Shown here: piece by piece, positions 1 through 64,000 of the stretch | Position numbering within the stretch: the stretch's first letter is position 1 | Layout: every line of letters begins with the position of its first letter | Source of the DNA: an uncultured Methanosarcinales archaeon | Lineage (GTDB): Archaea > Nanobdellota > Nanobdellia > Woesearchaeales > ARS49 | Direction of reading: 5' to 3' | DNA: 64,000 bases | Assembly: GCA_964550175.1 (NCBI GenBank) | Contig: CAZJXP010000001.1 | Coordinates: 248,294-312,293 of the forward strand | Translations under genes and position numbers: made by a program | Notes under the pieces: generated by a model | Databases searched by the model: none | What the model saw: the letters and a program-made list of their open reading frames with translations, nothing else | Told to the model about the DNA's origin: nothing

Positions 1-251
1 ACGCGATACGCATAGCTGCGAACGTTCCTGAAAAACAACAGATAGCCCTGCCGGACATGAACGGGGATGAAATCCGAGGCATGCTCTTCGCGTCATTGAT
101 CAGCGAATACTTCGCCACGACGCAGCCCATCCAGGCAATCAACCGCGGCGAACTCGGCGTCGAGCCGACGTTCATCATGCTCTGGACCGTCAAGAACATC
201 CCCGAAAACATGCTGAAATACCTCATTACCACGGAGGACCCTGATGCTTGA
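1..251 (+). CDS. 3' end of a gene that starts upstream of the window (ORF open to position 1); hypothetical protein
   Basis: Frame of ORF 57..251 stays open back to nt 3 with no stop. It overlaps the next gene by 8 nt, operon-like. Confidence 0.4.
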   Translation, partial: AIRIAANVPEKQQIALPDMNGDEIRGMLFASLISEYFATTQPIQAINRGELGVEPTFIMLWTVKNIPENMLKYLITTEDPDA

Positions 252-525
252 GCAATTCAAATTCTGGAAGCACGCGCCTGAGCAGTCTCCTGGACTGGAG
301 CCGTACGAGCCGCAAGGGATGCCCGGCATGCAGCCAATGGAGCCCGATCCTTCGTTAACTCAGAATAACTCGTTCCAGCAGATGGCGCAATTGACGCCCA
401 AGAGCGACAAGGATTTGGAGCTCGTGAATGCGAAACTGGACGTGATTAAGGCTCAGCTGGATAACATCATGCAGCGCTTGGATAAGATGGAACGGCAAGA
501 GTCGAAAGAGAAAGTCCGATGGTGA
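244..525 (+). CDS. small coiled-coil protein, hypothetical
   Basis: 93-aa ORF. The C-terminal half has heptad-like K/E/L-rich sequence (LELVNAKLDVIKAQLDNIMQRLDKMERQE). Overlaps the lspA start by 7 nt. Confidence 0.5.
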   Translation: MLEQFKFWKHAPEQSPGLEPYEPQGMPGMQPMEPDPSLTQNNSFQQMAQLTPKSDKDLELVNAKLDVIKAQLDNIMQRLDKMERQESKEKVRW

Positions 526-965
526 GAAAGTACTGGTTCTGGGTCATTGCGATTATCGTTGTCATGCTGGATCAGCTGACGAAAGCGATTGTCGTCACGA
601 AAATCCCGTTCAATACTTCGGTCGAAGTCCTTGGTTCTGTTCTTTCGTTCACGTCGGTGCACAACACCGGCGCGGGATTCGGGATACTGCAAGGGCAGAA
701 CTCATTGTTCATTTTGGTTGCGTTGGTCGCGATAATAGTCATTGTTTGCACCTTGCGGAAGACTTTAGAGGACCACCACACGACAATCTTTGTTGCTTTG
801 ATACTCGGTGGAGCTATCGGGAATTTGATAGATAGAATTCTTTACGGGTTTGTCGTTGATTTCATTGATTTTCACATCTGGCCCGCGTTCAACGTCGCTG
901 ACTCCGCTTTGTGTATTGGAGTTATTGGATTGATTTGGCTGTCGCTTATTGAGAAGAAGAAGTAA
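519..965 (+). CDS. lspA: lipoprotein signal peptidase (signal peptidase II)
   Basis: 148 aa with 4 TM segments. Conserved SPase II boxes VHNTGAGFG and FNVADSALCIGV. Confidence 0.85.
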   Translation: MVRKYWFWVIAIIVVMLDQLTKAIVVTKIPFNTSVEVLGSVLSFTSVHNTGAGFGILQGQNSLFILVALVAIIVIVCTLRKTLEDHHTTIFVALILGGAIGNLIDRILYGFVVDFIDFHIWPAFNVADSALCIGVIGLIWLSLIEKKK

Positions 966-976
966 TTTTGCTAGCA

Positions 977-1071
977 CGTTTCTTTTTACCGGCACGTTTT
1001 GTTTCGTCGTTACGTTAAGCAATTTATTTACAATAAAACTAACACTACGACCAATATCGCTGGTAAAAATG
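977..1071. repeat. MITE-like interspersed repeat copy (TIR ctttttaccggcacg ... cgctggtaaaaatg)
   Basis: Inverted motif at 977-995 and direct motif CGACCAATATCGCTGGTAAAAATG at 1048-1071. Homologous to copies at 2361, 10643, 41491, 51273 and 63224. Confidence 0.6.
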
Positions 1072-1089
1072 TAGCGAGGAAAAGCAAGA

Positions 1090-1422
1090 CTAAATTATCT
1101 TATTCTGCTGAGCCGCTTCGACTATGCGTTCGAGCGGGTTGAGCTTTTCGATCTTAATCTTGAGAATCTTTGCTTGCTGTTTGGTGACATACGTTTTTGC
1201 CACGTACTTGAATTCTCGCTCAGTGACGCAATGAGTATAATCGCATCGACAGGCAAGACACTGCAAAGAGTCATCGCCGTGCATATTCTCATACACGAGC
1301 GGTGTGCCATCGATCGGGCACGTTTCATCCATCGCTTGCTGGTTGTGGCTCAACTTATATTTCTCTTTGAACACTGGAGAAAAGACAGATTCGCCTTCCG
1401 TGTCGCTGGAACCGATACCCAT
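1090..1422 (-). CDS. hypothetical protein, possible Cys-rich zinc-ribbon-like
   Basis: 110-aa ORF with CPIDG...CLACRCDYTHC. Abuts the upstream membrane gene. Confidence 0.5.
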   Translation of the reverse strand: MGIGSSDTEGESVFSPVFKEKYKLSHNQQAMDETCPIDGTPLVYENMHGDDSLQCLACRCDYTHCVTEREFKYVAKTYVTKQQAKILKIKIEKLNPLERIVEAAQQNKII

Positions 1423-1851
1423 TTACTTTCCGCGTCGGCGCGACTTCTTCGCACGCTTCGAAGCCCTCTTCGGCACAGGCATGATGTTCTCGAGCTGCAT
1501 CGGCGGCATCTCGCTGTAGGCCTCCAACGCGGACTTGTGCGACTTCAGGCTTGAGACCATCAATCCAACAACGTTCCACGCGAGAATCAACAAGTACGGA
1601 AGGAATCCCTCGCGCGACGTCATATAGATCATCGTGAGGTTCGCGATGCTCGCGGCGAAGAACAAGATGGACAACGGCCAGCTCCAGGATGCGCTGAGCC
1701 AGCCGCCGATGACGGCGAGCATCAGAACAAATACCAAAGTGAGCGTGACGCCAAGCTCAAGCAACTGATGCACGCCGAGCGTCTGCTGCAAGAACAGCGT
1801 GCCGAGTATGCTGAGCACACCCAAGATAACCAAAAATCCAGTACGAGTCAT
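1423..1851 (-). CDS. hypothetical integral membrane protein
   Basis: 142 aa with 4 predicted TM helices and a basic C-terminal tail (KRASKRAKKSRRRGK). Confidence 0.55.
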   Translation of the reverse strand: MTRTGFLVILGVLSILGTLFLQQTLGVHQLLELGVTLTLVFVLMLAVIGGWLSASWSWPLSILFFAASIANLTMIYMTSREGFLPYLLILAWNVVGLMVSSLKSHKSALEAYSEMPPMQLENIMPVPKRASKRAKKSRRRGK

Positions 1852-1918
1852 GATAATACCCCCAATCTAACGGTAGAGACAAAGAACGTCTTATAAGGAT
1901 TTCTATTCTAAAGTAGTA

Positions 1919-2281
1919 TCAGAATTCGTTGACGTTTTCCAATGCCTTCAGTAGGCCCTTCTTTCTGAGAACATCCGCCTGGTGCGGTCGGTACTTGAAC
2001 ACGACGTCGCCTTTCTCATGGCCGCCCAATTCCCACGGCTCGATGAGCAAAATATCATTTTCTCGCACCCACAAGGTGCGCTTCAAGCGGCCCGGGATCC
2101 TGCAGATTCTTGTTAAACCATCAAGGCACTTGACTCTCAAGTGCGAGCCGCCCAATCTTTGCTCGCAGAGGCCGATAACCTGGTTGTTGCGCGGCATCGG
2201 CGTGCGACGGATTTCGTCGGACAGCTGCTGCTCCTTCGCTTCCCGAGTTTCTCGGCTATTCATGCTCTTGTCTTTCTGCAT
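1919..2281 (-). CDS. eif1a: translation initiation factor aIF-1A (eIF-1A homolog)
   Basis: The core EQRLGGSHLRVKCLDGLTRICRIPGRLKRTLWVRENDILLIEPWE matches the archaeal aIF-1A OB-fold consensus. Confidence 0.9.
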   Translation of the reverse strand: MQKDKSMNSRETREAKEQQLSDEIRRTPMPRNNQVIGLCEQRLGGSHLRVKCLDGLTRICRIPGRLKRTLWVRENDILLIEPWELGGHEKGDVVFKYRPHQADVLRKKGLLKALENVNEF

Positions 2282-2360
2282 TGAAACGATAGGTTAGAAG
2301 TGGGTTTATAAGGGTTTCCCTGAACGTTCGTCGTTGGACTTTCTGCGCTTTTCTGCTTTC

Positions 2361-2492
2361 CACGTTGCTCTCCCCGGCAGATATCTCGAACGTTGCGTTC
2401 GAGAATTTTCGAACCGAGTTCGAAATTTTTGAGTTCGCGTGAGGTCGTAGATGATTAATGCCAACACTCGACCAATATCGCCGGTAAAAAGT
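2361..2492. repeat. interspersed repeat copy (CACGTTGCTCTCCCCGGCAGAT ... CGACCAATATCGCCGGTAAAAAGT) containing two adjacent 7-bp-stem hairpins
   Basis: 5' block shared with 7134, 10661 and 41491. The 3' 24-mer is identical to 63291-63314. Internal palindromes are TCGAACGttgCGTTCGA and TTCGAACcgaGTTCGAA. Confidence 0.6.
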
Positions 2493-2567
2493 TTGCCTGG
2501 GACGCAATCATTGGGCTTCCAGAATGTTTAAATAGCGTAAAAGAAATCAACTGAAACAGGTGATACC

Positions 2568-3383
2568 ATGAACGTTCAAGATATTCTTCGCACAAACCAG
2601 CTCGAAATCAGCGCGACCGACACGCTGTCCAGCGTCTTCGGCAAGCTCAGCAAGGGGCACACGGAAGCGCTCGTCGTTGACGAAAAGGGACACTATGTCG
2701 GCATGCTCTCGAAACGCATGCTGTTGAAGAGCCGCATCGACGCCTCCATCACCAAGGCAAAGAACTACGTCATGAAAACGGCCACGTTGACGAACACGAC
2801 GACGCTGGAACGCGCGGCAGAACTCTTGAACGCGTCCGACACCCACGTCCTTCCAGTGTTGAACGGCGAAAAAGTCATCGGCATCTGCGGGGCAAGAGAC
2901 GTTTTGGCATCATTGCAATCAAACTTCGGCACGCGTAAGGCGATTGAATTGGGAAGCACCAAGCTCGTCGTGTTGCAAGAAGGCGACGCCATCGTGAAAG
3001 CACTTGCGTTATTGCGCGAAAAGCACATCGACCGAATCCCGGTCGTGGACAAGAACGGAAAGCTTTCGGGCATCATCTCCGTCATCGACATCCTCTTGCG
3101 ATACGGGTCCGGCACGCCGCACGGCGCGGTCTCGGGCAGAAACGCGAAGCAAGGCAAGACCTCGCACTCCGGCGGCGACGCGGGCGACCGGCCCGACTAC
3201 ACGCAGCTCCCGGTCTCGAACATCATGACGAAGATTGTCACCACGTGCTCGCCGAACGCGAAAGCGGCTGATGTGATTAAATTGCTGAACGACCAAGGAA
3301 TATCTTCGGTCATTCTTGTGCAGCAAGATTTGCCGGTCGGCATCGTGACGACGAAAGATTTGTTACGTGAGGTCACCAAGTGA
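2568..3383 (+). CDS. CBS-domain protein (tandem CBS pairs)
   Basis: 271 aa with repeated CBS-like segments (hydrophobic-x-V/I-x-D...G-I-I-T-x-D-L). Confidence 0.8.
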   Translation: MNVQDILRTNQLEISATDTLSSVFGKLSKGHTEALVVDEKGHYVGMLSKRMLLKSRIDASITKAKNYVMKTATLTNTTTLERAAELLNASDTHVLPVLNGEKVIGICGARDVLASLQSNFGTRKAIELGSTKLVVLQEGDAIVKALALLREKHIDRIPVVDKNGKLSGIISVIDILLRYGSGTPHGAVSGRNAKQGKTSHSGGDAGDRPDYTQLPVSNIMTKIVTTCSPNAKAADVIKLLNDQGISSVILVQQDLPVGIVTTKDLLREVTK

Positions 3384-4018
3384 GGAGAAAGAAGCTCACG
3401 TACGGCTGGGTCGGCGGCGTCGTGTTAGCCATCGTAATCTTAGCTATTGTGCAGACGCTTCCGGACGACGATTCTTCGGGAAAGCACTGCACCGACACGG
3501 ACGGAACGAACCCGTTTACGGTCGGCAACACGTACGACTGGCGCTCGGGCACGATGTTCCAAGACCGATGCATTGATTCCAAAACCGTTGAAGAGTTTTC
3601 TTGCTCCTACCCCGCGACGGATTTGCGCGGCAAGACCATGACGGCACTCGTCACGTGCAAGCACGGCTGCTACCAATCGATGTGCGGCACGCCGGACTTG
3701 GTCGCGACTGATTTCTTGATTTCGAAACAGCCGACAACCTCGGACGAATTCAAAATCACCTACAAGATATTCAACAATGGGAATGTTCCAGCTTCTGCAG
3801 TCGATGTCGACACGTATTTCGAGCCGTGCTACGGAATATTGATTGAGCCGGCAAAATCCGTCGACCCTGGCAAGAGCACGATGGCCACGTATTCCGTCAC
3901 GTGCAAATTGCCCGGCACGTTCAAGTTCACCAACATCGTCGACCCGCACGACATTCTGCAAGAAAGCGACGAAGCGAACAACCAACGGATCGATGTCGTG
4001 ACGGTAAGATTGCCGTAA
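3380..4018 (+). CDS. membrane-anchored extracellular protein with CARDB-like domain
   Basis: GTG start overlapping the CBS stop. N-terminal TM anchor. The C-terminal VDPHDILQESDEANNQ matches the CARDB signature (VDP.N.I.ESNE.NN). Confidence 0.7.
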   Translation: MRRKKLTYGWVGGVVLAIVILAIVQTLPDDDSSGKHCTDTDGTNPFTVGNTYDWRSGTMFQDRCIDSKTVEEFSCSYPATDLRGKTMTALVTCKHGCYQSMCGTPDLVATDFLISKQPTTSDEFKITYKIFNNGNVPASAVDVDTYFEPCYGILIEPAKSVDPGKSTMATYSVTCKLPGTFKFTNIVDPHDILQESDEANNQRIDVVTVRLP

Positions 4019-4019
4019 T

Positions 4020-4200
4020 ACGTTCTTAGTTAATTCTTTTAAACTATATATTCTAAAATGCTCACTATAGTTAATATGTTAATACTATATTGATATTAAC
4101 TAATAATCATAAAAGTAGCATATAATAACTAAATAAGTAGTATGTTAGTATCATAATACCGCAATATTTATAAAGGGAAATCGCAAAATGCCTTTATGAG
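4020..4200. promoter_or_regulatory. AT-rich intergenic region with imperfect direct repeats and a TATA-like box (tttataaa at 4167-4174) about 30 nt upstream of the 4201 start
   Basis: Seen directly: roughly 85 percent A+T, with repeated aagtag(c/t)at and taata motifs. Confidence 0.4.
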
Positions 4201-4446
4201 GTGTCATTAGTGGTCAAGCGCACGTACAAAGCACTTCGACCCATCATTCTCAAGGCGTTTGCAAAGGAGCAAAAGACGGTAAATCAAGTTGCTACTGAAA
4301 CCGGCATCAACTGGAAAACCGTCGACAATCACACCATCTACCTCACGGGACGAGGATTTCTGAAAGCGATTTTCATTTCACCATTTGTCAAGATTTACGC
4401 CATCACCGACAAGGGCATTGACGCGCTCAAGGGAGGACTTAAGTGA
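4201..4446 (+). CDS. small winged-helix DNA-binding protein (putative transcriptional regulator)
   Basis: 81 aa with an HTH-like core (TVNQVATETGINWKTVDNHTIYL) and wing (ITDKGIDAL). Paralogous in pattern to ORF 48949..49224. Overlaps glgA by 4 nt. Confidence 0.55.
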   Translation: MSLVVKRTYKALRPIILKAFAKEQKTVNQVATETGINWKTVDNHTIYLTGRGFLKAIFISPFVKIYAITDKGIDALKGGLK

Positions 4447-5648
4447 AAATCCTCATGTTCGGCTGGGAGTTCGCGCCGGTGTACTCAGGCGGGCTTGGCG
4501 TGGCTTGCGCTGGATTGGTCAAAGAACTCGTCGCGCAAGGGGCCGAAGTCACGTTCGTGTTGCCGCGGCTGCCGAAAGCGCTCGACGAATCCAAGATCAA
4601 CCTCATCGCGGCATCAGAGTACGGCAGCAAGGTGCGCATCAAAGTAGTCAAGAGCCTGCTCGTGCCGTATTCAAGCGCGTCGCAATACAAGGGACTGTAC
4701 AACCTCTACAAGTCCCGCAATCCCGGAGCCGCGCTGTACGGCGATGATTTGTTTGAGGAAGTCGCGCGCTACGCTGAGGCAGCGAAGAAAATCGCGCGCG
4801 AGGTGCCGCACGACGTCATCCACTGCCACGACTGGATGACCTACCAAGCGGGCATCGCGGCGAAACAGGTCTCAGGCAAGCCCTTGGTGATGCACGTCCA
4901 CGCGACGGAATTTGATAGGACTGGCGGAAGCGGCAATGCGGCCGTAAACGCGATCGAACGGCTCGGATTCACGAAGGCGGACAAAGTCGTCGCAGTAAGT
5001 CAATACACCAAGCAAAAAGTCATGGACAATTACCACATTTCCGCAAAAAACATCGTCGTTTCGCACAACGGCAGCGAGCCGAAGAAGACGGTTTCGAAAC
5101 TCGACGACAAGTCCCGCATCGTGCTGTTCCTGGGACGCATGACCGTGCAGAAAGGACCGGACTGGTTCCTCAAGGCAGCCGAAAAAGTGCTGGAAAAAGA
5201 GCCGAATGTTACTTTTGTGATGGCCGGCTCGGGCGACATGGAGCCCGCGATCATCGAACGCGCTGCCGCTGCTGGAATTGCGGACAAAGTTCTCTTCACC
5301 GGATTCCTGACGGGCGCGGATTTGGACAAGGCCTACAAAATGGCGCAAGTCTACGTCATGCCAAGCATTTCTGAGCCGTTTGGCTTAACTGCGCTGGAAG
5401 CGATGGGGAACGGAACTCCGACGATTATTTCAAAACAGTCCGGCGTGTCCGAAGTCGTGAAGCACTGCCTGAAGGTCGACTTCTGGGACACGAACGAAAT
5501 GGCGAACAAGATACTTGGCGTGCTTTATTACAAAGACTTGCAGGACGAATTAGGGCTCAAAGGCGCGGCCGAAGTCAAGGAGATCACGTGGAAGAAGCCC
5601 GCGCACCAGATGCTCGATTTGTACGGCAAGCTCATGAGGGCACGATGA
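4443..5648 (+). CDS. glgA: glycogen synthase, archaeal GT5/GT4 GlgA type
   Basis: N-terminus MKILMFGWEFAPVYSGGLG is the archaeal GlgA KVGGL-type motif. C-terminal GT-B E-x7-E region (SISEPFGLTALEAMGNGTP). Confidence 0.85.
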   Translation: MKILMFGWEFAPVYSGGLGVACAGLVKELVAQGAEVTFVLPRLPKALDESKINLIAASEYGSKVRIKVVKSLLVPYSSASQYKGLYNLYKSRNPGAALYGDDLFEEVARYAEAAKKIAREVPHDVIHCHDWMTYQAGIAAKQVSGKPLVMHVHATEFDRTGGSGNAAVNAIERLGFTKADKVVAVSQYTKQKVMDNYHISAKNIVVSHNGSEPKKTVSKLDDKSRIVLFLGRMTVQKGPDWFLKAAEKVLEKEPNVTFVMAGSGDMEPAIIERAAAAGIADKVLFTGFLTGADLDKAYKMAQVYVMPSISEPFGLTALEAMGNGTPTIISKQSGVSEVVKHCLKVDFWDTNEMANKILGVLYYKDLQDELGLKGAAEVKEITWKKPAHQMLDLYGKLMRAR

Positions 5649-6826
5649 ACGTCTGCTTCTACTTCCAAATCCACCAGCCGTTCAGATTGAGACGGTATCA
5701 GGTGTTCGACATCGGCAAGAATCACGCGTATTTCGATGACGCGAAGAACGAGGAAGTGCTGCGAAAAGTCGCGGCGAAATGCTACGTTCCCGCGACGACG
5801 TTGTTGTTGAAGCTATTGAAGGAACACAAGGAGTTCAAGGTGGCGTTTTCCATAACGGGAACGGCTCTAGATCAACTTGAAGCGTATGCGCCTGAAGTCA
5901 TCACGCTGTTCAAGAAACTGGCCGCAACGGGCCGAGTTGAATTTCTGAGCGAGACGTCGCACCACAGCTTAACATTCCTTTTTGATAGAAAAGAGTTCAA
6001 GGAACAAGTAAGTAGCCACAAGGCACGCATCAAGAAACTGTTCGGAGTTACTCCGACCGTGTTCAGGAACACGGAGCTCATTTACACGAACGAGCTGGCT
6101 AAGGTCGTTGAAGAATTAGGGTACAAGGCCGTGTTGATGGAAGGAGCCGACCATGTGCTGCAAGGCAAAAGCCCGAACCACACCTATTCCGCCTCGGGAA
6201 CGAAAACGAAATTGCTGCTCAAGAACTACAAATTGTCAGATGATTTAGCATTCCGGTTCTCGGACAAGAAATGGGAAGGATACCCGCTGACGCCCGGCAA
6301 ATTCGCGTCATGGATCGAGGCGTCCGGCGGCGAGACCGTGAATTTGTTCATGGACTACGAGACGTTCGGCGAACATCAATGGGAAGACTCAGGTATTTTC
6401 AAATTGCTTGAAGGACTGCCGGCTGCGCTGTTGAAACGCAAGATCGGATTCCACCTGCCTTCCGAAGTCGCGACGCTGAAGCCCGTCGGCACGCTTGATG
6501 TCAAGTCTCCAATGTCATGGGCGGACGTCGAACGGGATGTGTCCGCATGGCTGGGCAACAACATGCAGAACGCCGCGGCGCAGCACCTGTATTCGCTGTT
6601 ACCAATTATCAAAGAGACCGGTGACAAGAAATTGCTTGAGGACTGGCGCAAATTGAGCACGAGCGACCACTTCTACTACTTGTGCACCAAATGGTTCGCC
6701 GACGGCGATGTTCACAAATATTTCAATCCTTATGAAAGCCCGTACGACGGGTTCATCGCGTTCATGAACGTGCTGAATGACATGAAGCAGCGCGTACAAC
6801 CCCAAGCATGGGTGACAGTGAGGTGA
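5645..6826 (+). CDS. glycoside hydrolase family 57 (alpha-amylase or alpha-glucan-acting enzyme)
   Basis: N-terminal GH57 signature CFYFQIHQPFRLRRY. The ATG at 5645 overlaps the glgA stop (ATGA). The longer ORF start at 5588 was rejected. Confidence 0.8.
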   Translation: MNVCFYFQIHQPFRLRRYQVFDIGKNHAYFDDAKNEEVLRKVAAKCYVPATTLLLKLLKEHKEFKVAFSITGTALDQLEAYAPEVITLFKKLAATGRVEFLSETSHHSLTFLFDRKEFKEQVSSHKARIKKLFGVTPTVFRNTELIYTNELAKVVEELGYKAVLMEGADHVLQGKSPNHTYSASGTKTKLLLKNYKLSDDLAFRFSDKKWEGYPLTPGKFASWIEASGGETVNLFMDYETFGEHQWEDSGIFKLLEGLPAALLKRKIGFHLPSEVATLKPVGTLDVKSPMSWADVERDVSAWLGNNMQNAAAQHLYSLLPIIKETGDKKLLEDWRKLSTSDHFYYLCTKWFADGDVHKYFNPYESPYDGFIAFMNVLNDMKQRVQPQAWVTVR

Positions 6827-6830
6827 CATC

Positions 6831-7124
6831 GTGAAAGGAAAAACAACGCCGTTATTGCGGGATTGCCCTGAAAAACTTCAGTTCAAGACCGCGCACGGCC
6901 AGGTGCTACGGAACTACGTGGACCTGATTGACGGACTGAAACGAATGGAGGATTCGACGTTTCGGCACCACGTGAACGAAGGAAGGAATGACTTCCGGAA
7001 CTGGGTGCTGCACGTGTATTCGGATGAGAAGCTGGCGAAAGACTTCGAGCACAATCCGACTCGACTCGGAATGGCGCAGAATACTTCACGTCGATTGAAG
7101 AATCTCGCTATGGAGCATGGATGA
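6831..7124 (+). CDS. hypothetical protein, paralog 1 of a three-gene tandem family
   Basis: GTG start 5 nt after the GH57 stop, with RBS aggtga. Shares the motif L..Y.DLIDGL..M.D.TF..HVN.GRNDF..W with the next two genes. Confidence 0.6.
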   Translation: MKGKTTPLLRDCPEKLQFKTAHGQVLRNYVDLIDGLKRMEDSTFRHHVNEGRNDFRNWVLHVYSDEKLAKDFEHNPTRLGMAQNTSRRLKNLAMEHG

Positions 7125-7133
7125 TGGTTTTTG

Positions 7134-7164
7134 ACGTTGCTCTCCCCGGCAGATTTTGTAGAGT
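7134..7164. repeat. partial interspersed-repeat copy (GACGTTGCTCTCCCCGGCAGATTTTGTAGAG)
   Basis: Matches the 5' block of the repeats at 2361 and 41491. Confidence 0.5.
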
Positions 7165-7296
7165 CGTTACGCAAATAGTTAACAACGACTCAAAATCTGC
7201 AAGGACGAACCAACGACGCGACAGCAAACGTGCGGGAACAGCAACGCAACAAGCTTTAAAAACAGCAAAAATAATGACTCAGCAAAGAGGTGTGGA

Positions 7297-7596
7297 ATGA
7301 AGGCACAAGCGACTCCGAAGACAACCGTCCTAGGCAGCGCTCCCGAAGGAAAGGCCTTTGTTCTTCATGATGGACGAAAGTTAAGGACGCTCTACGAACT
7401 CATTGATGAATTGGAGACAATGAACGATGATACGTTCAAGTCATTTGTTCACCAAGGCAAGAACGATTTTGCTTCTTGGATTGAAGGCGTGTTCCAAGAG
7501 AAAACATTAGCTGACGAGCTGCGCAAAACTCCCTCTCGTACTGACCACCAGAAAATCATACTCAAACATCTTGTTCGATTATTGAGGAAACCATGA
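7297..7596 (+). CDS. hypothetical protein, paralog 2 (shared TF..HV..GKNDF..WI domain)
   Basis: 99 aa. RBS gaggtg before the ATG. Conserved L.TLYELIDELETMNDDTFKSFVHQGKNDFASWI. Confidence 0.6.
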   Translation: MKAQATPKTTVLGSAPEGKAFVLHDGRKLRTLYELIDELETMNDDTFKSFVHQGKNDFASWIEGVFQEKTLADELRKTPSRTDHQKIILKHLVRLLRKP

Positions 7597-8246
7597 GCCA
7601 CAAATCGTTACGTGACGTAAACGACCCCTTCTTCGTGAAGGACGGAACGGCGCTAAAGAGCCTTTACGATTTAGAACGCGAACTGCGCAACATGAGCGCG
7701 GAACAGTTCTCGCACCACGTGAATTCGGCGAAGAACGACTTCTACAGCTGGATCCACCACACCATCAACGATCACGACTTGTCATTGAAGCTTTCGAAGA
7801 TAAATAATCAAAAGAAGATGGCGGACATCGTCGAGAAGCACATACTGTCGTTGGAGCAGGCGCAGACTACTAAGAAAGCCGCCGTGCAGAAAAAAACAAT
7901 CTCGAGCTTAAGGCGGATTGCGTCTAAGCCCGTCGCAAAGGTCGAGCTGGATTTGGCGCCGCTGAAGCACGAGCGCAGATACGAATCATTGCTTAATCCC
8001 GCGCCCGTCCCGATGTCGGAACTGCCGAGCGTCGACTCTGTCGAAGACAGGCTACGGTCGAAATTAGCCGCGCTGCCGAACACGACCGTGACGATTACGG
8101 AGCCGCAAGTTGAAGCCGCTCAAAACATAAGTGCGCCTGAGACCGTCGAGGAACAGTCGAACCTGATGCGGCACTTAGTGCATTACTCGTTAGGACTGAT
8201 GGCGGGAATACTGGCAGGTTTGGTTTTGGCGAAGTTCTTTATCTGA
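7593..8246 (+). CDS. hypothetical protein, paralog 3 with C-terminal TM anchor
   Basis: ATGA overlap with paralog 2. The N-terminal 70 aa share the family domain (LKSLYDLERELRNMSAEQFSHHVNSAKNDFYSWI). C-terminal TM (LGLMAGILAGLVLAKFFI). Confidence 0.6.
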   Translation: MSHKSLRDVNDPFFVKDGTALKSLYDLERELRNMSAEQFSHHVNSAKNDFYSWIHHTINDHDLSLKLSKINNQKKMADIVEKHILSLEQAQTTKKAAVQKKTISSLRRIASKPVAKVELDLAPLKHERRYESLLNPAPVPMSELPSVDSVEDRLRSKLAALPNTTVTITEPQVEAAQNISAPETVEEQSNLMRHLVHYSLGLMAGILAGLVLAKFFI

Positions 8247-8703
8247 GCTTTCGCTCAAGCTCCTTTCTCAATAAATTGATGTGCAGCTCAAACTTCAGCT
8301 TAAACGACTTCCAGTCATCGTACTTCAACAACTGACCTCTATAATTTATCGCGTTCCGTTTTAGCCTGATTGTCTCCAAGAATTCCCAATCGACATCCAA
8401 TGACGAGTGCTTGAAACAGAGATAGGCGTTCTTGCACTGATGGTTGTCGGCAGCGATGCCGTCGAACAGCAGATACGCCTCGATAAGCCCCCGCAATGAC
8501 TCGTAATGGTCCCTGAACACGAACGTCCAGTCCGTGCTGTCCTTCGGGATATCCGCTGACTTGCGGTTGATGAACTCCAATCCTTTTTCCGCGACGAGCT
8601 TCAACGACCTGATGAACTCGATATCAATGGACTTTTCTTTTATGCTTCCCGTGCTGATGCAGAACTCGTACGTGGCGTCAAGATTGTCGATCGTAAGCTT
8701 CAC
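8239..8703 (-). CDS. HEPN-domain protein (toxin partner of HEPN/MNT pair)
   Basis: 154-aa helical protein immediately downstream of, and 4-nt overlapping, the MNT gene. Contains an R-x4-6-H-like region (RLKRNAINYRGQ). Confidence 0.65.
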   Translation of the reverse strand: MKLTIDNLDATYEFCISTGSIKEKSIDIEFIRSLKLVAEKGLEFINRKSADIPKDSTDWTFVFRDHYESLRGLIEAYLLFDGIAADNHQCKNAYLCFKHSSLDVDWEFLETIRLKRNAINYRGQLLKYDDWKSFKLKFELHINLLRKELERKLR

Positions 8704-9251
8704 GCGACCTCTGCGACGTCATTGATTTGGCCTTTTACAACATAGCCGTTGATGACATTGGCCATCAGTCCGGTCTTTATGCCGTCGATTTCTTTCTTGC
8801 TTTTGAAGACGTGCAGCTCGATTCTTTTCTTGAGCTTACGCTCGAATTCGCGCTTGTCGAAACCAGAACTGTCGCCGAAAATAAAAACGTCAACATCAGA
8901 CTCTTTGTACCAGTCGCCTTTCACCATGCTGCCGAACAATATGACGGTTTTCGCGGACTTTAACGACAATAACTTCGGGATGAGCCCGCTGTTGTGCAGC
9001 TGCTCCAAAGCGTAGACTCTCTTAAGTGATTGATAATAGGGATTGTTCGCGCCAGCGGTGTAATGCGGAAATCTGCCCTTTACTTTCACGTAGATGAGCG
9101 CGCCTTCGTCGACGCACTTGTTTAGCCACTTGATTGCGACCGCTTTCGTTACCTTCGCTTCTTTGATTATCTCCTTGAGATGCCATTCCTTCAGCGGGCT
9201 GTTTTCGAGGATTAATTTCACCACTGATGATTCCTTACTTGGACTCGCCAT
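8700..9251 (-). CDS. minimal nucleotidyltransferase (MNT) with N-terminal wHTH
   Basis: Pol-beta-type NTase motif GSMVKGDWYKESDVDVFIF. Confidence 0.8.
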   Translation of the reverse strand: MASPSKESSVVKLILENSPLKEWHLKEIIKEAKVTKAVAIKWLNKCVDEGALIYVKVKGRFPHYTAGANNPYYQSLKRVYALEQLHNSGLIPKLLSLKSAKTVILFGSMVKGDWYKESDVDVFIFGDSSGFDKREFERKLKKRIELHVFKSKKEIDGIKTGLMANVINGYVVKGQINDVAEVA

Positions 9252-9463
9252 AATTGGTATGACTGAGATAGACTATTTAAAGGTTGCCCTTGTAATGGTC
9301 GATCACGATATTTGATGTGAATATATAACCACACAAACTAGAACCGCAAATCTTCCGCTTTTTCCGGAAAGTTTTCGGTTTTTCTCGAGCAAACGTTATG
9401 AATTCTGTTTGGTTATGTTTGTTCATGAGCGAAACTTTAATAAGTAAGCCCTGCCTTACCGAA

Positions 9464-9718
9464 GGCATGGAGCTCGTGCATATGTCAAGCAAAGGCCAGA
9501 TAGTGATTCCGCTGCAGGTGCGCAAGCACCTGAAGCTCACGCGCGGATCACGGCTCGTGCTGGTGGAACAGAAAGGGATGGTCGTTCTCCGAAAGGAAGA
9601 CGACGACACTATCCTGACGCCGGCTGACAAAAGAGCGATTGACCGTGCACGTCGAGACATTCGAGAAGGAAAAGGTATCACTCTCGACCAACTCGAAAAA
9701 GAACTCGGCTATCGATGA
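9464..9718 (+). CDS. AbrB/SpoVT-MazE family antitoxin
   Basis: SSKGQIVIPLQVRKHLKL is a swapped-hairpin AbrB fold signature. A TATA-like ctttaataag lies about 25 nt upstream. An alternative start is at 9482. Confidence 0.65.
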   Translation, partial: GMELVHMSSKGQIVIPLQVRKHLKLTRGSRLVLVEQKGMVVLRKEDDDTILTPADKRAIDRARRDIREGKGITLDQLEKELGYR

Positions 9719-9966
9719 CCATAAGCATTCTGCCGGCAGCAGAAAAGTTTCTCCGCAAATGCGAAAAAGAGCTATTTCTTCGCCTACGCGAACGCATTTA
9801 TTCCCTTGAACATAATCCGTTTCCTCCTGATTGCGAACGCCTAAAAAGCAAAGAAAAAATCTTCAAGGTACGCGTTGGCGACTACAGGATATTCTATGAC
9901 TACTTCTCTGAAACACTCATCATCTTGAGAATCAGAAAACGGGATAATGCCTACTTGAATGACTAA
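9715..9966 (+). CDS. relE: RelE/ParE-family toxin
   Basis: 83 aa. KVRVGDYRIFYDY...LIILRIRKRDNAY matches the RelE/StbE core. ATGA overlap with the antitoxin. Confidence 0.75.
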   Translation: MTISILPAAEKFLRKCEKELFLRLRERIYSLEHNPFPPDCERLKSKEKIFKVRVGDYRIFYDYFSETLIILRIRKRDNAYLND

Positions 9967-12311
9967 CGCTTGTTCGCAAAGACAAATTGGTAGTCCTTGC
10001 CTTCTAACAACGTTATGAGCGCGTTCTCGTACGGGAAGAACGTGTAGGTCGCGGATGGTAATGAATCTAAGTTTATTCTTTCCTCGTTCTGGATTTGGCT
10101 TATTACCGTGGCGTTTGTGGCTTCTAAGAAGTTCAATACTGGCTTTCCTGTGGCTACGAAATCCTTGAACTCCCAACGGTTCGTTCCCTTGTTGACGAAG
10201 AACCTGTACTCCATCATGAACGTGGTTTGGTCCTTGCCGAGAATTGCTTTTACTGTTGGACTGCCGACGTTTTCAACTGTAACACCGGTAAACGCCTTGA
10301 AATTGTCGATGCACTTGATTGTTCTGGCTTTCGTATCCTCTCCTACGTCTAATTCTATTCTTTCTAATGGTAATTGGTTGTCAACCCCTTGGAGGTAGTC
10401 GAAGGCGGTTGTTGGCGTGGTTTGGAACGGGGTTTGCAAGGCGAGATGACCTCCTTGGAGGCCTAATACTTTCAAGGTGTCTTCGCCCGCGAGTTTAAGA
10501 CAGTTGTTGACGTACTCTTGCACGGTTGATTCTGATTTTACTACAATATGGTCTGGGACTGTGATGAAAAGCAATAACATGGCTACGGCTAAGATTACGA
10601 CGCCTAAGAGCATGAAGATGGTTAATTGGCCGCGGGATGAGCGTTTACTTTTTTTACCACTGCTGACCCCGGCAGATTTTGAGTTAGTGGCTCGATTGAG
10701 CTTTGAATGATGGCCTAAACGCGTCCAATCTTGGCGGTAAAAAGTCTTGCCGGGGCGCGACATGGCAACTCCGGCTAATATCACCGCGAACGAAGCGAAC
10801 AGCAACGCGTGAACTGAAGTGAGATGCTTGATTAATTCTGCAATCTTACTGTGTCCTGCGGGGTAGACGGTCAAGACAACCCCATTCCTCTGGTAATCAA
10901 CCGTGTTGTCGTCCACTTTCATGACCGAAGGGCTGTACGCGGTGCGGTAAGACTTGATCCAGGACTGCGTGAGCTTTTCTTTGGTTATCTTGTCGTTGAT
11001 GGTGAGCAAGCGTTCGGTTGACGTTCCATGCTGGATGGCCTCTTCGATGGTTATGTAGTTGCTGACGACCGTCTTGTACGGAGGGGCGTCGTTCAGGATC
11101 AAGACGTCGTTGATGAACGCGTTGTCCTTGTCGAACGTCAGGATGGCTTTCGCGTCCTTGTTGCCCGTTGTGAAGAACGTGACCAATCCTTCCGACTTGC
11201 CGTCCTTCTTTATTTGTGGCTTGTTGAGGTCGACGATTCCCCTGATTTCCAACGCGTGGTTCGGAAGGTCGAAGATCGAGCAGGACTTGCAGGACTTCAC
11301 TTCAGGCGGGAACGCGTCGGAGTCGGACTTTCTCAGGAAGATATCGTGATTGTCCTGCCAGGCACGGATGCTGAAGTCTTTAGTTGCGTCCTTCGCATCA
11401 TAGGTGTACAACGTGACGGGCTCCATATGGATGTGCTGCATCCCGTCAGTTCTTGAGACTTCGACCTTTGCGGAATTGTTAGATTCTACTGTTTCCGTTA
11501 TTCCGTTCTTTTCCAATTCGATTTGGACATCTATTAGGTCTAATACGGTTGTTGTGGTGCTCTTTGAAATGACTAAAGAGGAATCATCTGAGAGAGACTT
11601 GAAATCGTACTGGTTCGTCGAACAGTCCTTGATCTTGAATTCGGAATCCTTATCCGCGTCGATGGTCACGTCGGTTTTAGCCGTAATCTTCGCGTTTTCA
11701 ACATCTTCCATGTAAACGCAGCTCGCCCAGACGGAATCTGCTTTCTTTACGTCAATCGTCTTGTCGCAATAATTGACTTTATCGAGCTTAGTTGCGATAG
11801 TGTCGGTTTCTACGAGAGAATCGGCTGTGTCGGCGGTTAAACAACCATTTTCGTATTTTACATTCTTGCCGTTGGTGATGACTATGGGGCCTTGCTGGAG
11901 GGAACCGACGGAAGCGATTGAGTAGCCGCCGCCTTGGACAGAAACGCCCGTTACATCAGCAGCCTTGCCAGAACCTTTCGGAGTATCCATACTTTTTGCG
12001 TATGTTAAATGACCACTTGCATCAACTTTCCCGCCAACAACATGCGTGAAAACATTACCATCAGCATCCGTAAATTTGTCCGTATCAACATTATAGGATC
12101 CATCAGGATTTTTGGTTGCCGTACCACCTTCATAAGTGGCGCCATTGGCATCTTTAGCCATTGTGTCAGGAGTAATATCTTGTTTCACACCAGCATCGCC
12201 ACCTCCACCCGGACCATCACTTGGAGGAGGAGTTGTTCCATCAGCGATTACTGCGACTGAAAGTAAAAGTAGAACAACAAGTAGTATAGGGATAACACCT
12301 CTTTTACTCAT
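9963..12311 (-). CDS. large secreted surface protein, with signal peptide and internal hydrophobic anchors; an interspersed repeat lies in frame at 10643-10746
   Basis: N-terminal signal MSKRGVIPILLVVLLLLSVAVIADG. A TM segment plus basic tail (LLFASFAVILAGVAMSRPGK) is typical of an archaeal C-terminal anchor. It is followed by repeat-encoded sequence and then a second TM segment. The 782-aa ORF may really be two genes, roughly 10750..12311 and 9963..10640. Confidence 0.55.
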   Translation of the reverse strand: MSKRGVIPILLVVLLLLSVAVIADGTTPPPSDGPGGGGDAGVKQDITPDTMAKDANGATYEGGTATKNPDGSYNVDTDKFTDADGNVFTHVVGGKVDASGHLTYAKSMDTPKGSGKAADVTGVSVQGGGYSIASVGSLQQGPIVITNGKNVKYENGCLTADTADSLVETDTIATKLDKVNYCDKTIDVKKADSVWASCVYMEDVENAKITAKTDVTIDADKDSEFKIKDCSTNQYDFKSLSDDSSLVISKSTTTTVLDLIDVQIELEKNGITETVESNNSAKVEVSRTDGMQHIHMEPVTLYTYDAKDATKDFSIRAWQDNHDIFLRKSDSDAFPPEVKSCKSCSIFDLPNHALEIRGIVDLNKPQIKKDGKSEGLVTFFTTGNKDAKAILTFDKDNAFINDVLILNDAPPYKTVVSNYITIEEAIQHGTSTERLLTINDKITKEKLTQSWIKSYRTAYSPSVMKVDDNTVDYQRNGVVLTVYPAGHSKIAELIKHLTSVHALLFASFAVILAGVAMSRPGKTFYRQDWTRLGHHSKLNRATNSKSAGVSSGKKSKRSSRGQLTIFMLLGVVILAVAMLLLFITVPDHIVVKSESTVQEYVNNCLKLAGEDTLKVLGLQGGHLALQTPFQTTPTTAFDYLQGVDNQLPLERIELDVGEDTKARTIKCIDNFKAFTGVTVENVGSPTVKAILGKDQTTFMMEYRFFVNKGTNRWEFKDFVATGKPVLNFLEATNATVISQIQNEERINLDSLPSATYTFFPYENALITLLEGKDYQFVFANKR
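10643..10746. repeat. complete MITE-like repeat copy located in frame inside ORF 9963..12311
   Basis: TTTACTTTTTTTACCACTGCTGACCCCGGCAGATTTTGAG...CCAATCTTGGCGGTAAAAAGTC, with an internal hairpin GCTCgattGAGC. Confidence 0.6.
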
Positions 12312-12344
12312 AATTAAAGAAACAGACGAGACGTTATTTAAAGC

Positions 12345-13460
12345 TTACTTCTTCTCATACTCAACTTTGGACCATCGTTCTTTCTCAGTTCGTTTATTTT
12401 GTGAGCGCCAAACAAAGGAACCATTGGGTGCTGTGAGGTTCGTACTTGCCCAATATTTACAAATGTCACGCGCCCACGCTTTAACATATTTTGTTTCTTG
12501 AGGGGCACCTGCAAGAACGTCAAGAACCTTTATCTTACCATCATTTTTCTCAGGTGTTTCACCTTTTACGACATCATATTTAGCAACAATGAACAAGGAA
12601 GGTTCAGCAATAGAACCAAACTGTTTCATGACCTCCTTCAGATCATCTTTGACCGCAGTGTTCTCCGCATCATACACTTTAAGCGGCACACCCAAAACCT
12701 TACTCGCATACTTTGCAAGAATGGCAGAACGAATGGATAAAATTGTTGCATTATCTTTTCCATTAAAATCACACATTAATACAAGACTTTTATCATCTTT
12801 CAATTCAGCAATTTCTTTTGCAAATTCTCCTTTCCCGATATAAGACACTTTAGCATCACTAGCAAAATCTTTGTCATCAAAAACTTCTTTCGCGGTTTTG
12901 TATTTTGCTTCAAGTTTTTGGGCTAAATCATCGGTAAAATCATCGATATTCACTTCTTTAACATCTGCTTGTATTTTCGGGTCTTCTGCGTATACTCGTG
13001 GTGTGTTTAGTCCTGAGAATCCGAATGCGGTGGTTGTGAGTATGGCTGCGTAGGCGATGTTGTTACGTGCTTTGTGCCAGAATGATTTCTGTAAAGGCAC
13101 TTGTTCTGCGTTTTGTATTGCGTTGTCGATGCTCATGATGATTCTTGCCTTGTACGTTTCGTACTGTTTTGCCCGCTTTTGCCCTTTTTGGTCGGGCAAT
13201 CCTAATGACAAATGTTCTTTGAATAGTGTGATGTCTTGCCTGAACACGTCTAGCCAAACAACGGCTGTTTCTGCGTGTTTGCGAGCCGTTCCGGTGACGT
13301 TCTGTGTTACCGTGACTGCTGCAGTGCGCAACAGCTCAATCTCCTGCAAAACGGTTTGAGCGTCTTGCAAGGTCATGTTCGCAAACCGCAAATCTCGGCG
13401 GCGCGAACTTAATGTTTTGACTCCGTTGCTGACCGACTTGAGCTGGCGAAACACATCCAT
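12345..13460 (-). CDS. hypothetical membrane-associated protein
   Basis: 371 aa with one TM segment (IAYAAILTTTAFGFSGL) and no recognisable family. Confidence 0.5.
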   Translation of the reverse strand: MDVFRQLKSVSNGVKTLSSRRRDLRFANMTLQDAQTVLQEIELLRTAAVTVTQNVTGTARKHAETAVVWLDVFRQDITLFKEHLSLGLPDQKGQKRAKQYETYKARIIMSIDNAIQNAEQVPLQKSFWHKARNNIAYAAILTTTAFGFSGLNTPRVYAEDPKIQADVKEVNIDDFTDDLAQKLEAKYKTAKEVFDDKDFASDAKVSYIGKGEFAKEIAELKDDKSLVLMCDFNGKDNATILSIRSAILAKYASKVLGVPLKVYDAENTAVKDDLKEVMKQFGSIAEPSLFIVAKYDVVKGETPEKNDGKIKVLDVLAGAPQETKYVKAWARDICKYWASTNLTAPNGSFVWRSQNKRTEKERWSKVEYEKK

Positions 13461-13654
13461 GTCAAGATGGACGTATTACGACTATATAAAACAAATCAGT
13501 ATATAATTGTTATGACTGTTTTCGTCGATGATGGACATGAAAACAGCAGAATTCGCCTTTTTGCCCCTTATAAATGACCTTAAAATCTATATAAAATATA
13601 TAAATTATAAGGACAATTAATATATACTTCCTTTAGCTCTATCTTTACTACTTA
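13461..13654. promoter_or_regulatory. AT-rich divergent promoter region with several TATA-like boxes
   Basis: ctatataaaaca, ttataaatga and atatataaatta lie between divergently oriented genes. Confidence 0.4.
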
Positions 13655-14290
13655 ATGGTGGTGTTGAGGGAAGACAAAATGAGCTTAACGTCCATTGTTC
13701 AAAACACCATACGTAAAACAAGCCCGGTAATCGCCAGACGACTGTGCGACCGATCTCTCGCAAAGGCGCGTTCTTCTGCTAAGGAGTATGTTCGCCATAA
13801 AGATGAATTCCGGCTCTACCTCCAATTCTGTGAACGCGCCCAACCGTCAAGATATGATGACTGGCAAATGAATTACAATATCCGCAAATACCAAGAAACT
13901 GCACAAGACCTTGTCGAACGCACCAACCACAAATATGCCCGCGCAAGAGCGTGGGAAACACGCCAAGAGGTCGCGGAAGAACGCCTCGTCTTTTATACAG
14001 GCACGGCACACGTTCTCGCAAATTGCCCGGTCGAACGCCTCCTCCATTACCGCACGCTCGTTGAAGATGTGCGCAGTATCGCTCCCACTTCAACAGTGCT
14101 CGGCAAAGTAGACGAAAAAATCATTGGAGAAGGCACCTGCGACAAACACGACACGCAAGACCACATTACCATGTTCAAAACAGCAGGCTATGAAAAGGAA
14201 GCAAAAGCGCTCGCGGCGCTCTACGCAGAACAAATCATGCACGACCAACCACAACGCGCATGGGAATTCATGAAACAGACCATGGCTTAA
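13655..14290 (+). CDS. hypothetical protein
   Basis: 211-aa ORF with no recognised motifs. An alternative start is at 13679 (MSLTS). Confidence 0.5.
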   Translation: MVVLREDKMSLTSIVQNTIRKTSPVIARRLCDRSLAKARSSAKEYVRHKDEFRLYLQFCERAQPSRYDDWQMNYNIRKYQETAQDLVERTNHKYARARAWETRQEVAEERLVFYTGTAHVLANCPVERLLHYRTLVEDVRSIAPTSTVLGKVDEKIIGEGTCDKHDTQDHITMFKTAGYEKEAKALAALYAEQIMHDQPQRAWEFMKQTMA

Positions 14291-14337
14291 ATCTGAATAA
14301 CCACCACAATAAAACATAAAATCACGAGAGGATAAAT

Positions 14338-15297
14338 ATGAAAACAAGATTTCCGGGAATCTCAGCATTGGTGAGGTGTAAAGATGAAGGCGATTCGGTA
14401 TACGCAAGTTTATTTTCAATAAAAGATCTTGTTGATGAAGTTGTCTTTGTTGACAATGAATCGGTGGATAATAGCATTGCCGAAGCTGAAAGATTTAAGA
14501 ACGATCATTTCAAAGATAAAAACTTCATTATTCGCCCTTATGCACACAGTGTTGCAGGAGGCAATCATCTTGCGGACATGAATAATTTTGCCTTATCCTT
14601 GACTTCAACCGAGTGGGTTATGAAGTGGGATGTTGACACTATTGCGTACACTGCGGGAGAAAACTCCATCTTAAAGCTCAAAGAACGCGTATTCGCTAAC
14701 GGTTCTCCTGTGGACATTATAAGATACAGTTTTTTTAATCTCTGGGGTGATTATTTCCATTGCCTGCAAGCAAGATTCGGCGATCCTGAATATGGCCCGA
14801 CTGGTTGCGGATTGGAGTTGCAAGGTTGCGAAAAAAGACTGTATCGGTATGATGATGATATTCATTTTGAAATGGAACGTTATGCTGAACACTTTTGGGA
14901 AGCTATGCGAGTACCTCTTACCTATAAAGAAATGCAGTTAAGTATTGTGCCTGGCGTACACTTGCAGACGGTTAAACCTTCAAGCTTGGTCGGTCGTAGA
15001 TTTTTTCTTACGCGCTTTACACCAGGTGAGCGAGAAAAATATGGAAGTTTTACGAAATTTGTGCAACATGAGCTACGAGAAGCAAATTGTCCTTCTCTTG
15101 AGCTTTTCGGCAAAAAACTCATTATTGATGAAGTGAATGTACGTGGTACAAAGTTCAAACAGCCGCATCCTGATACAATGTACCAATTGGGTTTGATGAA
15201 AGAACTCCCATATGAACTCATTTTTGATGAAACTAACGTCTGCGTTGATAGAAAAGAACGAAATGCAGCACACGATTACTTGAGGGATGGAGAATGA
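14338..15297 (+). CDS. glycosyltransferase family 2-like (GT-A fold)
   Basis: N-terminal ISALVRCKDEGDSV...VVFVDNESVDNS fits the GT2 pattern (I..TYNE...VDDGSTD). AT-rich codon usage. Confidence 0.7.
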   Translation: MKTRFPGISALVRCKDEGDSVYASLFSIKDLVDEVVFVDNESVDNSIAEAERFKNDHFKDKNFIIRPYAHSVAGGNHLADMNNFALSLTSTEWVMKWDVDTIAYTAGENSILKLKERVFANGSPVDIIRYSFFNLWGDYFHCLQARFGDPEYGPTGCGLELQGCEKRLYRYDDDIHFEMERYAEHFWEAMRVPLTYKEMQLSIVPGVHLQTVKPSSLVGRRFFLTRFTPGEREKYGSFTKFVQHELREANCPSLELFGKKLIIDEVNVRGTKFKQPHPDTMYQLGLMKELPYELIFDETNVCVDRKERNAAHDYLRDGE

Positions 15298-16388
15298 ACT
15301 TATTATTTTGCCTTCATTCATTTAACATTAATGGAGTATTAAACCAGAATCTTTCATTAGCAAAACACATTCTGAAGAAACTGCCTGATGTGCGCATTAC
15401 GGTCATTGCACCAACAAAGAAAGAGGGGATGCTTGCATATCTCGCATTAGGAATTGATGCGAAAGCGATAAATCCTGCAACCGATAAGGATGGGTTCAAT
15501 ACTTTGGCAAATGGGTCACATGACGCTATTTTATTTGAGTCGTTATTTTCATTAAATTATTATGGTAGTTTATTGGCCGGCAATCAAAAAAAATCTGTAT
15601 TGCACATTCATGAAGAGTTGCCTCTCACCCATAAAAGCGACTTATGGAATGTTGATGCAAAATCAATAGATGATTATTTTTCAGAACTGGTCAATTCTAC
15701 AGTTATATTTTCGGGTCAAAAAAGTCAACTCCATTATTCAAAAAAGCTCTTGGAATACAAGATTCAATCGCATGTTATCAATAATGTGGTTGATGTTGAT
15801 AAGTTTAAAGCAATAAAAAGGAGGGACGATGGCGCATTTAATATTGTTCAAGTAGGGACAATCTATGAGCGCAAAGGAGCAATACAAACATTCGAAGCAT
15901 TCAACATATTATTGAAAAAATATTGCATTGAAAATGCAAACCTCGTCTTCGTAGGGGCACGTAAAGGAAAACCTGCCGAAGAAGATTATGTGCAGCAACT
16001 AGTCAAAAGAACAAAGCTGCTGCACTTGGAAGATCAGGTTAAAATAGAACCGGTAATTACTGAACCAAGCAAATATTACGAAAATGCTTCGGTTGTAACA
16101 CTTCATTCTCAATCAGAATCTTACCCCACAGTATTTCTTGAAGCATGTTATTTGGGAATTCCGTTTGTGGGAAGTGTTGTTGGATGTTCTCAAGAGATGG
16201 AACGCAAATACGGAAACGCACTATTATTTCCCATTGGGGATATTGAAAAACATGCACAATGTTTGCACCAAATTTACGAATCTCAATTTCCTGAAAAGAA
16301 AATGACCCGGGAACAGTTAGAAGTACATTTTGAAAATAATCACGATAAAATGATAACTCGGTTGCTCTTGAAAAATGGAAACTCTTGA
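15294..16388 (+). CDS. glycosyltransferase family 4 (GT-B fold)
   Basis: C-terminal ESYPTVFLEACYLGIPFVGS is the E-x7-E GT4 motif. Confidence 0.75.
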   Translation: MNLLFCLHSFNINGVLNQNLSLAKHILKKLPDVRITVIAPTKKEGMLAYLALGIDAKAINPATDKDGFNTLANGSHDAILFESLFSLNYYGSLLAGNQKKSVLHIHEELPLTHKSDLWNVDAKSIDDYFSELVNSTVIFSGQKSQLHYSKKLLEYKIQSHVINNVVDVDKFKAIKRRDDGAFNIVQVGTIYERKGAIQTFEAFNILLKKYCIENANLVFVGARKGKPAEEDYVQQLVKRTKLLHLEDQVKIEPVITEPSKYYENASVVTLHSQSESYPTVFLEACYLGIPFVGSVVGCSQEMERKYGNALLFPIGDIEKHAQCLHQIYESQFPEKKMTREQLEVHFENNHDKMITRLLLKNGNS

Positions 16389-17658
16389 AGAAAAAATAGA
16401 CTTGCGCATAGAGCAGGAAACAGAATTGGTATTCCAAGCGTATATTACGAATGACGTCATGACCGGCATGGCAAGAGACGAAGTGACTCAATTAGCAAAG
16501 AAGTCGAAGAATAGGGTTCTTGCTGATAGTGGTGTAATGATGCAAATCATGCAAGAAGCAGAAGAAGCATACATAAAATCTTTAGCAAATGTGAACGAAG
16601 AACTCGCTGAAGAATATGTCCGCATTAAAAAAAGTGCTTGTCCGATTGAAGCTAAAAAAACAATATTTTCTGAATGCAAAAAAACATTAGATGATGTCAT
16701 TTTCAAAAGAAAATTCATTGAAGCCAGAATTAGTCTGAATCTTGATCGTGACGCTCAGCACATTAAATCTTCGATTAAACAAGTACTGTTGCGTGATTAT
16801 AGGGACCTCGTGAGTGGTTTAACAAGGAGTTACGCATCGATGAACAGTGATGGTGAAGCAAACAAATTTATTGAGTTTTTACTTGATTTTAGTCAAGACA
16901 GCACGGGTATTTTATACGAACGTGAATTTAGACGAATCCTTGCTGACAAAATGAAACCGGCAGATATTTTGATTTACAAATGCTTGCGGTTCACCCATGA
17001 TGAAGGTCATCTTAATATCTGTCCTCATTTAGACGATTATCGCACTCAGGATATCAATGGAAAGCCAGTTATGTTTAAAGGAGCTTCAGACACGTATCAA
17101 CTCAAAAAAATATTGTATCTTGCCAAGCACCTGAAAAAATATTCCGGAAGTAAACAACCAATTCTGATTGTGGCTGATGGTGATATGTTTAAGTATGGCC
17201 CTGAAAAATATGCCGAGTTCAGCAGCAAAATACACGAGTATTTAGTAGAGATACGAGCTTATTGCCCCGCCTTAGATGTACGTTTAGAAACTGAATATTT
17301 CGACAACCAACAAGAATACAAAGAACTTGAAAAACGGGTTAAAAGTTCAATTCTACAGCACCAAAACGACTATATCGCGCCTGAAGAAACCCAAAGAATT
17401 ATTGAAGATTACGCGTCACGATTCCGTGCTATGCTTAAAGACTGGACGATTGAAAAAAATCAATATTACTCGGTTACGTCTATTTCCCGTAACATCGCTC
17501 AGGGAATGTTTTTATCCTATGAAAAACGTAAGGCAATTGTAGTTGTATTCAATAATCCTGATAGTACTGGCGCAAGATTTAATCTGAAAACGGAAGAGAA
17601 AGTGCCATTTATCGGGTATCCTAAGTTGTCATCCAAAGTGGTGAATAACAATGACTGA
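16375..17658 (+). CDS. hypothetical protein (427 aa) within the AT-rich glycosyltransferase island
   Basis: Long ORF with no family motif recognised by eye. Overlaps both neighbours. Confidence 0.55.
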   Translation: METLEEKIDLRIEQETELVFQAYITNDVMTGMARDEVTQLAKKSKNRVLADSGVMMQIMQEAEEAYIKSLANVNEELAEEYVRIKKSACPIEAKKTIFSECKKTLDDVIFKRKFIEARISLNLDRDAQHIKSSIKQVLLRDYRDLVSGLTRSYASMNSDGEANKFIEFLLDFSQDSTGILYEREFRRILADKMKPADILIYKCLRFTHDEGHLNICPHLDDYRTQDINGKPVMFKGASDTYQLKKILYLAKHLKKYSGSKQPILIVADGDMFKYGPEKYAEFSSKIHEYLVEIRAYCPALDVRLETEYFDNQQEYKELEKRVKSSILQHQNDYIAPEETQRIIEDYASRFRAMLKDWTIEKNQYYSVTSISRNIAQGMFLSYEKRKAIVVVFNNPDSTGARFNLKTEEKVPFIGYPKLSSKVVNNND

Positions 17659-18436
17659 TATTTCGCGTCACCATAATGATGTCAAAATCACGCAGAAGAG
17701 GGTCACTAAAAAGTTTACTGAAGAAAGTGGATTAGAACGAGAACTCGCGGCGGCAACACTCTTGGGTGATCAGATCCCCCTTGCGAGGATAGTGAGAATT
17801 GACCGGGCGAAAAACGCACTTATTTTTGAAAGATTTATGTACGAGTCAGGAATTGACAAGGACCCTTGTTTAAGATTATGTGAAATCGCTCGCATCTTAA
17901 AAAAGCTGCATTCTATTAGTTGTGCCAATAGTAATCTGGAAGATGCGCGTTTCCCGTTGCAAGATTTTGCTGGAACGCTTACAGCTCATGTCAGAAATAA
18001 ATATATTCATGGTCTTGCAAAATCAGGGTATTCCGTCCCCGCTGAGAATCTGCTTGACCTCGGATTAGCATTAACCCCGAAAAAATTTAGTTATGTTCAT
18101 AATGATGCGAAATGCCGACATTGTTTTTTTGATAAAAATAATCAGCTTAAAGGAATAATTGATTTTGAATACTTTGGTCTTTTTGATCCTCTTGTAGATA
18201 TAGGTAGCATTGCCGCCGATGTATTTGAATCTAATCCAAATGAGTTCAAAACGTATACACGCGCCTTTTTTGGTGAATATGGTCTTCAGGAACGGGACAA
18301 ACGTTCCGTCTTGTTTTACATGATTACGAGCAAACTCACTCAAGCGCTCAATATAGATTTGCCTTCGGGTAAAGAAAAAGACGCAAAAAAGGCACTCCAG
18401 TTAGTAAATACTTTCTCTCAAATGCAAAACCTTTAA
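17651..18436 (+). CDS. APH/choline-kinase-like phosphotransferase (small-molecule kinase fold)
   Basis: Catalytic loop VHNDAKCRHCFF and metal-binding IDFEYFG are the Brenner and DFG-like motifs of the APH family. Confidence 0.65.
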   Translation: MTDISRHHNDVKITQKRVTKKFTEESGLERELAAATLLGDQIPLARIVRIDRAKNALIFERFMYESGIDKDPCLRLCEIARILKKLHSISCANSNLEDARFPLQDFAGTLTAHVRNKYIHGLAKSGYSVPAENLLDLGLALTPKKFSYVHNDAKCRHCFFDKNNQLKGIIDFEYFGLFDPLVDIGSIAADVFESNPNEFKTYTRAFFGEYGLQERDKRSVLFYMITSKLTQALNIDLPSGKEKDAKKALQLVNTFSQMQNL

Positions 18437-18457
18437 TATATTCAAATACTTGAAATA

Positions 18458-19147
18458 ATGATGACAGGGACCATATTTCTTTCCGGAGGGGGTAATTCAA
18501 TAATTTATAAAGATTTTGACAATGCTCTATCGAAAAAAATTGCCGGTGGTAAAATATTGTGTATTCCTTTTGCTAATCAAAAAAAGAGCCGGGAAGAACA
18601 TGTCGACTGGATGAATCGAGTATTCAATAAATTTCAAAAGAGCAAAATACTGATTGTCAAGAATGTAGCTGATTTGAGAAAAATTAAAATGAACACGCTC
18701 GCACTAGTATATATCTCAGGAGGAAATACTTTTCAACTTCTAAAAAAATTAAACGTAGAAGGGATCAACATGCTAAGAGAATACTATGCGAAAGGAGGCA
18801 CTATTTATGGAAGTAGCGCCGGTGCAGCAGTGCTAGGAACGAGCATTCTAACAGCAAGTATTGATGATACCAACAAAGTACATATCGATAGTACTAATGG
18901 TTGTAATCTCATAAACGGATATTCAGTATATTGTCACTATAAGAAAGACGACCAGTGGAAATTTGATATTTTTATCAATGAACATCGGATTAAAAAAATA
19001 TTAATCTTGCCGGAAGGATCAATTATCTCCATCCAAAATAAATCCGTGCGTACAATTAAAAATACAGCGTATAAAATTAGTGCTAAAGCCAACTTAGAGT
19101 ATCAAATAAAAAAAATAAAAAAAAGAATTACTTCAATTCATACGTAA
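18458..19147 (+). CDS. peptidase S51 family (dipeptidase E or cyanophycinase-like)
   Basis: YISGGNTFQLLKKL and GSSAGAAVLG carry the nucleophile Ser, characteristic of S51. Confidence 0.75.
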   Translation: MMTGTIFLSGGGNSIIYKDFDNALSKKIAGGKILCIPFANQKKSREEHVDWMNRVFNKFQKSKILIVKNVADLRKIKMNTLALVYISGGNTFQLLKKLNVEGINMLREYYAKGGTIYGSSAGAAVLGTSILTASIDDTNKVHIDSTNGCNLINGYSVYCHYKKDDQWKFDIFINEHRIKKILILPEGSIISIQNKSVRTIKNTAYKISAKANLEYQIKKIKKRITSIHT

Positions 19148-19871
19148 TACTAACCGTCTTCTGGACAGAGACGTCTGAAGGGATGACTTCGACGGCTTTC
19201 GCGATGCTGCCTTCGGCCATCATCGTGTCGCGGCCGTACATCGGCCACGGGTAGTAGTTGTCGCTTTCCTGGATTGACAACACCTTGCCGAGCTTTGCGC
19301 CGGCGGTTGCCGTAAGAGACTCAGCCTTCTGCTTCGCGTCCGCAACAGCAAGTGCGCGGACTTGGTTGTCGTACTGCTTCCGCAATTCGTCCGTCAGGCC
19401 GAACTGCACGTTCTGGATCAGCCCGTTCTGGCCGCCAATCGCCTCAACGACGGCTCCTGTTTTGGTCAAGTCCTTGACCGTCACTTGGATGCTGTGCGTG
19501 CCTCGGTAGCCCTTGATGGTCTGCTGGCCCGTTTCAGGATTCCATTGATAGTCCGGGTAGACATTGAACCCGGTGGTCTGGATGTCCGCATCGGTGATGC
19601 CCTGCGCCCGGATGGCTGAGAGAATCCTGTCCGTGCTCTTGCTCAACGTTTCTTGAGCGGAGCTCGCGTCCATGCCCGTGCTTTCAACAAGCACCCAGAT
19701 GTCCGCCTTGTCAGGGGACACTTTCATGTCGCCGAGACCGGAGACTGAAATCACATTTTGCGTGCTCGTTCCTTGGTTCTGGTACATCACGAACGCGACG
19801 AGGAGGATTGCTGCGATCGCGACGATCCAGGGTAAGTTGTTTTTTTCCATTTTGATCACCTTTTTGACCAT
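19128..19871 (-). CDS. SIMPL/DUF541 family protein with N-terminal membrane anchor
   Basis: TM at the N-terminus. VSGLGDMKVSPDKADIWVLVES and overall similarity to the SIMPL 26-kDa periplasmic protein family. Confidence 0.7.
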   Translation of the reverse strand: MVKKVIKMEKNNLPWIVAIAAILLVAFVMYQNQGTSTQNVISVSGLGDMKVSPDKADIWVLVESTGMDASSAQETLSKSTDRILSAIRAQGITDADIQTTGFNVYPDYQWNPETGQQTIKGYRGTHSIQVTVKDLTKTGAVVEAIGGQNGLIQNVQFGLTDELRKQYDNQVRALAVADAKQKAESLTATAGAKLGKVLSIQESDNYYPWPMYGRDTMMAEGSIAKAVEVIPSDVSVQKTVSITYELK

Positions 19872-19923
19872 AATTCACCTGTTTATATATAAGCTCGGAT
19901 TTTATAAGGCTGTTGCCTTAGGA

Positions 19924-20484
19924 TTATCGCAAGAACTGGCTGTATTTCTTCCTTTGATAGTACGAATAGCTTAACATTCCTATGAGCAAAGCAAGCCAGA
20001 CGACGTACACGATGACGCCGAGACTGAGTTGATACGTAGCTCCGGTCTGTGCCGCGTCCATAGCTAAAGACGTTCCAGGCGCCGCTTCCATCGTTAACGC
20101 TAACGAGTCGGCCGACTTCATCGCGACCGGCGGGTTAAGCAACGGCTCGACAAACGGACGGATGTACGCGACAGCTCCGGCGACGGCGGTCAAAATCAGT
20201 AACGACAACGTGATAAGAATGCGCTGCTGCTCCGGGTCGAGAATCGCTTTGCATTTAGCGGTGAGCTCGTAATACTTCCACTTACGGCCGTCATCCTTCT
20301 TGACAATCAATCCAGCCTTCAACAGTCCGGCGAGATGCTCGTTGACGGACGGCTCCTTCATTCCTAACGAAACGGCCAGCTCCGACTGCATATGCCTTCG
20401 TTGCTGCAAGAGCTTCAGAATCTTGATCCTTGTCTCTGCCGCTAACGCCTTGAAGCTTTCCCGGTCGAGGGTTATCGAATCCAT
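19924..20484 (-). CDS. ArsR-family wHTH transcriptional regulator fused to two C-terminal TM helices
   Basis: FKALAAETRIKILKLL...MQSELAVSLGMKEPSVNEHLAGLLKAGLIV is the ArsR HTH. Two hydrophobic segments follow. Confidence 0.75.
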   Translation of the reverse strand: MDSITLDRESFKALAAETRIKILKLLQQRRHMQSELAVSLGMKEPSVNEHLAGLLKAGLIVKKDDGRKWKYYELTAKCKAILDPEQQRILITLSLLILTAVAGAVAYIRPFVEPLLNPPVAMKSADSLALTMEAAPGTSLAMDAAQTGATYQLSLGVIVYVVWLALLIGMLSYSYYQRKKYSQFLR

Positions 20485-20487
20485 TCC

Positions 20488-21120
20488 TTAAGCAGAAATC
20501 CTGTCATTCTTAAACTTTTGGAACAGCTCGGAAAACGGCTTGACCTCAACTTTGCTTCCCTTAAGCAGATGGTTCGCGGCCAAATCATCCGTCGTGTACA
20601 GGACACGCATGCGAGAAAGCGGAACCTGCTTCTCAACCATCACGCCCAGGTTCATCAAATGAAGCCCCTCTTCCGTGAGGTCGAACGCGGCGACGTTGCG
20701 CGCGGTCTGCAACTCATGCGGAATCTGCTGCGCGACGGGATACAGCCGCACGTGCAGGTCGCGCAAGGCGTTCCAGAACTCATTCCCCCCGTTTTGGTCC
20801 TGCGAGTCAAGATATTGCTGCGCAAACTGATAATTGCTCGCTTCCGAATCGTCATGGAAACAGCTCGCCGGAAACCCCCGGTCCAAAATCCCATCTATGA
20901 TACCCTTAATGGTCTGCGTCGTTTTCGCTCGGAAACGCGCATAATCCTTGTCGAAAACAGCCTCAACGCCCGACCAGGCGCACGCTTCGGCTCCGGCGTG
21001 CTTGAACTCCATCCTGTCTCGCGAAAGGCGAGGGCACAAGACGGCGCCCGCGTCGAACGATTCGGCCAAGCCGATGGCACAATAGAACCGCATAAGCTCC
21101 GATGAATCCATACTCCACAA
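20488..21120 (-). CDS. hypothetical protein
   Basis: 210-aa ORF in an operon with GDE and GalT. Confidence 0.5.
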   Translation of the reverse strand: MWSMDSSELMRFYCAIGLAESFDAGAVLCPRLSRDRMEFKHAGAEACAWSGVEAVFDKDYARFRAKTTQTIKGIIDGILDRGFPASCFHDDSEASNYQFAQQYLDSQDQNGGNEFWNALRDLHVRLYPVAQQIPHELQTARNVAAFDLTEEGLHLMNLGVMVEKQVPLSRMRVLYTTDDLAANHLLKGSKVEVKPFSELFQKFKNDRISA

Positions 21121-21130
21121 GAATTGGCCG

Positions 21131-22768
21131 TTATTTAAAAACTGTCTGACACAGTTCGACGAACGTCGCGTTCGACCATAATTGAACTGGACTGCCTTGG
21201 GACGAGAGATGGGACGCGCTGCTCAGTTCGCCCGATACGTTGATGACATCCAATTTTTGCGACTTCATGCCCGCTTCCGTGATCTTGTGAATGTATTTCG
21301 CATAATGCTTCGCATCAAGATGTTTCATCGCGATGGCCGCGAGGTTGTTGAGCCAGAACCAGGAGTCGCCATGATGGTAGCTTTTTGCGTTCTCTCCTGT
21401 GCTGTCCTTCGTGAACGACGGGCTGGCTTTGTCGATGGTTGCGAGTCCACCCCAGTCGAGCCACAACGCGTCCAACGCACGGTCGAATCCATCCGTCCAT
21501 TCTTGCTTCGTGAACAATTCAGGATAAAGATAGGCGGCAAGGAAAAGGTTGGGGCGTATCTCAGAATGTCCCTTGCCGTCTATGATTGTGCGGTTCTTGA
21601 GGAAATCTCGCCTCACTGCGACTTTCAATTGCAATTCTCGTACATCCTGCTTGCCTGAGAGTTTGCTGTTCAGCTTAAGCACCGCTAATGTTAACGCCTG
21701 GATTTCGATGTTCGCGCCTTCTCTTGATTCAGAATCCATCCAGGTCTCGCCTGCCAAGTTAACGATGACACCTTCATTGAATCTCGTCTTGAATAACGAG
21801 TCTAAGACGGCGTTGAGCTTCTGCTTGACGAACGCGAGCTCCTTGCTCGTGACAAATGTTTTGAGCACTCTCGCTTTTTCCAACGCTTGCAGGAATTCTC
21901 CAATTCTGAAAAAGAGCCAACCGGGAGCGTCGGCAGACTTCGCGCCGTCGCGTTTCGATTGCAACGTGACGTCAACGTTTGCGAGATGCTTCCACAGGAT
22001 TTTCTTGACCGTCGCGAACTCTTTTGCGAGGATAAGGGATTTCAACGAGATTAATTCGTCCCTTGCCCAAACCTGCGAGAACCACGGCAAGCCCGCAAGA
22101 AGTCCGTCGGGAGTTTTCAGCGCGTCGATGGCGAGGAGGGCGTTCGCGACTTCGGTTGATTTTCCTTTGGCGAGTAACGCGAGACGTTTCGCTTTTTGCG
22201 ACTTGAGTTTCGAGCGCTGCGCGAACATATTGATTGCCGTCTCAACGGCCTCGTTCTTGTTCGTGCTGAACGCGAACACCGCGTCCTTGATCCTGAGCTT
22301 GCACGCCTGGTACACCCAACGCGTCCACGGCCAGGAATTCCGTTGCTGGTCTTTCGAGTACATCCGTTCGGTCCATTTCTGGATCGGGAGGTATTCCAGT
22401 TCATCCCCGAAAATGGCGACGTGCAATTGGTATTCGCTCGGGTTACCCATGCCGTCCCTGGGATCGTTGAACTTCGAAAACGAGAAGACCAAGCACTTGT
22501 GCATCTGCGAAACTTCGTACGCCCGGCCCCACTGGCGGTTGTCGAACAGTTCACCGCAATCTAAATTGAGCGTGGTTTCCGTTGCGTTCGGAAGATTAAC
22601 GACAAACGCATTCTGGTTGTCCGGCATCCAGCAACATTCTGCCGGAACGTCCAACGACTCGATGACGCGGAACACGCGATTGTCTTTGCGCAGGAACACG
22701 CCGTCGTAACGGCTCTGCGGAACTCTGAGTAATGCGAACGAGCCTTGGCCGTTGCTGAGCAAAATCAT
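21131..22768 (-). CDS. glycogen debranching enzyme, amylo-alpha-1,6-glucosidase (GDE_C) family
   Basis: C-terminal YHHGDSWFWLNN motif and (alpha/alpha)6-barrel-like length of 545 aa. Confidence 0.8.
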   Translation of the reverse strand: MILLSNGQGSFALLRVPQSRYDGVFLRKDNRVFRVIESLDVPAECCWMPDNQNAFVVNLPNATETTLNLDCGELFDNRQWGRAYEVSQMHKCLVFSFSKFNDPRDGMGNPSEYQLHVAIFGDELEYLPIQKWTERMYSKDQQRNSWPWTRWVYQACKLRIKDAVFAFSTNKNEAVETAINMFAQRSKLKSQKAKRLALLAKGKSTEVANALLAIDALKTPDGLLAGLPWFSQVWARDELISLKSLILAKEFATVKKILWKHLANVDVTLQSKRDGAKSADAPGWLFFRIGEFLQALEKARVLKTFVTSKELAFVKQKLNAVLDSLFKTRFNEGVIVNLAGETWMDSESREGANIEIQALTLAVLKLNSKLSGKQDVRELQLKVAVRRDFLKNRTIIDGKGHSEIRPNLFLAAYLYPELFTKQEWTDGFDRALDALWLDWGGLATIDKASPSFTKDSTGENAKSYHHGDSWFWLNNLAAIAMKHLDAKHYAKYIHKITEAGMKSQKLDVINVSGELSSASHLSSQGSPVQLWSNATFVELCQTVFK

Positions 22769-23688
22769 TTTTCCCCTCGGTAGAACGCCGCGGCGTCCTC
22801 GGGCGCGACGGTGTTGATGATGATTCCCGAGCCGAATTCGAAGCCCGCGAACAGGCTGATTCTCGGCAATAGTTCTAAATGCAAGTGCAGGTCTTCATTT
22901 GACGGCGAATATTTGAGGACAAGATTGTAGGAACAGTTGAGCTTGAGAAGTTTGCCGAGGACTTGCTTGAGCAGATTTGCTAAACTTGTCGAATTAATTT
23001 CGTTCAGATTTCTGACGTGCGCCTTCGGGAACAGCCAGCATTCGTAGTTGAATCTCGACGCGTACGGCGTGAACGCGACCCAGTCGTTGTTTTCGAAACA
23101 GCGTCTCGCGCTGTTCTTTTCTGATGAAATGATGGCGCAATGAGGACAGTCGATGAACTTTCGTCTGGCAAGAACTAATTCATTTATTTCCGTCGGGATG
23201 ATAGGTGTCGCGATGACCTGACTGTGGCTGTGGATGAGGCTTGTGCCGGCATCGACGCCTGAATTCTTGAAAACGGAAACGTACGCGTGATTTTTTGACA
23301 ACGCGTCGATGCGGTTCTTGTACGCGTCAATGACCAAACTGATTTCTTTTTCGGATAACTCTGCGAGTTGCCGATGGTCGGGGGTTTCAACAATGACTTC
23401 GTGCGTGCCGGACGCTTTCGCAACGGTGTAAAAACGATTGTCCGTTTTGAGCCGGAAGTTATCGGGATGAACGGCCGCGAACCTGTTTTCGAACCATCGG
23501 ACTTGCCATTCTTTTCCGTACGGAAGCCTTCCGAGTTCCGTTGGTGTTAACGATTCGTGACCGGGACAGAAGAAGCACGACGTGGTCGCGATGGTAGATG
23601 CCTTCTGGAACTCATTAGGCCGTTCGCCACGCTTCGGCGCGATGATCACCCAACGATCCAGGAGGTAGTCTTTCCTCAGTTCGCCCAA
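22765..23688 (-). CDS. galactose-1-phosphate uridylyltransferase-like (GalT/HIT superfamily) nucleotidyltransferase
   Basis: Zn motif CFFCPGHE and active-site HSHSQV (H-x-H-x-Q). Confidence 0.8.
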   Translation of the reverse strand: MGELRKDYLLDRWVIIAPKRGERPNEFQKASTIATTSCFFCPGHESLTPTELGRLPYGKEWQVRWFENRFAAVHPDNFRLKTDNRFYTVAKASGTHEVIVETPDHRQLAELSEKEISLVIDAYKNRIDALSKNHAYVSVFKNSGVDAGTSLIHSHSQVIATPIIPTEINELVLARRKFIDCPHCAIISSEKNSARRCFENNDWVAFTPYASRFNYECWLFPKAHVRNLNEINSTSLANLLKQVLGKLLKLNCSYNLVLKYSPSNEDLHLHLELLPRISLFAGFEFGSGIIINTVAPEDAAAFYRGEK

Positions 23689-23784
23689 CCCACACCCCTT
23701 TTATGAAGGATAGCAAAAATTGCTACTTAAAGAAGCGTAACGATTCTGGAGTGATACAAAGGAATTTATAGGACTGGAAATGGG

Positions 23785-24411
23785 ATGCTACTTATGGGAA
23801 TTCAATTACGGAATGAGGACGTGAAAGTCTACGGTAATTACTTTTCGCTGCCCTTTCACCCTGCGTTTCTTGATCCTAGAAAAAATTATGATCCTTGCAT
23901 CGCAATCGAAGCGTTCCCGGACGCAGTAAAAGCGTTCCGCAAAGCATTGCCTGCAGAAATCGCGAAACTAACCAAAGACAGCCAGGCATTCTATCAAGGC
24001 TGCTGGGGTGGAAGTCCGGGCCTGAAGAAGCGCGGATCATACTATGACGCGCACAAGTACGGCTGGATGTCCCGTATTGGACAAGAAAAGAACGGATTCG
24101 TGACGAGCCTCTGTCTAGATTTGAACTGTTCGTGCATCTGTCTCGATAAAGGGTCTGCGTTCCCGCGATCAATCATGATCGGACCCGACTATGGGAATGT
24201 AACGCTGTCATTAGAGGACTCGCTGAAATTCGCAGTTGGTAAAGAGCACAAAGACTATTCGCTCACGCGTGACGAGAAAACACAAGAAGTTCAAGGAGTC
24301 TTCGTGTCGGGCTACACCGGACACAACATTGATAATCTTGGCACGAGTTTAATGCTCAGACTCTGGGGCATCGAATACCTCAACCGCATGTTTGAAAAAA
24401 TAAAACTATGA
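23785..24411 (+). CDS. hypothetical protein
   Basis: 208-aa ORF overlapping the downstream gene by 4 nt. Confidence 0.45.
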   Translation: MLLMGIQLRNEDVKVYGNYFSLPFHPAFLDPRKNYDPCIAIEAFPDAVKAFRKALPAEIAKLTKDSQAFYQGCWGGSPGLKKRGSYYDAHKYGWMSRIGQEKNGFVTSLCLDLNCSCICLDKGSAFPRSIMIGPDYGNVTLSLEDSLKFAVGKEHKDYSLTRDEKTQEVQGVFVSGYTGHNIDNLGTSLMLRLWGIEYLNRMFEKIKL

Positions 24412-25073
24412 ACCTCTCCGACATCGCCGAGAAGATTCCCGCGGAACTGCAACTGATTCTCGCGAAAGAAGGGATTAATGAATTACGTCCGTCACAAGAA
24501 AAGGCAATCAAGGCCGGACTGCTGGACTACCAATCGCTGTTGATCTGCACGCCGACTGCTTCTGGAAAAACCTTGATTGCCGAGTTAGCCGGCGTCAAGA
24601 GCATCATCGAAGGACGAGGAAAAGTCATCTACATCGTGCCGTTAATCTCATTGGCGAACGAGAAGTACAAGGAGTTCGCCAGAAAGTACACCGGACTGTT
24701 CAAAGTGACGCAAACGTCAAGCGACGTCGACTCGTCGGACGGATATTTGGCCGACTACGACTTCATCATCTGCACGGCGGAAAAACTAGACTCGTTAATC
24801 CGCCACCAAACGCCATGGCTCAAGTACGTGAAAACCGTCATCATCGATGAAATCCATTTGCTGAACGACGTCGAACGAGGCCCCACGCTTGAGATTCTTA
24901 TAACTGTGTTGAAGCAAGTGTTAAAGAATCTACAAATCATCGGACTGTCCGCAACCATCGGCAACCCGAAAGAATTGGCCGACTGGCTAGAAGCAACCTT
25001 AGTCGAAGACACGTGGCGACCGGTTAAATTGCACAAAGGCATCTACTTAGACGGCGAGATTGAGTTTTCTTAA
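24408..25073 (+). CDS. N-terminal RecA1 domain of a Ski2/Hel308-like helicase (truncated after the RPV-L motif; probable gene fragment)
   Basis: Motif I CTPTASGKT, motif II IIDEIHLL, motif III GLSATIGN, then WRPVKL followed by a stop. Full-length Hel308 is about 700 aa. A minus-strand gene follows directly. Confidence 0.7.
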   Translation: MNLSDIAEKIPAELQLILAKEGINELRPSQEKAIKAGLLDYQSLLICTPTASGKTLIAELAGVKSIIEGRGKVIYIVPLISLANEKYKEFARKYTGLFKVTQTSSDVDSSDGYLADYDFIICTAEKLDSLIRHQTPWLKYVKTVIIDEIHLLNDVERGPTLEILITVLKQVLKNLQIIGLSATIGNPKELADWLEATLVEDTWRPVKLHKGIYLDGEIEFS

Positions 25074-25400
25074 TTACCAGATAGAATCGTCGTAATTCAA
25101 TTCATCATTGATCACGACAACATGAATTCTGTCTGCGCAATGCGCTTCCAACGAATGCGCAAACTCCGTCATCTCATCACGCACGGCCTGCCCATAGACA
25201 TTGATTTGGTTGCGAGCAAGGTCGAAATCCCCGACATGCAAACGAGGAGCTTCCATCCCGAAAAGCGCGCCCAAACAGCCGCATTTACCTTCGCGAGAAA
25301 GATACAACGTGTAACCCGGAGACGTTTTCGGACTGATTTGATATCCCTTGCGTTCGCAGAAATCAATCACTTGCGCGCGATCTAATGACATGAACCTCAC
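25074..25400 (-). CDS. hypothetical protein
   Basis: 108-aa ORF abutting the helicase fragment and overlapping the next gene. Confidence 0.4.
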   Translation of the reverse strand: MRFMSLDRAQVIDFCERKGYQISPKTSPGYTLYLSREGKCGCLGALFGMEAPRLHVGDFDLARNQINVYGQAVRDEMTEFAHSLEAHCADRIHVVVINDELNYDDSIW

Positions 25401-26095
25401 TCCAAATGATACTCGATTAACTCAGTCGTTGTTTTAATTCCGTCGCTGATGATAATGCTCTTGACCAAGCCTGACTCGAAGCCAGGAACCAAAGGAGAGG
25501 CCCAGATGTCCTTGCGCGTTGCCCCATCAAATGAGCTCTTGTGCAACACCCAGAACGTCCCTGCGGGAACGGTCACTTGCTCAAGACCATCTAAAACAGG
25601 CGTCGTTGCCGAGAAGCCCTGGATGGACTCTTCCGCCCAACGGCTGTTTCTGCCGAGCACTTGCGCATCGGAGAACGCGCCCCTGCGCTCGTTCCAGATG
25701 ATGAGATACTTCGTGTCATCGCACCACAGCGTTTGCGTGCGCGACTCGCCGATTCGGGTCGAGTTGCGCTCGATGCCGATGCACGGGTCGGATTTGTAGT
25801 AGGTTGAAATCATGCTGTAAGAACGCACCGCGGGAGAAACTCCCTCTTCGGTCGTCGTGATGCTGTACTTTGCCCATTGGCCTTCGTTCAATTCACGGGT
25901 CAAAAACGTCGCCTTGTCGCCAACGACTGATATGTTGAGTGAATCAAAAGTCGGCTTGTCGATCACAACAGGAGTTTCCGCGGGCGCGTCAGAAACGACC
26001 AGCGTGTCAACCGTAACCGGCGTGAATTCCTCTTTTATGACCGGAGCACACGCTACCAAGAACAGCAAAATAGCGATATATTTCCAAGCCCCCAT
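25397..26095 (-). CDS. predicted lipoprotein (lipobox LVAC)
   Basis: N-terminus MGAWKYIAILLFLVACAP is a signal peptide plus L-V-A-C lipobox. Confidence 0.6.
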   Translation of the reverse strand: MGAWKYIAILLFLVACAPVIKEEFTPVTVDTLVVSDAPAETPVVIDKPTFDSLNISVVGDKATFLTRELNEGQWAKYSITTTEEGVSPAVRSYSMISTYYKSDPCIGIERNSTRIGESRTQTLWCDDTKYLIIWNERRGAFSDAQVLGRNSRWAEESIQGFSATTPVLDGLEQVTVPAGTFWVLHKSSFDGATRKDIWASPLVPGFESGLVKSIIISDGIKTTTELIEYHLE

Positions 26096-26344
26096 ACCGA
26101 GAATAGTGGAAAATAGGGTATTTAAAGGTTATGAAGGAAATTATTGATTGTTTTAGCTCTAACTGCTCAAAATCTATCGGGGAAAGAACGGCCGGGGACG
26201 ACGTGTTCCGACATTGTTGAGCTGAGAGAACGTTGCAAACCTGTTTCCGAAGGAAACAGATATCATTTGTTTCTCGAAGCGAGACAAAGAGGAATTTAAT
26301 CAAATTTTAGAAAAATTTGAAAAATAAAAAAGAAGAAATCAGCC

Positions 26345-26932
26345 CTAATAGTCAGGCATCTGGCCCTGGTACTGCTGCATCTGCTGCAACAGCGCGGCCA
26401 TGTCCTGGAACTCGACGTTCGAAGGCGGCGTGAACGAGTCGCCGGACGGTGTCCAGGCGCTGCAGCGCACATTCGCTGCCGTGTCGGCATAATCAGCCGC
26501 GGTGTTAGGCGCCTGCGGCGTTGACGGATAATCATCCGCCAAATCCTCAGCCATCTGCTTCATCGCAGCCAATTCATACTTGACCCCTTGGGTACCCGAC
26601 CACGAGTAGAGCCAAACGCCATCTGAGATGGTGTAGGCATCCGTTCCTTGCGCCATCATTTCTATGCGCTGGCGGGTTCCGTCCATATACATGGTGACAG
26701 TTCCGTCAGGCGTCGAAAACTCGCACTTGGCTGACCTTCCTAAGGTGAGCAATTCCCTTAAATCATTCGAGAATCCGGAAGCTGCCGGAGTGACGACCAT
26801 TTCCTCAACGTTATCAACGTCTGCGCCGGGTGCAGGCATGCCTAACGACGGCGAGGCCTCTCGCTCAGCCGGAGCCGACGAGCAAGCCATGACAAGCACG
26901 GACAACATAACTAAGTACAATAGTTTTTTCAT
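26345..26932 (-). CDS. predicted lipoprotein (lipobox VMAC)
   Basis: MKKLLYLVMLSVLVMACSS. Confidence 0.6.
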   Translation of the reverse strand: MKKLLYLVMLSVLVMACSSAPAEREASPSLGMPAPGADVDNVEEMVVTPAASGFSNDLRELLTLGRSAKCEFSTPDGTVTMYMDGTRQRIEMMAQGTDAYTISDGVWLYSWSGTQGVKYELAAMKQMAEDLADDYPSTPQAPNTAADYADTAANVRCSAWTPSGDSFTPPSNVEFQDMAALLQQMQQYQGQMPDY

Positions 26933-26936
26933 GGTA

Positions 26937-27368
26937 TTACCCCAACAATCCCATCATTGAGGCGCCGCCCATGGCAAGCCCCGCGCCGACAAACAAAGCA
27001 GCAACGATGAAGCTGATGACCGCCATCAGCACGAAGCTCATGACGAACCAGACGAGCCAGACCAGCACGGCTTTACCCGTGTCCAAATGGTACTTGCTCT
27101 TGATCTGCGTGATTCCCAAATAGACGGAAAGCACCAACGAGATCAACGGCGCGAGGAATCCGCCGACGATCGGCAGAAACCCGAGAATGAACGAGGCCGC
27201 GTAGCTGACGATGCCCACGATCAACGCGATCATGAACGCCGTGCTGAAGCTGCCCTTGAGCTTGAATATCTTGGCGGTGATGAACAATAGTATCGAGCTC
27301 ACCACAATTCCGATAATCGCAAATATCAATCCTGCAAAGAATCCCAATCCTGTTCCCAACATTGCCAT
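26937..27368 (-). CDS. hypothetical integral membrane protein
   Basis: 143 aa, 4 TM, Gly-rich termini. Confidence 0.55.
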   Translation of the reverse strand: MAMLGTGLGFFAGLIFAIIGIVVSSILLFITAKIFKLKGSFSTAFMIALIVGIVSYAASFILGFLPIVGGFLAPLISLVLSVYLGITQIKSKYHLDTGKAVLVWLVWFVMSFVLMAVISFIVAALFVGAGLAMGGASMMGLLG

Positions 27369-27434
27369 TTCAGTCCCCCCCGAGTGTTTATTCGTTACTA
27401 ATAAATCAAAATAAAAAAAACAAAATAGAGCTTC

Positions 27435-27773
27435 TTAGAAGCTGAACTTGTCCGCGTACTTGCCGATGACCGGCAACGGCTTCTCCTTGCCCGTGAGCGC
27501 GTTGATGATGCCGATGATCCAGAGGACCAAGATCAACAAGTTGCCGAGCGGGATGATGATGAACCAGCCGATGATCGGAATAACCGTTCCGACAATCGAG
27601 ATGATCACCGCAAGGATGAACAGAACCAAGCTCTGCTTTGCGTGATACATCGCGAACTTGTTGTCCTTCTTCAACAAGAAGACCAACACGAATCCGATGA
27701 TGCTCAACAAGTACGCCAGAAACGCCCAGAGCTTGCCTTCATCAGAACCCTTTGCTATTGAACCTTTTGCCAT
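27435..27773 (-). CDS. small membrane protein (DUF4870-like)
   Basis: Start chosen at MAKGSIAKGS because a TATA-like box and GGAGG precede it (cctataaaaggaggaatttcaATG). The longer ORF start at 27875 lacks signals. Confidence 0.55.
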   Translation of the reverse strand: MAKGSIAKGSDEGKLWAFLAYLLSIIGFVLVFLLKKDNKFAMYHAKQSLVLFILAVIISIVGTVIPIIGWFIIIPLGNLLILVLWIIGIINALTGKEKPLPVIGKYADKFSF

Positions 27774-27834
27774 TGAAATTCCTCCTTTTATAGGGGAGTC
27801 CCCCTTCTGGCCGAATTCTGAGATTGGACGTTTA

Positions 27835-28112
27835 TTAATCTTTCTCCTTGGAAAAGTAGGGGGTTTGGGGAGCAATCATGAGGCAATAATGATTAAAATG
27901 GCGGTTTAAGACCTCGATTGCATCGTTTTTAAGCACCGCATAAAGCACAGGTTGTGGAATGAGCCGTTCTCGTTTGTCGATCACCGCACCGTGCTGTTCC
28001 AAGATCGCTTCAAGGGTTTCGCGCAGACTCGGCTTGACTTCGCCAACAAGTTCGTTCGCCAAATCAGGCCAGTGTTCGGGATTAAAATTTCCGTAATTGA
28101 GTTTCACCTTCA
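27835..28112 (-). CDS. hypothetical small protein
   Basis: 92 aa starting MKVKLNYGNF. The ATG overlaps the subtilase stop and is preceded by gaggtgggtgg. The long out-of-frame ORF 27835..28476 was rejected. Confidence 0.4.
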
Positions 28113-29840
28113 TTCCACCCACCTCGCGCAGTCCGGCAATCCGTTGCCGAACCGGCGCTCGTACTGCTTTTGGTCGCTGTAGCCTGAAGCTTTCGAGCAT
28201 CGCGCGGCGGCCATCATGATAAGGTCGTCCAAGGAGCTTTGTTTGACGCTCCTTTGCAGCGCGAACGCTCCGGCGACGCACGGCGACGCCATCGAGGTTC
28301 CGGATAAAACTCCGTACTCGTTTCCGGGAAGCGTCGAAAGCACCTGCTCTCCCATCGCGGCGAAATCGACAAACCCCATGTTGCTGAAACTTGAATGCTC
28401 TCTTGAACGGTTGACGCTGCCGATGGATTGCACCCCGCCCAAGACAGCAGGATAGCTTTCCTTGTCGGGACTCCACTGCGTCGATTCGTTACCCGCGGCG
28501 GCAACGATCAAGGTGCCGTATTCTCTCGCGGCTTCAACGACTTCCCGTTCTTCTTCGGAACAGCCGGGCGCGCCGAAGCTGCAGTTGATGATCGGGATGC
28601 TGTTCTTGTAGCAGTACTCGAACGCCAGCAAAATGTCCGCCTCTGAGCCGCAGCCGTCCTCGTCCAATACTCGGACTGCCTTCAGCGTGACGTCGGGCGC
28701 GATGGACTTGACAATTCCGGCAACGTGCGTGCCGTGCCCGTGCATATCCATCGGGTTGTCGGTGTTGCGCACGAAGTCGCGACCCTTGTTTTCGCTGAAA
28801 CTGCTTGCCAAAAACGGATGCGTGTAGTCGACGCCCGTGTCCATGATTGCTACGGTGATTCCGTTTCCCCTCGTTGTCTTGTGCGCGGCGTAGGCGTTGA
28901 TCAAAGCGACGTGCTCTAACACACCTAACGGTTTCCTTGCGATGGTCGGCTTCGGCAACGGAACGACAATTCTTTTTGCCTGGCGGACGTTGAGAATTTC
29001 TCCCATGGACGTTTTTTCGTTGCTGAGATAGCGCATCAGTCGCGGAAGCTCCTTCGGGTCGTTCTTGATGATCAAAGCAGGACTTGAATCCAGCGCGACG
29101 CAGTCCGAGTCCGCATATCCTTGCACGTAGGCGCACAACGCCCCCATGCAGCGGTCTTTGGGTTTGACTCTAACGATAAGCCGGTCGTTTGACTTCGTGA
29201 CGTCGTTGCGGTACGATTCTTCATTTGAACGCCGTTTCGGGGAGAAGATGGTTGGGCTTGACTGAATAGTTTGCTTGACTGTTTTTACCACCGTGAATAT
29301 TGCTCGATCGATCAACGAGTATTCTTCGTTGAGAAATGCGTCGATGGTGCGGTTAGCCTTCTTGAAGTCGCCTGACTGTAGCTGGTTTGCGAGGGTTGCG
29401 TAGAACTTATCATTTGTTTCTCGCTTGAACCCGTCCGAATAGTGTTTTGGAATGACAGTCAATCTCGCATTCGGGGCGTACAAGACTTTCGCGAACTCTT
29501 TTGTCAGAATTCCTAGCTGCCCGTCAAGATTCACTTGTTTGAGCGGGTCGCCGAGAGTGATTGAAATGTCGCTTGATGCGTTTGACTGACGAACGTTTCC
29601 GTCAACGATGACTATTCCTTTCCTGTAGCCGACGATCAACGCGTCCAATCCGAGCTGTTCTGGATCGCAAGAGGATTCGCCGAACAGTTTGGATTTCAAA
29701 CTCGTGGCGTAACTGAATGCGACTTTTTCTGTTTCAGCGACGTTGTTTTTCGGAATGACAAGATTGCCCGCGATGGCGTAGATGCGCTGGTCGTCCTTCG
29801 GCGCGACGGCGTAGGCGCGCTCATGGTTTGCGATTATCAT
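28110..29840 (-). CDS. subtilisin-like serine protease (peptidase S8) with about 300-aa N-terminal extension and no obvious signal peptide
   Basis: Catalytic triad motifs VAIMDTGVD, HGTHVAG and GTSMASP. Start placed at MIIANHE (29840). The ORF extends to 29939, but that N-terminus is encoded by a 20-bp tandem repeat. Confidence 0.8.
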   Translation of the reverse strand: MIIANHERAYAVAPKDDQRIYAIAGNLVIPKNNVAETEKVAFSYATSLKSKLFGESSCDPEQLGLDALIVGYRKGIVIVDGNVRQSNASSDISITLGDPLKQVNLDGQLGILTKEFAKVLYAPNARLTVIPKHYSDGFKRETNDKFYATLANQLQSGDFKKANRTIDAFLNEEYSLIDRAIFTVVKTVKQTIQSSPTIFSPKRRSNEESYRNDVTKSNDRLIVRVKPKDRCMGALCAYVQGYADSDCVALDSSPALIIKNDPKELPRLMRYLSNEKTSMGEILNVRQAKRIVVPLPKPTIARKPLGVLEHVALINAYAAHKTTRGNGITVAIMDTGVDYTHPFLASSFSENKGRDFVRNTDNPMDMHGHGTHVAGIVKSIAPDVTLKAVRVLDEDGCGSEADILLAFEYCYKNSIPIINCSFGAPGCSEEEREVVEAAREYGTLIVAAAGNESTQWSPDKESYPAVLGGVQSIGSVNRSREHSSFSNMGFVDFAAMGEQVLSTLPGNEYGVLSGTSMASPCVAGAFALQRSVKQSSLDDLIMMAAARCSKASGYSDQKQYERRFGNGLPDCARWVE

Positions 29841-29883
29841 AAAACAGTCTAAGCGATTGTTTTTTAGGTGCGTTTCGCAGGAA

Positions 29884-29930
29884 AAACCGGAAGATTTGCG
29901 GAAAAAGCGGAAGAATTGCGGAAAATCGCT
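29884..29930. repeat. 2.5 tandem copies of a 20-bp direct repeat (aaaaagcggaagaattgcgg)
   Basis: ccggaagatttgcgg aaaaagcggaagaattgcgg aaaatcgc. Lies upstream of, or in the extended 5' end of, the subtilase gene. Confidence 0.5.
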
Positions 29931-29997
29931 TGGCTCCAATATAAAGAAAACGCTAACTCTAACGACGAAACAAAACGGGGCGGTAAAAAGTTTACGT

Positions 29998-31758
29998 CTA
30001 CAAGAATGTCATATTTCTGCACTTAAGAGAATGCGCCAGAAGCACCAGTTTCTTGAGGTCTTCCGTCTTAACGGGCTTCGTAATCGGGAACGTGACCGGC
30101 CCGTCGCACCATTTCTGGAACGCGGCCTGCAGCTTGAGCTGGTGCTCGGCAGACGCTTTCGTGACAAATAGCTTCGCTCCCTTCGGCAACACGCCTTTCT
30201 GCGCGACCTTGACGATGTCCGCCTTAGTCAAGCCGTTCTTTTTCGCGAACTCGGCAAACAGCGGATGCACCTCCAGCCCATCAGCGAATTTAACAGCATA
30301 GGATAACGGTTCAAGCATCTTCACGCCCGCGATTGCCGTAACGGCGCTCGGAATTATCGCGGTGACTGAGGCGTTGCGCGTTCCCTTGCTTTTCTTGTCC
30401 TTCGCGTCGAAATTCGGGAACGAGCCGCGCTTCGCCAACTCATTCGACGCTTTTCGCGCCTCATCTGAGATGAATTTCATGAGCTTCTCAGCGTGTTCAA
30501 TCGCTTTCGGCGAATCATACGAAATGCCGAGCTTGATGAGCATTTCTGCAAACCCCATCACGCCGAGCCCGATACGTCGATGCGCTTTCGTTATCGCTTC
30601 GCTTTCAGGAGAGGGATATACCGTCACATCGATGGCGTTGTCGAGGAAATGGACGGCGTCGCGAGCGGCTTGCGCCAACCGTTCCCATTCGGGCTTGCCA
30701 TTCTTGACGAACAACGACACGTTCAAGAAACCTGAAAACCAGGACTCCAACGGCACAGGCTCGTCAAGCGTGAGCAACGGCTCGCTAGAGTGGATGATGC
30801 GCAGCGCGATAAGGTCGAAGACCTCCTTCGCCTGCAAGGAACGCGCGAGCTGGTGCGTCTTAGGGTTGACAAGATGATACGCGGACGAAGTCGAAACCGC
30901 CTTCAAGAACGCGTCCGTGAGCACGACTTGCGACGATTTCGCCGTAAATTCAAGAATGTCTGGATGGTCGATGCGCAAACTTGCGGTGTGCATGGCGCGC
31001 TTCACGACCTCGGTCGAAGTCTCGAACAGGCGCAAGAAACTCATCGGGCCAGAAGCGACGCCGTGCTTGACTTTGTCCCCTTTCGGCCGGATGTGGGAGA
31101 ATGAAATGTTCGCGTGCGTGCCCGCGTGCTGGATAAGGGCAGCTTGCTTAAGCGTTTCGAATATTTCCGGAAGCGAGTCTCCGACGCGCAGGGAAATTGC
31201 TGAAACAAGATTGTTCGACGCGCCCGCGTTCTTCAGGATGGTTTCGTTCGGCAAAAACTCGAGCTTGGACAGCATCGCAAAGAAGCGGTCTTCCACTTTT
31301 GAGAGGTTTTTCGCGTCATGCGCGCGGTCTCCTTGAGCTACGACCTTCGCGACGCGGCGGAACAGCCGCACCGGAGTCTCGGCAATCGTTCCCTGATCGG
31401 AGCGCAGCAGATACTGTTCGCCAAGAACTCGCAAGGTCGTGTCGCTCAACCCTAATTCGTCGCGCACGCCCAGGAAGGTTCTAAATTCTCGCACTTTGTG
31501 CTGGCCGCGGTACTGCAACAAGGATTTGGTCGATTGCTTGTTTTTCAGCAAAGTTTCTTCAATGATGTCTTGAACGTCCTGCGTTGTTGGAATTATAGTG
31601 GAGAACAGTTTCGTCACTGTTTGAACGACGCTTTCGGCGAGCTTCTTCGGGTTCGCCTTCGTGTTTTCAACGGCCTTCGTTATCGCGAGAAGAATCTTTT
31701 GGGGTTGGAACAACTCCAAGGATCCATCACGCTTCCGGATCTGGGCGAGTTTCGCCAT
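29998..31758 (-). CDS. ribonucleotide reductase class II-like paralog with N-terminal ATP-cone, lacking the catalytic cysteines
   Basis: The ATP-cone (AKLAQIRKRDGSLELFQPQKILLAI) and the segment GVASGPMSFLRLFETS...ASLRIDHPDILEF align to nrdJ (GGTSSGLMSFLKVFDTG...KMVCLDIDHPDILSF). The protein has only 2 Cys in total and no NPCxE motif. Confidence 0.7.
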   Translation of the reverse strand: MAKLAQIRKRDGSLELFQPQKILLAITKAVENTKANPKKLAESVVQTVTKLFSTIIPTTQDVQDIIEETLLKNKQSTKSLLQYRGQHKVREFRTFLGVRDELGLSDTTLRVLGEQYLLRSDQGTIAETPVRLFRRVAKVVAQGDRAHDAKNLSKVEDRFFAMLSKLEFLPNETILKNAGASNNLVSAISLRVGDSLPEIFETLKQAALIQHAGTHANISFSHIRPKGDKVKHGVASGPMSFLRLFETSTEVVKRAMHTASLRIDHPDILEFTAKSSQVVLTDAFLKAVSTSSAYHLVNPKTHQLARSLQAKEVFDLIALRIIHSSEPLLTLDEPVPLESWFSGFLNVSLFVKNGKPEWERLAQAARDAVHFLDNAIDVTVYPSPESEAITKAHRRIGLGVMGFAEMLIKLGISYDSPKAIEHAEKLMKFISDEARKASNELAKRGSFPNFDAKDKKSKGTRNASVTAIIPSAVTAIAGVKMLEPLSYAVKFADGLEVHPLFAEFAKKNGLTKADIVKVAQKGVLPKGAKLFVTKASAEHQLKLQAAFQKWCDGPVTFPITKPVKTEDLKKLVLLAHSLKCRNMTFL

Positions 31759-31874
31759 GCATTTTGATAGGCATGGTGCTTAATAAATATTCGTTATTTT
31801 ATATATAGAAAAGATATACTTGAGTATATAATAAGCTCCTCGGAACGTATTAATTTTAAATATAGAAAATAAGT

Positions 31875-32108
31875 CTACTCTTTTGTTACGTGAATGCAAT
31901 TGACCGGACAGTTGTCCGCGGCATCCTGGCTTTTGTCAACATCAGCGACTTCGCGCGTCTCAAGCGTGCCGTCTTTGACCTTGGCGTGCTTGCTCTCCTT
32001 CAAATCTGCGATGTTGTCATCCGCCATCTCCCAACGGGCCGGATCGACTGCTACACAACTCCCGCAACCGATGCATTTCCAGCGCTCGTGCATGATCTTG
32101 ATGGGCAT
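31875..32108 (-). CDS. 4Fe-4S ferredoxin (single cluster, Pyrococcus-type)
   Basis: CIGCGSCVAV ... CPVNCI. Confidence 0.8.
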   Translation of the reverse strand: MPIKIMHERWKCIGCGSCVAVDPARWEMADDNIADLKESKHAKVKDGTLETREVADVDKSQDAADNCPVNCIHVTKE

Positions 32109-32144
32109 GACTTTTGTTCAAATCAACGCCTTAAAAACGTTGTG

Positions 32145-32889
32145 CATGAAAACGCTTAAATATCGCGAGAACAAAAACCTGCTTGTGAAAAAGAGGGAGC
32201 TGGCCAGACCACAGCATAATGGAGTAGCGTCGCGATTGCGCGACATCATTCTCGGCGGCCAGGACGGCATCGTTAATGTTCTCGGAAACGTGCTTGGAGT
32301 TGCGTCTGCGACCGGCGACACAAAAATCGTCATCATCGCAGGGCTAGCTGCTACGTTTGCGGAAAGCATCTCCATGGGAGCCGTCGCGTACACGTCCACG
32401 CAAGCGGCGCAGGACTACGCCCGAAGCCTTGAGGAACAGGAACGCAAAGAAATCGAAAAGCATCCGGCAAGCGAACGGGCTGAGATAAAATCAATTTTCG
32501 CAAAAAAAGGAATCAAAGGAACGCTGCTGACGAAAGTCGTCGAGCGCATCACCGCGTCGAAACGACGCTGGCTGATGACGATGCTCACGGAAGAGATGCA
32601 CCTCTCCTCCGAAAACGGGTCGCCCTTATCGAGCGCGTTCATCGTGTTCTCCGCATCGATGGTCGGCTCCATCATCCCCATCATCCCGTTCTTCTTCATG
32701 CCTGTGATTCCTGCTATGTTGACGGCGCTCGCGACGTGCAGCGTCGTGCTGTTCATCACCGGCGCGGTGAAAGCTCGCTTGACGGTCGGCACCTGGTGGC
32801 GGTCCGGACTCTCCTTGATGTTTATCGGCATATTATCCGCGCTCGCCGGATACTTGATAGGAAAGGCGTTAGGCATCGTTCTGTACTAG
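32145..32889 (+). CDS. VIT1/CCC1 family iron/manganese transporter
   Basis: GGQDGIVNVLGNVLGVA plus a C-terminal TM bundle. The ATG at 32145 was preferred over the longer ORF, which overlaps the ferredoxin. Confidence 0.75.
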
Positions 32890-32899
32890 AAATAAATTT

Positions 32900-33202
32900 T
32901 CAAGACGGCTTTATCGGCGGAGGCGTGATGGTGTCGTCGACTATCTTGTTCAAGTCAACCGTCTTGTAAATCGCCCCGCGCTTGATCTCTTCCCCGAGAC
33001 GGGTGACGGTAGACCACAGCTTCCGCGACTCGTCCAGCGTCACTTCCCGGTCGACGATGACGCGGTACGTGCGGCCGTGGATCTCGAGCGCGAGCTCCTT
33101 TCCCAAATTATTGTGGTCAAAGCTGCGCAAGTGATTGCAGTAGATGATGCCGGGCTTTTCGGTGTCCCGCAATATGTAGAACTTGTAGTCTTTCTCGTCC
33201 AT
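32900..33202 (-). CDS. hypothetical protein
   Basis: 100-aa ORF. Confidence 0.4.
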   Translation of the reverse strand: MDEKDYKFYILRDTEKPGIIYCNHLRSFDHNNLGKELALEIHGRTYRVIVDREVTLDESRKLWSTVTRLGEEIKRGAIYKTVDLNKIVDDTITPPPIKPS

Positions 33203-33226
33203 AGTGTTGAAAAGAAGGGTTTCTAT

Positions 33227-33526
33227 TTAAGGTTTGACGTCCAGATGCGCGAACCGGGCGTACTGGTTTGCGAGCGCGTCGTCAATGCTGTGCTCAATCT
33301 TTTCCGCGATCTTGTCGCGCGGCGAGAAAAAGAACAGGTCGCCAACGACGTCCTGCAGCGCGGAGACTTGGCCCAGAGACAAATCCTTTCGCGACGCGAG
33401 AAGAGTTTTGCCCTCCAACTCCGTTGAAATCTGCGTGCCCGACTTGAACGAGTACTGGTACGGAATCGGAGACTCGCCCGGGAGCAACGGCTTGCCCAGC
33501 GCGGCGTACCAATCGTAGCGCGTCAT
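33227..33526 (-). CDS. hypothetical protein (co-transcribed with SOD)
   Basis: 99 aa, 4-nt overlap with the upstream gene. Confidence 0.45.
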   Translation of the reverse strand: MTRYDWYAALGKPLLPGESPIPYQYSFKSGTQISTELEGKTLLASRKDLSLGQVSALQDVVGDLFFFSPRDKIAEKIEHSIDDALANQYARFAHLDVKP

Positions 33527-33807
33527 TTCCCGCTCACGGCAGTCTTGACGAGATGCACGAGCGTCTTGTCCGAGTAGCGTTCGCCCTCTTCGATGCCGTT
33601 CAGCACCGGGACAAGCGCGTGGCGCGCCGCGTCAATCTGCTTCTGCGAATGCTGGCCGGAATAGATGAGCCGGCCGTACTCGCGCTCCCACCGCTGAAGC
33701 ACTTCAGGCTCGGGAGGATGCGCGGCGTTCCATTCGACATGGTACACCCTTCCGTCCTCTGCCTTAAGATCAGAACGACTCAAGTACAAATTAAAGATGA
33801 CCGTCAT
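33523..33807 (-). CDS. hypothetical protein (co-transcribed with SOD)
   Basis: 94 aa, 4-nt overlaps on both sides. Confidence 0.45.
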   Translation of the reverse strand: MTVIFNLYLSRSDLKAEDGRVYHVEWNAAHPPEPEVLQRWEREYGRLIYSGQHSQKQIDAARHALVPVLNGIEEGERYSDKTLVHLVKTAVSGK

Positions 33808-34385
33808 TGCTTCACCTGCGCGAAGAGCTTGTCGACTTCAGCCCAATCAATATTTTTTAAGATGGTCTCGATGTAGTCAGCGCGCTTCAGGTTGTAGTCA
33901 ATCATGAACGCGTGCTCGAACACGTCGATGCACAAAACCGGGACGCACGTCGCGAGATGACCGACATCGTGCTCGTTGACCCAGCAGTTGATGAACTTGT
34001 CCGTGGTCGGGTCGTAATACGTGATGGTCCAGCCGATGCCGCGCATCGTTCCTAATGCCTTTAACTCCTTGAGGTAGTTGTCCCACGAACCGAACTGCGC
34101 GACAATCTTGTCGTGCAGCTTGCCCTTCGCAGGCTTCGGGGATTTGCTCAGAATGCGGAAGAAAATCTCGTGCAACCGCATACCATTGAACTCCCAGCCG
34201 AAGCGTCGTTTGAGCTCGGCAAATTCGGGCGTGAAGGTTCCGTCCTTGACCATCTTCGCGATGGCGTCGACGAGCTTGTTGACGTTCGTGACATAGCCTT
34301 GGTACAGCGTGAAATGGTTCTTCATCAGCTGGTCGCTCAATCCTTGAATGCCCAACAGATGGTCGTAATTCTTCGGTTCGTACAT
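33804..34385 (-). CDS. sod: Fe/Mn superoxide dismutase
   Basis: C-terminal DVFEHAFMIDY (DVWEHAYY motif) and N-terminal helical-hairpin His ligands. Confidence 0.9.
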   Translation of the reverse strand: MYEPKNYDHLLGIQGLSDQLMKNHFTLYQGYVTNVNKLVDAIAKMVKDGTFTPEFAELKRRFGWEFNGMRLHEIFFRILSKSPKPAKGKLHDKIVAQFGSWDNYLKELKALGTMRGIGWTITYYDPTTDKFINCWVNEHDVGHLATCVPVLCIDVFEHAFMIDYNLKRADYIETILKNIDWAEVDKLFAQVKQ

Positions 34386-34444
34386 AGGAACACCCCGAAA
34401 CTCGGGAAACCGTCCCTGTTTTTATAACTTGCGAACCCAGAAAA

Positions 34445-34657
34445 TCAGATTGAGACTGAAACAACATCAGGGGACTGCATTTCAGGATGGTCACGCAAGC
34501 ACTCGACATACAGCTGTATCGCTTCCTTGATGTTGCGCAACGCCTCTGCGCGCGTTTTCCCCTGCGAAATGCAGCCGGGAAGCTCTGCGCACTCGGCAAC
34601 AATGTAGCCGTCTTCGCCCGGCGTGAGCACTGCCGTGTATTTCTTCATCGAGTTCAC
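34445..34657 (-). CDS. HicB-family antitoxin-like protein (orphan)
   Basis: YTAVLTPGEDGYIVAECAELPGCISQGKTRAEALRNIKEAI matches the HicB/UPF0150 core. No hicA was found nearby. Confidence 0.65.
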   Translation of the reverse strand: MNSMKKYTAVLTPGEDGYIVAECAELPGCISQGKTRAEALRNIKEAIQLYVECLRDHPEMQSPDVVSVSI

Positions 34658-34731
34658 CTCAGAGTTTTGACAATATAAACATTTCTAGCAAATACGCAAA
34701 ACTTTTAAACGCGAAACTTCGGCATGCAGTC

Positions 34732-35259
34732 ATGAAACGACTGCTCATCTTGATTTTGTTATTAACGGCCTGCGCGCCGATGAAGAACGTTGACGGGGAA
34801 CAAACCATGACAAATGTGCTTTTACAGACCACCAAAGGAGATATCACGATTCAATTGAACGACAAGATGGTTATTACCGCGGGAAACTTCAAGAAATTAG
34901 TCTCTGAAGGATTCTACGACAACACCATCTTTCATCGTGTGATTCCTGACTTCATGGTGCAAGGCGGCGACCCGAAAGGAACGGGCACGGGCGGACCGGG
35001 CTACGAGATTAAGGACGAGTTTTTGCCCGGCAACGCGAACAACCGCGGCACGATATCGATGGCGAACGCAGGCCCTAATACTGGAGGGTCGCAGTTCTTC
35101 ATCAACGTCGCGAACAACAATTTCCTGGACACGAAGCATCCTGTTTTCGGCAAAGTCACAAAGGGAATGGACGTAGTTGACGCGATCGTGAACTCCGAAC
35201 GCGACAGAAACGACAAGCCGTTGGAAACGATTAAGATTGTGAAGGCGACGATAATATAA
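34732..35259 (+). CDS. cyclophilin-type peptidyl-prolyl cis-trans isomerase, lipoprotein (lipobox LTAC)
   Basis: FHRVIPDFMVQGGDP, GPNTGGSQFFIN, and N-terminus MKRLLILILLLTACAP. Confidence 0.9.
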   Translation: MKRLLILILLLTACAPMKNVDGEQTMTNVLLQTTKGDITIQLNDKMVITAGNFKKLVSEGFYDNTIFHRVIPDFMVQGGDPKGTGTGGPGYEIKDEFLPGNANNRGTISMANAGPNTGGSQFFINVANNNFLDTKHPVFGKVTKGMDVVDAIVNSERDRNDKPLETIKIVKATII

Positions 35260-35263
35260 CTTT

Positions 35264-36133
35264 ATGCCAATCGAATCGAATAGTCCGCACTCAGCACCAA
35301 AATCAACGTGGCCACTATTTCGACATTGGAAACAAAGTCCTTCATTTAGAGCACAAACAAAAATAGGGCTCATAAGTGGAGTTATTTTCTTCATTGCGGG
35401 ACTATTTGCATCCCCCGTAGTAACTCCCTTCGTCGCACACATTTTTGAAGTTGAAAAACAAATAGTCATCACTATTGCGCGCAGTTATCTTATCGATGAT
35501 TATGAAAAATATCCAACATATGAGCACGTATTTTTTGTAACTGGCTGCGGAACCAGAAATCTCGTATTCATGCGTAACGGAGAATATCCTGAGCAGCTTC
35601 AACAGCAAGTATTATTTTTGGGCACAACTAAAATTTGTCCTAATTGCACTCAATTTAACACTGCATTTTATAATGTTGGAAAACCGTTTAAAAATAATCT
35701 GTTTTTCCGATTTAAAAGCTCTAGTAAATTTGAATTTGATGAAGGAAGCCCTGAAGTAACCATTAGACAAAACGTAGATGCTATTCAACCTAATTTTATA
35801 ATTGAAATACTTGGCGGGATTAAACCTGTTACGGATTTAATTCATTTCAGTGGGCATATTACCCGAGTTGGTTCAATTAACACCACATGTAATGATGTTG
35901 AAAAAGATAATTGTATTTTTGTAAAGTATGATGTTGCTGTTCTAAAAAATCAGAGCAGGATTGATAAGTTTTTTGCCGAAAATATGATCAAAGAACCACT
36001 ATATGATCCTCATGGCATGCTTGAATACCAACTGAATGAACATAATGAATTTAAACTGGGGAATGCCAGTTTTTTTACTGAATTATGTAAACCGAGCGAA
36101 AAACTGGACTTACAGTCAAAACAAATTAGTTAA
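35264..36133 (+). CDS. hypothetical membrane-anchored protein (AT-rich gene)
   Basis: 289 aa with one N-terminal TM. Codon usage is visibly more AT-rich than the neighbours. Confidence 0.45.
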   Translation: MPIESNSPHSAPKSTWPLFRHWKQSPSFRAQTKIGLISGVIFFIAGLFASPVVTPFVAHIFEVEKQIVITIARSYLIDDYEKYPTYEHVFFVTGCGTRNLVFMRNGEYPEQLQQQVLFLGTTKICPNCTQFNTAFYNVGKPFKNNLFFRFKSSSKFEFDEGSPEVTIRQNVDAIQPNFIIEILGGIKPVTDLIHFSGHITRVGSINTTCNDVEKDNCIFVKYDVAVLKNQSRIDKFFAENMIKEPLYDPHGMLEYQLNEHNEFKLGNASFFTELCKPSEKLDLQSKQIS

Positions 36134-36642
36134 TACCTCGGCGCACTTTCTTCGACTTTCCTATTTTCGTATCGTGCGAGAACGAACAATAATGAGGATA
36201 GTCGATTCAGATATTTCAGCAGTTCCGGATTGACGCGAACCGTTTCGGACAGTCGCAAGCAGGATCGTTCCGCTCGGCGACAGACGGCGCGAGCCAAGTG
36301 AATGAAACACGCGGATTTGGTGCCGTTCGGCAACAAGAACGTGGTCTGTTTCTGCACCAACGTCGCGAAATGGTCGATCGCCTTCTCTAATTGAATGATG
36401 TGAGCGTCGGTGACCTGCACTTTTGCGGTGTTGGCCAATTCTGCGCCGACCGTGAACAGAAGATTCTGAGCTTTTACTATTTCTTGTCTGACGTGCCCGT
36501 CGTCCGTGTGCGCCAACGCGACGCCTAAGGCCGCGTTCGTCTCGTCAACGTCGCCGATGGCTTCGATTCTCGGATCGGTCTTCTTCAACCGTCCACCGAC
36601 AAACCCAGTCTCGCCCGCGTCCCCTGTTTTAGTGTAGTACAT
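36130..36642 (-). CDS. ATP:cob(I)alamin adenosyltransferase, PduO type
   Basis: MYYTKTGDAGETGF...RIEAIGDVDETNAALG are the PduO/MMAB N-terminal motifs. Confidence 0.85.
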   Translation of the reverse strand: MYYTKTGDAGETGFVGGRLKKTDPRIEAIGDVDETNAALGVALAHTDDGHVRQEIVKAQNLLFTVGAELANTAKVQVTDAHIIQLEKAIDHFATLVQKQTTFLLPNGTKSACFIHLARAVCRRAERSCLRLSETVRVNPELLKYLNRLSSLLFVLARYENRKVEESAPRY

Positions 36643-37058
36643 TAGTGCAAATACCCCTGAATCAATCCTAGTGTGTACGCAACGACCTTCTCATGCTCCC
36701 CTTCCCAGTGCGGCGGAACGCTGCGTTCAGCGATAAACCCCACATTCATGAGAATATCCGTCGCAGCCTCGGCAAGAATGCGCGCCTCAAGCATGTCGTT
36801 CGTTTTCAGACAGTGATCCCGAATCGGCTCCAACATGTCGTCACCATACTCCAGCAACCAACGATAGCCCTCGCAGTCTTTGCGACGAGCCATATCCCCG
36901 TTATGCTGAAAAGTCGCAGCATGTTGGTCTAACAGCTTGAACGCAATCGCAAATTTTTCGCAGGACGATTCGCTCAACTGCACCCCATTGAATTCCCGCA
37001 GTTCAGGCACTTGTAGCACGAACCGTTTCTTACAGTCACGTGGCCGCAGGAAGAGCAA
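36642..37058 (-). CDS. hypothetical protein, start uncertain
   Basis: The ORF overlaps the nrdJ 3' end by 85 nt. A TTG at 36977 preceded by ggggtg, or the ATG at MARRK, would remove the overlap. Confidence 0.35.
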   Translation of the reverse strand: MLFLRPRDCKKRFVLQVPELREFNGVQLSESSCEKFAIAFKLLDQHAATFQHNGDMARRKDCEGYRWLLEYGDDMLEPIRDHCLKTNDMLEARILAEAATDILMNVGFIAERSVPPHWEGEHEKVVAYTLGLIQGYLH

Positions 37059-40045
37059 GCGGGCGCGTCACCCATCATCTTGCCCATCGACTGCTGGAAG
37101 CCCGAGACGTCGCTTTCCATCTTCGGAGCCTCGTAGTTCGTCAATGCAGCCTGGACGTCGACCTGCTGCGCGACGGGACCGGGGCCTTCGCTGATCTTGA
37201 CTTCGTCCATCGTGGTCGGCTTGACGTGCAAAAAGTCCGTTCGGCCAAGATATTCGAATCCCAAGATTCGGAACACCAAGTCGATAATCGACGTGCACAT
37301 GCGGATGTTCGGATGGTCGGTCATGCCGTTCGGCTCGAAGCGTGTGAAGGTGAACTTCTCCACGAACTTCTCCAACGGAACGCCGTACTGCAATCCAATC
37401 GACACGGCAATCGCGAAGCAGTTCACGAGTGAACGATACGCGGCGCCTTCCTTGTGCATGTCGATGAAAATCTCGCCGATCTTGCCGTTGTCGTACTCGC
37501 CCGTGCGGAGGAAAATCTTGTGCCCCGCAACGGTCGACTCGATGGTGATGCCCTTTCGCTTAACAGGCAATCCGAGCTTCTCGCCGTGCTTCAACCCAGT
37601 GTATTCCTGCATGACCACGGTCGGCTCGACCTTCGCATCCGCCTTTGAGTCTGATTTCGTGTTCAAGGGTTGCGACGCCTTGCAACCATCTCTATACAAC
37701 GCAATCGCTTTGAGTCCCAATCGCCAGCCTTCGACGTAGATCTTCTCGATTTCTTCCACGGTCGTGCTGTTCGGGATGTTGACCGTCTTCGAGATGGCGC
37801 CCGAGATGAACGGCTGCACGGCCGCCATCATCTTGATGTGCCCCATCGGGTCGATGAATCGCTTGCCGATGCCGCAGACGTTTGCGCAGTCGAACACGGC
37901 CGCGTGCTCCGGGTTCAAGCCCGGAGCTCCTTCAAGCGTCTGAGCTCCTTCGATGAACACCTTCGCCTCGTCAATCTGCTCCTTGCTCAATCCCTTGTTG
38001 ATGAGCGTCTTCGGGTTGATGTGCGGGGTCCAGTCCGTCCACGTCTTGGCCTTTTGCACGGCCTCTTCGGCTTCGCGCACTTGGTCGGGAGTGAAGCCCA
38101 TCTTGAGCAGCGCCTCGTGATGCACGTGCGGCGCCCCCTCGAACGTGTTGTGGCCCAACACATACTCGAGCATCTCGCCCATGTCGTCCTCGGAATAGCC
38201 CAACGACCGCAAGGCGCGGATGATGCTGTTGTTGACAATCTTGAAGTATCCGCCGCCCGCGAGCTTCTTCCACTTGACGAGCGCGAATTCGGGCTCGACG
38301 CCCGTGGTGTCGCAATCCATCAGCAGTCCGATGGTTCCGGTCGGCGCGATGACGGTGGCTTGCGCGTTTCGGTAGCCGTACTTTTCGCCCAACTCGACCG
38401 CGTGGTCCCAGTCTTCTCTCGCGGCCTTGAGCAAATCCGCCGGGCAGAAACGGACGTCCAACTGGTACGCCGCGTCACGGTGCTTGCGCATCACGCGCAA
38501 ACAAGGCTCCTTGTTCTTCGCATAGCCCGGGAACGGTCCCTTGACCGCGGCCATTTCGGCCGACGCGAGGTACGCGTGACCGGTCATGATTGCGGTCAAT
38601 GCGGCAGCGATTGCTCGGCCCTTATCCGAGTCGTACGGCACGCCTTGGACCATCAATAACGTCCCGAGGTTTGCGTAACCGAGTCCTAAGGTTCGGTAAT
38701 CGTGGCTGTTCTGCGCGATCTGCTGCGTCGGGTACGATGACAAATCAACAAGAATTTCCTGCGCGACGAAGAACGTACGACACGCGTGGCGGTAGCCTTC
38801 GATGTCGAAGACGCCATCATCGCTCAAGAATTTCATCAAATTAACGCTTGATAAGTTGCATGCCGTGTCGTCCAAGAACATGTATTCCGAGCACGGGTTC
38901 GACGCGTTGATGCGGCCGGTGTTCGAGCACGTGTGCCAGTCATTGATGGTCGTGTCCAATTGCACGCCCGGGTCGGCGCACGCCCACGCGGCGTCAGCGA
39001 TCTTGCGCATCATGAATTTAGCATCATATTCCTTCGCGACCTTGCCGTTCGTTCGCCACTTCGTCGCGAACGTGCTACCGGTCAAGTAGGCGTTCATGAA
39101 TTCGTCCGACAATCGGACGCTGTTGTTCGAGTTCTGGCCCGCGACGGTCGCGTAGGCTTCGCCGTTGAAGTCTGCCGGGAATCCGCCGTGCTCGATCAAA
39201 ATCTTGGCCTTCTTCTCCTCATTCGCCTTCCATTCCACAAACGAAAGGATGTCCGGGTGGTCGATGTCCAAGCAGACCATCTTGGCCGCTCGACGAGTCG
39301 TTCCGCCGGACTTGATCGCGCCCGCGCCGGTGTCAAAGACTTTCAAGAAGCTCATCAATCCTGAACTGGTGCCGCCGCCGGACAACTTCTCGCCCGAGCC
39401 TCGCAACTTGGAAAAGTTCGTGCCGGTGCCGGAGCCGTACTTGAAGACCGTGGCTTCCTGGCCTAAGAGACTGAAAATGTTCCGGATGTCGTCCTGCACG
39501 CTTTGGATAAAGCAAGCCGAGCACTGCGGACGCTGGTAGGCGTTCGCCATGACGTCGATCTTGTTCGTCTGGAAGTTCCAGCCGAAGTTTCCCGCGCTGC
39601 CGAGAATGCCGTACTGGTGGAACAATCCGCAGTTGAACCAGACGGGCGAGTTGAACGCGCCGCGTTGGGTAAGAAGCATATACGCCAATTCGTCCTCGAA
39701 CGTGTCGGCCATCTCCTTGCCGCGGAAGTAACCGTGCTCCTCGCCATAGGTGCGGATGGTGTGAGCGATTCGGTAGACGACCTGCTTGACGTTGATTTCG
39801 GAATCCGTTCCCGGAACGCCGGCCTTTCGGAAATACTTTGAAACGACGATGTCGGTGGCGAGCTGAGACCAGGTCTTGGGGACTTCGACGTCCTTCATCT
39901 CGAACACGATGCGGCCGTCCGGCTCCTTGATGACGCTGGAGCGCTTATCGTACTCGACCATGTCGTACGGGCTCGTGCCCGAAGTGAACTTTCGCTGCAC
40001 AATCAATCCCGGAGTCTCAACTGTTACTTGCACCATTACTCGCAC
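36974..40045 (-). CDS. nrdJ: adenosylcobalamin-dependent ribonucleotide reductase, class II
   Basis: 1023 aa. NPCSEY catalytic loop, VCLDIDHPD, and a C-terminal Cys-rich zinc ribbon (CSSCGH...CYKCLNCGN). Confidence 0.9.
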   Translation of the reverse strand: MRVMVQVTVETPGLIVQRKFTSGTSPYDMVEYDKRSSVIKEPDGRIVFEMKDVEVPKTWSQLATDIVVSKYFRKAGVPGTDSEINVKQVVYRIAHTIRTYGEEHGYFRGKEMADTFEDELAYMLLTQRGAFNSPVWFNCGLFHQYGILGSAGNFGWNFQTNKIDVMANAYQRPQCSACFIQSVQDDIRNIFSLLGQEATVFKYGSGTGTNFSKLRGSGEKLSGGGTSSGLMSFLKVFDTGAGAIKSGGTTRRAAKMVCLDIDHPDILSFVEWKANEEKKAKILIEHGGFPADFNGEAYATVAGQNSNNSVRLSDEFMNAYLTGSTFATKWRTNGKVAKEYDAKFMMRKIADAAWACADPGVQLDTTINDWHTCSNTGRINASNPCSEYMFLDDTACNLSSVNLMKFLSDDGVFDIEGYRHACRTFFVAQEILVDLSSYPTQQIAQNSHDYRTLGLGYANLGTLLMVQGVPYDSDKGRAIAAALTAIMTGHAYLASAEMAAVKGPFPGYAKNKEPCLRVMRKHRDAAYQLDVRFCPADLLKAAREDWDHAVELGEKYGYRNAQATVIAPTGTIGLLMDCDTTGVEPEFALVKWKKLAGGGYFKIVNNSIIRALRSLGYSEDDMGEMLEYVLGHNTFEGAPHVHHEALLKMGFTPDQVREAEEAVQKAKTWTDWTPHINPKTLINKGLSKEQIDEAKVFIEGAQTLEGAPGLNPEHAAVFDCANVCGIGKRFIDPMGHIKMMAAVQPFISGAISKTVNIPNSTTVEEIEKIYVEGWRLGLKAIALYRDGCKASQPLNTKSDSKADAKVEPTVVMQEYTGLKHGEKLGLPVKRKGITIESTVAGHKIFLRTGEYDNGKIGEIFIDMHKEGAAYRSLVNCFAIAVSIGLQYGVPLEKFVEKFTFTRFEPNGMTDHPNIRMCTSIIDLVFRILGFEYLGRTDFLHVKPTTMDEVKISEGPGPVAQQVDVQAALTNYEAPKMESDVSGFQQSMGKMMGDAPACSSCGHVTVRNGSCYKCLNCGNSMGCS

Positions 40046-40046
40046 C

Positions 40047-40502
40047 TCATTTTTCTTTCTTCAGCATATTGATTTCTTTCTCGAACTGGGCCAAATCCCT
40101 GAATGAGCGGTACACGCTGGCGTAGCGCACATACGCGACTTGGTCTAATGTTTTCAGTTGCGCCATGACTAATTCTCCGACTTTCTTCGACGAAATTTCC
40201 TGCCGGTCGCCCTTGCGCAACGACGCTTCGATCGCCGCGACGCTGGCCTCGATCTTTTCCCGGCCGATGGGACGCTTTTCGCACGCCTTGAAGAAGCCAC
40301 GCATGAGCTTTTCCTTGTTGAACGGCTCTCGCCTGCCATCTTTCTTCACGACCGACAAGTCGACCGATTCCAGATGCTCGTACGTCGTAAATCGCTTCTC
40401 GCAATCGAGGCATTCCCTTCTGCGACGGGTTTCCGAGGAGTCGGACGTCTCGCGGCTGTCCACCACTTTCGACTCGGGATGCAAACAAAACGGGCATTTC
40501 AT
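40047..40502 (-). CDS. nrdR: transcriptional repressor NrdR (zinc ribbon plus ATP-cone)
   Basis: MKCPFC...CLDCEKRFTTYE zinc ribbon followed by an ATP-cone. Directly upstream of nrdJ. Confidence 0.85.
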   Translation of the reverse strand: MKCPFCLHPESKVVDSRETSDSSETRRRRECLDCEKRFTTYEHLESVDLSVVKKDGRREPFNKEKLMRGFFKACEKRPIGREKIEASVAAIEASLRKGDRQEISSKKVGELVMAQLKTLDQVAYVRYASVYRSFRDLAQFEKEINMLKKEK

Positions 40503-40623
40503 TGGTCATAGTTCTCGAAAAGAAATTTCGTTGCACAACTTATTGGGCATACTTATGCGACGGTCTCCGACGAGCCCGACGGCAGAAAAAACACCATTAG
40601 TTGTGGTCTCCCCTCTTTTCATT

Positions 40624-40663
40624 CCACAATCATTCTGTTTTTAATCATTTATATATATTGTGG
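40624..40663. promoter_or_regulatory. palindromic AT-rich element resembling a split NrdR box (CCACAAT-n26-ATTGTGG, with internal tatatat)
   Basis: On the nrdR strand it reads ACCACAATATATATaaatg...cagaatgATTGTGG, about 125-165 nt upstream of the nrdR ATG. It resembles the bacterial NrdR-box consensus acaCwAtATaTwGtgt. Confidence 0.3.
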
Positions 40664-40736
40664 TTGTGCAAGAATATGGTTTCAAGACTGAAATGAAATG
40701 TTCACTGGAGAGTCATTCTTTCCGTAGTGAAAATAA

Positions 40737-41441
40737 TCATTTCGCCAGCTTCCACAGCAGCTCGAAGTACGCCTGATACGTCTGCGCGACATCCTTGTTC
40801 TTGATGAGAATAGCAACGGGCTCGGCACTCCACATAATAATCGCGACCTTGTCGCCGTAGATGTTCGTGCTTACGGGGGAAGCGAACTCGTCCGGCAGAT
40901 GGCGGACCTCACCGAGCGGGATGGGCTCCAGGTTTGTGCGCTTACCCGCGTAGATAAGATGAAGCTTGATCTTTTTCGCGACTCGCTTGGTCGTGTAATG
41001 CCCGAGATAATACTTCAGGATTTCCGGGGCGTTCTTGGCCGCGCCCATGATGAACACGTCCTTGCCCACGACTAACTGGTCCTCGAAAATAGTCTTGATT
41101 CCTTCCACGCCGCGGTAAAAGACGGTTTCCTGTTTTTGCTTGGCTTCGTCGAACTTTGATTTGAGCGTGGGTAAAATGTTGTTTATGCCTTGTTCTGTCT
41201 GTTTCGCCAATTCCGAGAGCCGTTGCGGGTCTGCTGGAGTGTAGAACCGCTTGTCGTTCTCCTTGATGTAAGAAACTAAACCCTTCTCGATTAATCGCTC
41301 TAGCGCGTCGTAGACGCTCCTTCGGTGGATGCCGGTCTTCCGCGAGATGATGCCTGCCTGCGCTCGCCCTAAATCGATCAACGTGACGTAGATTTTCGCT
41401 TCGGTTGACGTGAGTCCTAATGGCACCAGCTTTTCGAACAT
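40737..41441 (-). CDS. trmB: TrmB-family sugar-responsive transcriptional regulator
   Basis: N-terminal wHTH (LTSTEAKIYVTLIDLGRAQAGIISRKTGIHRRSVYDALERLIEKGLV) plus a TrmB C-terminal domain. The remainder of the long ORF to 42428 is antisense to ogg. Confidence 0.8.
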   Translation of the reverse strand: MFEKLVPLGLTSTEAKIYVTLIDLGRAQAGIISRKTGIHRRSVYDALERLIEKGLVSYIKENDKRFYTPADPQRLSELAKQTEQGINNILPTLKSKFDEAKQKQETVFYRGVEGIKTIFEDQLVVGKDVFIMGAAKNAPEILKYYLGHYTTKRVAKKIKLHLIYAGKRTNLEPIPLGEVRHLPDEFASPVSTNIYGDKVAIIMWSAEPVAILIKNKDVAQTYQAYFELLWKLAK

Positions 41442-41490
41442 GAGGGAATGAGATTCCCACAGATATATAATTGTGCCGTCTGAGTTCCTT

Positions 41491-41582
41491 TCACGTTGCT
41501 CTCCCAGGCAGTTATTGTAGAGTTTCGGCCATAATTCTAGATACAATGGAGCCACTACTTCCAAACTGGGCGGTAAAAAGTT
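41491..41582. repeat. interspersed repeat copy (CACGTTGCTCTCCCAGGCAG ... CTGGGCGGTAAAAAGT)
   Basis: Shares both blocks with the copy at 2361. Confidence 0.55.
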
Positions 41583-41630
41583 AACTTTGACATGATAAAC
41601 TTTAAGTAGCTCGCGCAACGAAGCCAGACC

Positions 41631-42404
41631 ATGAACATCACAGTCAAGGACTTCAACCTCGCGGACACGGTCGAGTCCGGCCAACTGTTCCGCTGGGAGA
41701 AGAAAGGAAACGGCTATGTTATCCGCAACGGCGGGAAATCGTTCTACGCCGAACAGGAAAATCCGAAGACGCTCTCGTTCGACGGCGTCGATGAGCCGTT
41801 CATCCGCGAATTCTTCGACCTCAGCACGGACTACGGCAAGATAAAGAAGACGATTTCGGCTGAAAAGCTCGCGCCCATCATCGAAAAGCATCCCGGCATA
41901 AGGATCGTCAGGCAAGACCCTTGGGAATGCACCATCGGGTTCATCTGCAGCTCGAACTCGAACATCACGCGCATACGGAACAACATGAACTCGCTGACGA
42001 CGTGTTTCGGCAAAGGACATGTGTTCCCGATGCCGTCGGACATCAAACAAGGAGCAAAGCTCGACAGCTGCAGACTCGGCTACCGGGCGGAGTACGTGCG
42101 CAGCATCAGCAAGCAAATAACCCCGGAATTCCTGCACTCGCTCAAAAATGAAAATTATGCAAACGCGAAAGAAAAACTGATGGAATTGCCCGGTATCGGC
42201 CCGAAAGTCGCGGACTGCATCTGTTTGTTCGCGCTTGGGTTCACGGAGGCGTTCCCGGTAGACACACACATCCAGCAGGCGATGGCCGCGATGTACGGCG
42301 TCGAAAAAGAGAAGGAAATTCGGGCGTTCGCGGCGAAGAAATGGGGCAAGCTCGCGGGCTACGCACAGCAGTACATCTTCCACTGGCGGAGAACAACATC
42401 GTAA
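41631..42404 (+). CDS. ogg: 8-oxoguanine DNA glycosylase / HhH-GPD family (archaeal Ogg type)
   Basis: LPGIGPKVADCICLFALG and FPVDTHI (HhH-GPD with catalytic Asp). Confidence 0.8.
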   Translation: MNITVKDFNLADTVESGQLFRWEKKGNGYVIRNGGKSFYAEQENPKTLSFDGVDEPFIREFFDLSTDYGKIKKTISAEKLAPIIEKHPGIRIVRQDPWECTIGFICSSNSNITRIRNNMNSLTTCFGKGHVFPMPSDIKQGAKLDSCRLGYRAEYVRSISKQITPEFLHSLKNENYANAKEKLMELPGIGPKVADCICLFALGFTEAFPVDTHIQQAMAAMYGVEKEKEIRAFAAKKWGKLAGYAQQYIFHWRRTTS

Positions 42405-43048
42405 CGCATCCGAACATTGACGAGACATTACGGATTCTCGTTAAACAGCAAGGCATCACCACGATGTTGGGTAGAATGGGGCAAAAGTACGAGCCGTTCA
42501 AAGTCCTGATTTCAACCATCATGTCCGCGCGGGCGAAGGATGAAGTCACCGAAGTGCTCGCCGAAAATTTGTTCAAGAAATATCCGGACGCTCGATCGTT
42601 GATGCGCGCGAAGCCTTCTGATGTCAAGAAGATTATACGGAAGATAGGGTTCTTCAACGCGAAGACGAAAAGCATCATGGCGGCGTCGAAGATGCTGGTT
42701 AAAGAATACAATAATGTCGTGCCGGACACGCTCGAACAGCTGCTCAAGTTTCCAGGAGTTGGCAGGAAAGTGGCGAACTGCGTCTTAGTATATTCTTTCG
42801 GCAAGGACGCGATTCCCGTTGACATTCACGTGCATCGCATTTCCAACCGATTAGGCTGGGTGAAGACTAAAACTCCGGAAGAGACGGAACAGAAGCTGAT
42901 GAAACTGATTCCGCAGAAGCACTGGCAGGCCGTCAATGATACGCTCGTGGCGCACGGCAAGACGATTTGCGCCCCAATTTCTCCGAAATGCTCCATCTGC
43001 CCGATTTCTCAGTATTGCAAACGGGCCGGCGTTACGACATCACGATAA
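42341..43048 (+). CDS. nth: endonuclease III (Nth) with 4Fe-4S cluster
   Basis: FPGVGRKVANCVLV, IPVDIHVHRI, and the C-terminal C-x6-C-x2-C-x5-C (CAPISPKCSICPISQYC). Confidence 0.8.
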   Translation: MGQARGLRTAVHLPLAENNIVTHPNIDETLRILVKQQGITTMLGRMGQKYEPFKVLISTIMSARAKDEVTEVLAENLFKKYPDARSLMRAKPSDVKKIIRKIGFFNAKTKSIMAASKMLVKEYNNVVPDTLEQLLKFPGVGRKVANCVLVYSFGKDAIPVDIHVHRISNRLGWVKTKTPEETEQKLMKLIPQKHWQAVNDTLVAHGKTICAPISPKCSICPISQYCKRAGVTTSR

Positions 43049-43064
43049 ACGGCGCAGTTGATTT

Positions 43065-43083
43065 ACGGGATTGCAAATCCCGT
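43065..43083 (+). terminator. hairpin ACGGGATTgcaAATCCCGT downstream of nth
   Basis: 8-bp perfect stem seen directly. Confidence 0.35.
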
Positions 43084-43144
43084 GAGTCTCGTTGCCCCCT
43101 CCAAATAGAACGTTTCGTTCTGTTTGTGGTGCACGTCATTTGAA

Positions 43145-43399
43145 CTAAAAGATTTTTCCGACCAGATAGCCCGAGCCGAACAAGAACACGACCAGTCCCA
43201 AGCACCCAAGGCTGACAATGAGGAATATGATTCCTAATATGAGCCCAATAATCGCAAGGATTCCGCCTTCTTTCTTTTTCCCCAGCGCGCTCTTTGAGAT
43301 GACGATGGCGCACAACGCAATAAACGTGCCGAGGAACGGAATCCAGAACGTCAACAGGCTCAATATGCCAAGCACAAATCCGAGCTTATTCTTTGCCAT
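43145..43399 (-). CDS. small membrane protein (DUF4190-like)
   Basis: 84 aa, 3 TM, Gly/Ile/Leu-rich. Confidence 0.55.
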   Translation of the reverse strand: MAKNKLGFVLGILSLLTFWIPFLGTFIALCAIVISKSALGKKKEGGILAIIGLILGIIFLIVSLGCLGLVVFLFGSGYLVGKIF

Positions 43400-43487
43400 G
43401 CCTCCCTTGGGTTTCCACGATTTATATGTCTTTCCTATAGCATACTTGTTTCCTAACCTTTTTAAACCCCTTTTTTACCTACATTTT

Positions 43488-43847
43488 ATGCTCACCGACC
43501 TATTACAAAGGCATTTGGAATCCGTGCCCGTCATTGACCCGATAATCCAGGAAGAGGTCATCGGGAACAAGACCATCATCGACATCCGCACTGTCCGAGA
43601 CCAGACGCTGCGAACCACCAACGCCTATTTTTGGTTCCGAAAGCCAGTCTGCACCATCGACTATCTCGAACGGCATCCGCTTCAGGCAGGCAAAGGGTTC
43701 GGCCGAAGGTTCTACGGCGCGATCGAAGCATTCTGCAAAGAAATCGGAATCACCGAGATAAAAATGCTGGTCTTCGAGAACCGATGGGCCTACTGGAAGT
43801 CGGTCGGATTTACGCAGACGGAAACCGGATTCTTCAAACAGATTTAG
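43488..43847 (+). CDS. GNAT-family N-acetyltransferase
   Basis: QAGKGFGRRFYGAIEAFCKEIGITEIKM (motif A). Start placed at the ATG at 43488. The upstream part of ORF 43218 is antisense to the previous gene. Confidence 0.6.
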   Translation: MLTDLLQRHLESVPVIDPIIQEEVIGNKTIIDIRTVRDQTLRTTNAYFWFRKPVCTIDYLERHPLQAGKGFGRRFYGAIEAFCKEIGITEIKMLVFENRWAYWKSVGFTQTETGFFKQI

Positions 43848-44577
43848 TCTTCGCCCATAATTGCGGAACAACACTATCAGCAATCCGTTTGAGATTGATG
43901 CAGTCTTCTGAGTTGTAAGTGACTAACATGTCCAAGAAATCCCTATCTCCTGTGGCTTTCCAGCAGCGCCATAATTCGCACGCGTCGTCGCCGCGCACGT
44001 GCTTGATGCTCTCGGGACGCTTGATGCCGAACATGGGCTCGATGCGCTTCAAGCCTCCTGAAAGCCCAACCTTCGCGCAGACATGCTTTAGGTCAACGTG
44101 CGGCAGATTGAAGTCCATGTTGAAATATTTCTTCAAAACTGGAATGTCGAAGCTCTTGCCGTTGAACGTCACGATGAGCTTGTAGGGCTTCATCGCGGCT
44201 TCCAACGCGGATTTGTCCAAGTTGATGCCGCGCACGAAGGTCTTTGTTTCGGTGCCATCGGAAAGCCCCACGACCGTTACGTCGCCGTACTCGGACGCAG
44301 TCTCGATGTCCAAGAAAACCGCGTTCTCCTTGAACTGGTCGTACAATCGCCACTGGTCGACGCTCTCGAACAAGCGCGCGAAGTACGGGGCGTCGTCGCT
44401 CAACAATGCGTCCTTCGCCGCAGTCAGAATTTTGTCATAACCATGCTTGTGCTGCGGAGAGATTCCTTTGATTTCCTTCTTTTCCAGGAATTCGTTCCAC
44501 GTATTTGCGTTCTGCCAGATAAGCTGCTCCTTTTGGACTGTTATCTTCGGGAGGAAGATGAAACTCTCTTTTAGCAT
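43834..44577 (-). CDS. RNase H-like 3'-5' exonuclease domain protein (YprB/RNase_H_2-like)
   Basis: FLDIETA (DEDD-type acidic motif), TFNGKSFDIPVL, YNSEDC. Confidence 0.6.
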   Translation of the reverse strand: MLKESFIFLPKITVQKEQLIWQNANTWNEFLEKKEIKGISPQHKHGYDKILTAAKDALLSDDAPYFARLFESVDQWRLYDQFKENAVFLDIETASEYGDVTVVGLSDGTETKTFVRGINLDKSALEAAMKPYKLIVTFNGKSFDIPVLKKYFNMDFNLPHVDLKHVCAKVGLSGGLKRIEPMFGIKRPESIKHVRGDDACELWRCWKATGDRDFLDMLVTYNSEDCINLKRIADSVVPQLWAKTKSV

Positions 44578-44615
44578 TTCATTGACGCGAACGCACGCCT
44601 ATAAAAAATGAACGA

Positions 44616-47600
44616 TTAAGATTTCCGCTTCTTCTCGGCCTTGTCGTGGGCCAAGTGGCGCCAGTGAACCGCCAATGAGAAGAATGTCGCCGCAATAAAG
44701 AACGCCAGCAACGCCAACAACCACCAGGGAAGCTCCTTCAATGCGCTCACAACTGCATTATCTGGAGCGGGAGGCTGCCTTACCGGGAACGCCGGGATTG
44801 AACGTATGACCACAACACGGCCATCAACCTGGTCGCCGACAAGCACCCGGTCGCTTCCGCGAGCGAACGCTCCGCCGTCTTCTGAGACGCCGCCAAACGT
44901 CGCGCCTTGCGGCTCGCACAGTTCATCGAACAAATCTTCCTGCTCTGGACCCCATTGCCCGTTTTGGCAGAACTGAACGCGGTCATCCGCGGGGTTGCAC
45001 GCGAACCAGCCAGGATTGCACTCGAGCTTGGCACAGCTGGCCGCGTAATCCTCATCGGACTGCTCAATCGGAGCCCAATGCTCGTCAACGCACAACTCTT
45101 CGCGTTCCAAATCAAAATTGCACTGGCGTTCGCTGCCTTCGCACTCGGGCAGAGGAACAATCACATCATCTGCGGGAGGCAATCCCTCCACGCACGCCTG
45201 CTCGTAACCGCCAACAATCGGAAAGTACTCGCCGCCATCGCAAACCGAGAACTGCTGAAGTTCGTCGTCGCAAATAGAATCTCCCTCATTACAACCTGAC
45301 GCGGCAGCCAAACCGCCGCAATTTTCGCCCGGGACCGTCTCATCCATCGACCAGAACCCGAATTCGTTGCAGCTCCAATACGAGCTGTCGCCTTCAAAAA
45401 ATTCGCAATGCTGCTCGCCCGGAACGCATTCCTGTCCGGGATCGGCAACGCAATTTTCCTCATACGCGGCAGGATCAGAAATGAATATGGCTCCGGTCGC
45501 CGCCTGCAAGTACGCGTTGCGCTTCAGTTGAGCGGAAGCGAACACGCTCTCAGACTCCCGATTTCCCGCATCGTCCGCTATCGGACGATTCTCTCCCGCG
45601 CCAGCGCCGGAATAGCCTCCTGCCGGAGGCGGGGTCGAGCTCGCCGGATTTGTCAGCCACTCGCCGTTCGCATTGCACACACGGTATTCTAATAGTTCGG
45701 CATCGCAGAACGTTTCTCCATACAGGCACTCCGCCTGGAAACAGTTGTTTTGCACTTGAGCCGGATCGCGAGTGGTCGCCCAACGGCCGTCCTCCTCGCA
45801 GTAATGGAACGCATACTCCTCCTCGCTTATCTCACACTGAGTCGCCCCAGGATTGCACTCAGGAACATCCTGCGCGCAGTAATCAAAGAAACCATCTTGC
45901 ACGCCGACAACCGCCATGTTTGCGGATGCGAGCGTCGCCCAATGGCCCGACGCGTCACAGCGCTGGAACGAGTATTCGGCGTTGTCGCACAATATCTCGC
46001 CCGGATTGCACTCGGTCGATGCCGCGCAAGGCCCCTGATACATGTACTCGCCGTTGCTGCATGAATAGGCCATTCCCGTCGGAGTGCAAAAATCTTCCTG
46101 ACCGGCGCACGCGTCGTTCTCGCAATATTGCGACCATAAATACGCATCATCAATCGCCGGACTCCAGAATCCCATCGGGCTGCAGAGCGTGACCGTGCCC
46201 TCAAAACAGACGCTCGTTCCCGGCATGCACGATTCTTCAGGAGGAACGCCGCACTGCGTTTCATACAATCCGTCAACCGGAGTCAAGAATCCGCTGATGC
46301 AGATTGACGCCGTCTCGGTTGCGTCATCGCACACGGGCGGGCTGTTCGGGTTGCATCCCGGAACCGTTGGACAGCCGCAGACCGGGCAGTCTGAACCGCC
46401 GCAATCCACACCAGTCTCATCACCATCTTGAACACCGTTCGGGCAATGGACTCGGGGCGTTGAACAGGTCGGACAGCCACCGCCGCAGTCCACTCCGGAC
46501 TCGTCTGAATCTTGCACGCCGTTCGCGCAATGTCCGGCGCATGCCGGGCAGTACGCGCCACCGCAGTCAACGCCCAGCTCATCGAAGTCCTTGACATCAT
46601 TATAGCAGTTGTCGCCGGGCAAAGCCACGCCGGCGCCCACCGTCTTGTAAACTGAAAACGCAACGCTCTTGGAAAAGCTCTCATCGTCAATGTCGCCGAG
46701 CACCTTGTTCACAACAAGCTGGTACTGTCCCGCGACGGGAGCTTGCTTCATCTTGTACACGACCAAAAGATATTTGATGTCGTCGACCGTAGGATCCATC
46801 TCAAACGCGGGCTGAATGGATACGTACATTTCGTTGTCGCCATCGGGCCAAGCTCGTTCGCCGACGAGCGTGTCAACATACGGAAGATAGACCCCGTCCG
46901 AGTTTGCGTCAATCGCGACAATCACTTTTTCGACGCCGGTCGCGGTGCCGTCACCGGAATATTTCATGCCTATCTGCTTCACTTCAATCAGCTTTTTGCC
47001 CTGAACCTGCAGCTTGAGCTGCAACATCACGTTGTACACATCCTCTCCTGGCTGCCAGCTGTGGTCGCCCGGAGTCTTTTCGCCCGCGGTCACCGTAAGA
47101 TCCGAGCAAGGCGTCGAGCAGTCTCCCCCGCAGTCAACGCCGTCCTCATCATCATCCTGAATTCCGTTCGAGCATACATCAGTTGATTGACACACGCCGC
47201 TGGCGCAGTACGCGCTTTGGCAGTCAGCGGAAGTCGCGCACGTTTTTCCGTTCGCGCAATCCGAGCACGTGCCGCCGCAATCGACGTCAGTTTCCGCGCC
47301 GTTCTTGGTTCCATCCGTGCATGACGCCAAGGCGCCAGTGCAAGCGCCACCAGTGCATCCCGCATATCCCTGAGACGTGCAAAGCTGATTCGTTGAGCCT
47401 ATGGCGTAGGTATAGTAATTATAGCACGTTGGCGGCCCGACCCCGCCGGAACTGCAGGATTGCTGAAGCGTGGGCGTGCAATAGTTTTCGCTCACGTAAC
47501 AGCTAGCGCCCGTGCATGAAGAAACCTGAGAATACCCTGAAATGCACACGTCGCTCCGCTGAACCCAGTCCCCGGGGCCGGGCACGCTAGCATAGGAATA

Positions 47601-47738
47601 ATTGATTCGTCCGAACACATTATAGACTTGGCCGCCATCGGAATCAGAGCAATACGTCACGGTCTGAGCAGAAACCGCGAACGAGGAGAGCACGAAGGCT
47701 ACAATCAACAGAATGATTGTGCCTGTGAAACGACTCAT
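44616..47738 (-). CDS. large cysteine-rich extracellular protein with signal peptide, repeated acidic Cys modules (D-x-D-E-x-G-V-D-C-G-G-x-C-x-x-C) and C-terminal TM anchor
   Basis: 1040 aa. Signal MSRFTGTIILLIVAFVLSSFAVSA. At least five GVDCGG modules and many C-x-x-G-x-W-type Cys pairs. C-terminal WWLLALLAFFIAATFFSLAV plus a basic tail. Confidence 0.7.
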   Translation of the reverse strand: MSRFTGTIILLIVAFVLSSFAVSAQTVTYCSDSDGGQVYNVFGRINYSYASVPGPGDWVQRSDVCISGYSQVSSCTGASCYVSENYCTPTLQQSCSSGGVGPPTCYNYYTYAIGSTNQLCTSQGYAGCTGGACTGALASCTDGTKNGAETDVDCGGTCSDCANGKTCATSADCQSAYCASGVCQSTDVCSNGIQDDDEDGVDCGGDCSTPCSDLTVTAGEKTPGDHSWQPGEDVYNVMLQLKLQVQGKKLIEVKQIGMKYSGDGTATGVEKVIVAIDANSDGVYLPYVDTLVGERAWPDGDNEMYVSIQPAFEMDPTVDDIKYLLVVYKMKQAPVAGQYQLVVNKVLGDIDDESFSKSVAFSVYKTVGAGVALPGDNCYNDVKDFDELGVDCGGAYCPACAGHCANGVQDSDESGVDCGGGCPTCSTPRVHCPNGVQDGDETGVDCGGSDCPVCGCPTVPGCNPNSPPVCDDATETASICISGFLTPVDGLYETQCGVPPEESCMPGTSVCFEGTVTLCSPMGFWSPAIDDAYLWSQYCENDACAGQEDFCTPTGMAYSCSNGEYMYQGPCAASTECNPGEILCDNAEYSFQRCDASGHWATLASANMAVVGVQDGFFDYCAQDVPECNPGATQCEISEEEYAFHYCEEDGRWATTRDPAQVQNNCFQAECLYGETFCDAELLEYRVCNANGEWLTNPASSTPPPAGGYSGAGAGENRPIADDAGNRESESVFASAQLKRNAYLQAATGAIFISDPAAYEENCVADPGQECVPGEQHCEFFEGDSSYWSCNEFGFWSMDETVPGENCGGLAAASGCNEGDSICDDELQQFSVCDGGEYFPIVGGYEQACVEGLPPADDVIVPLPECEGSERQCNFDLEREELCVDEHWAPIEQSDEDYAASCAKLECNPGWFACNPADDRVQFCQNGQWGPEQEDLFDELCEPQGATFGGVSEDGGAFARGSDRVLVGDQVDGRVVVIRSIPAFPVRQPPAPDNAVVSALKELPWWLLALLAFFIAATFFSLAVHWRHLAHDKAEKKRKS

Positions 47739-48004
47739 TTACCCTCTTTTATGCCATTCATAAATCAGTCTTATAAGAACGTTTGTTGTCATTCTCAAGA
47801 AAGAGCTACAACGAATGAAAGGCTTAACTCAGAAATGAAAAAAAAGAAACGCAGGGAGAGGAGGCCCTACGCTCTTTTGAGGAGAGTGACTCGCCTTTAG
47901 GAGGCGGTCAGAGGAGGACACGACGGAGGAGATGCGCACCGAGTATCGGCGGCAAGCAGCGGAGGCTGCTCGTGTCGGTAAATGAAAAGGCGCTTGCGCG
48001 CCCT

Positions 48005-48166
48005 GGATTAGTGTTTCACCTCCTGGTTTGATAATCGTGAATCGAACAGGTCGTCCTGGACGGAATCGTACGGATCCTTGTTGAAAATCTCGTCCCATTC
48101 AGGGTCGTGCGCCGGGCGCACGAACGCCTTGGGAAACGCGTTTGTTTTGTGTGTCACCTTTTTCAT
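48005..48166 (-). CDS. possible small acidic protein (53 aa, MKKVTHKTNAFPKAFVRPAHDPEWDEIF...)
   Basis: Uninterrupted ATG...TAA reading frame found by hand. Below the ORF-track length cut-off. Confidence 0.25.
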
Positions 48167-48264
48167 GAGATTCTTTGAGCTGACCCTTTTAATATGGGTT
48201 ATGCAGACCGAATCTCGAGCGCGAGTCCGTAAAGCTTATAAGCAAATTCACCGGAGGATGACAC

Positions 48265-48945
48265 ATGGCAGTGACCCTTGTCTATAGCCCGCTGTGGTTC
48301 CACGGCATCGATATCGTTCTCGAAGTGTTCAGCATCCTTGCGGCGATTCTCATCACCATCGTCGGATACCGGGCATACAAGCTGACCAAAGAGAAGCGAT
48401 TCTTCTACTTCGCGATGGCGTTCGGGTTCATCACGCTGTCGTTTTTGGCCCGCGCGATAACGGCAATCACCGTGATTTCGCAGATCAACGTCGCGACAAG
48501 CGTGGTTGCGCCCACACTCTCATATAACTTCATCGAACAGGTGTTCGATTTCGGACGATTCGTGTACTTCTTGCTTGTACTGGGAGCCTACCTTATCCTG
48601 TTCGCACTCAGCATGCGCATCTACGACAAAAAATTATTGACTCTCTTAGGGGTATTCATGGTGCTGTTCGCGGTGAGCGCGTTCGACGCGATGCCCATCA
48701 TCTTCTACCTGGTCTCGTTTTTGCTGCTGGTGTTCATCGCGTGGAATTATCGCGAGAACTACCTCGAAAAGAAATCGAAAGCCAAACTATTGACTTCGTT
48801 AGCGTTCGGCATCATGGTGTTCGAGCCGCTGTTCTTCATGGCCGGATTCTACAACCAGCCGATGGTGGTCGGGGCGTACGCCGTGCGACTTATTGCGTAC
48901 TTGACGTTATTGGTCATGCTCATCAAGGTATATACAAAGAAGTGA
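48265..48945 (+). CDS. hypothetical polytopic membrane protein
   Basis: 226 aa with 6-7 TM. A TATA-like aagcttataag and GGAGG lie upstream. Confidence 0.6.
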   Translation: MAVTLVYSPLWFHGIDIVLEVFSILAAILITIVGYRAYKLTKEKRFFYFAMAFGFITLSFLARAITAITVISQINVATSVVAPTLSYNFIEQVFDFGRFVYFLLVLGAYLILFALSMRIYDKKLLTLLGVFMVLFAVSAFDAMPIIFYLVSFLLLVFIAWNYRENYLEKKSKAKLLTSLAFGIMVFEPLFFMAGFYNQPMVVGAYAVRLIAYLTLLVMLIKVYTKK

Positions 48946-48948
48946 ACA

Positions 48949-49224
48949 ATGGCAGAACGTCGCAGCCAGCTGGAGATTGTGTCCGACATACTGAAAGCCA
49001 TCCAGGACAAGGGCGGACGCATCAAGCCGACGCATCTGCTGTACAAATCAAATCTTTCTCACAAACGCATGAAGGGCTACGTTGAAGATTTGCAGAACAA
49101 AGGGTTCCTCGCGACAGAACAGAACAAGGACGACCACTCCATGTACCTGATCACCGATAAAGGATTGAAGTTCTTGGAAGAGTACCGCAAGGTCAAAGAG
49201 TTTACGGACGCGTTTGGGCTTTAA
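48949..49224 (+). CDS. small winged-helix DNA-binding protein
   Basis: 91 aa with YLITDKGLKFLEEY wing, similar in pattern to ORF 4201. Confidence 0.5.
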   Translation: MAERRSQLEIVSDILKAIQDKGGRIKPTHLLYKSNLSHKRMKGYVEDLQNKGFLATEQNKDDHSMYLITDKGLKFLEEYRKVKEFTDAFGL

Positions 49225-50071
49225 TTTCACTTAATGTTCTTTTCTCCCAAGCAAACACGCGCAACGGGCACGCCGAAAGGAAATCCGGACCAGGCTCGCC
49301 TTCACCACCCACTTCCGCATACGATTGTTGCAGCGAGGCGCGTGCCTCACTTAGACTTCTTGGACGATATTGTCGCACCGTCTCATTGCCCACGAGCGCG
49401 CTAAACTCCTCATACAGCGCATAGTATTTTTTCTTCTCGGCCGCAATACGCGGATGTTTCAAATAAAACGCGATGCCCCTATTATGCAAGGTGCCATGCA
49501 CTCCAAGTAGGCTTTTTTCGCCACAAACGTTCACCACATCACGAATGCCTTCCGCAATTTTGATATTGCGATAATCGGTTGACGTATGCGCAAGCACATT
49601 TGTCCAAGGCAACCATTTTCTGCGAGCGAGACTGAATCCGTACTGAGTCACATCCAGATATCCGTACAGCCCTGAGGCCAGGCACGCTCCGGCAAGAATG
49701 CCAAACTCAGGCAAGCCCATCGCGAACAAAGCGGGCTGCGCAAACGCACTCACAATAACCGTTTTTCTGCAAAAATCGATTTGCCTCTTCAGAAAAGTCG
49801 TTTCAAGAAAAGGCGCGGCATCAGCGCAATACACTTTTTTCCCTTCGGCATGCGCGAGATCAGCAAACTGACCGAAAAAACCCGGGTCCCAGCGAAAATC
49901 TCCGGCAAGAATCACGGCATTCTCCAGCACGACCGCATCATGCGTTTGCACGGAGTCACGAAAGAATTCATGATGCTTCTGAAAAACAGACCTGGTATGA
50001 CGCACACCGAGCAACGTAACCGTCGAGTCGCCGACCGAAACGTTCACAATATCATCCAACCCGTTCATCAA
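49202..50071 (-). CDS. hypothetical protein, possibly TraB/GumN family
   Basis: LLGVRHTRS...HDAVVLENA resembles the TraB GTAHVS...PDxVxVEL pattern. Weak. Confidence 0.4.
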   Translation of the reverse strand: MMNGLDDIVNVSVGDSTVTLLGVRHTRSVFQKHHEFFRDSVQTHDAVVLENAVILAGDFRWDPGFFGQFADLAHAEGKKVYCADAAPFLETTFLKRQIDFCRKTVIVSAFAQPALFAMGLPEFGILAGACLASGLYGYLDVTQYGFSLARRKWLPWTNVLAHTSTDYRNIKIAEGIRDVVNVCGEKSLLGVHGTLHNRGIAFYLKHPRIAAEKKKYYALYEEFSALVGNETVRQYRPRSLSEARASLQQSYAEVGGEGEPGPDFLSACPLRVFAWEKRTLSEIKAQTRP

Positions 50072-50140
50072 TTCACGCCCAAACCCCTCGCTTAAAAAAG
50101 TTCCGCTACCTTTATAAACGTCCCGTCGTCAATTCTCACC

Positions 50141-50845
50141 ATGGAAAAGCTGTTTATCCACGCGCGTTCGGACGAGGACGTCACGTTAACTCCTGTAGCT
50201 GTTAAAGCGCTCAAAGGAAAGAAGGTCGGCATCGTGACGAGCATCCAATTGCTGCACGGCATCAAAGTCATCCAAGACCAACTTCCTGGCGCGATTGTTG
50301 CCGGACAAGTCCTGGGTTGCAACTCCTACAACGCGGAGAATATCGCGGCTTCTGTTGATTGTTTCCTCTTTGTCGGTTCGGGCGAGTTCCACCCGATCCA
50401 AGTCGCGATGCGAACGAAGAAGCCAGTGTATATTTTCAACCCCGCGACCAAAGAGTTCGGCACGCTCAAGCAGGAAACCATCGAGTCGTACGAAAAAAGA
50501 AAACAAGGAAGCATTCTGAAATTCTTATCTTCAGATAGAATCGGCGTGATTGTATCAACCAAAGCCGGCCAGAAGAACTTCAAGCGCGCGATGGAACTTG
50601 AAAAACGCACGGATAAACAGTATTTCGTTTTTGTTTCCGATACCTTGAACTTCAACGAGTTCGAGAACTTCCCTTTCATCCAGTGCTGGGTCAACACGGC
50701 TTGCCCTCGCATTGCGGATGAAAAACTCGGCATCGTCAACATCAACGAACTGATGGAAGCGAAAGCAATCACGTTCCCGAAAATCGAAGGCGGCTACGAG
50801 ATTCCTATCTGGATGTCGAAGAAAGGAATGAAGAAATCTGATTAG
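50141..50845 (+). CDS. dph2: diphthamide synthase Dph2-like, N-terminally short (two of three domains)
   Basis: GQVLGCNSYNA, FVGSGEFHP and WVNTACPRI align with archaeal Dph2 residues about 105-335. The domain carrying the first Fe-S Cys is absent. Confidence 0.7.
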   Translation: MEKLFIHARSDEDVTLTPVAVKALKGKKVGIVTSIQLLHGIKVIQDQLPGAIVAGQVLGCNSYNAENIAASVDCFLFVGSGEFHPIQVAMRTKKPVYIFNPATKEFGTLKQETIESYEKRKQGSILKFLSSDRIGVIVSTKAGQKNFKRAMELEKRTDKQYFVFVSDTLNFNEFENFPFIQCWVNTACPRIADEKLGIVNINELMEAKAITFPKIEGGYEIPIWMSKKGMKKSD

Positions 50846-51414
50846 ATAACGTTCGTCGTCATCTTTACGCCCGGAAACAAGTTGTGCTCCTTCGCGAACC
50901 CGGCTTCGACTTCCACGACGTACATCGCGGCCTTGTTCGTCGGATATGTCGCGCAAGGGCTCTTGTCGCACGGCGGCGTGTTTTCCTTGATCTCGTTCAC
51001 GGTGAACGTTTCGTCCAAGAAGATGATGTCCAACGGTATGAGCATGTCTTTCATCCAGAACGTGCGAGGAATGGATTCTTCAAAAACGAACAGCATCCCC
51101 TCGCCGGGTGCGAGCGTCTTGCCCATCAATCCAGCAGATCGTTCATCCGCGTCATCAGCGACCGCAACAAGAACGTTCACGTAGCCCTCGCCGTTGAAGA
51201 ACGTCACCTTCGGGTGCGGAGCGCAGGAGGCCAACAAAAGTAACGCGAATAGTACGAACGCTGTCCTTACACCACTTTTTACCGGCGAATTTTGAGTTGT
51301 CGTAGTAATCGTGTTACTCAAACGTCCAATCGGGGCGGTACAATCCGAATCCAGTGGGTTCGGATGTACAAGAGGACTTCGAGTCCTCTTTGTAAAAAGT
51401 TTACTCACGTCCAC
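50842..51414 (-). CDS. DUF192 (COG1430) family protein with lipobox (LLASCAP); 5' portion coincides with an interspersed repeat, true start uncertain
   Basis: The mature part (GEGYVNVLVAVADDADERSAGLMG...) is DUF192-like. The first 45 codons are encoded by repeat copy 51273-51404 and overlap the sppA 3' end. Confidence 0.55.
   Translation of the reverse strand: MDVSKLFTKRTRSPLVHPNPLDSDCTAPIGRLSNTITTTTQNSPVKSGVRTAFVLFALLLLASCAPHPKVTFFNGEGYVNVLVAVADDADERSAGLMGKTLAPGEGMLFVFEESIPRTFWMKDMLIPLDIIFLDETFTVNEIKENTPPCDKSPCATYPTNKAAMYVVEVEAGFAKEHNLFPGVKMTTNVI
51273..51404. repeat. interspersed repeat copy (inverted CACTTTTTACCGGCG ... GGGGCGGTACAA) followed by hairpin AAGAGGACttcgaGTCCTCTT
   Basis: Motifs and an 8-bp perfect stem seen directly. 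Confidence 0.5.
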
Positions 51415-52343
51415 ACCTGCGGCTTATCTAACTTCGTGAATTGTTGCCCGATGCCACTCCCGATCGAAAACCCGAAATCGTTGGTTACGCCGAAAAGTTC
51501 ATCCATGAACGTCAACGGCGTGCTGAACTCGACGATTTCTGCAGTGATGTTCAACGATTCCTCGAGCGAGGCAATCGCGTCCTCTTCCGTGCCTATCTTG
51601 TCAATCAACCCGAGCTCTAATGCTTCGGAGCCAAGATAGACCCAGCCGGTCGCGATTTTACGGACTTTGTCTTCGGGCAAGCCGCGATTCTCGGCAACGG
51701 CCTTAATGAAGACATCATGAATCTTATCCAACTGCCCCTGGAACAAATCTTCCTCCTTCCGAGTCAAATGCTTGAACGGGCTGCCAGTCTCCTTGAATTC
51801 CCCTGCGGTTAACGATTGGTAGGTCGCGTTGTAGCGCTCCAACGTTCCCGCGAACTCGAGGTAGCTCGCCAACACCCCGATGCTGCCGACCATGCTCAGC
51901 CGGCTCGCGAATATTTTGTCCGTCGCGGAAGCCGCCCAGTACGCGCCTGACGCCCCCATTTCCCTAATCACTGCGACGGATGGCTTAATCATGCCGTTTA
52001 TTTCCGACGCGATCTCTTCCGTCGCGACTGGAGTTCCGCCGGGCGAATTAATCCTGAAAATGACTGCCTTGATGTGGTCATCCTCCTCGGCCTCATGAAT
52101 CCACTGCACGACATCCCCGCTTGCGACGCCGGTTTCGCCGAACGCGGCAGATCCCGTAGTTATCACGCCGTCGATCGGAATGATCGCTATGTTGCCTTCG
52201 TTGAAGGTTGTCGGGGCGCTAAATGACGCGATGATGATGAAGAACAGAAACAAAAAGAACAGCACCGACAGAATGCCCGAGATGATTCCTATGACTGCGA
52301 GGATTGTTTTCAGGACAGAACGCTCTTCCACCGCTTTTTTCAT
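51405..52343 (-). CDS. sppA: signal peptide peptidase SppA (peptidase S49)
   Basis: N-terminal TM, and GSIGVLASY / GASGAYWAAS with catalytic Ser/Lys regions typical of S49. Confidence 0.85.
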   Translation of the reverse strand: MKKAVEERSVLKTILAVIGIISGILSVLFFLFLFFIIIASFSAPTTFNEGNIAIIPIDGVITTGSAAFGETGVASGDVVQWIHEAEEDDHIKAVIFRINSPGGTPVATEEIASEINGMIKPSVAVIREMGASGAYWAASATDKIFASRLSMVGSIGVLASYLEFAGTLERYNATYQSLTAGEFKETGSPFKHLTRKEEDLFQGQLDKIHDVFIKAVAENRGLPEDKVRKIATGWVYLGSEALELGLIDKIGTEEDAIASLEESLNITAEIVEFSTPLTFMDELFGVTNDFGFSIGSGIGQQFTKLDKPQVWT

Positions 52344-52364
52344 GCGCTCATTAAACGTTTGAAC

Positions 52365-52400
52365 CTATATAAACATAACGCTGAAGGTAGCTTTATAAAA
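52365..52400. promoter_or_regulatory. divergent promoter: TATA-like boxes cctatataaac (for sppA) and ctttataaaa (for the ATPase)
   Basis: Each box lies about 23-30 nt from the respective start codon. Confidence 0.4.
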
Positions 52401-52422
52401 CAGTTCGGCTCTCTCTTTCCCA

Positions 52423-54957
52423 ATGTCGTTCCACGACAAGACCGCGAAAGAGGGACTGAACGAGCTCGCCACATCGGAGAACGGGCTCACGAGCTACGAA
52501 GCCGACCGTAGATTGCGGCTCTACGGCAAAAACATCCTCGAAACGCAAAACAACTTCCAGTTTCTCGCACTGGTCGGGCGCCAATTCACCAGCCCGATCG
52601 TCTGGGTGCTGCTCGCGGCGATGGGCGTCTCGATCCTCGTGGGCGAAATCATCGATTTCTGGGTCATCGGAGCGATCGTCATCCTCAACAGCGTGCTCGG
52701 GGTCGTGCAGGAATACCGCGCCGAAAAAGCGATCCAGGCGCTGCGGCAGATGACGGCGCTCAAGGCAATCGTCCTGCGCGACGGACGGAAGCTTTCCATT
52801 CATGCCAGCGAGCTCGTGCCGGGCGACATCATCTTCCTCGAAACCGGAGACAAAGTCCCGGCGGACGCGCGACTCTTAGACATCGTAAACTTCCAAATCC
52901 AAGAAGCGGCGTTGACGGGCGAAAGCACCCCGGTGATAAAAAAGACGGACATCGTCAAGTCAGGAACAATACTCGCGGACAGGTTGAACCTGGCGTTCTC
53001 AAGCACCATCGTAACGGCCGGGCGTGCGAAAGCCGTCGTGATAGCCACGGGACACAAAACCGAAATCGGCAAGATCGCGACGCTCATCCAACAGTCGGAA
53101 ACCGAAACCACTCCCCTACAGCACCAAATCGCAAAGCTCAGCAGCTGGATAACGCTCATCGTCATCGCGATCGCGGCCATCGTGTTTCTCACGGGAGCGC
53201 TGCAAGGCCAGCCGTTGGCCGCGTTGTTGCTCGCAGCAATAGCATTGGCGGTCGCGGCAATCCCCGAAGGGCTGCCCGCTGTTGTGACGGTTTCGCTCTC
53301 CTTGGGCGTGCAACGCATGGCGGCGCGCAACGCCCTCATCCGAAAATTGCCGAGCGCGGAAACGCTCGGCTCGTGCACGGTCATTTGCTCCGACAAAACG
53401 GGCACCCTGACCCACAACGAGATGACCGTCCGAAAGCTGTTCGTCGACGACACCATTGTTGACGTAACGGGCAGCGGGCACTCCACCCAAGGAACGTTCT
53501 CTTCGAGCCCTCCTGATATGTCGCTCCTGCTCACGATCGGACTGCTGAACAACAACAGCACCCTGACCGAAAAAGCGTTCGGGGACCCAACCGAAATCGC
53601 GCTCATCGTCTCCGCGAGGAAATCCGGATTGTTCGATGAAAAGCTCAAATCATCCTTGCCGCGCGTTGGCGAGCTGGAATTCACCAGCGAACGCAAGCGC
53701 ATGACGACGTTCCACCGCAAAGGCACAAAGACGTTGGCATTCGTGAAAGGGGCGCCCGACGTCATCCTCGAACGCTGCACGACAATGCTGCTCAACGGAA
53801 AGGCCGTTCCGCTCAATCCTGCACGCAAAAAGAAAATTCTCGAAACGACGCACGCGTTCGGGAAGCAAGCGCTCCGAGTGTTGGGATTCGCGATGCGCGA
53901 GACGACCGAGCATTCGGAAGACAAGCTCACGTTCGTCGGCCTGCAGGCGATGATCGACCCGCCGCGAGATGAGGCGAAAGAAGCGATTGCGCAATGCCAT
54001 TCCGCGGGCATCAAAGTCGTGATGATCACCGGCGACCACCTAACAACGGCGGAAACGATAGCCCGTGAGCTGGGCATCGTCGGACGGGCAATCACGGGCG
54101 AATCGCTCGACAAGCTCGACCTTGACGCGCACGTCAATGACATCGGAGTCTACGCCCGCGTGAATCCCGAGCATAAGCTCAGAATCGTGAAAGCATTGCA
54201 AAAGCACGGCCACGTCGTCGCGATGACCGGCGACGGAGTTAACGACGCCCCCGCGCTGAAGAAAGCCGACATCGGCATCGCGATGGGCTCCGGAACGGAC
54301 GTCTCAAAAGAAGCGAGCGTGATGGTGTTGGCCGACGACAATTTCGCCTCCATCGTGTTCGCCATCAAAGAAGGGCGCAGAATCTATGACAATCTCAAAC
54401 GGTTCGTGACCTATCTCTCCTGCAACATGGGGGCCGTGCTCACCATCTTCGCCGCGCTCGTGCTCAACCTGCCGCTCCCCGTATTGGCGCTCCAATTATT
54501 GTGGATGAACCTCATCACGGACGGATTACCTGCGTTGGCATTGGGCGTCGACCCGCTCGACAAAAACGCGATGAACAAACCGCCGCGCAACAACAAAAAG
54601 CCTTTGATCACGTTCAACGGTGGCGTGCGCATTCTTGCGCTGGCCATCACGATGGCCACAGGCTCATTGCTTCTGTTTTCGCAATACCCTCTCGACAAAG
54701 GACGCACGGTCGTATTCTCCGTGCTCGTGCTGTTCCAGCTCTTCAACGTGTTCAACCAGCGCGACTCGTTCAAAGGAATCTGGATCTGGCTTGCGCTGTT
54801 GTCTTCCTTAGCGCTGCAAATCATCGCCGTGCATCTGCTTCCGACCATCTTCAAGACCGTTCCGCTGAACCTGGTTGACTGGCTCTTGGTTATCGGAGTC
54901 GCCGCAACCATTCTCGTTGTCGGGCACATTCTGCGCCCACTAAAGAATGGTGACTGA
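52423..54957 (+). CDS. P-type ATPase, type IIA Ca2+-transporting
   Basis: DKTGTLT phosphorylation site, TGDGVNDAPALKKADIGIAMG hinge, and 10 TM layout. Confidence 0.9.
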   Translation: MSFHDKTAKEGLNELATSENGLTSYEADRRLRLYGKNILETQNNFQFLALVGRQFTSPIVWVLLAAMGVSILVGEIIDFWVIGAIVILNSVLGVVQEYRAEKAIQALRQMTALKAIVLRDGRKLSIHASELVPGDIIFLETGDKVPADARLLDIVNFQIQEAALTGESTPVIKKTDIVKSGTILADRLNLAFSSTIVTAGRAKAVVIATGHKTEIGKIATLIQQSETETTPLQHQIAKLSSWITLIVIAIAAIVFLTGALQGQPLAALLLAAIALAVAAIPEGLPAVVTVSLSLGVQRMAARNALIRKLPSAETLGSCTVICSDKTGTLTHNEMTVRKLFVDDTIVDVTGSGHSTQGTFSSSPPDMSLLLTIGLLNNNSTLTEKAFGDPTEIALIVSARKSGLFDEKLKSSLPRVGELEFTSERKRMTTFHRKGTKTLAFVKGAPDVILERCTTMLLNGKAVPLNPARKKKILETTHAFGKQALRVLGFAMRETTEHSEDKLTFVGLQAMIDPPRDEAKEAIAQCHSAGIKVVMITGDHLTTAETIARELGIVGRAITGESLDKLDLDAHVNDIGVYARVNPEHKLRIVKALQKHGHVVAMTGDGVNDAPALKKADIGIAMGSGTDVSKEASVMVLADDNFASIVFAIKEGRRIYDNLKRFVTYLSCNMGAVLTIFAALVLNLPLPVLALQLLWMNLITDGLPALALGVDPLDKNAMNKPPRNNKKPLITFNGGVRILALAITMATGSLLLFSQYPLDKGRTVVFSVLVLFQLFNVFNQRDSFKGIWIWLALLSSLALQIIAVHLLPTIFKTVPLNLVDWLLVIGVAATILVVGHILRPLKNGD

Positions 54958-54988
54958 TGTTTTTATAGCGTCCTTCTTCTAACCCGTC

Positions 54989-56737
54989 ATGACCGCGAAG
55001 TGCTGTGAAGTCTCCTGGGAAATCTGCAATAAGGTCGGCGGCATCTACACGGTCGTGTCGTCAAAAGCCCAGCGCATGGTCGAACGCTACGGCGACGGCT
55101 ATGTCGCGATCGGACCGTACTTTCCAACGAAAGTTGTCGGGGCATTCGAGGAAAAAGTTCCGCCTGACGCGTTGAAAGTCTCATTTGACGCACTGAAGCA
55201 GGAAGGCATCGAGTGCCACTACGGCACGTGGCTCATCAAAGGGAATCCGAACACGATTCTCATTGACACGACTCGGTTCGCGAAGCACGCGAACGGCATC
55301 AAGTCATTCCTCTGGGACACGTACAAAATCGACACCTTAGGGACGTCGTGGAACGACGTCGACGAACCCTTGGTATGGGCTTGGGCGGCCGGAAAGCTTG
55401 CGGAAAAGTTAGGCGGGGTCTGCCACTGCCACGAATGGCTCGCGGGCGGGGCGCTGCTGTATTTGAAATCGCATCATGCTTCTGTCGGCACCGTATTCAC
55501 GACGCACGCGACCGTGCTAGGACGCGCGCTTGCGAGCGAAGGCCGGCTTTACGATGTCATGGATTCTGTTGATGCGGATGCCGAAGCCGCCAAATACGGG
55601 CAAGGACTGAAGGCGAAATTCCAAATCGAGAAACAGTCCGCCAAGCACGCGGACGTGTTCACCACCGTGTCCGAAATCACGGGCATCGAAGCCGAGAAGT
55701 TCTTGGGCAGAAAGCCCGATGTTCTTTTGCCGAACGGGCTCGATATGGCGACGTATCCGACGTTCGAGGAAGTCAGCATCCGGCACAAACGCATGAAAGC
55801 AAAATTGTTCGACTTCATCATCGCATCGTTCTTTCCGTCCTACTCATTTGATTTGAACAACACGCTCGTGTACTTTATCGCCGGGCGGGCGGAATTCCAC
55901 GATAAAGGCATCGATATTTTTGTCAAAGCGTTGGGAAGACTGAATGACCAGCTCAAAGCGGAACACAGCGACAAGACCATCGTCGCGTTCTTCTTCGTGC
56001 CAGGCGCCGTCAGAGCGATCAAGCAAGGATTACTGGAAAGCAAGACCTACTACCGCGACCTCAAAGAAACCATCACGGAAGACGTCGACGAGATCGAACA
56101 CAATCTTTTGCAGGCGTTGATATCTGGCCAGCCAATCACCGAACCGCGCGTGTTCAACGAGGAATTACGCGCAGACATGAAGCGCAAATTGCTCCGATTC
56201 AAGCGCAACGGCAACCCGCCCGTGTGCACGCACGAAATGCAGGGAGACGACCAAATCCTTCAGGCATTTTCGAACGCCGGATTGGACAACGACGCGGACG
56301 ACCGCGTCAAAGTTATTTATTATCCCACCTATTTGAATGGAGCGGACGGACTATTAGACATGAACTATTACGACGCGATGCAAGGAGCGCATTTAGGCGT
56401 GTTCCCTTCATATTACGAACCGTGGGGATACACGCCCTTAGAAGCCGGTGCGCTGGGGGTTCCGTCGATTACGACGGATTTAGCTGGCTTCGGACGGTTC
56501 ATCTGCAAAGAATGCACGTTGCCGCAGAACCCGGGCATCTGGGTCCTGAAGCGCTGGAAGCGCACGGATGAACAGGTCGTCGAAGAGCTTACGCAAACGA
56601 TGCACATGTACGCGATACTCCAGAAACATCACAGGATAGCTAACAAGATAGCCGCGAGGCAGATAGCCGACAGGGCCGACTGGAGCTCGTTCATCGAAAG
56701 GTACATCGAAGCGGAAAATAAATCAGTCCAAAAGTAA
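54989..56737 (+). CDS. glycogen synthase, eukaryote-type GT3 family
   Basis: N-terminal EVSWEICNKVGGIYTV is the GT3 glycogen synthase hallmark. 582 aa. Confidence 0.8.
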   Translation: MTAKCCEVSWEICNKVGGIYTVVSSKAQRMVERYGDGYVAIGPYFPTKVVGAFEEKVPPDALKVSFDALKQEGIECHYGTWLIKGNPNTILIDTTRFAKHANGIKSFLWDTYKIDTLGTSWNDVDEPLVWAWAAGKLAEKLGGVCHCHEWLAGGALLYLKSHHASVGTVFTTHATVLGRALASEGRLYDVMDSVDADAEAAKYGQGLKAKFQIEKQSAKHADVFTTVSEITGIEAEKFLGRKPDVLLPNGLDMATYPTFEEVSIRHKRMKAKLFDFIIASFFPSYSFDLNNTLVYFIAGRAEFHDKGIDIFVKALGRLNDQLKAEHSDKTIVAFFFVPGAVRAIKQGLLESKTYYRDLKETITEDVDEIEHNLLQALISGQPITEPRVFNEELRADMKRKLLRFKRNGNPPVCTHEMQGDDQILQAFSNAGLDNDADDRVKVIYYPTYLNGADGLLDMNYYDAMQGAHLGVFPSYYEPWGYTPLEAGALGVPSITTDLAGFGRFICKECTLPQNPGIWVLKRWKRTDEQVVEELTQTMHMYAILQKHHRIANKIAARQIADRADWSSFIERYIEAENKSVQK

Positions 56738-57136
56738 AATGCCCATCGGCGGGACGACATCCACATTCTTCTTGAACTTCCTTAATGTGCCCAAGGCATC
56801 GACGCCGGACGATTCCAATGACGGTCGCTTCGTCTGCGGGCCGGCCGCGAGGACGAACGCCTTCGGAAACTCTTTTGTTAATTCCTGCTCAATCGCAATG
56901 AGCTTGTCGATGATGGTTTCTTCTGCGCCAAGAAGAATGACGGCTTTCGTGTAATCATGCTGGACGAGCGTGCGCATCTGCTCTAGAGGCAATGCGTTCG
57001 CGTTCTTGAACTCGGGCTGGTGCCTCGTCTTCACGACAACCCAGTCGCGCACGTCGATCTTGCTCGCGCTGAGGTCAATCCCTTCCTCAATGCCGTGCTT
57101 CTTCGCCACGGCCATGACGGTGTCGAACTCTGCCAT
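56723..57136 (-). CDS. hypothetical protein
   Basis: 137-aa ORF. Confidence 0.4.
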   Translation of the reverse strand: MAEFDTVMAVAKKHGIEEGIDLSASKIDVRDWVVVKTRHQPEFKNANALPLEQMRTLVQHDYTKAVILLGAEETIIDKLIAIEQELTKEFPKAFVLAAGPQTKRPSLESSGVDALGTLRKFKKNVDVVPPMGILLLD

Positions 57137-57183
57137 ACGATTCCCGTGTGTCAGAGCGTATTTAAAGACTTCGTGATTATCTT

Positions 57184-57636
57184 ATGTCTATGAGTGAGAC
57201 CGAACTATTCTACGAACTGTTCCGATATTCGCACCGTCCTGGAAAGCTGCTCGACACGCTTGCGCAGCCGTTTCCTTCGGCGCACGCCTATGTCGAACGC
57301 ATCACGGACACGCTGAACATCGCGCGCAGCAACGGCGATACGGCGCAGGCGAAGACCATCTGCGCGCTGTGCGACTGCGCGCTTTCTGCGCTTCCTCCGC
57401 GAGACAAGACAACTTCATATGATATCCAATTCAAGAACGTCGTCTCCAAGCGAATCTTGCGCCGAATGTTTGATACGACTCAAGCCTACCTCAACAGCCA
57501 AACAAACGGCAAAGCATCAAAAACGGAATATGACCTGCGCGACATGAACTCATTGCCAGCAATGATGCATCCTGACGTGAAGACATTCATCGAAGTCCAG
57601 GCGAAGCTGCCGCCGAAACAGAAAAAGAAATCCTAA
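57184..57636 (+). CDS. hypothetical protein
   Basis: 150-aa ORF, basic C-terminus. Confidence 0.4.
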   Translation: MSMSETELFYELFRYSHRPGKLLDTLAQPFPSAHAYVERITDTLNIARSNGDTAQAKTICALCDCALSALPPRDKTTSYDIQFKNVVSKRILRRMFDTTQAYLNSQTNGKASKTEYDLRDMNSLPAMMHPDVKTFIEVQAKLPPKQKKKS

Positions 57637-58193
57637 GCCTTGTACGCCCAAATCTTGTCGTGGGCGTTCTCTATCGTTCGCGTTTCGTGAGGGGTTAGCT
57701 TCTCGAAATACTTTCTGATGCCGCGGATGCTGTTGCCGTGCGCGGAGATGAGCACGTTGCAGTCGTATTCTTTGAGTATTCTTAATAGGTCGTGGATGAA
57801 CGGCGTGACCCGGTCGACCACCATCTTCAGCGACTCCCCCTTCGGCGGGGCCGTGTTGTACGAACGGTGATAGATTGCGTAGAGCTTCGGGTTGCGCTTC
57901 TGGAACTCATCCTTGCTCTTGCCGTTGAGTGAACCGTAGTTTCGTTCTCGTAATCTCGCGTCGATGATGATGGGGACTCCTTTGTGGAATTTGAGAATTG
58001 TTTTTGCGGTGTCCAACGCGCGCGTTTGGTCGGACGAGAACGCCAAGTCGATGCGCTTGCTTTTCAGGCGATTAGCGAGCAGATTTGCGGTGCGTCTTCC
58101 TTTCGGGGCGAGCTTCGAGTCGCGCCAGCCCGAGAAGATGTGGTTGATATTGTCGGTTGATTCGCCGTGTCTTACGACATAAATGTTGCTCAT
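57633..58193 (-). CDS. histidine phosphatase superfamily (phosphoglycerate mutase-like)
   Basis: VVRHGESTDN (RHG motif) and a second His in ISAHGNSIRG. Confidence 0.75.
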   Translation of the reverse strand: MSNIYVVRHGESTDNINHIFSGWRDSKLAPKGRRTANLLANRLKSKRIDLAFSSDQTRALDTAKTILKFHKGVPIIIDARLRERNYGSLNGKSKDEFQKRNPKLYAIYHRSYNTAPPKGESLKMVVDRVTPFIHDLLRILKEYDCNVLISAHGNSIRGIRKYFEKLTPHETRTIENAHDKIWAYKA

Positions 58194-59062
58194 CGGAGAA
58201 CCTTGGCAAACTCTCCCGTTACGTCGATGACCGAGGCCTTATTTTCGATCGTGTTCGTGCACTCGACCTTCGCGCCGAGCTTCCTTAGCTTTTGATACGC
58301 GTTCTTCGCGAACACGCCGTGCACGCCGATGCAGGTGATGGATTTGACTTTGAGCTGCTTGAACTGCTTGATGGGCTCGAGCATCGTGTGGCCCGTGCTG
58401 ATGATGTCATCGACCAACACGATGTCTTTGCCCTTCAGCGGGAACGGGGACTTGACGATAATCTTTACTTTTTCAGCGTTGTAGCGCTTCTTTTTCAGCA
58501 CGATGGCCTTTGTTTTCGCCATTTTTGCCACCGAGAGGGCCCACTGGTACGACTCTTCGTCCGGACCGACAACGATCGCGTTCTTGTGCTTTTTTCGGAT
58601 ATGTTCCGCGAGAATCGTGTTGGCCGTGAGCGTGGTCGTTTTTGTGCGGAATATCTCATTGAGATTCTTTATTCGGTGCAAGTGCGGGTCCATCGTGATG
58701 ACGCGGTTGGCTTTGCTCAAAAGTCCCGCGACTATCCGGTTTGAAACGACTTCGCCGCGGTGGAACTCCTTGTCCTGCCTGAGAAACCCCGTATACGGGA
58801 TAACTAACGTGACTTTCTTCGCGCCCTGGACTCTTGCCGAGGCTGTGGCGAACAAGAGCTGCACCAACGCCTCGTCCGGATTGGGCTGCATCGTCTCGAC
58901 GAAAATGAGCTCCTTGCCCTTCAAATCGACCGGATACTTGAGCTTTAATTCACCGTCAGGGAAATGAGAGGCGATCAAAGAAGCGAACGGGGCCTTGATC
59001 TTCTTCGCGAGCTTGCGCCCGAAGGATTCGGACGTAGGCCCGGCGATCACCACCTTTTTCAT
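58190..59062 (-). CDS. prs: ribose-phosphate pyrophosphokinase (PRPP synthetase)
   Basis: MDPHLHRIKNLNEIF and PRPP-binding VLVDDIISTGHTM. Confidence 0.9.
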   Translation of the reverse strand: MKKVVIAGPTSESFGRKLAKKIKAPFASLIASHFPDGELKLKYPVDLKGKELIFVETMQPNPDEALVQLLFATASARVQGAKKVTLVIPYTGFLRQDKEFHRGEVVSNRIVAGLLSKANRVITMDPHLHRIKNLNEIFRTKTTTLTANTILAEHIRKKHKNAIVVGPDEESYQWALSVAKMAKTKAIVLKKKRYNAEKVKIIVKSPFPLKGKDIVLVDDIISTGHTMLEPIKQFKQLKVKSITCIGVHGVFAKNAYQKLRKLGAKVECTNTIENKASVIDVTGEFAKVLR

Positions 59063-59162
59063 AGTGTTCCTTGATGAGCGAATGTTTTTAAATGCATCGA
59101 TGAACGTAAGTTATAACTCTCAGGGCTCACGCAATAACGGCCGGGGCCAGCAACGAAAAAAG

Positions 59163-60413
59163 ATGGTAAAGATATCTAACGCAAAATCACTTTCCTCCTC
59201 TCCTGCCACGAAGGCGTGCGTCGAAATTCTTAATGCCGCCCTTGACGCAGTCAATCCTGAGAAGGCGCTGGCCGAGAAAGTCAGAGTATTGGGCGACACG
59301 CTGCACGTTGATGACAAGCGCTACGATTTGACGCGGTACAAGCGACTCTTTGTCGTTGGCGCGGGAAAAGCGTCTGGCACGATGGCCGCGCTGCTCGAAA
59401 AGATGCTCGGCAACCGGATAACGAAAGGAATGCTGATTGATATTACGCCGCTAAAATTAAAACACATCACGGTTGTCGCAGGCGACCATCCGGTCGTTTC
59501 GTTGAATAACGTCAATTACACGAAAAAGATTCTTCAAATTACAAAAGACATGAACGTCAACGACTTGGTCCTCTGCGTCTTTTCCGGCGGTGGCTCGGCG
59601 TTATTTTCCGATCCTCGCATTCCGCTGGCAAAATATCAGGAGTTGAGCAAATCGTTATTACGTTCGGGCGCGACCATTCAGGAATTTAACACGGTGCGTA
59701 AGCACCTCGATTCCGTGAAGGGCGGACGGTTTGCGTCGCATTTGTTCCCGGCGACGGTCGTCACGCTGATGATCTCTGACGTGCCGGGCAACGACCCGTC
59801 GTTCATCGCGTCCGGACCGACGGTGCATGATTCGACGACAGTGAAGGATTCGCAACGTATCCTCGCAAAGTACGGACTTCCTCAGCCTGCATTTTCCGAA
59901 ACCCCGAAAGAGACGTTCTCAAAAGTACAAAATTTGATTTTCCTTGACAACGGCAACGCCATCCGGGCGATGGCGAAGAAAGCCGAAGAGCTTCATTTGA
60001 CGCCGGTTATCATCGGCGATCGATTGTCCGGCGAAGCGCGCGAGATGGGCATCACGCTGCTGCACAAGCTCGGCAAAAAGACCGCCGTCATCGGCGCGGG
60101 CGAAACTACTGTTACGGTTAAAGGAAAAGGAAAAGGCGGACGCAACCAAGAATTAGTCTTGGGTAGCGTCATCGCATTATCTGAAATGAAAAACACGGCA
60201 TTAGCTTCGATGGGAACGGACGGCCGGGACAACTCCGACGTCGCGGGCGCGATCGCCGACGAAAAAACATTATTCCTGGTGAAAAATCTCGACGTGAAAA
60301 CGTTCTTGAACGCGAACAACTCCTACGAGTACTGGAAGAAAACGAAACGGCACATCAAGACCGGACCGACGGGAACGAACGTCTCGGATGTCATGCTCGC
60401 AGTCCGACTTTAA
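59163..60413 (+). CDS. glycerate 2-kinase, MOFRL family
   Basis: VLCVFSGGGSALF and GTDGRDN motifs. Start placed at the ATG at 59163 (MVKISNAK); the upstream part of the ORF lacks signals. Confidence 0.8.
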   Translation: MVKISNAKSLSSSPATKACVEILNAALDAVNPEKALAEKVRVLGDTLHVDDKRYDLTRYKRLFVVGAGKASGTMAALLEKMLGNRITKGMLIDITPLKLKHITVVAGDHPVVSLNNVNYTKKILQITKDMNVNDLVLCVFSGGGSALFSDPRIPLAKYQELSKSLLRSGATIQEFNTVRKHLDSVKGGRFASHLFPATVVTLMISDVPGNDPSFIASGPTVHDSTTVKDSQRILAKYGLPQPAFSETPKETFSKVQNLIFLDNGNAIRAMAKKAEELHLTPVIIGDRLSGEAREMGITLLHKLGKKTAVIGAGETTVTVKGKGKGGRNQELVLGSVIALSEMKNTALASMGTDGRDNSDVAGAIADEKTLFLVKNLDVKTFLNANNSYEYWKKTKRHIKTGPTGTNVSDVMLAVRL

Positions 60414-60499
60414 TTTCTCAAAATGATTGTTCTTGTTTTCTCGACGACAGAAAAAATAGTTCACAACATTTATATGGTTAGACGACGTATGCTTGAGTA

Positions 60500-60685
60500 C
60501 AGGTAGATGGTGCCAATACACAAAATAGGTGAAGCACCTCAAGACCGACACCATCACGCCTGAGAAGAGCGACAGAAAGAAACAGCCGAAATAGCTAGAG
60601 TAGGAAGCGGGCTGATGGTGCCTCTACACAAACGAGGTGATGGCCAACCGAGATTGACACCATCGGCCATATTTTTATTTTTCTT
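60500..60685 (+). ncRNA. candidate structured small RNA: two tandem 50-nt hairpin modules (GATGGTGCC..ACACAAA..AGGTGA..GACACCATC) between a TATA-like box and an oligo-T tract
   Basis: Modules at 60506-60555 and 60614-60664 share four conserved blocks and 7-bp closing stems. tttatat lies at 60470-60476 and atttttatttttc at 60671-60683. The location is a convergent intergenic region. Confidence 0.3.
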
Positions 60686-60704
60686 AGAGAACATTACTCT
60701 TGAA

Positions 60705-61604
60705 CTAGACTTCAGCATCATCGCAGCTGATTCTTCCGCCATCGAGATCGTAGCTCATCTTAAGCCAGCTCAACCGCAGGCTCTTCGCCAGTTCGCAGAA
60801 ATCTTCAGTTTCGAGCTCGTATTCGACGCCGAAAACCGCTTTCTCGTTTTCTATAAACGGCAAAACTCTCTCGCATTCATCGTACTCGAAACATTGCTCG
60901 TTGACGGCGAAATCGAAGTGGTCGACTAACTCAGGAATCTGGTCCAAATCATTTTTCAGGCCGATGGACAATTTCCGTTTGTGCGCCTCATCGGCCAGCC
61001 ATTTGTTGTACGCCAACTGGGCTTGCGCCGTCAAGGAAAAACCGTTATCGTTCAGATACCCGTCAACATTGTCAGGTTCTACTCCGTCGCAGCCTTTTTC
61101 AACGGCCAAATCAAATCTTTTTCGCATAATAGGCGCGAGCAAGTCTATTCTTGACACATCAAGCCATTTCTCATCTTCCCAGCCTTCCAACGTATTGCCC
61201 AAAACCTCTTGTGGAAACTCAGCCTCGTCGGCTCTCCAGTCTTCGTAGCTTCCGGCGCTGAAGTAGCAGATGACCTTGATTTCTTTGCGCTGCAATTCTT
61301 TGATATCCTCTTTCGACGCATCAAACAAGTCGATATCATACATATCGACCGGATAATTCAAGTTAAGATCTCCCGCAAGTTGCCATTGCCAAGACGTTTT
61401 CGGAGCAGGTTTCCACCACGTAGTTTCGAGCGGGACAAAAGAGGACGTAACTTGTTCTACCACTGGCGTCGCATTTTGTTCTGACGTGCTGTTGACCACA
61501 ATCTCAGGAGCGGGCGGTGCTGCGATGAGCGGTTCTGCTTTTTCTTGAACGCAGCCGCTGACAAGAAGAAGCCCGATTAATACTTGCCAGAGTTTCATTT
61601 CCAA
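60705..61604 (-). CDS. glycoside hydrolase family 114-like (endo-alpha-1,4-polygalactosaminidase family) lipoprotein
   Basis: VICYFSAGSYEDWR and DGVEPDNVDGY TIM-barrel motifs. Lipobox LLLVSGC. Confidence 0.65.
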   Translation of the reverse strand: MEMKLWQVLIGLLLVSGCVQEKAEPLIAAPPAPEIVVNSTSEQNATPVVEQVTSSFVPLETTWWKPAPKTSWQWQLAGDLNLNYPVDMYDIDLFDASKEDIKELQRKEIKVICYFSAGSYEDWRADEAEFPQEVLGNTLEGWEDEKWLDVSRIDLLAPIMRKRFDLAVEKGCDGVEPDNVDGYLNDNGFSLTAQAQLAYNKWLADEAHKRKLSIGLKNDLDQIPELVDHFDFAVNEQCFEYDECERVLPFIENEKAVFGVEYELETEDFCELAKSLRLSWLKMSYDLDGGRISCDDAEV

Positions 61605-62887
61605 CAGTACCTATCACACACTTTCGCCTTTGAACCGAGCTTCTCTTCGATCCTGAGGAGCTGGTTGTACTTGCTCGTGCGTTCTCCTCGCGCGGGAGCG
61701 CCGGCCTTGATCTGCTGATGCCCCAATCCGACGGCTAAGTCGGAAATGAAGTGGTCCTCGGTTTCGCCGCTTCTATGCGAGACCATGACGTTCCAATTCG
61801 AGTTTGACGCAAGCTTTGCGGCGTCTAACGCTTCGGTCAATGTGCCAATCTGGTTGATTTTGAGCAGAAGACAGTTGGCTGATTTTGATTTAATGGCTTG
61901 CCTTATCCTGTGGACGTTCGTGACTGTTAAATCGTCTCCGACAATTTGGGCTTTGCCCTTGAACTTTTTTGTTAATGTTGCGAAGTCGGCGAAGGCCTCC
62001 TGGTGGAACGGGTCCTCGATGCTGATGATTGGATATTTTTTAACAAGCGCTTGGTAGACGTCGCTTAGTTCTCCTGCTGAAAGCGTCTTTCCGCGAACAA
62101 GATAGCGTCCGTTTTTGAAAAACTCTGAGGCTGCGACGTCGATGGCGAACTTGACCTGCTTGTCGTAGCCTAAACTTTCGACGGCTTCGGACAGAAGCTC
62201 CAGCGGCTCCTCGATGAGCTCGCACACCTTCGTCCCGCCGCCATCGCAGTGCGGGGTAAAACCTCCTTCGTCGCCGACATTCGCGGCTTCCTTGCCGTAT
62301 CTTTTGATGAGTAGTTCCCTGAGCGCATGGTAGGTTTCGGTGCCAATTCGCAACGATTCGGCGAACGTCTTTCCAAAAGGCACGATCATGAACTCCTGGA
62401 ATTCAATGTTTGTTCCGGCGTGGCGGCCGCCGTTGATGACGTTCATGAACGGCGCTGGCAAGACAAATTTCTTGTTGTTTGCCAAAGAACCGAGATACTC
62501 GTACCTGTGGGTGTTGCTTGTTACGGCGGCTGCTTTCGCGCACGCCAAAGAAACGCCCATAATCGCGTTCGCGCCTAATACTGATTTATTCGCCGTGCCG
62601 TCAAGGTCAATCATCACTTCGTCGATCTGGCGCTGATGCCTGACGTCCATTCCGATTAAGCGCGATGCGATTGCGCGGTTGACGTTTCTGACGGCATTGA
62701 GCACGCCTTTGCCTTGATAACGTTTGCCGCCATCCCTGAGCTCAAGAGCTTCGTGGATTCCCGTTGACGCGCCCGAGGGGACCATTTCTCGTCCAAATCC
62801 GTTCGAGGTGTGGACGTCGACCTCGACCGTAGGGTTGCCTCTGCTGTCAAGAACTTCCCTCGCAAGAACTTTCGTTATCGTGAACAT
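61595..62887 (-). CDS. eno: enolase (phosphopyruvate hydratase)
   Basis: ITKVLAREVLDSRGNPTVEV ... SHRSGETED, full-length 430 aa. Confidence 0.95.
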   Translation of the reverse strand: MFTITKVLAREVLDSRGNPTVEVDVHTSNGFGREMVPSGASTGIHEALELRDGGKRYQGKGVLNAVRNVNRAIASRLIGMDVRHQRQIDEVMIDLDGTANKSVLGANAIMGVSLACAKAAAVTSNTHRYEYLGSLANNKKFVLPAPFMNVINGGRHAGTNIEFQEFMIVPFGKTFAESLRIGTETYHALRELLIKRYGKEAANVGDEGGFTPHCDGGGTKVCELIEEPLELLSEAVESLGYDKQVKFAIDVAASEFFKNGRYLVRGKTLSAGELSDVYQALVKKYPIISIEDPFHQEAFADFATLTKKFKGKAQIVGDDLTVTNVHRIRQAIKSKSANCLLLKINQIGTLTEALDAAKLASNSNWNVMVSHRSGETEDHFISDLAVGLGHQQIKAGAPARGERTSKYNQLLRIEEKLGSKAKVCDRYCWK

Positions 62888-62909
62888 TCGCGGCCTCTTT
62901 TGAGGCTGA

Positions 62910-63170
62910 TTAAGAAGACGGGCTTTTTAAGCTTGCCGAACGGATAGCGTTGCGCAATGCGCGATGGTACTTGCCGAGCTCCTCAACGACGGCGAGCGGC
63001 TTTCCGTTCTCGTACGAAAACTTGTTCGTGTACTCGCGCCAGTGTTCCGCGGGCCAGACGATATTGCCATGGACGACCTCGATGAACCTCAGTTCAGGAT
63101 GGTTTCTATCTACGAGCTGTAGCTCCATGTGCGCACGCTTGACGAGCTCTTCGACCGGTTCCATGCTCAA
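62910..63170 (-). CDS. hypothetical protein
   Basis: 86-aa ORF. Confidence 0.4.
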   Translation of the reverse strand: MSMEPVEELVKRAHMELQLVDRNHPELRFIEVVHGNIVWPAEHWREYTNKFSYENGKPLAVVEELGKYHRALRNAIRSASLKSPSS

Positions 63171-63223
63171 TTCGGAATAAAAACCCCTTTTAAATGTTGC
63201 GGATGGGAATTTGCTGGCACCGC

Positions 63224-63315
63224 GTTACTTTTTACCGCCCAGTTTTGTTCCGTTACGGCATCAATTCTGAATACACTCGAGCTCACGGTACGACCAATAT
63301 CGCCGGTAAAAAGTG
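63224..63315. repeat. complete MITE-like repeat copy (GTTACTTTTTACCGCCCAG ... CGACCAATATCGCCGGTAAAAAGTG)
   Basis: 13-bp terminal inverted motif. The 24-mer is identical to 2469-2492. Internal hairpin CCGTtaACGG. Confidence 0.6.
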
Positions 63316-63340
63316 CGACGCAGAAAAGAGCTACCTGGGC

Positions 63341-64000
63341 TCATGCAATAACATTTTGCTCTTCCGCAACAACCTCTTCCGGTGGCTTCATGAACTCGAA
63401 TTTCAATTGGCCTGTGCGTTTCCTTTTTTTCACGGGCTTTTCTATGCCGTCGTACAAATCGACGTCCGCGTCCGGGTTGAACGTAGGCTTCGCCATCGAG
63501 AACATCTCGTTCTGGAAGAGCCCTGGAATGAACGACTCTTTCTTCTGCTCGTAGCGCTCGTCGCACGGCTTTCTAACTAGGCAATATGAGCAATGAGCGG
63601 CGATGTCCTCCTCGAAGATGCCCGAACGGATCTTTTGCTCGGCGTCGGCAATCTTGTCAAGCAAATCGAAGAAATCCTCCTTCGTTCGTCTTGGAGCGTA
63701 GATGACCTCGGCCTTTCGTTCTTCTCCCTCGTGCGGGTTTTTAGCCGTTCTTCGCCAAGTAGGAAGATAATGGTGCTCGAGTTTTATTTTTTCCATCAAC
63801 GAAAATGAATCGTGACGTAATTCGTTGATATCGTCGTCATTTGCGCCGATTGTTCTTGCGAATTTTTCATCCTGTGCTGCCTTCATACTCACAATTGCGG
63901 AGTACATCGTGAACTGCTCGTCCTTGGCGAGCTCTGCTTCGGTTATCCTCTTTTCTCTTGACTTGTGGTCGCGAATCGTGAGCGGAAACCTGATTTCGTC
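63341..64000 (-). CDS. PD-(D/E)XK nuclease, Cas4/RecB-like (C-terminal part; gene continues past the window end)
   Basis: The frame stays open from 63907 to 64000. Motifs LTIRDHKS (hhDYK-like), QFTMY (QhxxY) and the Cys cluster CSYCLVRKPC. Confidence 0.45.
   Translation of the reverse strand, partial: DEIRFPLTIRDHKSREKRITEAELAKDEQFTMYSAIVSMKAAQDEKFARTIGANDDDINELRHDSFSLMEKIKLEHHYLPTWRRTAKNPHEGEERKAEVIYAPRRTKEDFFDLLDKIADAEQKIRSGIFEEDIAAHCSYCLVRKPCDERYEQKKESFIPGLFQNEMFSMAKPTFNPDADVDLYDGIEKPVKKRKRTGQLKFEFMKPPEEVVAEEQNVIA

Follow-up and report, generated by a model that had tools for sequence, protein, structure and literature searches.

An ATP-cone NrdJ homolog of Woesearchaeota without the catalytic elements of ribonucleotide reductase: a putative nucleotide-binding pseudoenzyme

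Analysis of the window, a 64,000-nucleotide stretch of archaeal DNA to which all coordinates refer, led to an open reading frame on the minus strand (29998..31758) which encodes a Cys-poor, finger-loop-less, ATP-cone NrdJ-like protein of 586 amino acids. The protein has lost the finger loop, both redox cysteines, specificity loop 2, the phosphate-binding PTGT loop and the Cys-rich domain of class II ribonucleotide reductases (RNR), and we consider it probable that it is maintained as a non-catalytic pseudoenzyme with putative nucleotide binding. Similar dead copies, which appear to have arisen independently and to be kept by selection in related archaea, point to an undescribed non-enzymatic role. 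All genes, protein segments and upstream regions given below are, like this reading frame, on the minus strand.

Gene, domain architecture and orthology

The reading frame starts with ATG, and its exact DNA was found twice, in two independently assembled short-read contigs, which rules out an assembly artefact. The domain order of the protein is ATP-cone, RNR all-alpha domain and RNR 10-stranded barrel. The ATP-cone (aa 6-88, 31495..31743) is well preserved and scores 55.5 bits against Pfam PF03477 (cutoff 25.8), in agreement with the sequence-only reading, which had noted that this domain is kept. The all-alpha N-domain (Ribonuc_red_lgN, aa 104-182, 31213..31449) scores 50.7 bits against PF00317, and the barrel is matched by Ribonuc_red_lgC (PF02867, 2e-43) in two separated stretches. 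Scores for the NCBIfam NrdJ equivalogs are far under the cutoffs (367.9 vs 961 for NF006417 and 273 vs 399.95 for TIGR02504), and the sources searched give the protein no name. An AF2 model has a pLDDT of 78.6 and a pTM of 0.78, with aa 450-486 predicted to be disordered (pLDDT <50); the top Foldseek matches of the predicted structure are NrdJ structures from T. maritima (TM ~0.71). A Pfam search revealed no recognisable DNA-binding domain, including the Zn-ribbon of NrdR type (PF22811), and neither a partner nor an output domain is evident.

The window also encodes an intact TSCPD-type class II RNR of 1023 amino acids (long NrdJ, 36974..40045; NF005122, 1295.8 bits vs a cutoff of 859). This enzyme possesses the NPCSE motif, both redox cysteines and 23 cysteines in total, is 83% identical to its ortholog in L004, and contains no ATP-cone according to Pfam. 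Directly upstream of its gene lies the gene for NrdR (Zn-ribbon and ATP-cone, 40047..40502; conserved in L004, L006 and L008), and downstream that for a PduO-type ATP:cob(I)alamin adenosyltransferase (36130..36642; conserved in L004 and L008). The distance between the NrdR gene and the 586-aa gene is 8 kb. The long nrdJ system makes the ATP-cone copy redundant in the window lineage.

The alignment of the 586-aa protein to long NrdJ that was proposed earlier could be reproduced (24% identity, E=2e-20) and includes the motifs G.SGxMSFL and IDHPDIL.F. The description of the protein as a dead RNR paralog held with respect to catalysis, but not with respect to a derivation from the neighbouring enzyme: a recent paralog of long NrdJ is ruled out by the low identity, the different subclass and the presence of an intact syntenic ortholog in sister genomes. 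Its syntenic counterpart and ortholog is the ATP-cone NrdJ of ca. 696 amino acids typical of Woesearchaeota. The order ferredoxin, ATP-cone nrdJ, subtilase is conserved in L004 and L006, as is the nearby nrdR-nrdJ(long)-adenosyltransferase cluster, and the 4Fe-4S ferredoxin gene directly upstream (77 aa, 31875..32108) is syntenic with that of intact orthologs. In L006 the ATP-cone copy (P0003) is intact and occurs alongside a long NrdJ. In the comparison of the window with L004 and L006, neighbouring genes are 73-83% identical, whereas the ATP-cone nrdJ-like gene reaches only ca. 48%. Identity to the nearest intact relatives is 51-56%; relatives above 56% were absent from 5.8 billion protein clusters, GTDB genomes and JGI contigs, with no match above ca. 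48% in the GTDB genomes and JGI metagenome contigs.

Lost and retained elements

For comparison we used a reference set of 116 relatives of ca. 696 amino acids, the ATP-cone NrdJ proteins of Woesearchaeota, than which the 586-aa protein is about 110 residues shorter. As the sequence-only reading had counted, the protein contains two cysteines (C551 and C580), and none is located near the barrel centre. That reading had further pointed to the replacement of the Cys in VCLDIDHPD; this Cys is indeed absent, but it is not a conserved catalytic residue, and ATP-cone NrdJs have Ile or Val at this position. The true first redox Cys (T. maritima C134) is part of the SACF motif and is lost as well (31189..31206), with the family sequence LSACFVLP changed to VSA-ISLR. 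Specificity loop 2 (K202-G209 in T. maritima NrdJ numbering, HMMER alignment) is reduced to a remnant (30985..31011) in which an in-frame deletion of 5 residues changed the family sequence IKQGGKRRGANMG to VK-----RAMHTA.

The absence of the NPCxE loop, also claimed earlier, was found in two alignments. In the MAFFT alignment of the family, the NPCGE finger loop is missing as a deletion of 23-24 residues, which removed the segment NRxNPT...STNPCGEQPL; at the junction (30727..30780) the second redox Cys is replaced, with ESCNLGS changed to ESWFSGF. When aligned to T. maritima NrdJ with HMMER, the protein has E, L and T opposite N320, C322 and E324, and W opposite C333; catalytic cysteines conserved at shifted positions were not found. 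The PTGT/SGIEP region (30301..30363) is eroded from IAPTGTISIIAxxTSGIEPLF to IIPSAVTAI-----AGVKMLEPLS. The protein ends prematurely with LKCRNMTFL (29998..30027) and misses 37 residues, including the end of the VYRYGSK strand and the Cys-rich Zn domain (CRD, as defined in PMC5704485), which is present in all close relatives. No remnant of the C-terminus was found downstream or in other frames, and the gene revealed no hidden frameshifts or out-of-frame remnants. Except for the finger loop of long NrdJ itself, no finger-loop or CRD fragment occurs elsewhere in the window, which rules out a split gene within the window. Judged from its sequence, the protein cannot act as a ribonucleotide reductase, since it has retained neither the radical Cys nor the redox Cys pair, and the finger-loop Asn and Glu, the PTGT loop, loop 2 and the C-terminal Cys-rich domain are missing as well.

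The decay is selective and not uniform. When columns conserved in at least 90% of the family alignment are taken as invariant, the ATP-cone retains 14 of 15 (93%); the basic residues K9, R10 and K21 of its N-terminal hairpin are present, and likewise E15. These residues presumably correspond to residues of E. coli NrdA. The all-alpha N-domain retains 27/35 invariant columns, and the barrel core formed by aa 345-460 (30379..30726), which is predicted with a pLDDT of 86-95 by AF2, retains 37/43 (86%). Around the specificity site, the core residues D194, R224 and SGP-F241 are retained too. Catalytic segments keep only 31/56, 16/49 and 32/76 columns (33-55%), and in the C-terminal third, the site of much erosion and considered here with regard to adenosylcobalamin binding, 42% are retained. 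The unevenness across segments is highly significant (chi2 p=4e-9).

Maintained protein, relic or subunit

The main alternative, that the gene is a late-stage decaying relic, made redundant by takeover of nrdR-nrdJ(long) and eroded in a deletion-biased manner without function, its frame simply not yet broken, is rather unlikely, even though several observations agree with it. The window lineage is a singleton without close relatives, and the branch of the 586-aa protein is 3-4 times longer than those of its relatives, with acceleration in every segment, although only ca. 2-fold in the ATP-cone; dS is saturated against every relative. Of the family-invariant columns 43% are altered or deleted, all indels are deletions, and the predicted model contains the disordered segment mentioned above. 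Furthermore, the orthologs form a graded series from intact (P0003) via mildly altered (P0002) and lacking the radical Cys (P0008) to the heavily eroded 586-aa protein. Against a relic stands that none of the 19 internal deletions shifts the frame, while in neutral simulations an open frame survived in at most 0.2% of replicates at 20% amino acid divergence and in none of 1500 at 39%. Moreover, erosion centres on the catalytic elements and spares the ATP-cone and aa 345-460.

Conservation of the upstream region also argues against a relic. This conserved promoter region (31759..31874) shows 77% nucleotide identity to that of P0002, the nearest relative, whereas the coding sequences share 62%. 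It carries a TATA-like element TTTATTAA (31780-31787) at 22-29 nt before the ATG and two TTTCTATATAGAAA-like palindromes (31798-31811 and 31855-31868); a further palindrome is located centrally. The two TTTCTATATAGAAA-like palindromes are not canonical NrdR boxes, as they have C-N6-G cores and a spacing of 57 bp, whereas NrdR boxes have C-N8-G cores spaced by ca. 31 bp (PMC9110341).

A further argument against a relic is a clade that has reached the same final state independently. This dead-4 clade consists of four Cys-less woesearchaeal proteins of 595-603 amino acids, P0176 (MBI4143968.1), P0201, P0175 and P0318 (MAF34765.1), which are 42-47% identical to one another; two members of such Cys-less NrdJ-like proteins are currently annotated as hypothetical protein. 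According to the alignment their architecture is that of the 586-aa protein: the ATP-cone is kept and Cys1, finger loop, Cys2 and CRD are lost. The clade is under strong purifying selection, with a dN/dS of ca. 0.06 obtained from a pN of 0.079 vs a pS of 0.64. In L008 the dead-4 gene sits near nrdR-nrdJ(long)-adenosyltransferase, but the genes flanking the dead copies show no consistent overlap between the window and the clade.

An independent origin of the dead-4 clade is most likely because of the low identity to the 586-aa protein (34-39%, no higher than that of intact P0003), the position of L008 as outgroup to the window, L004 and L006 by species calibration (long NrdJ 61% vs 80-83% identical), and the different deletion boundaries. 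A profile of the clade gave more than 1000 bits with its own four members, and the 586-aa protein was absent from the best 120 matches. Several identical derived residues in the 586-aa protein and the clade are convergent substitutions. In a full-length NJ tree all long branches cluster together with 41-43% support, which looks like long-branch attraction; trees of slowly evolving regions place the 586-aa protein with the syntenic subclade in 57% of bootstraps and with the long branches in 36.5%. Membership of the dead-4 clade by descent is thus opposed by the slow-region trees, the identity gradients and the species calibration. The clade is older and probably of independent origin, with weak tree support. 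P0008 represents a third lineage in which the radical Cys has just been lost; it is 97% identical to P0422, which comes from a different source and also lacks this Cys. Tentatively, we propose that an ancestral ATP-cone NrdJ was repeatedly and convergently converted into a non-catalytic ATP/dATP-sensing, possibly dNTP-sensing, protein in Woesearchaeota that harbor nrdR-nrdJ(long), at least two times and with a third lineage at the first step. In this conversion the finger loop, the redox cysteines and the Cys-rich tail would be removed, and the cone, the dimer interface and the barrel scaffold kept.

By analogy with inactive subunits that aid active ones, the dead protein might form a heteromer with long NrdJ or NrdR and so provide dATP/ATP-dependent control. 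It would then supply the ATP-cone that long NrdJ lacks, for which the retained cone and dimer-interface residues and the vicinity of the nrdR-nrdJ(long) cluster in the window and L008 can be quoted. We regard such a regulatory subunit as improbable: the two NrdJ proteins are only distantly related over the barrel (24%) and differ in their dimer-helix sequences, the genes have no co-operonic arrangement, and co-occurrence with long NrdJ is not specific to dead forms since L006 combines it with an intact ATP-cone NrdJ. That the protein is still a reductase or another radical enzyme, by means of shifted residues or a piece provided in trans as in split NrdJa+b with a separately encoded CRD (PMC5704485), is hardly conceivable in spite of the predicted RNR fold, as C551 and C580 lie away from the barrel centre, both alignments (MAFFT and HMMER) lack the finger loop, and the window encodes no such separate piece.

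The preferred explanation remains that of a maintained pseudoenzyme. It starts from a clade that carries a complete second system nearby, with nrdR, a TSCPD-type nrdJ encoding ca. 1000 amino acids and the adenosyltransferase gene. Given this redundancy, all radical and redox chemistry has been lost from the ATP-cone copy of the window lineage, while the reading frame, promoter region, ATP-cone, N-helical domain, specificity-site core and aa 345-460 appear to have stayed under constraint. Because of this constraint the gene is most likely still expressed as a folded, non-catalytic protein. Its mode of action most likely involves nucleotide binding: ATP or dATP would bind to the ATP-cone, and a dNTP possibly to the retained dimer-interface site, and binding would change the oligomeric or interaction state of the protein. 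Rather than reduce nucleotides, it would thus report or buffer the dNTP/ATP status, although an allosteric sensor function is something we can only infer.

Implications and comparison with known systems

RNR large subunits are essential enzymes, and to our knowledge the only well-known inactive homologs of the α subunit are viral (UL45/M45 of betaherpesviruses). The sequence-only reading was aware of no earlier description of such an arrangement, and in the searchable literature we likewise found none for a class II RNR of cellular origin that is catalytically dead, has kept its ATP-cone and is under purifying selection. If the repeated conversion proposed above is true, the window gene would be one instance of a novel class of cellular nucleotide sensors or regulators derived from RNR. 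A maintained protein of this kind would show that the allosteric apparatus of RNR can outlive the enzyme and be reused. Such proteins would offer a natural system of ATP-cone plus scaffold only for studies of cone-driven regulation, and the orthologous series from intact via Cys-less to fully trimmed forms a rare stepwise view of pseudoenzyme formation. For annotation, it means that short NrdJ-like reading frames in DPANN genomes should not be counted as functional RNRs in metabolic reconstructions.

The R1 homologs of betaherpesviruses (HCMV UL45, MCMV M45 and HHV-6B U28) are inactive yet retained and repurposed (PMC5469499, PMC11772975). They resemble the 586-aa protein, as judged from the losses in the latter, in being RNR large-subunit homologs without enzyme activity, but they are viral rather than cellular or archaeal, derive from class I enzymes, act on host innate-immunity proteins via added motifs, and have no retained ATP-cone sensing role. 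NrdR, which represses transcription of nrd genes, is likewise non-catalytic, and its ATP-cone senses ATP/dATP and changes the oligomeric state (PMC9110341). It differs from the 586-aa protein in carrying a Zn-ribbon for DNA binding and in lacking the RNR barrel.

The dimeric ATP-cone class II NrdJ proteins of Woesearchaeota and other archaea have the same domain order as the 586-aa protein, and those of Woesearchaeota also share the syntenic position and the conserved promoter of its gene. They differ in possessing the thiyl-radical Cys with its Asn and Glu, the redox Cys pair, loop 2, the PTGT loop and the Cys-rich domain. T. maritima NrdJ (PDB 1xjj and 3o0n) is the structural reference, to which the predicted fold compares with a TM of 0.71. 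The closest parallel in losses is the dead-4 clade, in which the same elements are gone, loop 2 is shortened as well and the protein is likewise truncated just past the last barrel strand.

Catalytic losses in the window ORF

A minus-strand ORF spanning 29998..31758 starts with ATG and encodes a polypeptide of 586 amino acids. Two contigs that were assembled independently from the short reads of other runs contain stretches of 9 kb and 7.6 kb of the window as identical DNA, which rules out an assembly artefact. Both contigs stop at position 29888, within a TTCCGC-rich repeat-like stretch (~29880-29940) between the stop of the dead nrdJ and the subtilase body; these ends may reflect heterogeneity among strains, or a rearrangement junction tied to the C-terminal truncation. 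The sister genome L006 has a 128-aa gene between nrdJ and subtilase that is missing at this place in the window.

Pfam detects an ATP-cone (aa 6-88, 55.5 bits), an RNR all-alpha domain (aa 104-182) and the RNR barrel in two separate stretches. The sequence-only reading had described a homolog of the long NrdJ encoded at 36974..40045 (minus strand), with an N-terminal ATP-cone and just two cysteines. This is borne out by BLASTP (E=2e-20, 24% identity, covering exactly the motifs quoted), by the presence of 14 of the 15 invariant cone columns, and by the finding of only C551 and C580.

The losses were defined by aligning the protein with 12, and then 116, ATP-cone NrdJ relatives. The first redox Cys (T. 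maritima C134, numbering from the HMMER alignment) is lost, with VSA-ISLR in place of LSACFVLP, and the GGGTG strand has become GTHAN. Loop 1 lacks 2 residues, specificity loop 2 lacks 5 (IKQGGKRRGANMG to VK-----RAMHTA), and 10 are missing from the segment following DHPDILEF. The entire finger loop (..NRxNPT..STNPCGEQPL, with T. maritima N320/C322/E324) is gone as a block of 23-24 residues, the second redox Cys (C333) has disappeared in the change of ESCNLGS to ESWFSGF, and the PTGT/SGIEP region is rewritten and 5 residues shorter. At the C-terminus the final 37 residues are missing; these would complete the last barrel strand and supply the Cys-rich Zn domain, which Loderer et al. showed to be required for turnover (PMC5704485). 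In an HMMER alignment to T. maritima NrdJ the gap falls elsewhere, with N320/C322/E324 opposite E/L/T and C333 opposite W, and the NPCxE loop is again missing, as had been proposed. The long NrdJ's Cys in VCLDIDHPD, formerly taken as catalytic, occupies no conserved catalytic position: the corresponding residue in ATP-cone NrdJs is I/V. For every NCBIfam NrdJ equivalog the score is far under the cutoff. The protein lacks every catalytic mark of the NrdJ family, to which it belongs by descent; it is almost certainly catalytically dead, its losses leaving it unable to reduce nucleotides.

Origin and divergence of the ATP-cone nrdJ

In a protein collection of 5.8 billion clusters the nearest relatives are at most 51-56% identical, and almost all are ATP-cone NrdJs of 690-706 amino acids from Woesearchaeota and other archaea. 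The order ferredoxin, ATP-cone nrdJ, subtilase is kept in both sister genomes, L004 (protein P0008) and L006 (P0003, intact), as is the nearby cluster of nrdR, TSCPD-type nrdJ (~1020 aa), small ORFs, PduO-type adenosyltransferase and SOD. The group therefore inherited both NrdJ types from its ancestor, and the gene is no duplicate of the neighbouring long NrdJ, of which the sequence-only reading had called it a paralog: it is a separate, ancestral ATP-cone nrdJ. Identity to L004 and L006 is 80-83% for the long NrdJ, 77-79% for NrdR, 79% for SOD (L004 only) and 73-75% for the ferredoxin, and only 48-49% for the ATP-cone NrdJ, against the 70-86% usual for this protein within the subclade. The protein's branch is 3-4 times as long as those of its relatives. 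Among the 274 columns with a conservation of 90% or more in the family, it differs at 117 (median 6 for the other 116 members).

The 4Fe-4S ferredoxin gene (31875-32108, minus strand) lies directly upstream of the ATP-cone nrdJ, also in L003, L004, L006 and L007, and may encode a reductant partner dedicated to the intact enzyme, kept beside the dead copy. The nearest relative, P0002 (contig L005, 131-2221), keeps all Cys and shows mild decay (NSCGE, THTGT, a changed loop 2, 20 deviations at invariant columns); constraint on the lineage may already have been relaxed.

The region 36130-40502 (minus strand), encoding NrdR, the TSCPD-type 1023-aa NrdJ, a small ORF and the PduO-type adenosyltransferase, is kept in L004, L006 and the more distant genome L008. 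It resembles the nrdR-nrdJ operon of Streptomyces, here in a Woesearchaeota/DPANN-type genome; NrdR has been reported in only 'some archaea' (PMC9110341). Conserved palindromes lie upstream of nrdR at 40591-40607 and 40624-40663, one (ACCACAACTAATGGTGT) with the CAC-N8-GTG form of the bacterial NrdR box and the other of the form CCACAAT-N26-ATTGTGG. Together with a CCCTATATGTTGTGTAT-like element conserved in L004 and L006, they are candidate archaeal NrdR boxes.

Maintained protein or relic

We consider it fairly probable that the gene encodes a maintained non-catalytic protein. The alternative, a non-functional relic whose frame is not yet interrupted, seems unlikely. It draws on the lineage being a singleton, since no closer relative occurs in any collection searched, and on the saturation of synonymous sites against the relatives, which makes a direct dN/dS for the gene impossible. 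Plain neutral decay accords poorly with the pattern of erosion, which is strongly non-uniform (chi2 p=4e-9): invariant columns are kept at 14/15 in the cone, 27/35 in the N-helical domain and 37/43 in aa 345-460, as compared to 31/56 in aa 183-272, 16/49 in aa 273-344 and 32/76 from aa 461 to the end. The acceleration specific to this branch is ~2-fold in the cone and aa 345-460 and 5-8-fold in the catalytic segments. All 19 internal deletion runs in the family alignment are in frame and there are no insertions; tblastn with intact relatives gave one single-frame HSP and no out-of-frame or downstream remnants. When random point substitutions were simulated on the P0002 or P0003 coding sequence, 0.1-0.2% of replicates were still stop-free at 20% amino acid divergence, at most 0.07% at 29% and 0/1500 at 39%; the window-specific change amounts to ~39% of well-defined sites. 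The AlphaFold model also argues against decay, as it still predicts an RNR fold (pLDDT 78.6, pTM 0.78, low confidence only in aa 450-486), with T. maritima NrdJ as best structural match (TM ~0.71).

The upstream region likewise speaks against plain neutral decay: it is 77% identical to that of the nearest relative, versus 62% for the CDS, and over its 116 bp it preserves the layout found in front of intact orthologs. A pair of TTTCTATATAGAAA-like palindromes (31798-31811 and 31855-31868, 57 bp apart) flanks a central one, ATATACTCAAGTATAT (31813-31830), and a TTTATTAA element lies 22-29 nt before the ATG. The palindromes are conserved upstream of intact orthologs and recur nowhere else in the 64-kb window, and the set looks like an operator other than the canonical NrdR box.

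Other Cys-less proteins, possible function and known systems

When 1.84 billion representatives were searched exhaustively, further short proteins emerged that match the query in one unbroken stretch. Four from Woesearchaeota, P0176 (595 aa), P0201 (598 aa), P0318 (603 aa) and P0175 (603 aa, corrected start), form a tight clade, each scoring >1000 bits against the profile of the clade (next match 514 bits); two, MBI4143968.1 and MAF34765.1, are named 'hypothetical protein [Candidatus Woesearchaeota archaeon]' at NCBI. Their ATP-cones score above the Pfam cutoff, and in the alignment Cys1 and Cys2 are lost, loop 2 is shortened and the finger loop deleted; the chain ends directly past the last barrel strand, an architecture like that of the window protein. 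Identity among the four is only 42-47%, and their Cys-less state is hence old. Between P0318 and P0175 (89% aa identity) pN is 0.079 and pS 0.64, and the resulting dN/dS of ~0.06 implies that dead ATP-cone NrdJ-like proteins can persist under strong purifying selection. In the marine MAG carrying P0318, nrdR clusters with nrdJ (983 aa, TSCPD type), an ORF, adenosyltransferase and ferredoxin, 3.3 kb away from the P0318 gene. The P0175 gene call (contig L011, ~480-523) starts late at GTG; the true upstream start MGRLVLVKKRDGEIVPF gives the full cone. Genes of this clade have TTTCT-N9-AGAAA and TTTATAATA upstream. The search also returned the Cys-less representatives P0207 (629 aa) and P0223 (660 aa), and P0183, P0266 and P0235 (632-662 aa), which are without the C-terminal Cys-rich domain.

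Judged from sequence comparisons, loss of catalysis in the window lineage was probably independent of this clade, with convergence to one trimmed architecture. L008, a host genome of the clade, is an outgroup to the window, L004 and L006 (long NrdJ 61-64% versus 80-83% identity among these; NrdR 47-49% versus 77-79%). The window protein (34-39%) is no closer to the clade than intact P0003 (38-41%), and shows the same gradient of identities across the family as P0003. Its residues 1-23 are identical to those of P0002, and its promoter is closest to that of P0002. In trees from slowly evolving regions it groups with the syntenic ATP-cone NrdJ subclade in 57% of bootstraps and with the long branches in 36.5%; the full-length NJ tree groups all long branches with weak support (41-43%). 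The convergence extends to derived residues common to window protein and clade where 80% or more of intact enzymes agree: T174I, G182N, M285L, N498H, V541L and N553G. The syntenic ortholog P0008 (L004, 10001-12073) has lost only the radical Cys (STNPCGE to STS--GE), with other motifs mildly altered. This loss is common to P0422, a 97% identical protein from another source, the nearest relative (P0009, 71%) is intact, and P0008 appears to represent an early step of the same process.

The window protein keeps an intact-looking ATP-cone, and in the HMMER alignment D194, R224 and the SGP-F241 segment, also kept, correspond to T. maritima D141, R171 and S185-F190, which we take to lie around the dimer-interface specificity site. 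The conserved promoter, leaderless-type in its geometry, would still drive expression, and the protein would fold as a barrel scaffold whose cone binds ATP/dATP and whose former specificity site possibly takes up a dNTP. The output would be a nucleotide-dependent shift of oligomeric or interaction state, as in other ATP-cone proteins, NrdR among them (PMC9110341); the target may be the long NrdJ or NrdR, or the protein may simply buffer nucleotides. A specific role as nucleotide sensor or regulator is possible, and we propose it tentatively.

As the sequence-only reading had supposed, full-text literature searches gave no description of Cys-less NrdJ paralogs, and papers on a large RNR phylogeny and on RNRdb mention none. 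We regard the window protein as a pseudoenzyme from a well-known enzyme family, and the significance rests more on the recurrent, selected family uncovered than on this singleton gene. If it works at all, the protein resembles an ATP-cone sensor protein more than an RNR. In function, the nearest precedents are the enzymatically inactive R1 homologs of betaherpesviruses, which are viral, class I-derived and repurposed against host immunity (PMC5469499, PMC11772975).

Follow-up and report, generated by a model that had tools for sequence, protein, structure and literature searches.

A cysteine-rich, C-terminally anchored surface protein of a DPANN archaeon, a candidate adhesin built in part from a widespread extracellular DCGG module

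Introduction

DPANN archaea are mostly episymbionts, and how they recognise and attach to their hosts is largely unknown. The locus studied here, a cysteine-rich gene on a 64-kb stretch of DNA (the whole stretch analysed, hereafter the window), raises the question of what kind of protein it encodes, of what units that protein is built, and whether it could take part in such contacts. Modular surface proteins anchored in the membrane are familiar as a kind; the function discussed for this one is a proposed one.

The gene and its base composition

The ORF listing gave a complete coding sequence of 1040 aa plus a stop codon; it runs uninterrupted on the minus strand with precisely the limits 44616..47738 of the first-pass annotation, and NCBI already has an identical protein (P0001), from a contig of 969 kb. 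Two putative upstream signals on the minus strand were read off the sequence: a TATA-like TTATAA box at 47771..47776, approximately 33-38 nt 5' of the ATG, and a Shine-Dalgarno-like GAGGGT at 47741..47746, 3-8 nt 5' of the ATG. The two closest relatives have an A/T-rich box at the same position as the former, and relatives carry AGAGG or GAAGG in place of the latter.

The gene had been described as locally very GC-rich, with many overlapping ORFs as a consequence. Such ORFs were confirmed at a length of at least 100 aa. The GC content of the gene (57.4%) was indeed above that of the window (50.6%), but the description was overstated, because the ribonucleotide reductase (RNR) and P-type ATPase genes reach the same level (57.8% and 57.9%, respectively). 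GC3 (0.646) was close to the mean of the window (0.627), whereas GC2, at 0.491, was the maximum of the window; the surplus thus resides in codon positions 1 and 2 and is due to the Gly/Ala/Cys/Pro-rich composition of the protein. The codon usage of the gene is native and its GC content is ordinary for the genome, and a foreign origin was dropped on the basis of this GC3. The GC excess over the window mean and the overlapping ORFs might alternatively be read as marks of a non-functional chance ORF in GC-rich DNA or of a recent foreign insertion, but this explanation retains practically no weight, being already refuted by conservation: full-length homologues retain the Cys residues, the termini, and the motifs, the position is syntenic in related genomes, the GC3 is native, and the model of the DCGG module described below is highly confident. 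The gene is real and conserved.

Topology and overall architecture

The product contains 75 Cys residues in 1040 aa (7.2%), rather than the more than 90 counted at first. From the N- to the C-terminus, a signal peptide is followed by a 10-Cys β domain, DCGG modules placed around a Cys-free β-sandwich, ten 4-Cys repeats, a transmembrane (TM) helix, and a basic tail. The signal peptide (aa 1-24; 47667..47738, minus strand) reads MSRFTGTIILLIVAFVLSSFAVSA and is followed by Q, with a V-S-A cleavage motif. Its hydrophobic segment (aa 4-24) is Sec-like, shows a hydropathy peak of 2.4 over aa 4-22, and was predicted by AlphaFold2 to form a helix at residues 2-19; the pattern is common to all family members. 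At the other end, a juxtamembrane segment (aa 962-990; 44769..44855, minus strand) with the sequence R-V-x-V-G…V-V-V-I-R-S-I-P-A-F-P is conserved in the family alignment and is predicted with modest confidence (AlphaFold2) to be a β-hairpin with strands 964-971 and 974-982. The TM helix (aa 1004-1026; 44661..44729, minus strand) has a hydropathy of up to 2.39 and starts with a conserved P-W-W, in which P1004 and W1005 are invariant in the family; AlphaFold2 predicted a helix over residues 1005-1039. The basic, cytoplasmic tail (aa 1027-1040; 44619..44660, minus strand) reads WRHLAHDKAEKKRKS and contains HDKAEKKRKS, and Lys/Arg-rich tails occur in all family members. The signal peptide, the single C-terminal TM helix, and the basic tail were kept in five of five aligned family members. 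Both termini were thus as first annotated, and the topology of a secreted, C-terminally anchored, Cys-rich modular protein is well supported. Only one N-glycosylation sequon was present in the protein, in which it differs from many archaeal surface proteins.

An alternative anchoring route was also considered. An archaeosortase/exosortase CTERM signal (PGF-CTERM and relatives) was not detected, as NCBIfam gave no match at E<=10 and the tail is 14 aa long, and no archaeosortase was found among the window ORFs scanned.

The earlier statement that the protein could not be placed in a named family agreed with our searches. The whole protein gave 0 matches to Pfam and NCBIfam at E<=10, five separate segments gave nothing in Pfam at the same threshold, and PDB sequence searches with the protein, a DCGG module profile, and a C-terminal repeat profile returned nothing significant. 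The full-length AlphaFold2 model had a mean pLDDT of 52 and is therefore too poor to establish the geometry of the stalk.

The DCGG module

Five DCGG modules (M1-M5) were located at aa 140-161, 189-211, 378-400, 404-425, and 432-454, whereas approximately 0.07 would be expected by chance from the composition of the protein itself. Since the module is uncurated, we defined it here as C-[TS]-[DN]-G-[VI]-x-[ND]-G-x-E-[TS]-[DG]-[VI]-D-C-G-G-x(1-4)-C-x(2-3)-C, a unit of four Cys residues and ~22-25 aa, and the protein has five copies by this definition. The five acidic copies reported earlier are therefore present, but the GVDCGG string attributed to them occurs in only four, the first having DVDCGG. 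Likewise, "near-identical" fits M2-M5, in which 11-14 of the 17 core positions agree, but not M1, for which the figure is 8-10 of 17. By regular expression and consensus, M1 forms the first part of a long 8-Cys unit (aa 140-183; 47190..47321, minus strand) whose second half has the pattern C-x2-G-x2-C-x4-DC-x-S-x2-C-x3-V-C; this long form occurs once in the protein. M2 is a short 4-Cys module (aa 189-211; 47106..47174, minus strand), and M3-M5 are short modules in tandem (aa 378-454; 46377..46607, minus strand). M3 bears the family-invariant VDCGGAYCP signature, and M3-M5 are 56% identical to tandem modules of a Chitinophagales T9SS protein.

The consensus derived from 1,510 copies was C-x-D-G-x-x-N-G-x-E-T-D-V-D-C-G-G-x-C-x-x-C, in which E10, D14, C15, and G16 were conserved in 100%, D/N3 in 99%, and N/D7 in 97%. 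In a larger set of 2,773 copies from 238 proteins, all four Cys residues were kept in 93%; when this set was examined for correlated Cys loss, the remaining copies proved to be register shifts. AlphaFold prediction of a single unit, proposed at the outset, gave a confident result: the 8-Cys unit modelled by AlphaFold2 with a 100-sequence alignment had a pLDDT of 89.9. Foldseek comparison of this model with the PDB gave hits at E>4 only, and no solved fold was significantly matched. These results suggest that the DCGG module is a folded unit, confidently modelled as such.

The second half of the long unit aligned weakly, below significance, to Dickkopf (Dkk1/2), colipase, and LEAP-2 (E 0.14-5), and its model could be superposed, over 19-28 residues and to within 0.4-0.8 Å, on inhibitor-cystine-knot (ICK) toxins and on colipase (non-significant Foldseek E of 4.6-8.9). 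On this likeness, the modules and Cys repeats could be regarded as bioactive knottin-like units, namely inhibitors, toxins, or antimicrobials displayed on or released from the surface. This is very improbable, considering that every match is non-significant (E 0.14-9), that the likeness is confined to one 25-residue stretch present in a single copy, that the protein is fixed in the membrane and shows no obvious site at which its units could be cleaved apart, and that the Pfam toxin and inhibitor families gave no match.

Distribution of the module

A search for the module in related genomes, as first suggested, did find it in DPANN relatives, but it is not special to archaea: the profile search retrieved 14,425 representative protein clusters, with up to 41 copies per protein. 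Carriers include Myxococcota, in which they are abundant, Bacteroidota, an alga, a rotifer, and viral contigs, and in the last the module is appended to secreted enzymes. A signal-like N-terminus was found in 156 of 217 Met-initiated carriers, and all partner domains were of extracellular types, including CBM3, fibrinogen_C, FG-GAP, TSP_C, reprolysin-type proteases, PKD, Big, fn3, LamG, and T9SS tails. No match over the DCGG arrays was obtained for P0004, P0005, and P0009, which carry 14-32 copies, against Pfam at E<=10, nor for proteins with 14-32 copies against NCBIfam at E<=1, and a literature search yielded no relevant paper on the DCGG motif or on DPANN cysteine-rich surface proteins. The DCGG module is thus extracellular, very common in bacteria, and without an entry in the curated databases searched.

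The ectodomain is strongly acidic, with 153 Asp+Glu against 38 Lys+Arg, and certain acidic positions are invariant in every module. Groundwater samples from the Hainich, a limestone aquifer, are the source of several family members. All three observations would fit a polyanionic coat protein that sequesters Ca2+, Mg2+, or metal ions, or binds carbonate mineral, without a specific ligand. However, the acidic residues lie in conserved, folded, Cys-locked modules and not in acidic tracts of low complexity, thousands of proteins from diverse habitats contain these modules joined to enzymes and binding domains, and the discrete β-sandwich and N-terminal domain point to specific recognition, which makes a coat of this kind improbable.

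The N-terminal domain and the β-sandwich

The N-terminal domain (aa 25-136; 47331..47666, minus strand) contains ten Cys residues and the motif Y-C-x-D-S-D-G-G, and would form the membrane-distal tip. All family members conserve it, C30, D32, and D34 being invariant, and it also occurs in P0063. AlphaFold2 predicted it to be all β (pLDDT ~73-79 over aa 60-135), and Pfam gave no match at E<=10.

A Cys-free domain (aa 212-377; 46608..47105, minus strand) lies between M2 and M3, there being no Cys between aa 211 and 378. AlphaFold2 predicted eight or nine strands (pLDDT 65-85), and the Foldseek neighbours were a sialidase N-terminal CBM-like domain, TTHA1873, FnBPA, BslA, cohesin, and CBM32, with E ~3e-4, target-normalised TM scores of at most 0.47, and 8-15% identity, matches that are generic and do not point to one ligand. 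The model therefore suggests a generic β-sandwich; among solved structures it comes nearest to CBM-like, cohesin, and MSCRAMM-type domains.

The C-terminal repeats

Repeat extraction and alignment indicated that aa 456-941 (44916..46373, minus strand) consist of ten 4-Cys repeats with the pattern E-C-x-P-G-x3-C-x7-12-C-x2-4-G-x-W-x6-20-[YF]-x3-C, containing 40 Cys residues in all. The "C..G..W" Cys repeats noticed earlier are thus real, nine units being regular and one degenerate, and 32 copies were collected across five proteins. A low-complexity linker (aa 695-762; 45453-45656, minus strand; pLDDT ~25) lies within this stalk. Each repeat is predicted by AlphaFold2 to have approximately three strands and a short helix, with a pLDDT of ~70 for the last two. 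The repeats gave no match in the PDB, in Pfam, or outside the family, and the repeat profile found no further members.

Family and genomic neighbourhood

Full-length homologues were 42-52% identical to the protein; among them are P0002 (42% identity, 99% coverage) and P0003. The complete architecture was found in just ~7 proteins, all from DPANN archaea (Woesearchaeota or Nanoarchaeota) and mainly from groundwater. Between orthologues, the number of DCGG modules varied from 3 to 6 and that of C-terminal repeats from ~4 to 10, the termini being constant; one member, P0019, lacks the β-sandwich and has a post-TM tail of ~35 aa against 14 aa here. When the C-terminal half was used by itself as the query, P0003 was the only match. 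Species-representative genomes, a set to which the genome of the window does not belong, yielded no family member in a single-sequence scan, and alignment-based scans of genomes and metagenomes found members in just two genomes and two metagenome contigs. So rare a family (~7 proteins) cannot be a general DPANN attachment device.

A diphthamide synthase gene adjoins the gene, whose position is syntenic in related genomes, although this synteny is restricted to the closest relatives; comparison of the neighbourhoods revealed no conserved operon or functional partner. The diphthamide synthase neighbour and the Nanoarchaeota or Woesearchaeota labels of the family members support the assignment of the gene to a DPANN archaeon. 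No second DCGG or Cys-rich gene was found within the 64-kb window. A nearby GC-rich ORF of 1023 aa, considered as a possible paralogue, was rejected because its product is a class II ribonucleotide reductase.

These data bear on the main rival to a role in adhesion, namely that the protein is a structural part of the envelope, a SlaB-like S-layer anchor or stalk that spaces the surface layer without a foreign ligand. In SlaB and tetrabrachion a long stalk of repeats is combined with a TM anchor at the C-terminus, an arrangement that recurs here, and the tiny family is as expected of S-layer proteins, which typically have no detectable homologues past close relatives. Occurrence in few genomes, variable repeats and domains, and a member without the β-sandwich would nevertheless be unexpected for the core of a lattice. 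Moreover, archaeal S-layer proteins are usually heavily glycosylated, whereas a single sequon was found here; no SlaA-like gene is adjacent; and the average GC3 does not reflect the codon bias typical of very high expression. We regard an S-layer function as rather unlikely.

Proposed role

The reading that we prefer, with a probability of roughly 50%, is that of an adhesin-like protein whose binding domains are carried far from the membrane by a rigid stalk, stabilised by disulfides and probably by Ca2+. It would be a type I membrane protein, exported by the Sec route, of a DPANN archaeon with a small genome (~1 Mb), and its tail and TM helix would be followed outward from the membrane by the hairpin, the ten repeats, three DCGG modules, the β-sandwich, two further DCGG modules, and the 10-Cys tip. 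The repeats and modules, presumably locked by disulfides, would provide a stiff, protease-resistant stalk and connectors. To judge from the consensus, D/N3, N/D7, E10, D/G12, and D14 of each module may bind a divalent cation, probably Ca2+, and the bound ion would make the module rigid, as it does in other very small modules of extracellular proteins. Far from the membrane, the N-terminal domain and the β-sandwich would recognise a ligand on another cell or on a surface, the likeliest being a glycan or a surface protein; it is this proposed binding by the distal domains that makes the protein adhesin-like. We infer the adhesion role and the ligand from the topology, the generic adhesin- or CBM-like β-sandwich, and the analogy with DPANN surface proteins. 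A broader proposal, which we put forward tentatively as a possibility, is that the DCGG module is an undescribed cation-binding two-disulfide mini-domain with a fold of its own, which has spread through Bacteria, DPANN, some eukaryotes, and viruses and here builds a host-attachment adhesin together with lineage-specific repeats.

A conserved, lineage-specific, surface-exposed protein with distal domains of a binding type is a concrete candidate for host attachment in groundwater Woesearchaeota. The module itself, present in more than 14,000 protein clusters and often in 10-40 copies per protein, escapes detection with Pfam, NCBIfam, and the PDB. With a family definition and one structure, a large part of the extracellular "dark matter" could be annotated in Myxococcota, Bacteroidota, and CPR/DPANN as well as in some eukaryotes, and the structure would tell whether the module is another independent small Ca2+-rigidified connector.

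Comparison with known domains and systems

The first-pass annotation had likened the Cys pairs to eukaryotic EGF, LDLa, or Cys-knot repeats. This kinship was not borne out, as Pfam gave no match even at E<=10 and the short module contains only 4 of the 6 Cys residues that would be required. The module was also checked against dockerin, PKD, and other well-described domains, and matched none of them. Like LDLa, cbEGF, thrombospondin type 3, and Notch LNR units, it is tiny (~22-25 aa), of the disulfide type, and extracellular; its Asp/Asn/Glu cluster could, judging from the residues, cage Ca2+, and it serves as a tandem connector in secreted proteins. It differs from them in its 4 Cys against 6 and in its motif, and the LDLa, EGF, TSP_3, and Notch families had no Pfam match to the protein even at E<=10. 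LDLa repeats are ~40 aa long, with six Cys (C1-C3, C2-C5, C4-C6) and a D-C-x-D-G-S-D-E acidic cluster; the module has four Cys in ~22-25 aa, and neither the whole protein nor isolated module segments matched LDLa (PF00057). EGF-like and cbEGF domains likewise gave no Pfam match at E<=10, and the Cys number per unit is wrong for them. Dockerins consist of duplicated, Cys-free, EF-hand-like Ca2+ loops, whereas the DCGG modules are Cys-based, and dockerin (PF00404) gave no Pfam match. The same was true of PKD and Ig-like domains, the middle domain resembling solved structures at the generic fold level only.

We take the N-terminal segment of disintegrin (C-G-N-G-x-x-E-x-G-E-E-C-D-C-G) and the Myxococcus cysteine-rich repeat (TIGR02232/DUF4215) to have a motif of similar flavour (N-G…E…D-C-G), and reprolysin-type metalloprotease domains accompany DCGG arrays in some bacterial proteins. 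The spacing of the module nevertheless differs from that of both, and none of Disintegrin (PF00200), DUF4215, and TIGR02232 scored on the protein at E<=10. The resemblance to colipase, Dickkopf, and knottins covers just ~25 residues of the long unit and leaves the DCGG half uncovered.

Sushi/CCP domains are all-β units of ~60 aa with a conserved Trp and with four Cys paired 1-3 and 2-4. The C-terminal repeats are like them and like the class-B GPCR HRM domain in having 4 Cys, the arrangement C-x3-G-x-W…[YF]-x2-3-C, and a mainly β prediction, but they are shorter (~35-45 aa) and end in a predicted short helix; Sushi (PF00084) gave no Pfam match, and HRM (E=0.64) and complement C2 (E ~3) scored only at these values.

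At the level of the whole protein, a recurrent plan of predicted surface proteins, consisting of a signal peptide, β-sandwich folds, and a C-terminal TM helix, has been described for Nanobdella, a cultivated DPANN archaeon (bioRxiv 10.1101/2023.10.27.564410). The protein shares with the predicted surface proteins of Nanobdella aerobiophila, and with SlaB-type anchors, a layout of signal peptide, β-sandwich, repetitive stalk, and C-terminal anchor. Bacterial modular adhesins (MSCRAMM, RTX), in which ligand-binding domains are likewise distal on a stalk, share the logic of its putative ligand-binding domains. It differs from all of these in having no sequence homology to them, in its almost complete lack of N-glycosylation potential, and in a stalk made of Cys-rich mini-modules where those systems use Ig-like, PKD, or coiled-coil units.

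Architecture of the surface protein and its gene

The gene at 44616-47738 on the minus strand is real, native, and conserved, and an adhesin-like role is the likeliest reading of its product (probability about 0.5), by analogy with other DPANN surface proteins. The ORF listing of the window gave one unbroken reading frame of 1040 aa at this position, and an identical protein is on record from a 969-kb NCBI contig and a Logan contig. The protein contains 75 Cys (7.2%), fewer than the more than 90 reported in the first-pass annotation, and its most frequent residues are Gly, Ala, Asp, Val, and Ser. The gene had also been described as locally very GC-rich. Its GC content (57.4%) is indeed above that of the window (50.6%), but the ribonucleotide reductase (RNR) and P-type ATPase genes equal it, so the description was overstated. 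GC3 was 0.646 versus a mean of 0.627, and the extra GC was confined to codon positions 1 and 2, indicating that the excess reflects amino-acid composition.

A TATA-like TTATAA approximately 35 nt upstream of the ATG and a GAGGGT 3-8 nt upstream were read from the sequence, and both positions are kept in the two closest relatives. We also observed a conserved TCATT…GAATGA-[CT]-[AG]-ACA before the TATA-like box (47777-47830, minus strand), which this gene shares with loci L006 and L007; a regulator might bind there.

The layout of the protein was derived from a five-member family alignment, repeat extraction, and a full-length AlphaFold2 model, which was usable only locally (mean pLDDT 52). The signal peptide and the C-terminal transmembrane anchor with a basic tail proposed earlier were both recovered. 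In the former (aa 1-24), Arg3 precedes a hydrophobic core (aa 4-22) and V-S-A|Q, a typical Sec pattern; the latter consists of a single hydrophobic helix spanning aa 1004-1026 and, after it, HDKAEKKRKS. The protein bears signals for Sec export and for a type I anchor, and its juxtamembrane segment (R-V-x-V-G…V-V-V-I-R-S-I-P-A-F-P) is conserved. The helix opens with a family-conserved P-W-W (aa 1004-1006, nt 44721-44729), whose P and first W do not vary among members. The motif recalls tripartite sorting signals but differs in the long cytoplasmic tail, and no curated CTERM model in NCBIfam matched the protein. The main rival to an adhesin, a SlaB-like structural anchor, is unlikely.

Between these termini, an N-terminal all-β domain with 10 Cys and the motif Y-C-x-D-S-D-G-G (aa 25-136, pLDDT ~75) is followed by a long 8-Cys DCGG unit in one copy (aa 140-183), the short DCGG module M2 (aa 189-211), a β-sandwich without Cys (aa 212-377, pLDDT 65-85), three short DCGG modules in tandem (aa 378-454), and ten copies of a 4-Cys repeat, nine regular and one degenerate (aa 456-941), broken by a disordered linker (aa 695-762). 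The ectodomain carries 153 Asp+Glu versus 38 Lys+Arg and one N-x-S/T sequon. A cation- or mineral-binding coat is an improbable reading.

Foldseek searches indicated that the β-sandwich resembles generic sandwiches, namely a sialidase N-terminal CBM-like domain, TTHA1873, FnBPA, BslA, cohesin, and CBM32 (best E ~3e-4, target-normalised TM ≤0.47, identity 8-15%), which places the predicted fold in a binding-domain class with no specific family. The C-terminal repeat unit, E-C-x-P-G-x3-C-x7-12-C-x2-4-G-x-W-x6-20-[YF]-x3-C, is predicted by AlphaFold2 to form about three strands and then a short helix. It had no significant match in any search (HRM, E 0.64; complement C2, E ~3), having only a local C-x3-G-x-W…C motif in common with Sushi/HRM modules, and searches with the C-terminal half and with a repeat profile found no copy outside the family.

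The DCGG module

Five or more acidic modules had been claimed, and DCGG was found five times in the protein, against a chance expectation of ~0.07 from its own composition (D 8.1%, C 7.2%, G 10.6%). All five occurrences share one context of approximately 22 aa: M1, CTDGTKNGAETDVDCGGTCSDC; M2, CSNGIQDDDEDGVDCGGDCSTPC; M3, CYNDVKDFDELGVDCGGAYCPAC; M4, CANGVQDSDESGVDCGGGCPTC; and M5, CPNGVQDGDETGVDCGGSDCPVC. The claim that they are near-identical held for M2-M5, which are alike at 11-14 of 17 core positions, but not for M1, with just 8-10 of 17.

Approximately 2,200 hits outside the family were obtained with the protein, and in every case the alignment was confined to two stretches, aa 128-213 and aa 378-458. 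Across 1,510 copies from 122 proteins, the consensus is C-[TS]-D-G-[VI]-[KQ]-N-G-x-E-[TS]-[DG]-[VI]-D-C-G-G-x(1-4)-C-x(2-3)-C, in which E10, D14, C15, and G16 are conserved in 100% of the copies, D/N3 in 99%, and N/D7 in 97%. A second 4-Cys half, C-x2-G-x2-C-x4-DC-x-S-x2-C-x3-5-C, extends ~60% of the copies. An exhaustive HMMER search of representative 50%-identity clusters with a 100-sequence profile matched 14,425 clusters at E≤1e-3, of which 3,002 also passed E≤1e-30; a single protein contained as many as 41 matched stretches. Carriers with a named source were chiefly Myxococcota and Bacteroidota, and others included unclassified bacteria, the green alga Chromochloris, and the rotifer Adineta. 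The partner domains were without exception of extracellular types, and the majority of carriers had signal-like N-termini.

The module was also encoded on 22 IMG/VR viral contigs (L010-L031), usually with one copy at the very C-terminal end of secreted enzymes, in signal-peptide-bearing proteins whose length is typically 520-670 aa. They include an S8 subtilase (L022), a phosphoesterase (L013), and a Calx-β protein (L017). Several of the viral proteins had no Pfam match and by eye were like pectate-lyase/β-helix proteins, and some carry a W-W at the end of a short C-terminal tail rich in Lys.

No model in Pfam-A (models up to 2025) or NCBIfam (2026) covered the module, even in proteins with 14-32 copies; no PDB chain matched the DCGG half, and nothing relevant to the motif was found in the open-access literature. 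That so common a module is absent from Pfam, NCBIfam, and PDB is a by-product of this analysis more notable than the protein itself. The sole recurring lead is a likeness, consistent but not significant, of the second half of the long unit to Dickkopf/colipase, LEAP-2, and ICK toxins, by sequence (E 0.14-5 for Dickkopf/colipase and LEAP-2) and by structure (0.4-0.8 Å over 19-28 residues, E>4). Display of a bioactive knottin is a highly improbable reading of the protein.

Relatives and gene order

The overall architecture was common only to the homologues P0002 (full length, 42% identity), P0003, P0016/P0121/P0122, and P0019, and a further homologue, P0063, has the N-terminal domain in common. 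Sources with a name were labelled 'Nanoarchaeota archaeon' or 'Candidatus Woesearchaeota archaeon'; Hainich groundwater supplied several of the samples. The window itself encodes diphthamide synthase, a marker of archaea and eukaryotes, beside ordinary metabolic genes. Orthologues vary from 3 to 6 DCGG modules and from ~4 to 10 C-terminal repeats, and P0019 is without the β-sandwich; despite this variation, the N- and C-termini are conserved.

The gene order (S49 peptidase, DUF192, diphthamide synthase, HTH_45, DUF7521, small ORF, surface protein, RNase H-fold gene, HhH-GPD, TrmB) was common to the two closest relatives only. Distant members lie in different neighbourhoods, indicating that there is no conserved operon partner. 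An acidic 52-aa ORF without a signal peptide (48008-48166, minus strand) lies ~270 nt upstream in the same orientation as the surface-protein gene. The two closest relatives encode conserved versions of its product (45 and 47 aa), the shared motifs being PEW[DQ]E[IV]F and [DN]PY[DE]..[DE]DLF, and its synteny is limited to close relatives. On L009 (8467-10334), the contig with P0019, the P0019 gene is directly followed by Cas4, Cas2, and Cas1 and preceded by the gene of a PKD-repeat protein.

Other features of the window

A low-GC island at ~12300-19100 (GC 0.35-0.40; GC3 0.31-0.40 versus 0.63 in the rest of the window) holds a GT1 glycosyltransferase (15294-16388), an APH-type kinase (17651-18436), and several ORFs without Pfam match. 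The region has the look of a surface-glycan island that is hypervariable or was gained by horizontal transfer. Another low-GC kilobase was observed at ~35000-36000. An unannotated protein of 782 aa (732 aa in another source's gene model) at 9963-12311 on the minus strand has a clear signal peptide, internal hydrophobic segments, and no Pfam match, and is a further envelope-protein candidate. For a small genome, the glycogen/α-glucan gene set (4443-6826, 21131-23688, 54989-56737, and 60705-61604) is notable, comprising GT5/GT4 starch-synthase-like, GH57, amylo-α-1,6-glucosidase (GDE_C), GalT-like, and GH114 members and a eukaryote-type Glycogen_syn (PF05693, 487 bits). Two RNR-like genes lie 5 kb apart on the minus strand: a class II (B12-dependent) enzyme of 1023 aa with a TSCPD domain and a Cys-rich C-terminal tail (36974-40045) and an ATP-cone protein of 586 aa with only a partial barrel match (29998-31758).

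Comparison with known surface proteins

The protein is a mosaic that combines a very widespread, uncurated mini-module of extracellular type with Cys repeats specific to the lineage, a β-sandwich, and an N-terminal domain. The even Cys counts of the module types (4 for the short module and for each C-terminal repeat, 8 for the long unit, and 10 for the N-terminal domain) suggest that Cys would pair within modules as disulfides. By analogy with LDLa, cbEGF, TSP3, and LNR modules, families in which such caging occurs, the invariant acidic and amide positions of the DCGG module may cage a divalent cation. The modules would then serve as rigid connectors and stalk, and the distal β-sandwich and N-terminal domain could bind a ligand on a partner. 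DPANN archaea are generally regarded as episymbiotic. The adhesin-like reading draws on this lifestyle and on Nanobdella surface proteins, which have similar predicted architectures (bioRxiv 10.1101/2023.10.27.564410). The family is unannotated, rare, and lineage-specific; its kind, the modular anchored surface protein, is familiar.

Follow-up and report, generated by a model that had tools for sequence, protein, structure and literature searches.

The window, the whole 64,000-nucleotide stretch of DNA that we analysed, comes from a Woesearchaeota (DPANN) archaeon, a tiny, symbiotic-type, genome-reduced organism, and its contig encodes the archaeal marker ribosomal protein S27e. A MOFRL/DUF4147 glycerate kinase gene and a GH114 gene converge on an intergenic gap, and an enolase gene comes after the GH114 gene. 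The gap holds two hairpin modules (M1 and M2), preceded by a TATA box and followed by an oligo-T run. The features, in window coordinates, are as follows.

59100..60413, + strand: MOFRL/DUF4147 glycerate kinase gene (Pfam and gene call in L001), the conserved upstream neighbour of the predicted RNA gene
60469..60476, + strand: archaeal TATA box TTTATATG, read in the sequence, 24-31 nt before the first stem base at 60500
60500..60562, + strand: module 1 (M1) hairpin; minimum free energy −18.5 kcal/mol, z = −2.98, 70.4 bits with covariance model R1
60500-60504 with 60558-60562, + strand: M1 outer stem P1a, CAGGU/GCCUG
60506-60514 with 60547-60555, + strand: M1 conserved helix P1b
60515-60525, + strand: M1 A/C-rich 5' strand
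60527-60531 with 60535-60539, + strand: M1 apical hairpin, AGG(UG) with (CA)CCU
60527..60534, + strand: M1 Shine-Dalgarno-like motif AGGUGAAG, degenerate, with AAG replacing AUG
60563..60609, + strand: linker between M1 and M2, 47 nt, purine-rich, with no T-run and no well-placed TATA box
60610..60668, + strand: module 2 (M2) hairpin; minimum free energy −23.5 kcal/mol, z = −2.61, 61.8 bits with covariance model R1
60610-60613 with 60665-60668, + strand: M2 outer stem P1a, GGCU/GGCC
60614-60622 with 60656-60664, + strand: M2 P1b
60623-60632, + strand: M2 A/C-rich strand
60633-60637 with 60648-60652, + strand: M2 P2, CGAGG with CCGAG, containing tandem G.A
60634..60642, + strand: conserved core motif GAGGUGAUG in M2, whose first 8 nt complement the canonical archaeal 16S rRNA 3' tail
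60638-60647, + strand: M2 apical loop
60672..60682, + strand: predicted oligo-T terminator TTTTTATTTTT, beginning 4 nt after the last stem base
60705..61343, − strand: GH114 gene (Pfam and gene call), convergent with the predicted RNA gene

Other parts of the window also deserve mention. The longest GH114 open reading frame runs from 60705 to 61604 on the − strand and, with TTG as its start codon, encodes 299 aa; the public gene call covers 212 aa (60705-61343), and about 250 nt carry no gene call before the enolase gene. A block at 12001-20000 is low in GC (0.38-0.42, where most of the window has 0.50-0.58) and may have been acquired horizontally or be an island of surface-glycan genes. The largest gap without a long open reading frame, 789 nt at 42428-43218, contains strong hairpins, e.g. 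GAUUUACGGGAUUGCAAAUCCCGUGAGUC around 43055-43090, and has no Rfam match.

A sequence-only reading of this DNA had described two modules with shared blocks, and the sequence is as it described. The blocks GATGGTGCC, TACACAAA, AGGTGA and GACACCATC are common to M1 (60506-60555) and M2 (60614-60664); the 5' 27-nt block is 85% identical between them, and the modules as a whole only ~60%. These block patterns match only the two sites in the 64-kb window and have no match in 100 dinucleotide-preserving shuffles. The closing stem proposed earlier, GATGGTG with CACCATC, forms in the minimum-energy folds of both modules. Once a few flanking bases are added, a further outer stem appears in both folds, so that each hairpin is ~60 nt long; the outer stems of M1 and M2 are unrelated in sequence. 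The 211-nt stretch folds into two independent hairpins joined by the purine-rich linker, with a folding z-score of −2.83 on the + strand and −1.95 on the − strand. Two degenerate copies that do not fold would, on the earlier account, have spoken against a structured RNA; both copies fold, with z-scores of −2.6 to −3.0. No other TATA-hairpin-oligo-T gene of similar design occurs in the window's intergenic gaps.

We sought homologs on contigs encoding progressively more distant orthologs of the kinase. At least four other Woesearchaeota lineages have a predicted orthologous module right after the kinase gene:

L004 (identical to L005): module at 7323-7390, kinase identity 65%
L053: module at 6050-6119, kinase identity 65%
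L055: module at 9490-9551, kinase identity 55%
L056: module at 4822-4881, kinase identity 56%

With an HMM built from five modules, nhmmer recovered the orthologs at E = 1e-11 to 1e-17 and nothing else, and all six modules score 55-73 bits with covariance model R1. A search for homologous modules elsewhere in the genome had been named as a check; we found none elsewhere in the 64-kb window, but did find them at the same place in relatives. HMM and covariance model searches of the window and of L016-L020, L054 and L057 found no extra copies, and with R1 the ~207 kb of Woesearchaeota DNA at hand likewise contained none; therefore, the element is single-locus and not a dispersed repeat. Its distribution is patchy, as no such RNA lies next to the kinase in L016, L018, L020, L054 or L057. 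The loci L002 and L003, whose kinases are 78-79% identical, carry a shortened ortholog that R1 misses and whose orthology rests on homology of promoter and position. It keeps the promoter, the terminal stem (GGUGGCGC/GCGCUGCC plus GGG/CCC) and the T-run, and its interior is a ~19-nt loop containing GGAGGGAUGCAACGA.

Wider searches yielded no additional family members. Among the matches listed by a kinase-based protein scan of genome contigs there were only bacterial loci (Patescibacteria and Chloroflexi, L006-L015), which were uninformative. A pattern search with GGTGCC..TACACMAA..GGTGAWG returned 32 metagenome-contig loci (L021-L052), which we rejected as chance or coding matches without the closing stem, and the same pattern had no match in viral contigs. 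A blastn search of the element against plasmids and phages found no similarity.

The composition of the relatives' RNAs bears on how the tandem evolved. The promoter region of M1 is common to the single module of L004 and L053. M2 is closest to the L055 and L056 modules (63% and 58% identity) and has its outer stem GGCU/GGCC and the terminator TTTTTATTT in common with them. These shared parts strongly support the view that relatives retain either an M1-type copy (L004, L053) or an M2-type copy (L055, L056). In L055 and L056, the 5' extension of the RNA still contains linker sequence (CGACAGAAAGAA), and the stretch ACCAUCAC...CGACNGAAAG in it seems to be what remains of a lost M1, namely its 3' end, together with a piece of the linker. 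The apparent extension is ~40 nt long (L055 9450-9489, L056 4780-4821) and has two small conserved hairpins, GACAU-NNG-AUGUC and a covarying GCC/GGC hairpin. Given that relatives have a single module, one module suffices, and the predicted minimal features retained throughout are the terminal stem and the G-rich motif.

The neighbourhood downstream of the element varies by lineage. GH114 occupies this position in the window; L004 and L053 have MazG there, with its own TATA-like box ~20 nt before the start codon, and L055 and L056 have a convergent enolase gene. Genes for Nop10, eIF2-alpha and S27e are present in the relatives' loci. Several smaller features were seen in these loci as well. Directly upstream of the TATA-like box of MazG (AATTATAG/AC), whose start codon lies ~20 nt beyond that box, is a conserved palindrome (L004 7401-7436, L053 6321-6356, L054 3400-3435) that reads GTGGGCGG..N..CCACAC in L004 and L053 and GTGTGGGAG..GGTCACAC in L054. 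It looks like a transcription-factor operator, separate from the small RNA. In L053, an uncalled 51-aa open reading frame at 6164-6319 (MVKEATYRGTHVFVCQRCGFEFSEKKWAQACEDWEKTHRSCNRKVVAHALK), with CxxC and C/H motifs, lies between the small-RNA terminator and MazG, and its predicted product resembles a zinc ribbon. An uncalled open reading frame of ~31 aa lies between the kinase and the small-RNA promoter in L055 (about 9236-9330, reading VNKTERLLERDFCRWGAAIKDVEKE...) and L056 (about 4555-4653, reading VKQTDERLLLRDFWRWGAAIKDVEKE...). Its protein sequence is conserved and GGGAGG stands before it, so it probably encodes a genuine micro-protein.

The signals at the two ends of the element are conserved. 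The tttatat box that had been pointed out upstream of M1 is TTTATATG, and homologous boxes lie at a fixed distance in the orthologs: it aligns with TTCATATA in L004 and L053 and with AAATATAG in L003, with 21-23 nt between the box and the first stem base in the window and these three loci. The consensus in the window, L004 and L053 is TTYATATR, 22-23 nt from the outer stem; the spacing also holds in L002 and L003, and a promoter sequence, CAYAAC-N4-ATATAGTT, aligns across the window, L053, L004, L003 and L002. Transcription is predicted to start at about 60498-60500. Oligo-T is the archaeal termination signal, and the run after M2 that had been proposed as terminator also has equivalents right after the stem in relatives (TTTTTTATTT in L055, TTTTTTTATTT in L056, TTTTCTTTT in L004 and TTTTTT in L053); such a run lies 0-4 nt past the stem of every terminal module. 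Because M2 has no TATA box at the right spacing and no T-run follows M1, the two modules are probably transcribed as one dimeric RNA of ~180 nt. Together, the predicted signals strongly support the interpretation of 60469-60682 as a stand-alone small-RNA gene, with a transcript that would run for ~180 nt from the first base of M1 to the oligo-T. The module alignment has more G-U pairs than A-C mismatches on the + strand, and this excess, with the promoter and terminator, places the gene on that strand.

The element could instead belong to the kinase mRNA as a cis-acting 3' element, i.e., a 3'-UTR stabiliser or terminator hairpin and not a separate gene. Its constant position downstream of the kinase on the same strand and its terminal oligo-T would fit such a role. 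We consider this unlikely, as the conserved TATA box stands 21-23 nt ahead of the outer stem, the kinase gene has a T-rich run of its own (TTGTTTTCT) after the stop codon, and in L055 and L056 the small conserved open reading frame separates the kinase from the RNA promoter. Moreover, archaeal termination requires no hairpin, and several lineages have the kinase without the element.

The anatomy of the family was derived from a hand-registered alignment of the six full modules, from about four lineages; MAFFT versions were also built. The outer helix P1a (4-5 bp) is fully paired in all six modules and covaries in the hand-registered alignment, with CAGGU/GCCUG, GGCU/GGCC, GGCG/CGCC and ACGGG/CCCGU as its forms; one position alternates between AU, GC and CG, another between GC and CG, and the ends between CG and AU and between UG and GC. 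The adjoining helix P1b (9 bp, GRUGGUGCC/GRCACCAYC) is nearly invariant. An asymmetric internal loop follows: its 5' strand, J5, is 10-11 nt long and 80-91% A+C, with varying sequence and register, and its 3' strand, J3, is 3-11 nt long and purine-rich around an AGA core, and begins with AGA, AAGA or AUA. The upper helix P2 (5 bp around GAG/CUC) shows changes from A-U to G-U and from G-C to G-U, and is capped by an apical loop, UGAUGNN, of 7 nt (10 nt in M2). All three helices, P1a, P1b and P2, come out of RNAalifold. A formal shuffle test on the MAFFT alignment showed no excess covariation, because the sequences are too few, P1b does not vary and P1a is out of register there; covariation is seen only in the hand-registered outer stem. 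The statistics are weak because only six full modules from about four lineages are at hand, and the comparative support for the predicted family structure is real but thin.

This structure also bears on a DNA-level origin, in which the element would be an inverted-repeat protein-binding site, a MITE/REP-like element or a degenerate pair of CRISPR repeats. In its favour, the arms GATGGTGCC and GGCACCATC are perfect inverted repeats of each other, the element occurs patchily among lineages, and the best Rfam match on the element is to CRISPR-DR63, a weak one at 17.9 bits against a threshold of 37 (E = 4). Such an origin nevertheless appears very improbable to us: the element has no other copy in 64 kb or in related loci, the element is syntenic across kinases that are 55-65% identical, and it matches no plasmid or phage. 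Its G-U pairs are strand-asymmetric, its outer stem covaries, and promoter and terminator sit exactly at the stem ends. The two copies, only ~60% identical and separated by a 47-nt gap, are also unlike a CRISPR array.

Comparison with Rfam 15 at gathering thresholds gave no match anywhere in the 64-kb window or in nine related loci, and ARAGORN found no tRNA or tmRNA gene in the window. None of the organism's rRNA lies in the window or in the nine loci. Rfam had been named as a check on the element, and no family matches it even at E<=10, where the element and its orthologs gave chance-level matches only, including a human lncRNA.

The sequence-only reading had also held that the modules fit neither the box C/D nor the H/ACA rules, and the defining features of both classes indeed fail. 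For the terminal K-turn of a box C/D RNA, we looked for a C box (RUGAUGA) at the 5' end and a D box (CUGA) at the 3' end and found neither: the 5' UGAUGG lies inside a continuous helix and is unconserved (AGAUGG in M1, CGGUGG in L004 and L053), and the 3' ends of the modules read CACCAUC followed by stem sequence, with no CUGA. The two C-box-like UGAUGG words that had been noted in M2 are present (60613-60618 and 60638-60643), but only as incidental parts of helices, the first within the Watson-Crick closing helix. Similarly, the CUGA noted after M1 exists at 60560-60563, but is mostly the 3' strand of the M1 outer stem and thus incidental. C'/D' boxes with 12-nt guide spacing are absent too: an internal GUGAUG is conserved, but without D or D', and 12 nt past each UGAUGG M2 reads AACG and GACA.

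For the H/ACA class, no ACA (ANA) box occurs 3' of a ~9-10 bp lower stem at 14-16 nt from the pocket; the tails after the stem read AGA, AUA, UUU, UUU, ACC and CUC, and the lower stems measure 13-16 bp. A K-turn or K-loop for L7Ae was not found either, as the GA dinucleotides have no conserved canonical flanking stem, the 7-nt loops (UGAUGCA, UGAUGAG, UGAUGCG and UGAAGCA) have no GA at their 3' end, and tandem G.A occurs only in M2. Manual fitting of K-turn and K-loop registers (C-stem, 3-nt bulge, GA...GA) to every ortholog gave none that was conserved. An H/ACA target reconstructed from the loop strands was rejected, since its register moves by 3 nt between L004 and L053. A degenerate pseudouridylation guide that uses its stem-internal loop-stem pocket with Cbf5-Nop10 is one way to read the arrangement of hairpin, large internal loop and hairpin, and the related genomes do have Nop10 genes. 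This is quite unlikely in view of the variable tails without a box at fixed distance, the lower stems longer than the expected ~9-10 bp, the lack of a conserved K-turn or K-loop, and Rfam scans in which the modules match no family. In addition, close orthologs differ in the sequence and register of the pocket strands, and L002/L003 lack these strands.

An orphan ligand-binding (riboswitch-like) aptamer in tandem is even less probable. Two similar domains in tandem and a U-tract directly after P1 would suit it, and we counted in its favour what we take to be a short word likeness to the fluoride motif (GAUGGUG...ACACC) and the guanidine-III motif (ACGAGGUG). There is, however, no downstream gene to regulate, the neighbour being convergent (GH114, enolase) or, in the case of MazG, equipped with its own TATA-like box. 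Conservation is lowest in the junction strands, and none of the Rfam riboswitch models gives a match, even at E<=10.

With orthologs in at least four lineages, a covarying outer stem and no matching Rfam family, the earlier suggestion of a novel structured small RNA is borne out at the level of prediction. The element is very probably a real, selected, structured small-RNA gene of a new family.

The motif that this RNA truly conserves is GAGGUGAUG, with its resemblance to a Shine-Dalgarno site plus AUG, rather than the C-box-like words. The sequence (C)GAGGUGAUG is identical in M2, L053, L055 and L056, with the variants GGGGUGAUG in L004 and GGAGGGAUG in L002 and L003, and (G/C)GAGGUGAUG is the element kept by every version of the RNA. 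The 3' end of archaeal 16S rRNA is GGAUCACCUCCU, and all versions of the motif are near-perfect complements of this canonical tail, which may not be the host's own. When the window is compared with the complement of GGAUCACCUCCU, the stretch GAGGTGAT in M2 ranks among the three longest matches. In real genes of the window, AGGTGA lies 3-5 nt before ATG or GTG; in the motif, the Shine-Dalgarno-like sequence is fused to, and overlaps, the AUG. Base pairs of the apical stem take up half of the motif (GAGG).

A tiny protein-coding gene with a functional Shine-Dalgarno site and AUG would explain this resemblance directly. We regard it as extremely unlikely: the overlap of AUG and Shine-Dalgarno site contrasts with the 3-5 nt gap in real window genes, M1 has no AUG, and reading on from the AUG gives unconserved peptides (MANRD* in M2, MRLRDFG... 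in L004, MHHDTVG... in L055, with frames that differ between L002 and L003). The AUG is therefore not a coding start. The motif could also be left over from an mRNA leader, or owe its conservation to something other than the ribosome.

We favour a function in trans. As the best reading overall, with a probability of roughly 0.35, we propose a new lineage-restricted family of structured small RNAs that acts as a decoy of the translation-initiation region. The RNA would act through two conserved surfaces, the invariant helix and the apical hairpin that resembles a Shine-Dalgarno site plus AUG. Since the spacing between the Shine-Dalgarno-like sequence and the AUG is too short for real initiation, we propose a mimic: a decoy ribosome-binding site shown on a stable stem, which would titrate the anti-Shine-Dalgarno tail of the 30S subunit or else a protein with affinity for Shine-Dalgarno regions. 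A second contact, specific to a protein, would be made by the invariant helix. Such a decoy would expect a 16S rRNA 3' end of ...GAUCACCUCC. The decoy mechanism taken by itself is tentative, and we would put it at somewhat worse odds than the reading as a whole. More speculative still is the idea that this may be the first archaeal mimic of an initiation region, a spacer-less Shine-Dalgarno-AUG decoy that would set global translation capacity in a genome-reduced DPANN archaeon.

Among the alternatives, a small RNA that base-pairs in trans deserves the most weight, even if we doubt it. Here, mRNA sequences that are rich in G/U or of the Shine-Dalgarno kind would be targeted by a seed, either the unpaired A/C-rich strand (UACACMAAAC) or CCUC, and the stems would only give stability. 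That the gene stands alone and its RNA would have a stable hairpin and end in a U-tail is in keeping with this, as are the CCUC stretch in the 3' strand of P2 and an A/C-rich strand that is conserved in length and composition and cannot pair with itself. Yet that strand shifts in sequence and register between close orthologs (UACACCAAACC in L004, ACCAAACAAGC in L053) and is wholly deleted in L002 and L003, and the most conserved parts of the RNA are the helix and the apical loop.

A full-text literature search found nothing relevant, and to our knowledge the non-coding RNAs of DPANN archaea are almost uncharted. The family is compact and suited to covariance modelling, with a predicted promoter and terminator, an invariant helix and a ribosome-binding-site look-alike, and its one-module, two-module and naturally minimised (L002, L003) variants already point to the essential parts. 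If expressed, the RNA would offer a handle on post-transcriptional or translational control in organisms not yet grown alone.

Among known systems, archaeal box H/ACA small RNAs are also small stand-alone RNAs with multi-hairpin versions, and the element is similar to them in its long lower stem, large internal loop and short upper hairpin. It differs in the missing ACA/ANA box and K-turn/K-loop and in a lower stem that is too long, and its internal-loop strands are unconserved between orthologs and dispensable in L002/L003. Archaeal box C/D small RNAs are comparable in size (~60 nt per module), and the element has UGAUG words like C/C' and one CUGA; its ends, however, form a 13-16 bp helix instead of a K-turn, with neither a D box near the 3' end nor 12-nt guide spacing. 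Y RNAs, the partners of Ro60/Rsr, likewise have a long terminal stem in which a sequence-conserved helix is flanked by a covarying one, an internal loop, a 3' oligo-U tail and a length of 60-110 nt. The element, in contrast, has no sequence similarity to them and no match to the Rfam Y_RNA family, no Ro/TROVE gene was seen near it, and its apical GAGGUGAUG loop has no Y RNA counterpart.

The bacterial CsrB/RsmZ decoy small RNAs resemble the element in their possible working and not as a family. Both have repeated hairpins that show a Shine-Dalgarno-like motif, GGA in CsrB/RsmZ and GAGGUGA in the element, and such a motif could titrate a factor that normally binds mRNA ribosome-binding sites. 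The element, known from sequence alone, has one or two motifs per RNA, and its motif is longer and half-paired; we know of no CsrA homolog in archaea. If the decoy idea holds, the sponge-RNA principle would extend to archaea, and if the decoy acts on global translation, the RNA would count either as the archaeal equivalent of CsrB/RsmZ-type sponges or as an RNA that silences ribosomes.

Follow-up and report, generated by a model that had tools for sequence, protein, structure and literature searches.

What is the repeat of about 100 bp that stands at positions 63224 to 63315 of this archaeal DNA: a mobile element, an RNA gene or a signal of the host? An earlier note, made from the sequence alone, had placed it at eight or more loci, described 13-bp inverted ends around a central hairpin, and proposed either a non-autonomous mobile element or a family of transcribed small RNAs. 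We analyzed the whole stretch of 64,000 nucleotides (referred to as the window), which has a G+C content of 50.6% and an ordinary archaeal gene content that includes aIF1A, enolase, GH57 and two ribonucleotide reductases (RNRs), among others. The host is a DPANN archaeon, Woesearchaeota-like, since the nearest named homologs of its enolase bear the labels Woesearchaeota or Nanoarchaeota. Flanking DNA of the same organism was added from Logan short-read contigs, which extended the window by 2.0 kb to the left (contig L105) and by 4.3 kb to the right (contig L100).

Copies were linked by repeat finding, alignment and nhmmer profile searches with two module hidden Markov models (HMMs), and the eight loci named earlier all aligned with one another by these approaches, as members of one family. 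The motif GSCGGTAAAAAGT, with at most one mismatch, was found eight times on the two strands of the window (at 981, 2480, 10733, 29979, 41569, 51274, 63227 and 63302) versus 0.20 matches expected from shuffled sequences, and CACGTTGCTCTCCCCGGCAGAT was found at 2361, 7133 and 41492 with 0 to 2 mismatches, versus none expected. The family is thus real and stands clearly above chance. A 24-mer said to recur at three loci is indeed identical at 2469 and 63291, but it has three mismatches at 1048 and not two. The search for further copies yielded two degenerate ones in the window (K and L) and two clear ones in the flanking DNA (I and J), which brings the total in ~70 kb to 10 clear copies plus 2 degenerate ones (Table 1); we assign copy L to the family with low confidence. 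Extrapolated from these ~12 copies, the density is ~150 copies per Mb, or ~2% of the DNA. The mean column identity among the copies in the alignment is 37%. The copies are thus diverged and the family looks old, with no sign of recent mobility.

Table 1. Copies of the repeat in the window and in the flanking contigs of the same organism. Positions are those of the window unless a contig is named; M1, M2 and M3 are the end modules defined in the text.
Copy	Position	Strand	End modules	Setting and features
A	966..1089	+	M1 + M2	Complete, 124 nt; spans the entire convergent-gene spacer, stop codon to stop codon, between LspA (519..965, +) and an ORF (1090..1422, -); T-rich at both ends (TCTTTTTACCGGC and GCTGGTAAAAATG); T5 runs 17 and 20 nt past the two flanking stop codons
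B	2346..2510	+	M3 + M2-like	Between divergent aIF1A (1919..2281, -) and CBS (2568..3383, +) genes; left end M3 (CACGTTGCTCTCCCCGGCAGAT), right end T-rich M2
C	7125..7204	+	M3 + own inner part inverted	Between tandem paralogs 6831..7124 and 7297..7596; M3 left end, followed by its inner part again in reverse complement (arm 7184-7200), which makes a long hairpin; no T-rich right end; T5 run 7128-7132, after stop 7122-7124
D	~10638..10762	+	M3 + M2-like	~123 nt, in frame within ORF 9963..12311 (-); left end ACTTTTTTTACC + M3-like subrepeat; right end GGCGGTAAAAAGT + outer M3-like subrepeat; nhmmer module matches 10638-10690 and 10705-10762
E	29942..29997	-	M1 (single end)	Half copy; nhmmer E = 2e-10; begins 6 nt past stop of RNR gene 29998..31758 (-); adjoins a separate repeated promoter-leader cassette at 29881-29945
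F	41474..41600	+	M3 + M2-like	M3 left end, T-rich right end; between divergent TrmB-like (start 41441, -) and OGG (41631..42404, +) genes, both with their own TATA box outside the element
G	51252..51412	+	M1 + M2	T-rich left end; right 13-mer split as GGCGGTA, 54-nt insert, AAAAGT; right end directly at stop codon of NfeD-like gene 51405..52343 (-)
H (noted locus)	63205..63336	+	M1 + M2	Complete; T-rich 13-mers 63227-63239 and 63302-63314; a PD-(D/E)XK gene stops on one side (63341, -), and an 84-aa gene (start 63164, -) has its promoter on the other
I	L100 1374-1508		M3 + M1	Outside the window; clear copy (profile search)
J	L105 59-123		Single end	Outside the window; clear half copy (profile search)
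K	59122..59185	-	Solo M3-like module	Degenerate (TTTTTTCGTTGCTGGCCCCGGCCGTTATTG); nhmmer E = 9e-4; where the genes for PRPP synthase and glycerate kinase diverge
L	26150..26210	-	Possible degenerate end module	CACGTCGTCCCCGGCCG TTCTTTCCCCGATAG ATTTTGAG; nhmmer E = 0.23, read by eye; spacer between two minus-strand genes

Complete copies measured ~124 nt, and the homology extended ~15 to 20 nt outside the 13-mers; the boundaries drawn previously were therefore too tight. The general layout consists of two inverted end modules of ~30 nt that flank a variable centre. Three types of end were distinguished, namely, M1 (ACTTTTTACCGSC..GTTTTGTTYCGT), M2 (ACTTTTTACCGGCGATATTGGTCG) and the C-rich M3 (CACGTTGCTCTCCCCGGCAGATTTTGAG), in which T is replaced by C. 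The earlier note had seen in the C-rich block an addition that marks a sub-family. The block is present at the three CACGTTGCTCTCCCCGGCAGAT positions, but in the alignment each column of CTCTCCCCGGC corresponds to one of the T-rich 13-mer CTTTTTACCGGC, which makes the block a variant end module and not an added one. Both forms stand in tandem in copies D, J and L and at the right end of B, which indicates that the ends are built from CCGGCA-type subrepeats. The inverted 13-nt motifs of A, G and H have between 0 and 3 mismatches to the consensus, with weaker inverted homology up to ~30 nt. In B, F and I, a C-rich M3 end lies opposite a T-rich end and has only CCGGC in common with it, and C and E each lack one end. 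The M3-type copies are thus without a real terminal inverted repeat, the end types are heterogeneous, and the S positions of the two 13-mers mismatch in H and G. The short locus at 29977-29993 is related, as had been claimed, but forms part of a larger, 50-nt half copy in reverse complement (E).

Two copies contain private inserts made of tandem perfect hairpins with stems of 8 to 9 bp. That of B has a length of 44 nt and two perfect hairpins (2383-2426), and that of G has 54 nt, two hairpins and GTA on both flanks (51341-51394). We rejected the idea that these inserts represent a third mobile element, since no other copies were found in the available DNA; they could be local palindromic duplications or another tiny element. 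The ends of Logan contigs (L105, L108, L114 and L100) fall inside copies, at 987/1014, 2403, 7186 and 51361. Most of these breaks (2403, 7186 and 51361) lie in private perfect hairpins, and only that in copy A (987/1014) looks driven by the repeat. Assembly breaks were for this reason discarded as a proxy for copy number.

The gene context differs from copy to copy, as had been described. Copy A separates convergent genes, B and F separate divergent ones, C, E and H were found between tandem genes, and D lies inside an ORF. Apart from D, no copy is located within a gene that has family or homolog support. Several features of the neighbouring DNA were recorded alongside. The paralogs around copy C belong to a group of three tandem small genes on the plus strand (6831-7124, 7297-7596 and 7593-8246) with the common pattern ..L..L.DL...L..M....F.HHVN.GKNDF..W, and the third is a weak match to DUF5752. 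The two RNR genes lie within 10 kb, beside a gene for an NrdR-like regulator with a zinc ribbon and an ATP-cone (the region comprises 29998-31758, 36974-40045 and 40047-40502, all on the minus strand); one reductase has an ATP-cone and a partial match to the catalytic barrel, and the other is of the class II B12-type with a TSCPD domain. A 1,040-aa ORF (44616-47738, minus strand) with internal nucleotide repeats of the GCAGTCAACG type (families D3 and D4) and no Pfam match is probably a repetitive surface protein.

A second repeat family was also observed, formed by a TATA box and a leader of ~45 nt (ATTTTCCGCAATTCTTCCGCTTTTTCCGCAAATCTTCCGG) in which TTCCG recurs every ~11 nt. It is present at 29881-29945 (minus strand) and 9320-9384 (plus strand) of the window and at 1-60 of L105 (minus strand), upstream of a subtilase gene, a gene of unknown function and, in a weaker form, a MazE/ParE pair. 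In two instances, it adjoins the half copies E and J, and contigs L105, L106 and L107 end in it. Its role may be that of an operator array or of a 5' leader. A further stretch, at positions 100-225 of L105 (~1.8 kb to the left of the window), stands between copy J, at its T5 end, and the TATA box for the S8e gene. It has ~70% G+C and folds as a long hairpin (minus strand, z = -2.1). It also contains a very basic ORF of 43 codons preceded by GGAGGTGGTG, has no Rfam match, and could be an unannotated small RNA or small protein gene.

Evidence that the repeat inserts comes from copy D, which is an in-frame insert of 41 codons (residues ~518-558) in a protein of 782 aa. Homologs of this protein were gathered by an exhaustive search and a word-index search, and 11 distinct full-length homologs, with 25 to 46% identity, lack the residues of D (two alignments, six and eight, in which P0121 is the only shared homolog). 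Opposite the window residues SRPGKTFYRQDWTRLGHHSKLNRATNSKSAGVSSGKKS, these homologs show a gap of 29 to 41 columns at the exact point of D, preceded by the hydrophobic stretch at the C-terminal end of the first domain and followed by the conserved (K/R)GQ(L/I)T(I/V)F motif, which belongs to the second. The protein alignment delimits the extra codons (~10638-10760) independently of the nucleotide profiles, and the two spans match. Furthermore, the same 782-aa ORF was called in an independent Logan assembly, and since the insert is found in two independent assemblies, it is not an assembly artefact. Its length is a multiple of three and it contains no stop codons, as expected of the survivor of an insertion into a gene that is still needed. 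Taken together, the comparison of predicted proteins establishes copy D as an in-frame insertion into a conserved gene. The empty sites suggested by the earlier note were thus found for D at the protein level, in the 11 homologs, but not at the DNA level: the nearest relatives (enolase 77 to 82% identical) are not syntenic at the sites of the copies, and no close relative was found for such a comparison. The host protein (ORF 9963-12311, minus strand) has no Pfam match and consists of an N-domain, the hydrophobic stretch, the (K/R)GQ(L/I)T(I/V)F motif, which is similar to class III (prepilin-type) signals of archaea, and a C-domain. Many of its homologs are full length (~715 to 776 aa; ~740 to 760 aa for the fused form), and others are split into proteins of ~480 aa and ~245 aa, of which the latter start with MKKRGQ.

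The family appears to be restricted to the lineage of its host. No match to the modules was found in six contigs from relatives (~72 kb; enolase 77 to 82% identical, or a paralog of the D host protein 79% identical), compared with ~12 copies in ~70 kb here. Among the Joint Genome Institute (JGI) metagenomes, neither a strict right-end pattern nor a search for both 13-mers at a distance of 45 to 75 nt gave a match, and pattern scans of IMG/VR and BLAST searches of phage and plasmid collections were equally negative. The degenerate pattern CCAANNNNGSCGGTAAAAAGT retrieved from genome contigs only chance matches in unrelated bacteria.

Of the two explanations offered previously, a mobile element is the best supported. 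Its multiple copies, lack of coding capacity, inverted ends, insertion at D and absence from relatives argue in its favour, but neither a target-site duplication nor a transposase was found. The ends of A and D showed no consistent direct repeat, although a duplication of 2 to 3 bp could hide in boundaries as diverged as these, and a Pfam search of the ~50 main ORFs of the window revealed no transposase or RAYT-like gene. There was also no presence/absence variation between strains, in that copy F was recovered with the same spacer length in contigs from three samples. [quoted passage not shown]

By form, MITEs are nevertheless the closest known kind. They are elements of ~50 to 800 bp without coding capacity that occur in multiple dispersed copies, and archaeal examples are SM1-SM4 of Sulfolobus solfataricus. 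Like prokaryotic MITEs, the repeat described here is short (~124 bp), non-coding, mostly intergenic and multi-copy, it has inverted ends of at least 13 bp in A, G and H, and it is taxon-specific and dense in a DPANN genome. Unlike MITEs, it has three end types and several copies without a true inverted pair, and neither a target-site duplication nor a partner insertion sequence (IS) was found. In an automated cMITE census (PMC11602168), a genome of Woesearchaea reaches 105 MITEs per Mb. We consider it probable (roughly 60%) that the repeat is a lineage-specific, non-coding, MITE-like family of ~124 bp with inverted ends that spread by insertion and now occupies many spacers. The element would be moved by a transposase encoded elsewhere in the genome. 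It is in that case a known kind of small mobile repeat and not a new kind of system.

The position of the copies next to genes raises the issue of a role in transcription. The earlier note had stated that the element is not a fixed promoter or terminator. With regard to promoters, this was correct: the TATA boxes of the flanking genes are located 15 to 35 nt outside the element and ~25 to 30 nt before the start codons, and since each gene has its own box, we rejected the element as their promoter. With regard to terminators, the dismissal looks premature. Archaeal RNA polymerase takes oligo-T as its intrinsic termination signal. Because the ends are inverted, each T-rich end presents ACTTTTTACC, with its T5 run, to transcripts that enter from outside. 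In a small sample of ends, the seven located next to a stop codon (A-left, A-right, C-left, E, G-right, H-right and I-right) all carry at least 5 T at 0 to 30 nt from the stop. Of the six that face promoters, three (B-right, F-right and H-left) contain a T5 run, and three (B-left, F-left and I-left) are M3, the T-to-C variant. In a crude list of 72 genes of the window, the stop is followed by a T5 run at no more than 50 nt in 12 cases, and 5 of these 12 (~40%) receive it from this element.

From the T5 run kept at all seven stop-abutting ends, we infer an archaeal oligo-T terminator that is portable and would act from both sides, as a terminator or as an insulator. At copies A, E, G, H and I, transcripts would then end in the U5 of ACUUUUUACC. 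An element that carries a two-way terminator would be harmless or useful when inserted into a spacer, and this role may explain why copies are tolerated or retained directly after stop codons. Two observations argue in the opposite direction. Three T-rich ends (B-right, F-right and H-left) are turned towards promoters, a place in which termination would be of no evident benefit. The T5 run of copy D falls on the sense strand within a gene that looks intact, which argues that T5 is at most a leaky terminator.

An alternative is that the repeat is not a transposon at all but a cis-regulatory cassette of the host, in which protein-binding or terminator/insulator modules were copied from spacer to spacer, through recombination or gene conversion, and maintained because selection favoured them. 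Such an origin would account for the T5 run at every stop-abutting end, for the tandem CCGGCA-type subrepeats within each end, as expected of protein-binding sites, and for the half copies E and J, whose fusion to the TATA box and TTCCG-periodic leader looks like an assembled terminator-promoter cassette; the missing target-site duplication and transposase are also in line with it. It does not explain copy D, since there is no reason for a regulatory cassette in frame inside a coding sequence, nor the absence of the family from relatives that share the neighbouring genes, nor the homologous centres, which extend the similarity over DNA without a recognisable signal (for example, 45 nt common to H-left and I-right). 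On balance, we regard a host cassette as unlikely.

The proteobacterial REP/BIME and REPIN repeats are mosaics of short inverted units at the 3' ends of genes, typically without target-site duplications; REPINs are inverted pairs that a RAYT transposase (IS200/IS605-like Y1) moves in the form of single-stranded hairpins. Their likeness to the present family lies in the modular mosaic of two inverted units of ~30 nt with a variable spacer, in the mostly extragenic position at gene 3' ends, and in the absent target-site duplications. However, the single modules are neither palindromes nor self-complementary, there is no conserved 5' tetranucleotide of the GTAG type, the hairpin potential is weak in most copies, one copy is intragenic, the element is larger, and neither a Y1 transposase nor a RAYT gene was found in the window by Pfam. 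We consider mobilisation of this type improbable.

The second explanation of the earlier note, small RNA genes, rested on a central hairpin conserved in structure and variable in sequence. This hairpin did not withstand analysis: RNAalifold predicted 0 consensus pairs for seven full copies without the private inserts, and the S positions of the paired 13-mers do not covary (C/C in H, G/G in G). The z-scores of single-copy folds were -1.8, -0.1, -4.7, -1.9, -0.5, +1.0, +1.1 and -1.2, so that five of the eight lie between -1.2 and +1.1 and most folds do not surpass those of shuffled sequences; copy A folds into a long imperfect hairpin (z = -1.8), copy H does not stand out (z = -0.1), and the sole strong value (-4.7, copy G) is due to the private insert of G. 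Rfam gave no match at gathering score anywhere in the window and none in L100 or L105, and when relaxed to E <= 5, it gave four matches, all away from the copies. The repeat is consequently not part of a known structural RNA, as had been considered. Antisense or protein-binding RNAs transcribed within each copy are therefore very improbable, even though the copies are intergenic and ~100 nt long and A and G can form long hairpins, for the copies share no conserved TATA box in their interior, their end motifs appear in the outward direction as A-runs that would not terminate an internal transcript, and the family is not conserved in relatives.

Returning to the MITE-like family, two further groups of bacterial repeats provide parallels. 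The Correia elements of Neisseria (CREE/NEMIS) measure 100 to 155 bp, have inverted ends and occur by the hundreds in spacers, often by gene ends, with documented effects on termination and transcript processing; their ends have 26 bp, they are flanked by a TA duplication, and their terminator activity needs an RNA hairpin. The present family resembles them as a spacer repeat of ~124 bp with inverted ends that may bring transcription signals along, and it would work in the manner of Correia or REP/BIME elements, whose small inverted units in spacers influence the ends of transcripts. It differs in its archaeal host and unrelated sequence, and the signal here would be a plain oligo-T run. The Rickettsia palindromic elements are palindromic repeats of ~100 to 150 bp that can sit in frame in protein-coding genes, adding a peptide segment, just as copy D adds 41 residues to the 782-aa protein. 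Differences are the archaeal host, the lack of any sequence relation, and the fact that only 1 of ~12 copies is intragenic here.

It is conceivable, although we put this forward as a tentative suggestion, that the element has been domesticated. This genome-reduced DPANN archaeon would then use it at many of its transcription-unit ends, a large share of them, as an oligo-T terminator or insulator that is portable and works both ways, with the M3 form kept where it faces promoters, and it could be absorbed as an in-frame linker of 41 residues in a surface or pilin-like protein.

For the lineage itself, the element is a practical marker; it is also a practical cause of fragmented metagenome-assembled genomes (MAGs) and likely of mis-called genes. 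Copy D offers a natural example of a repeat that has become protein sequence. To our knowledge, the distribution of terminators by mobile repeats is documented in bacteria and hardly at all in archaea, and if the T5 ends terminate transcription, this family would be an archaeal case. DPANN genomes of ~1 Mb are thought to be streamlined, and selfish or co-opted repeats persist even there.
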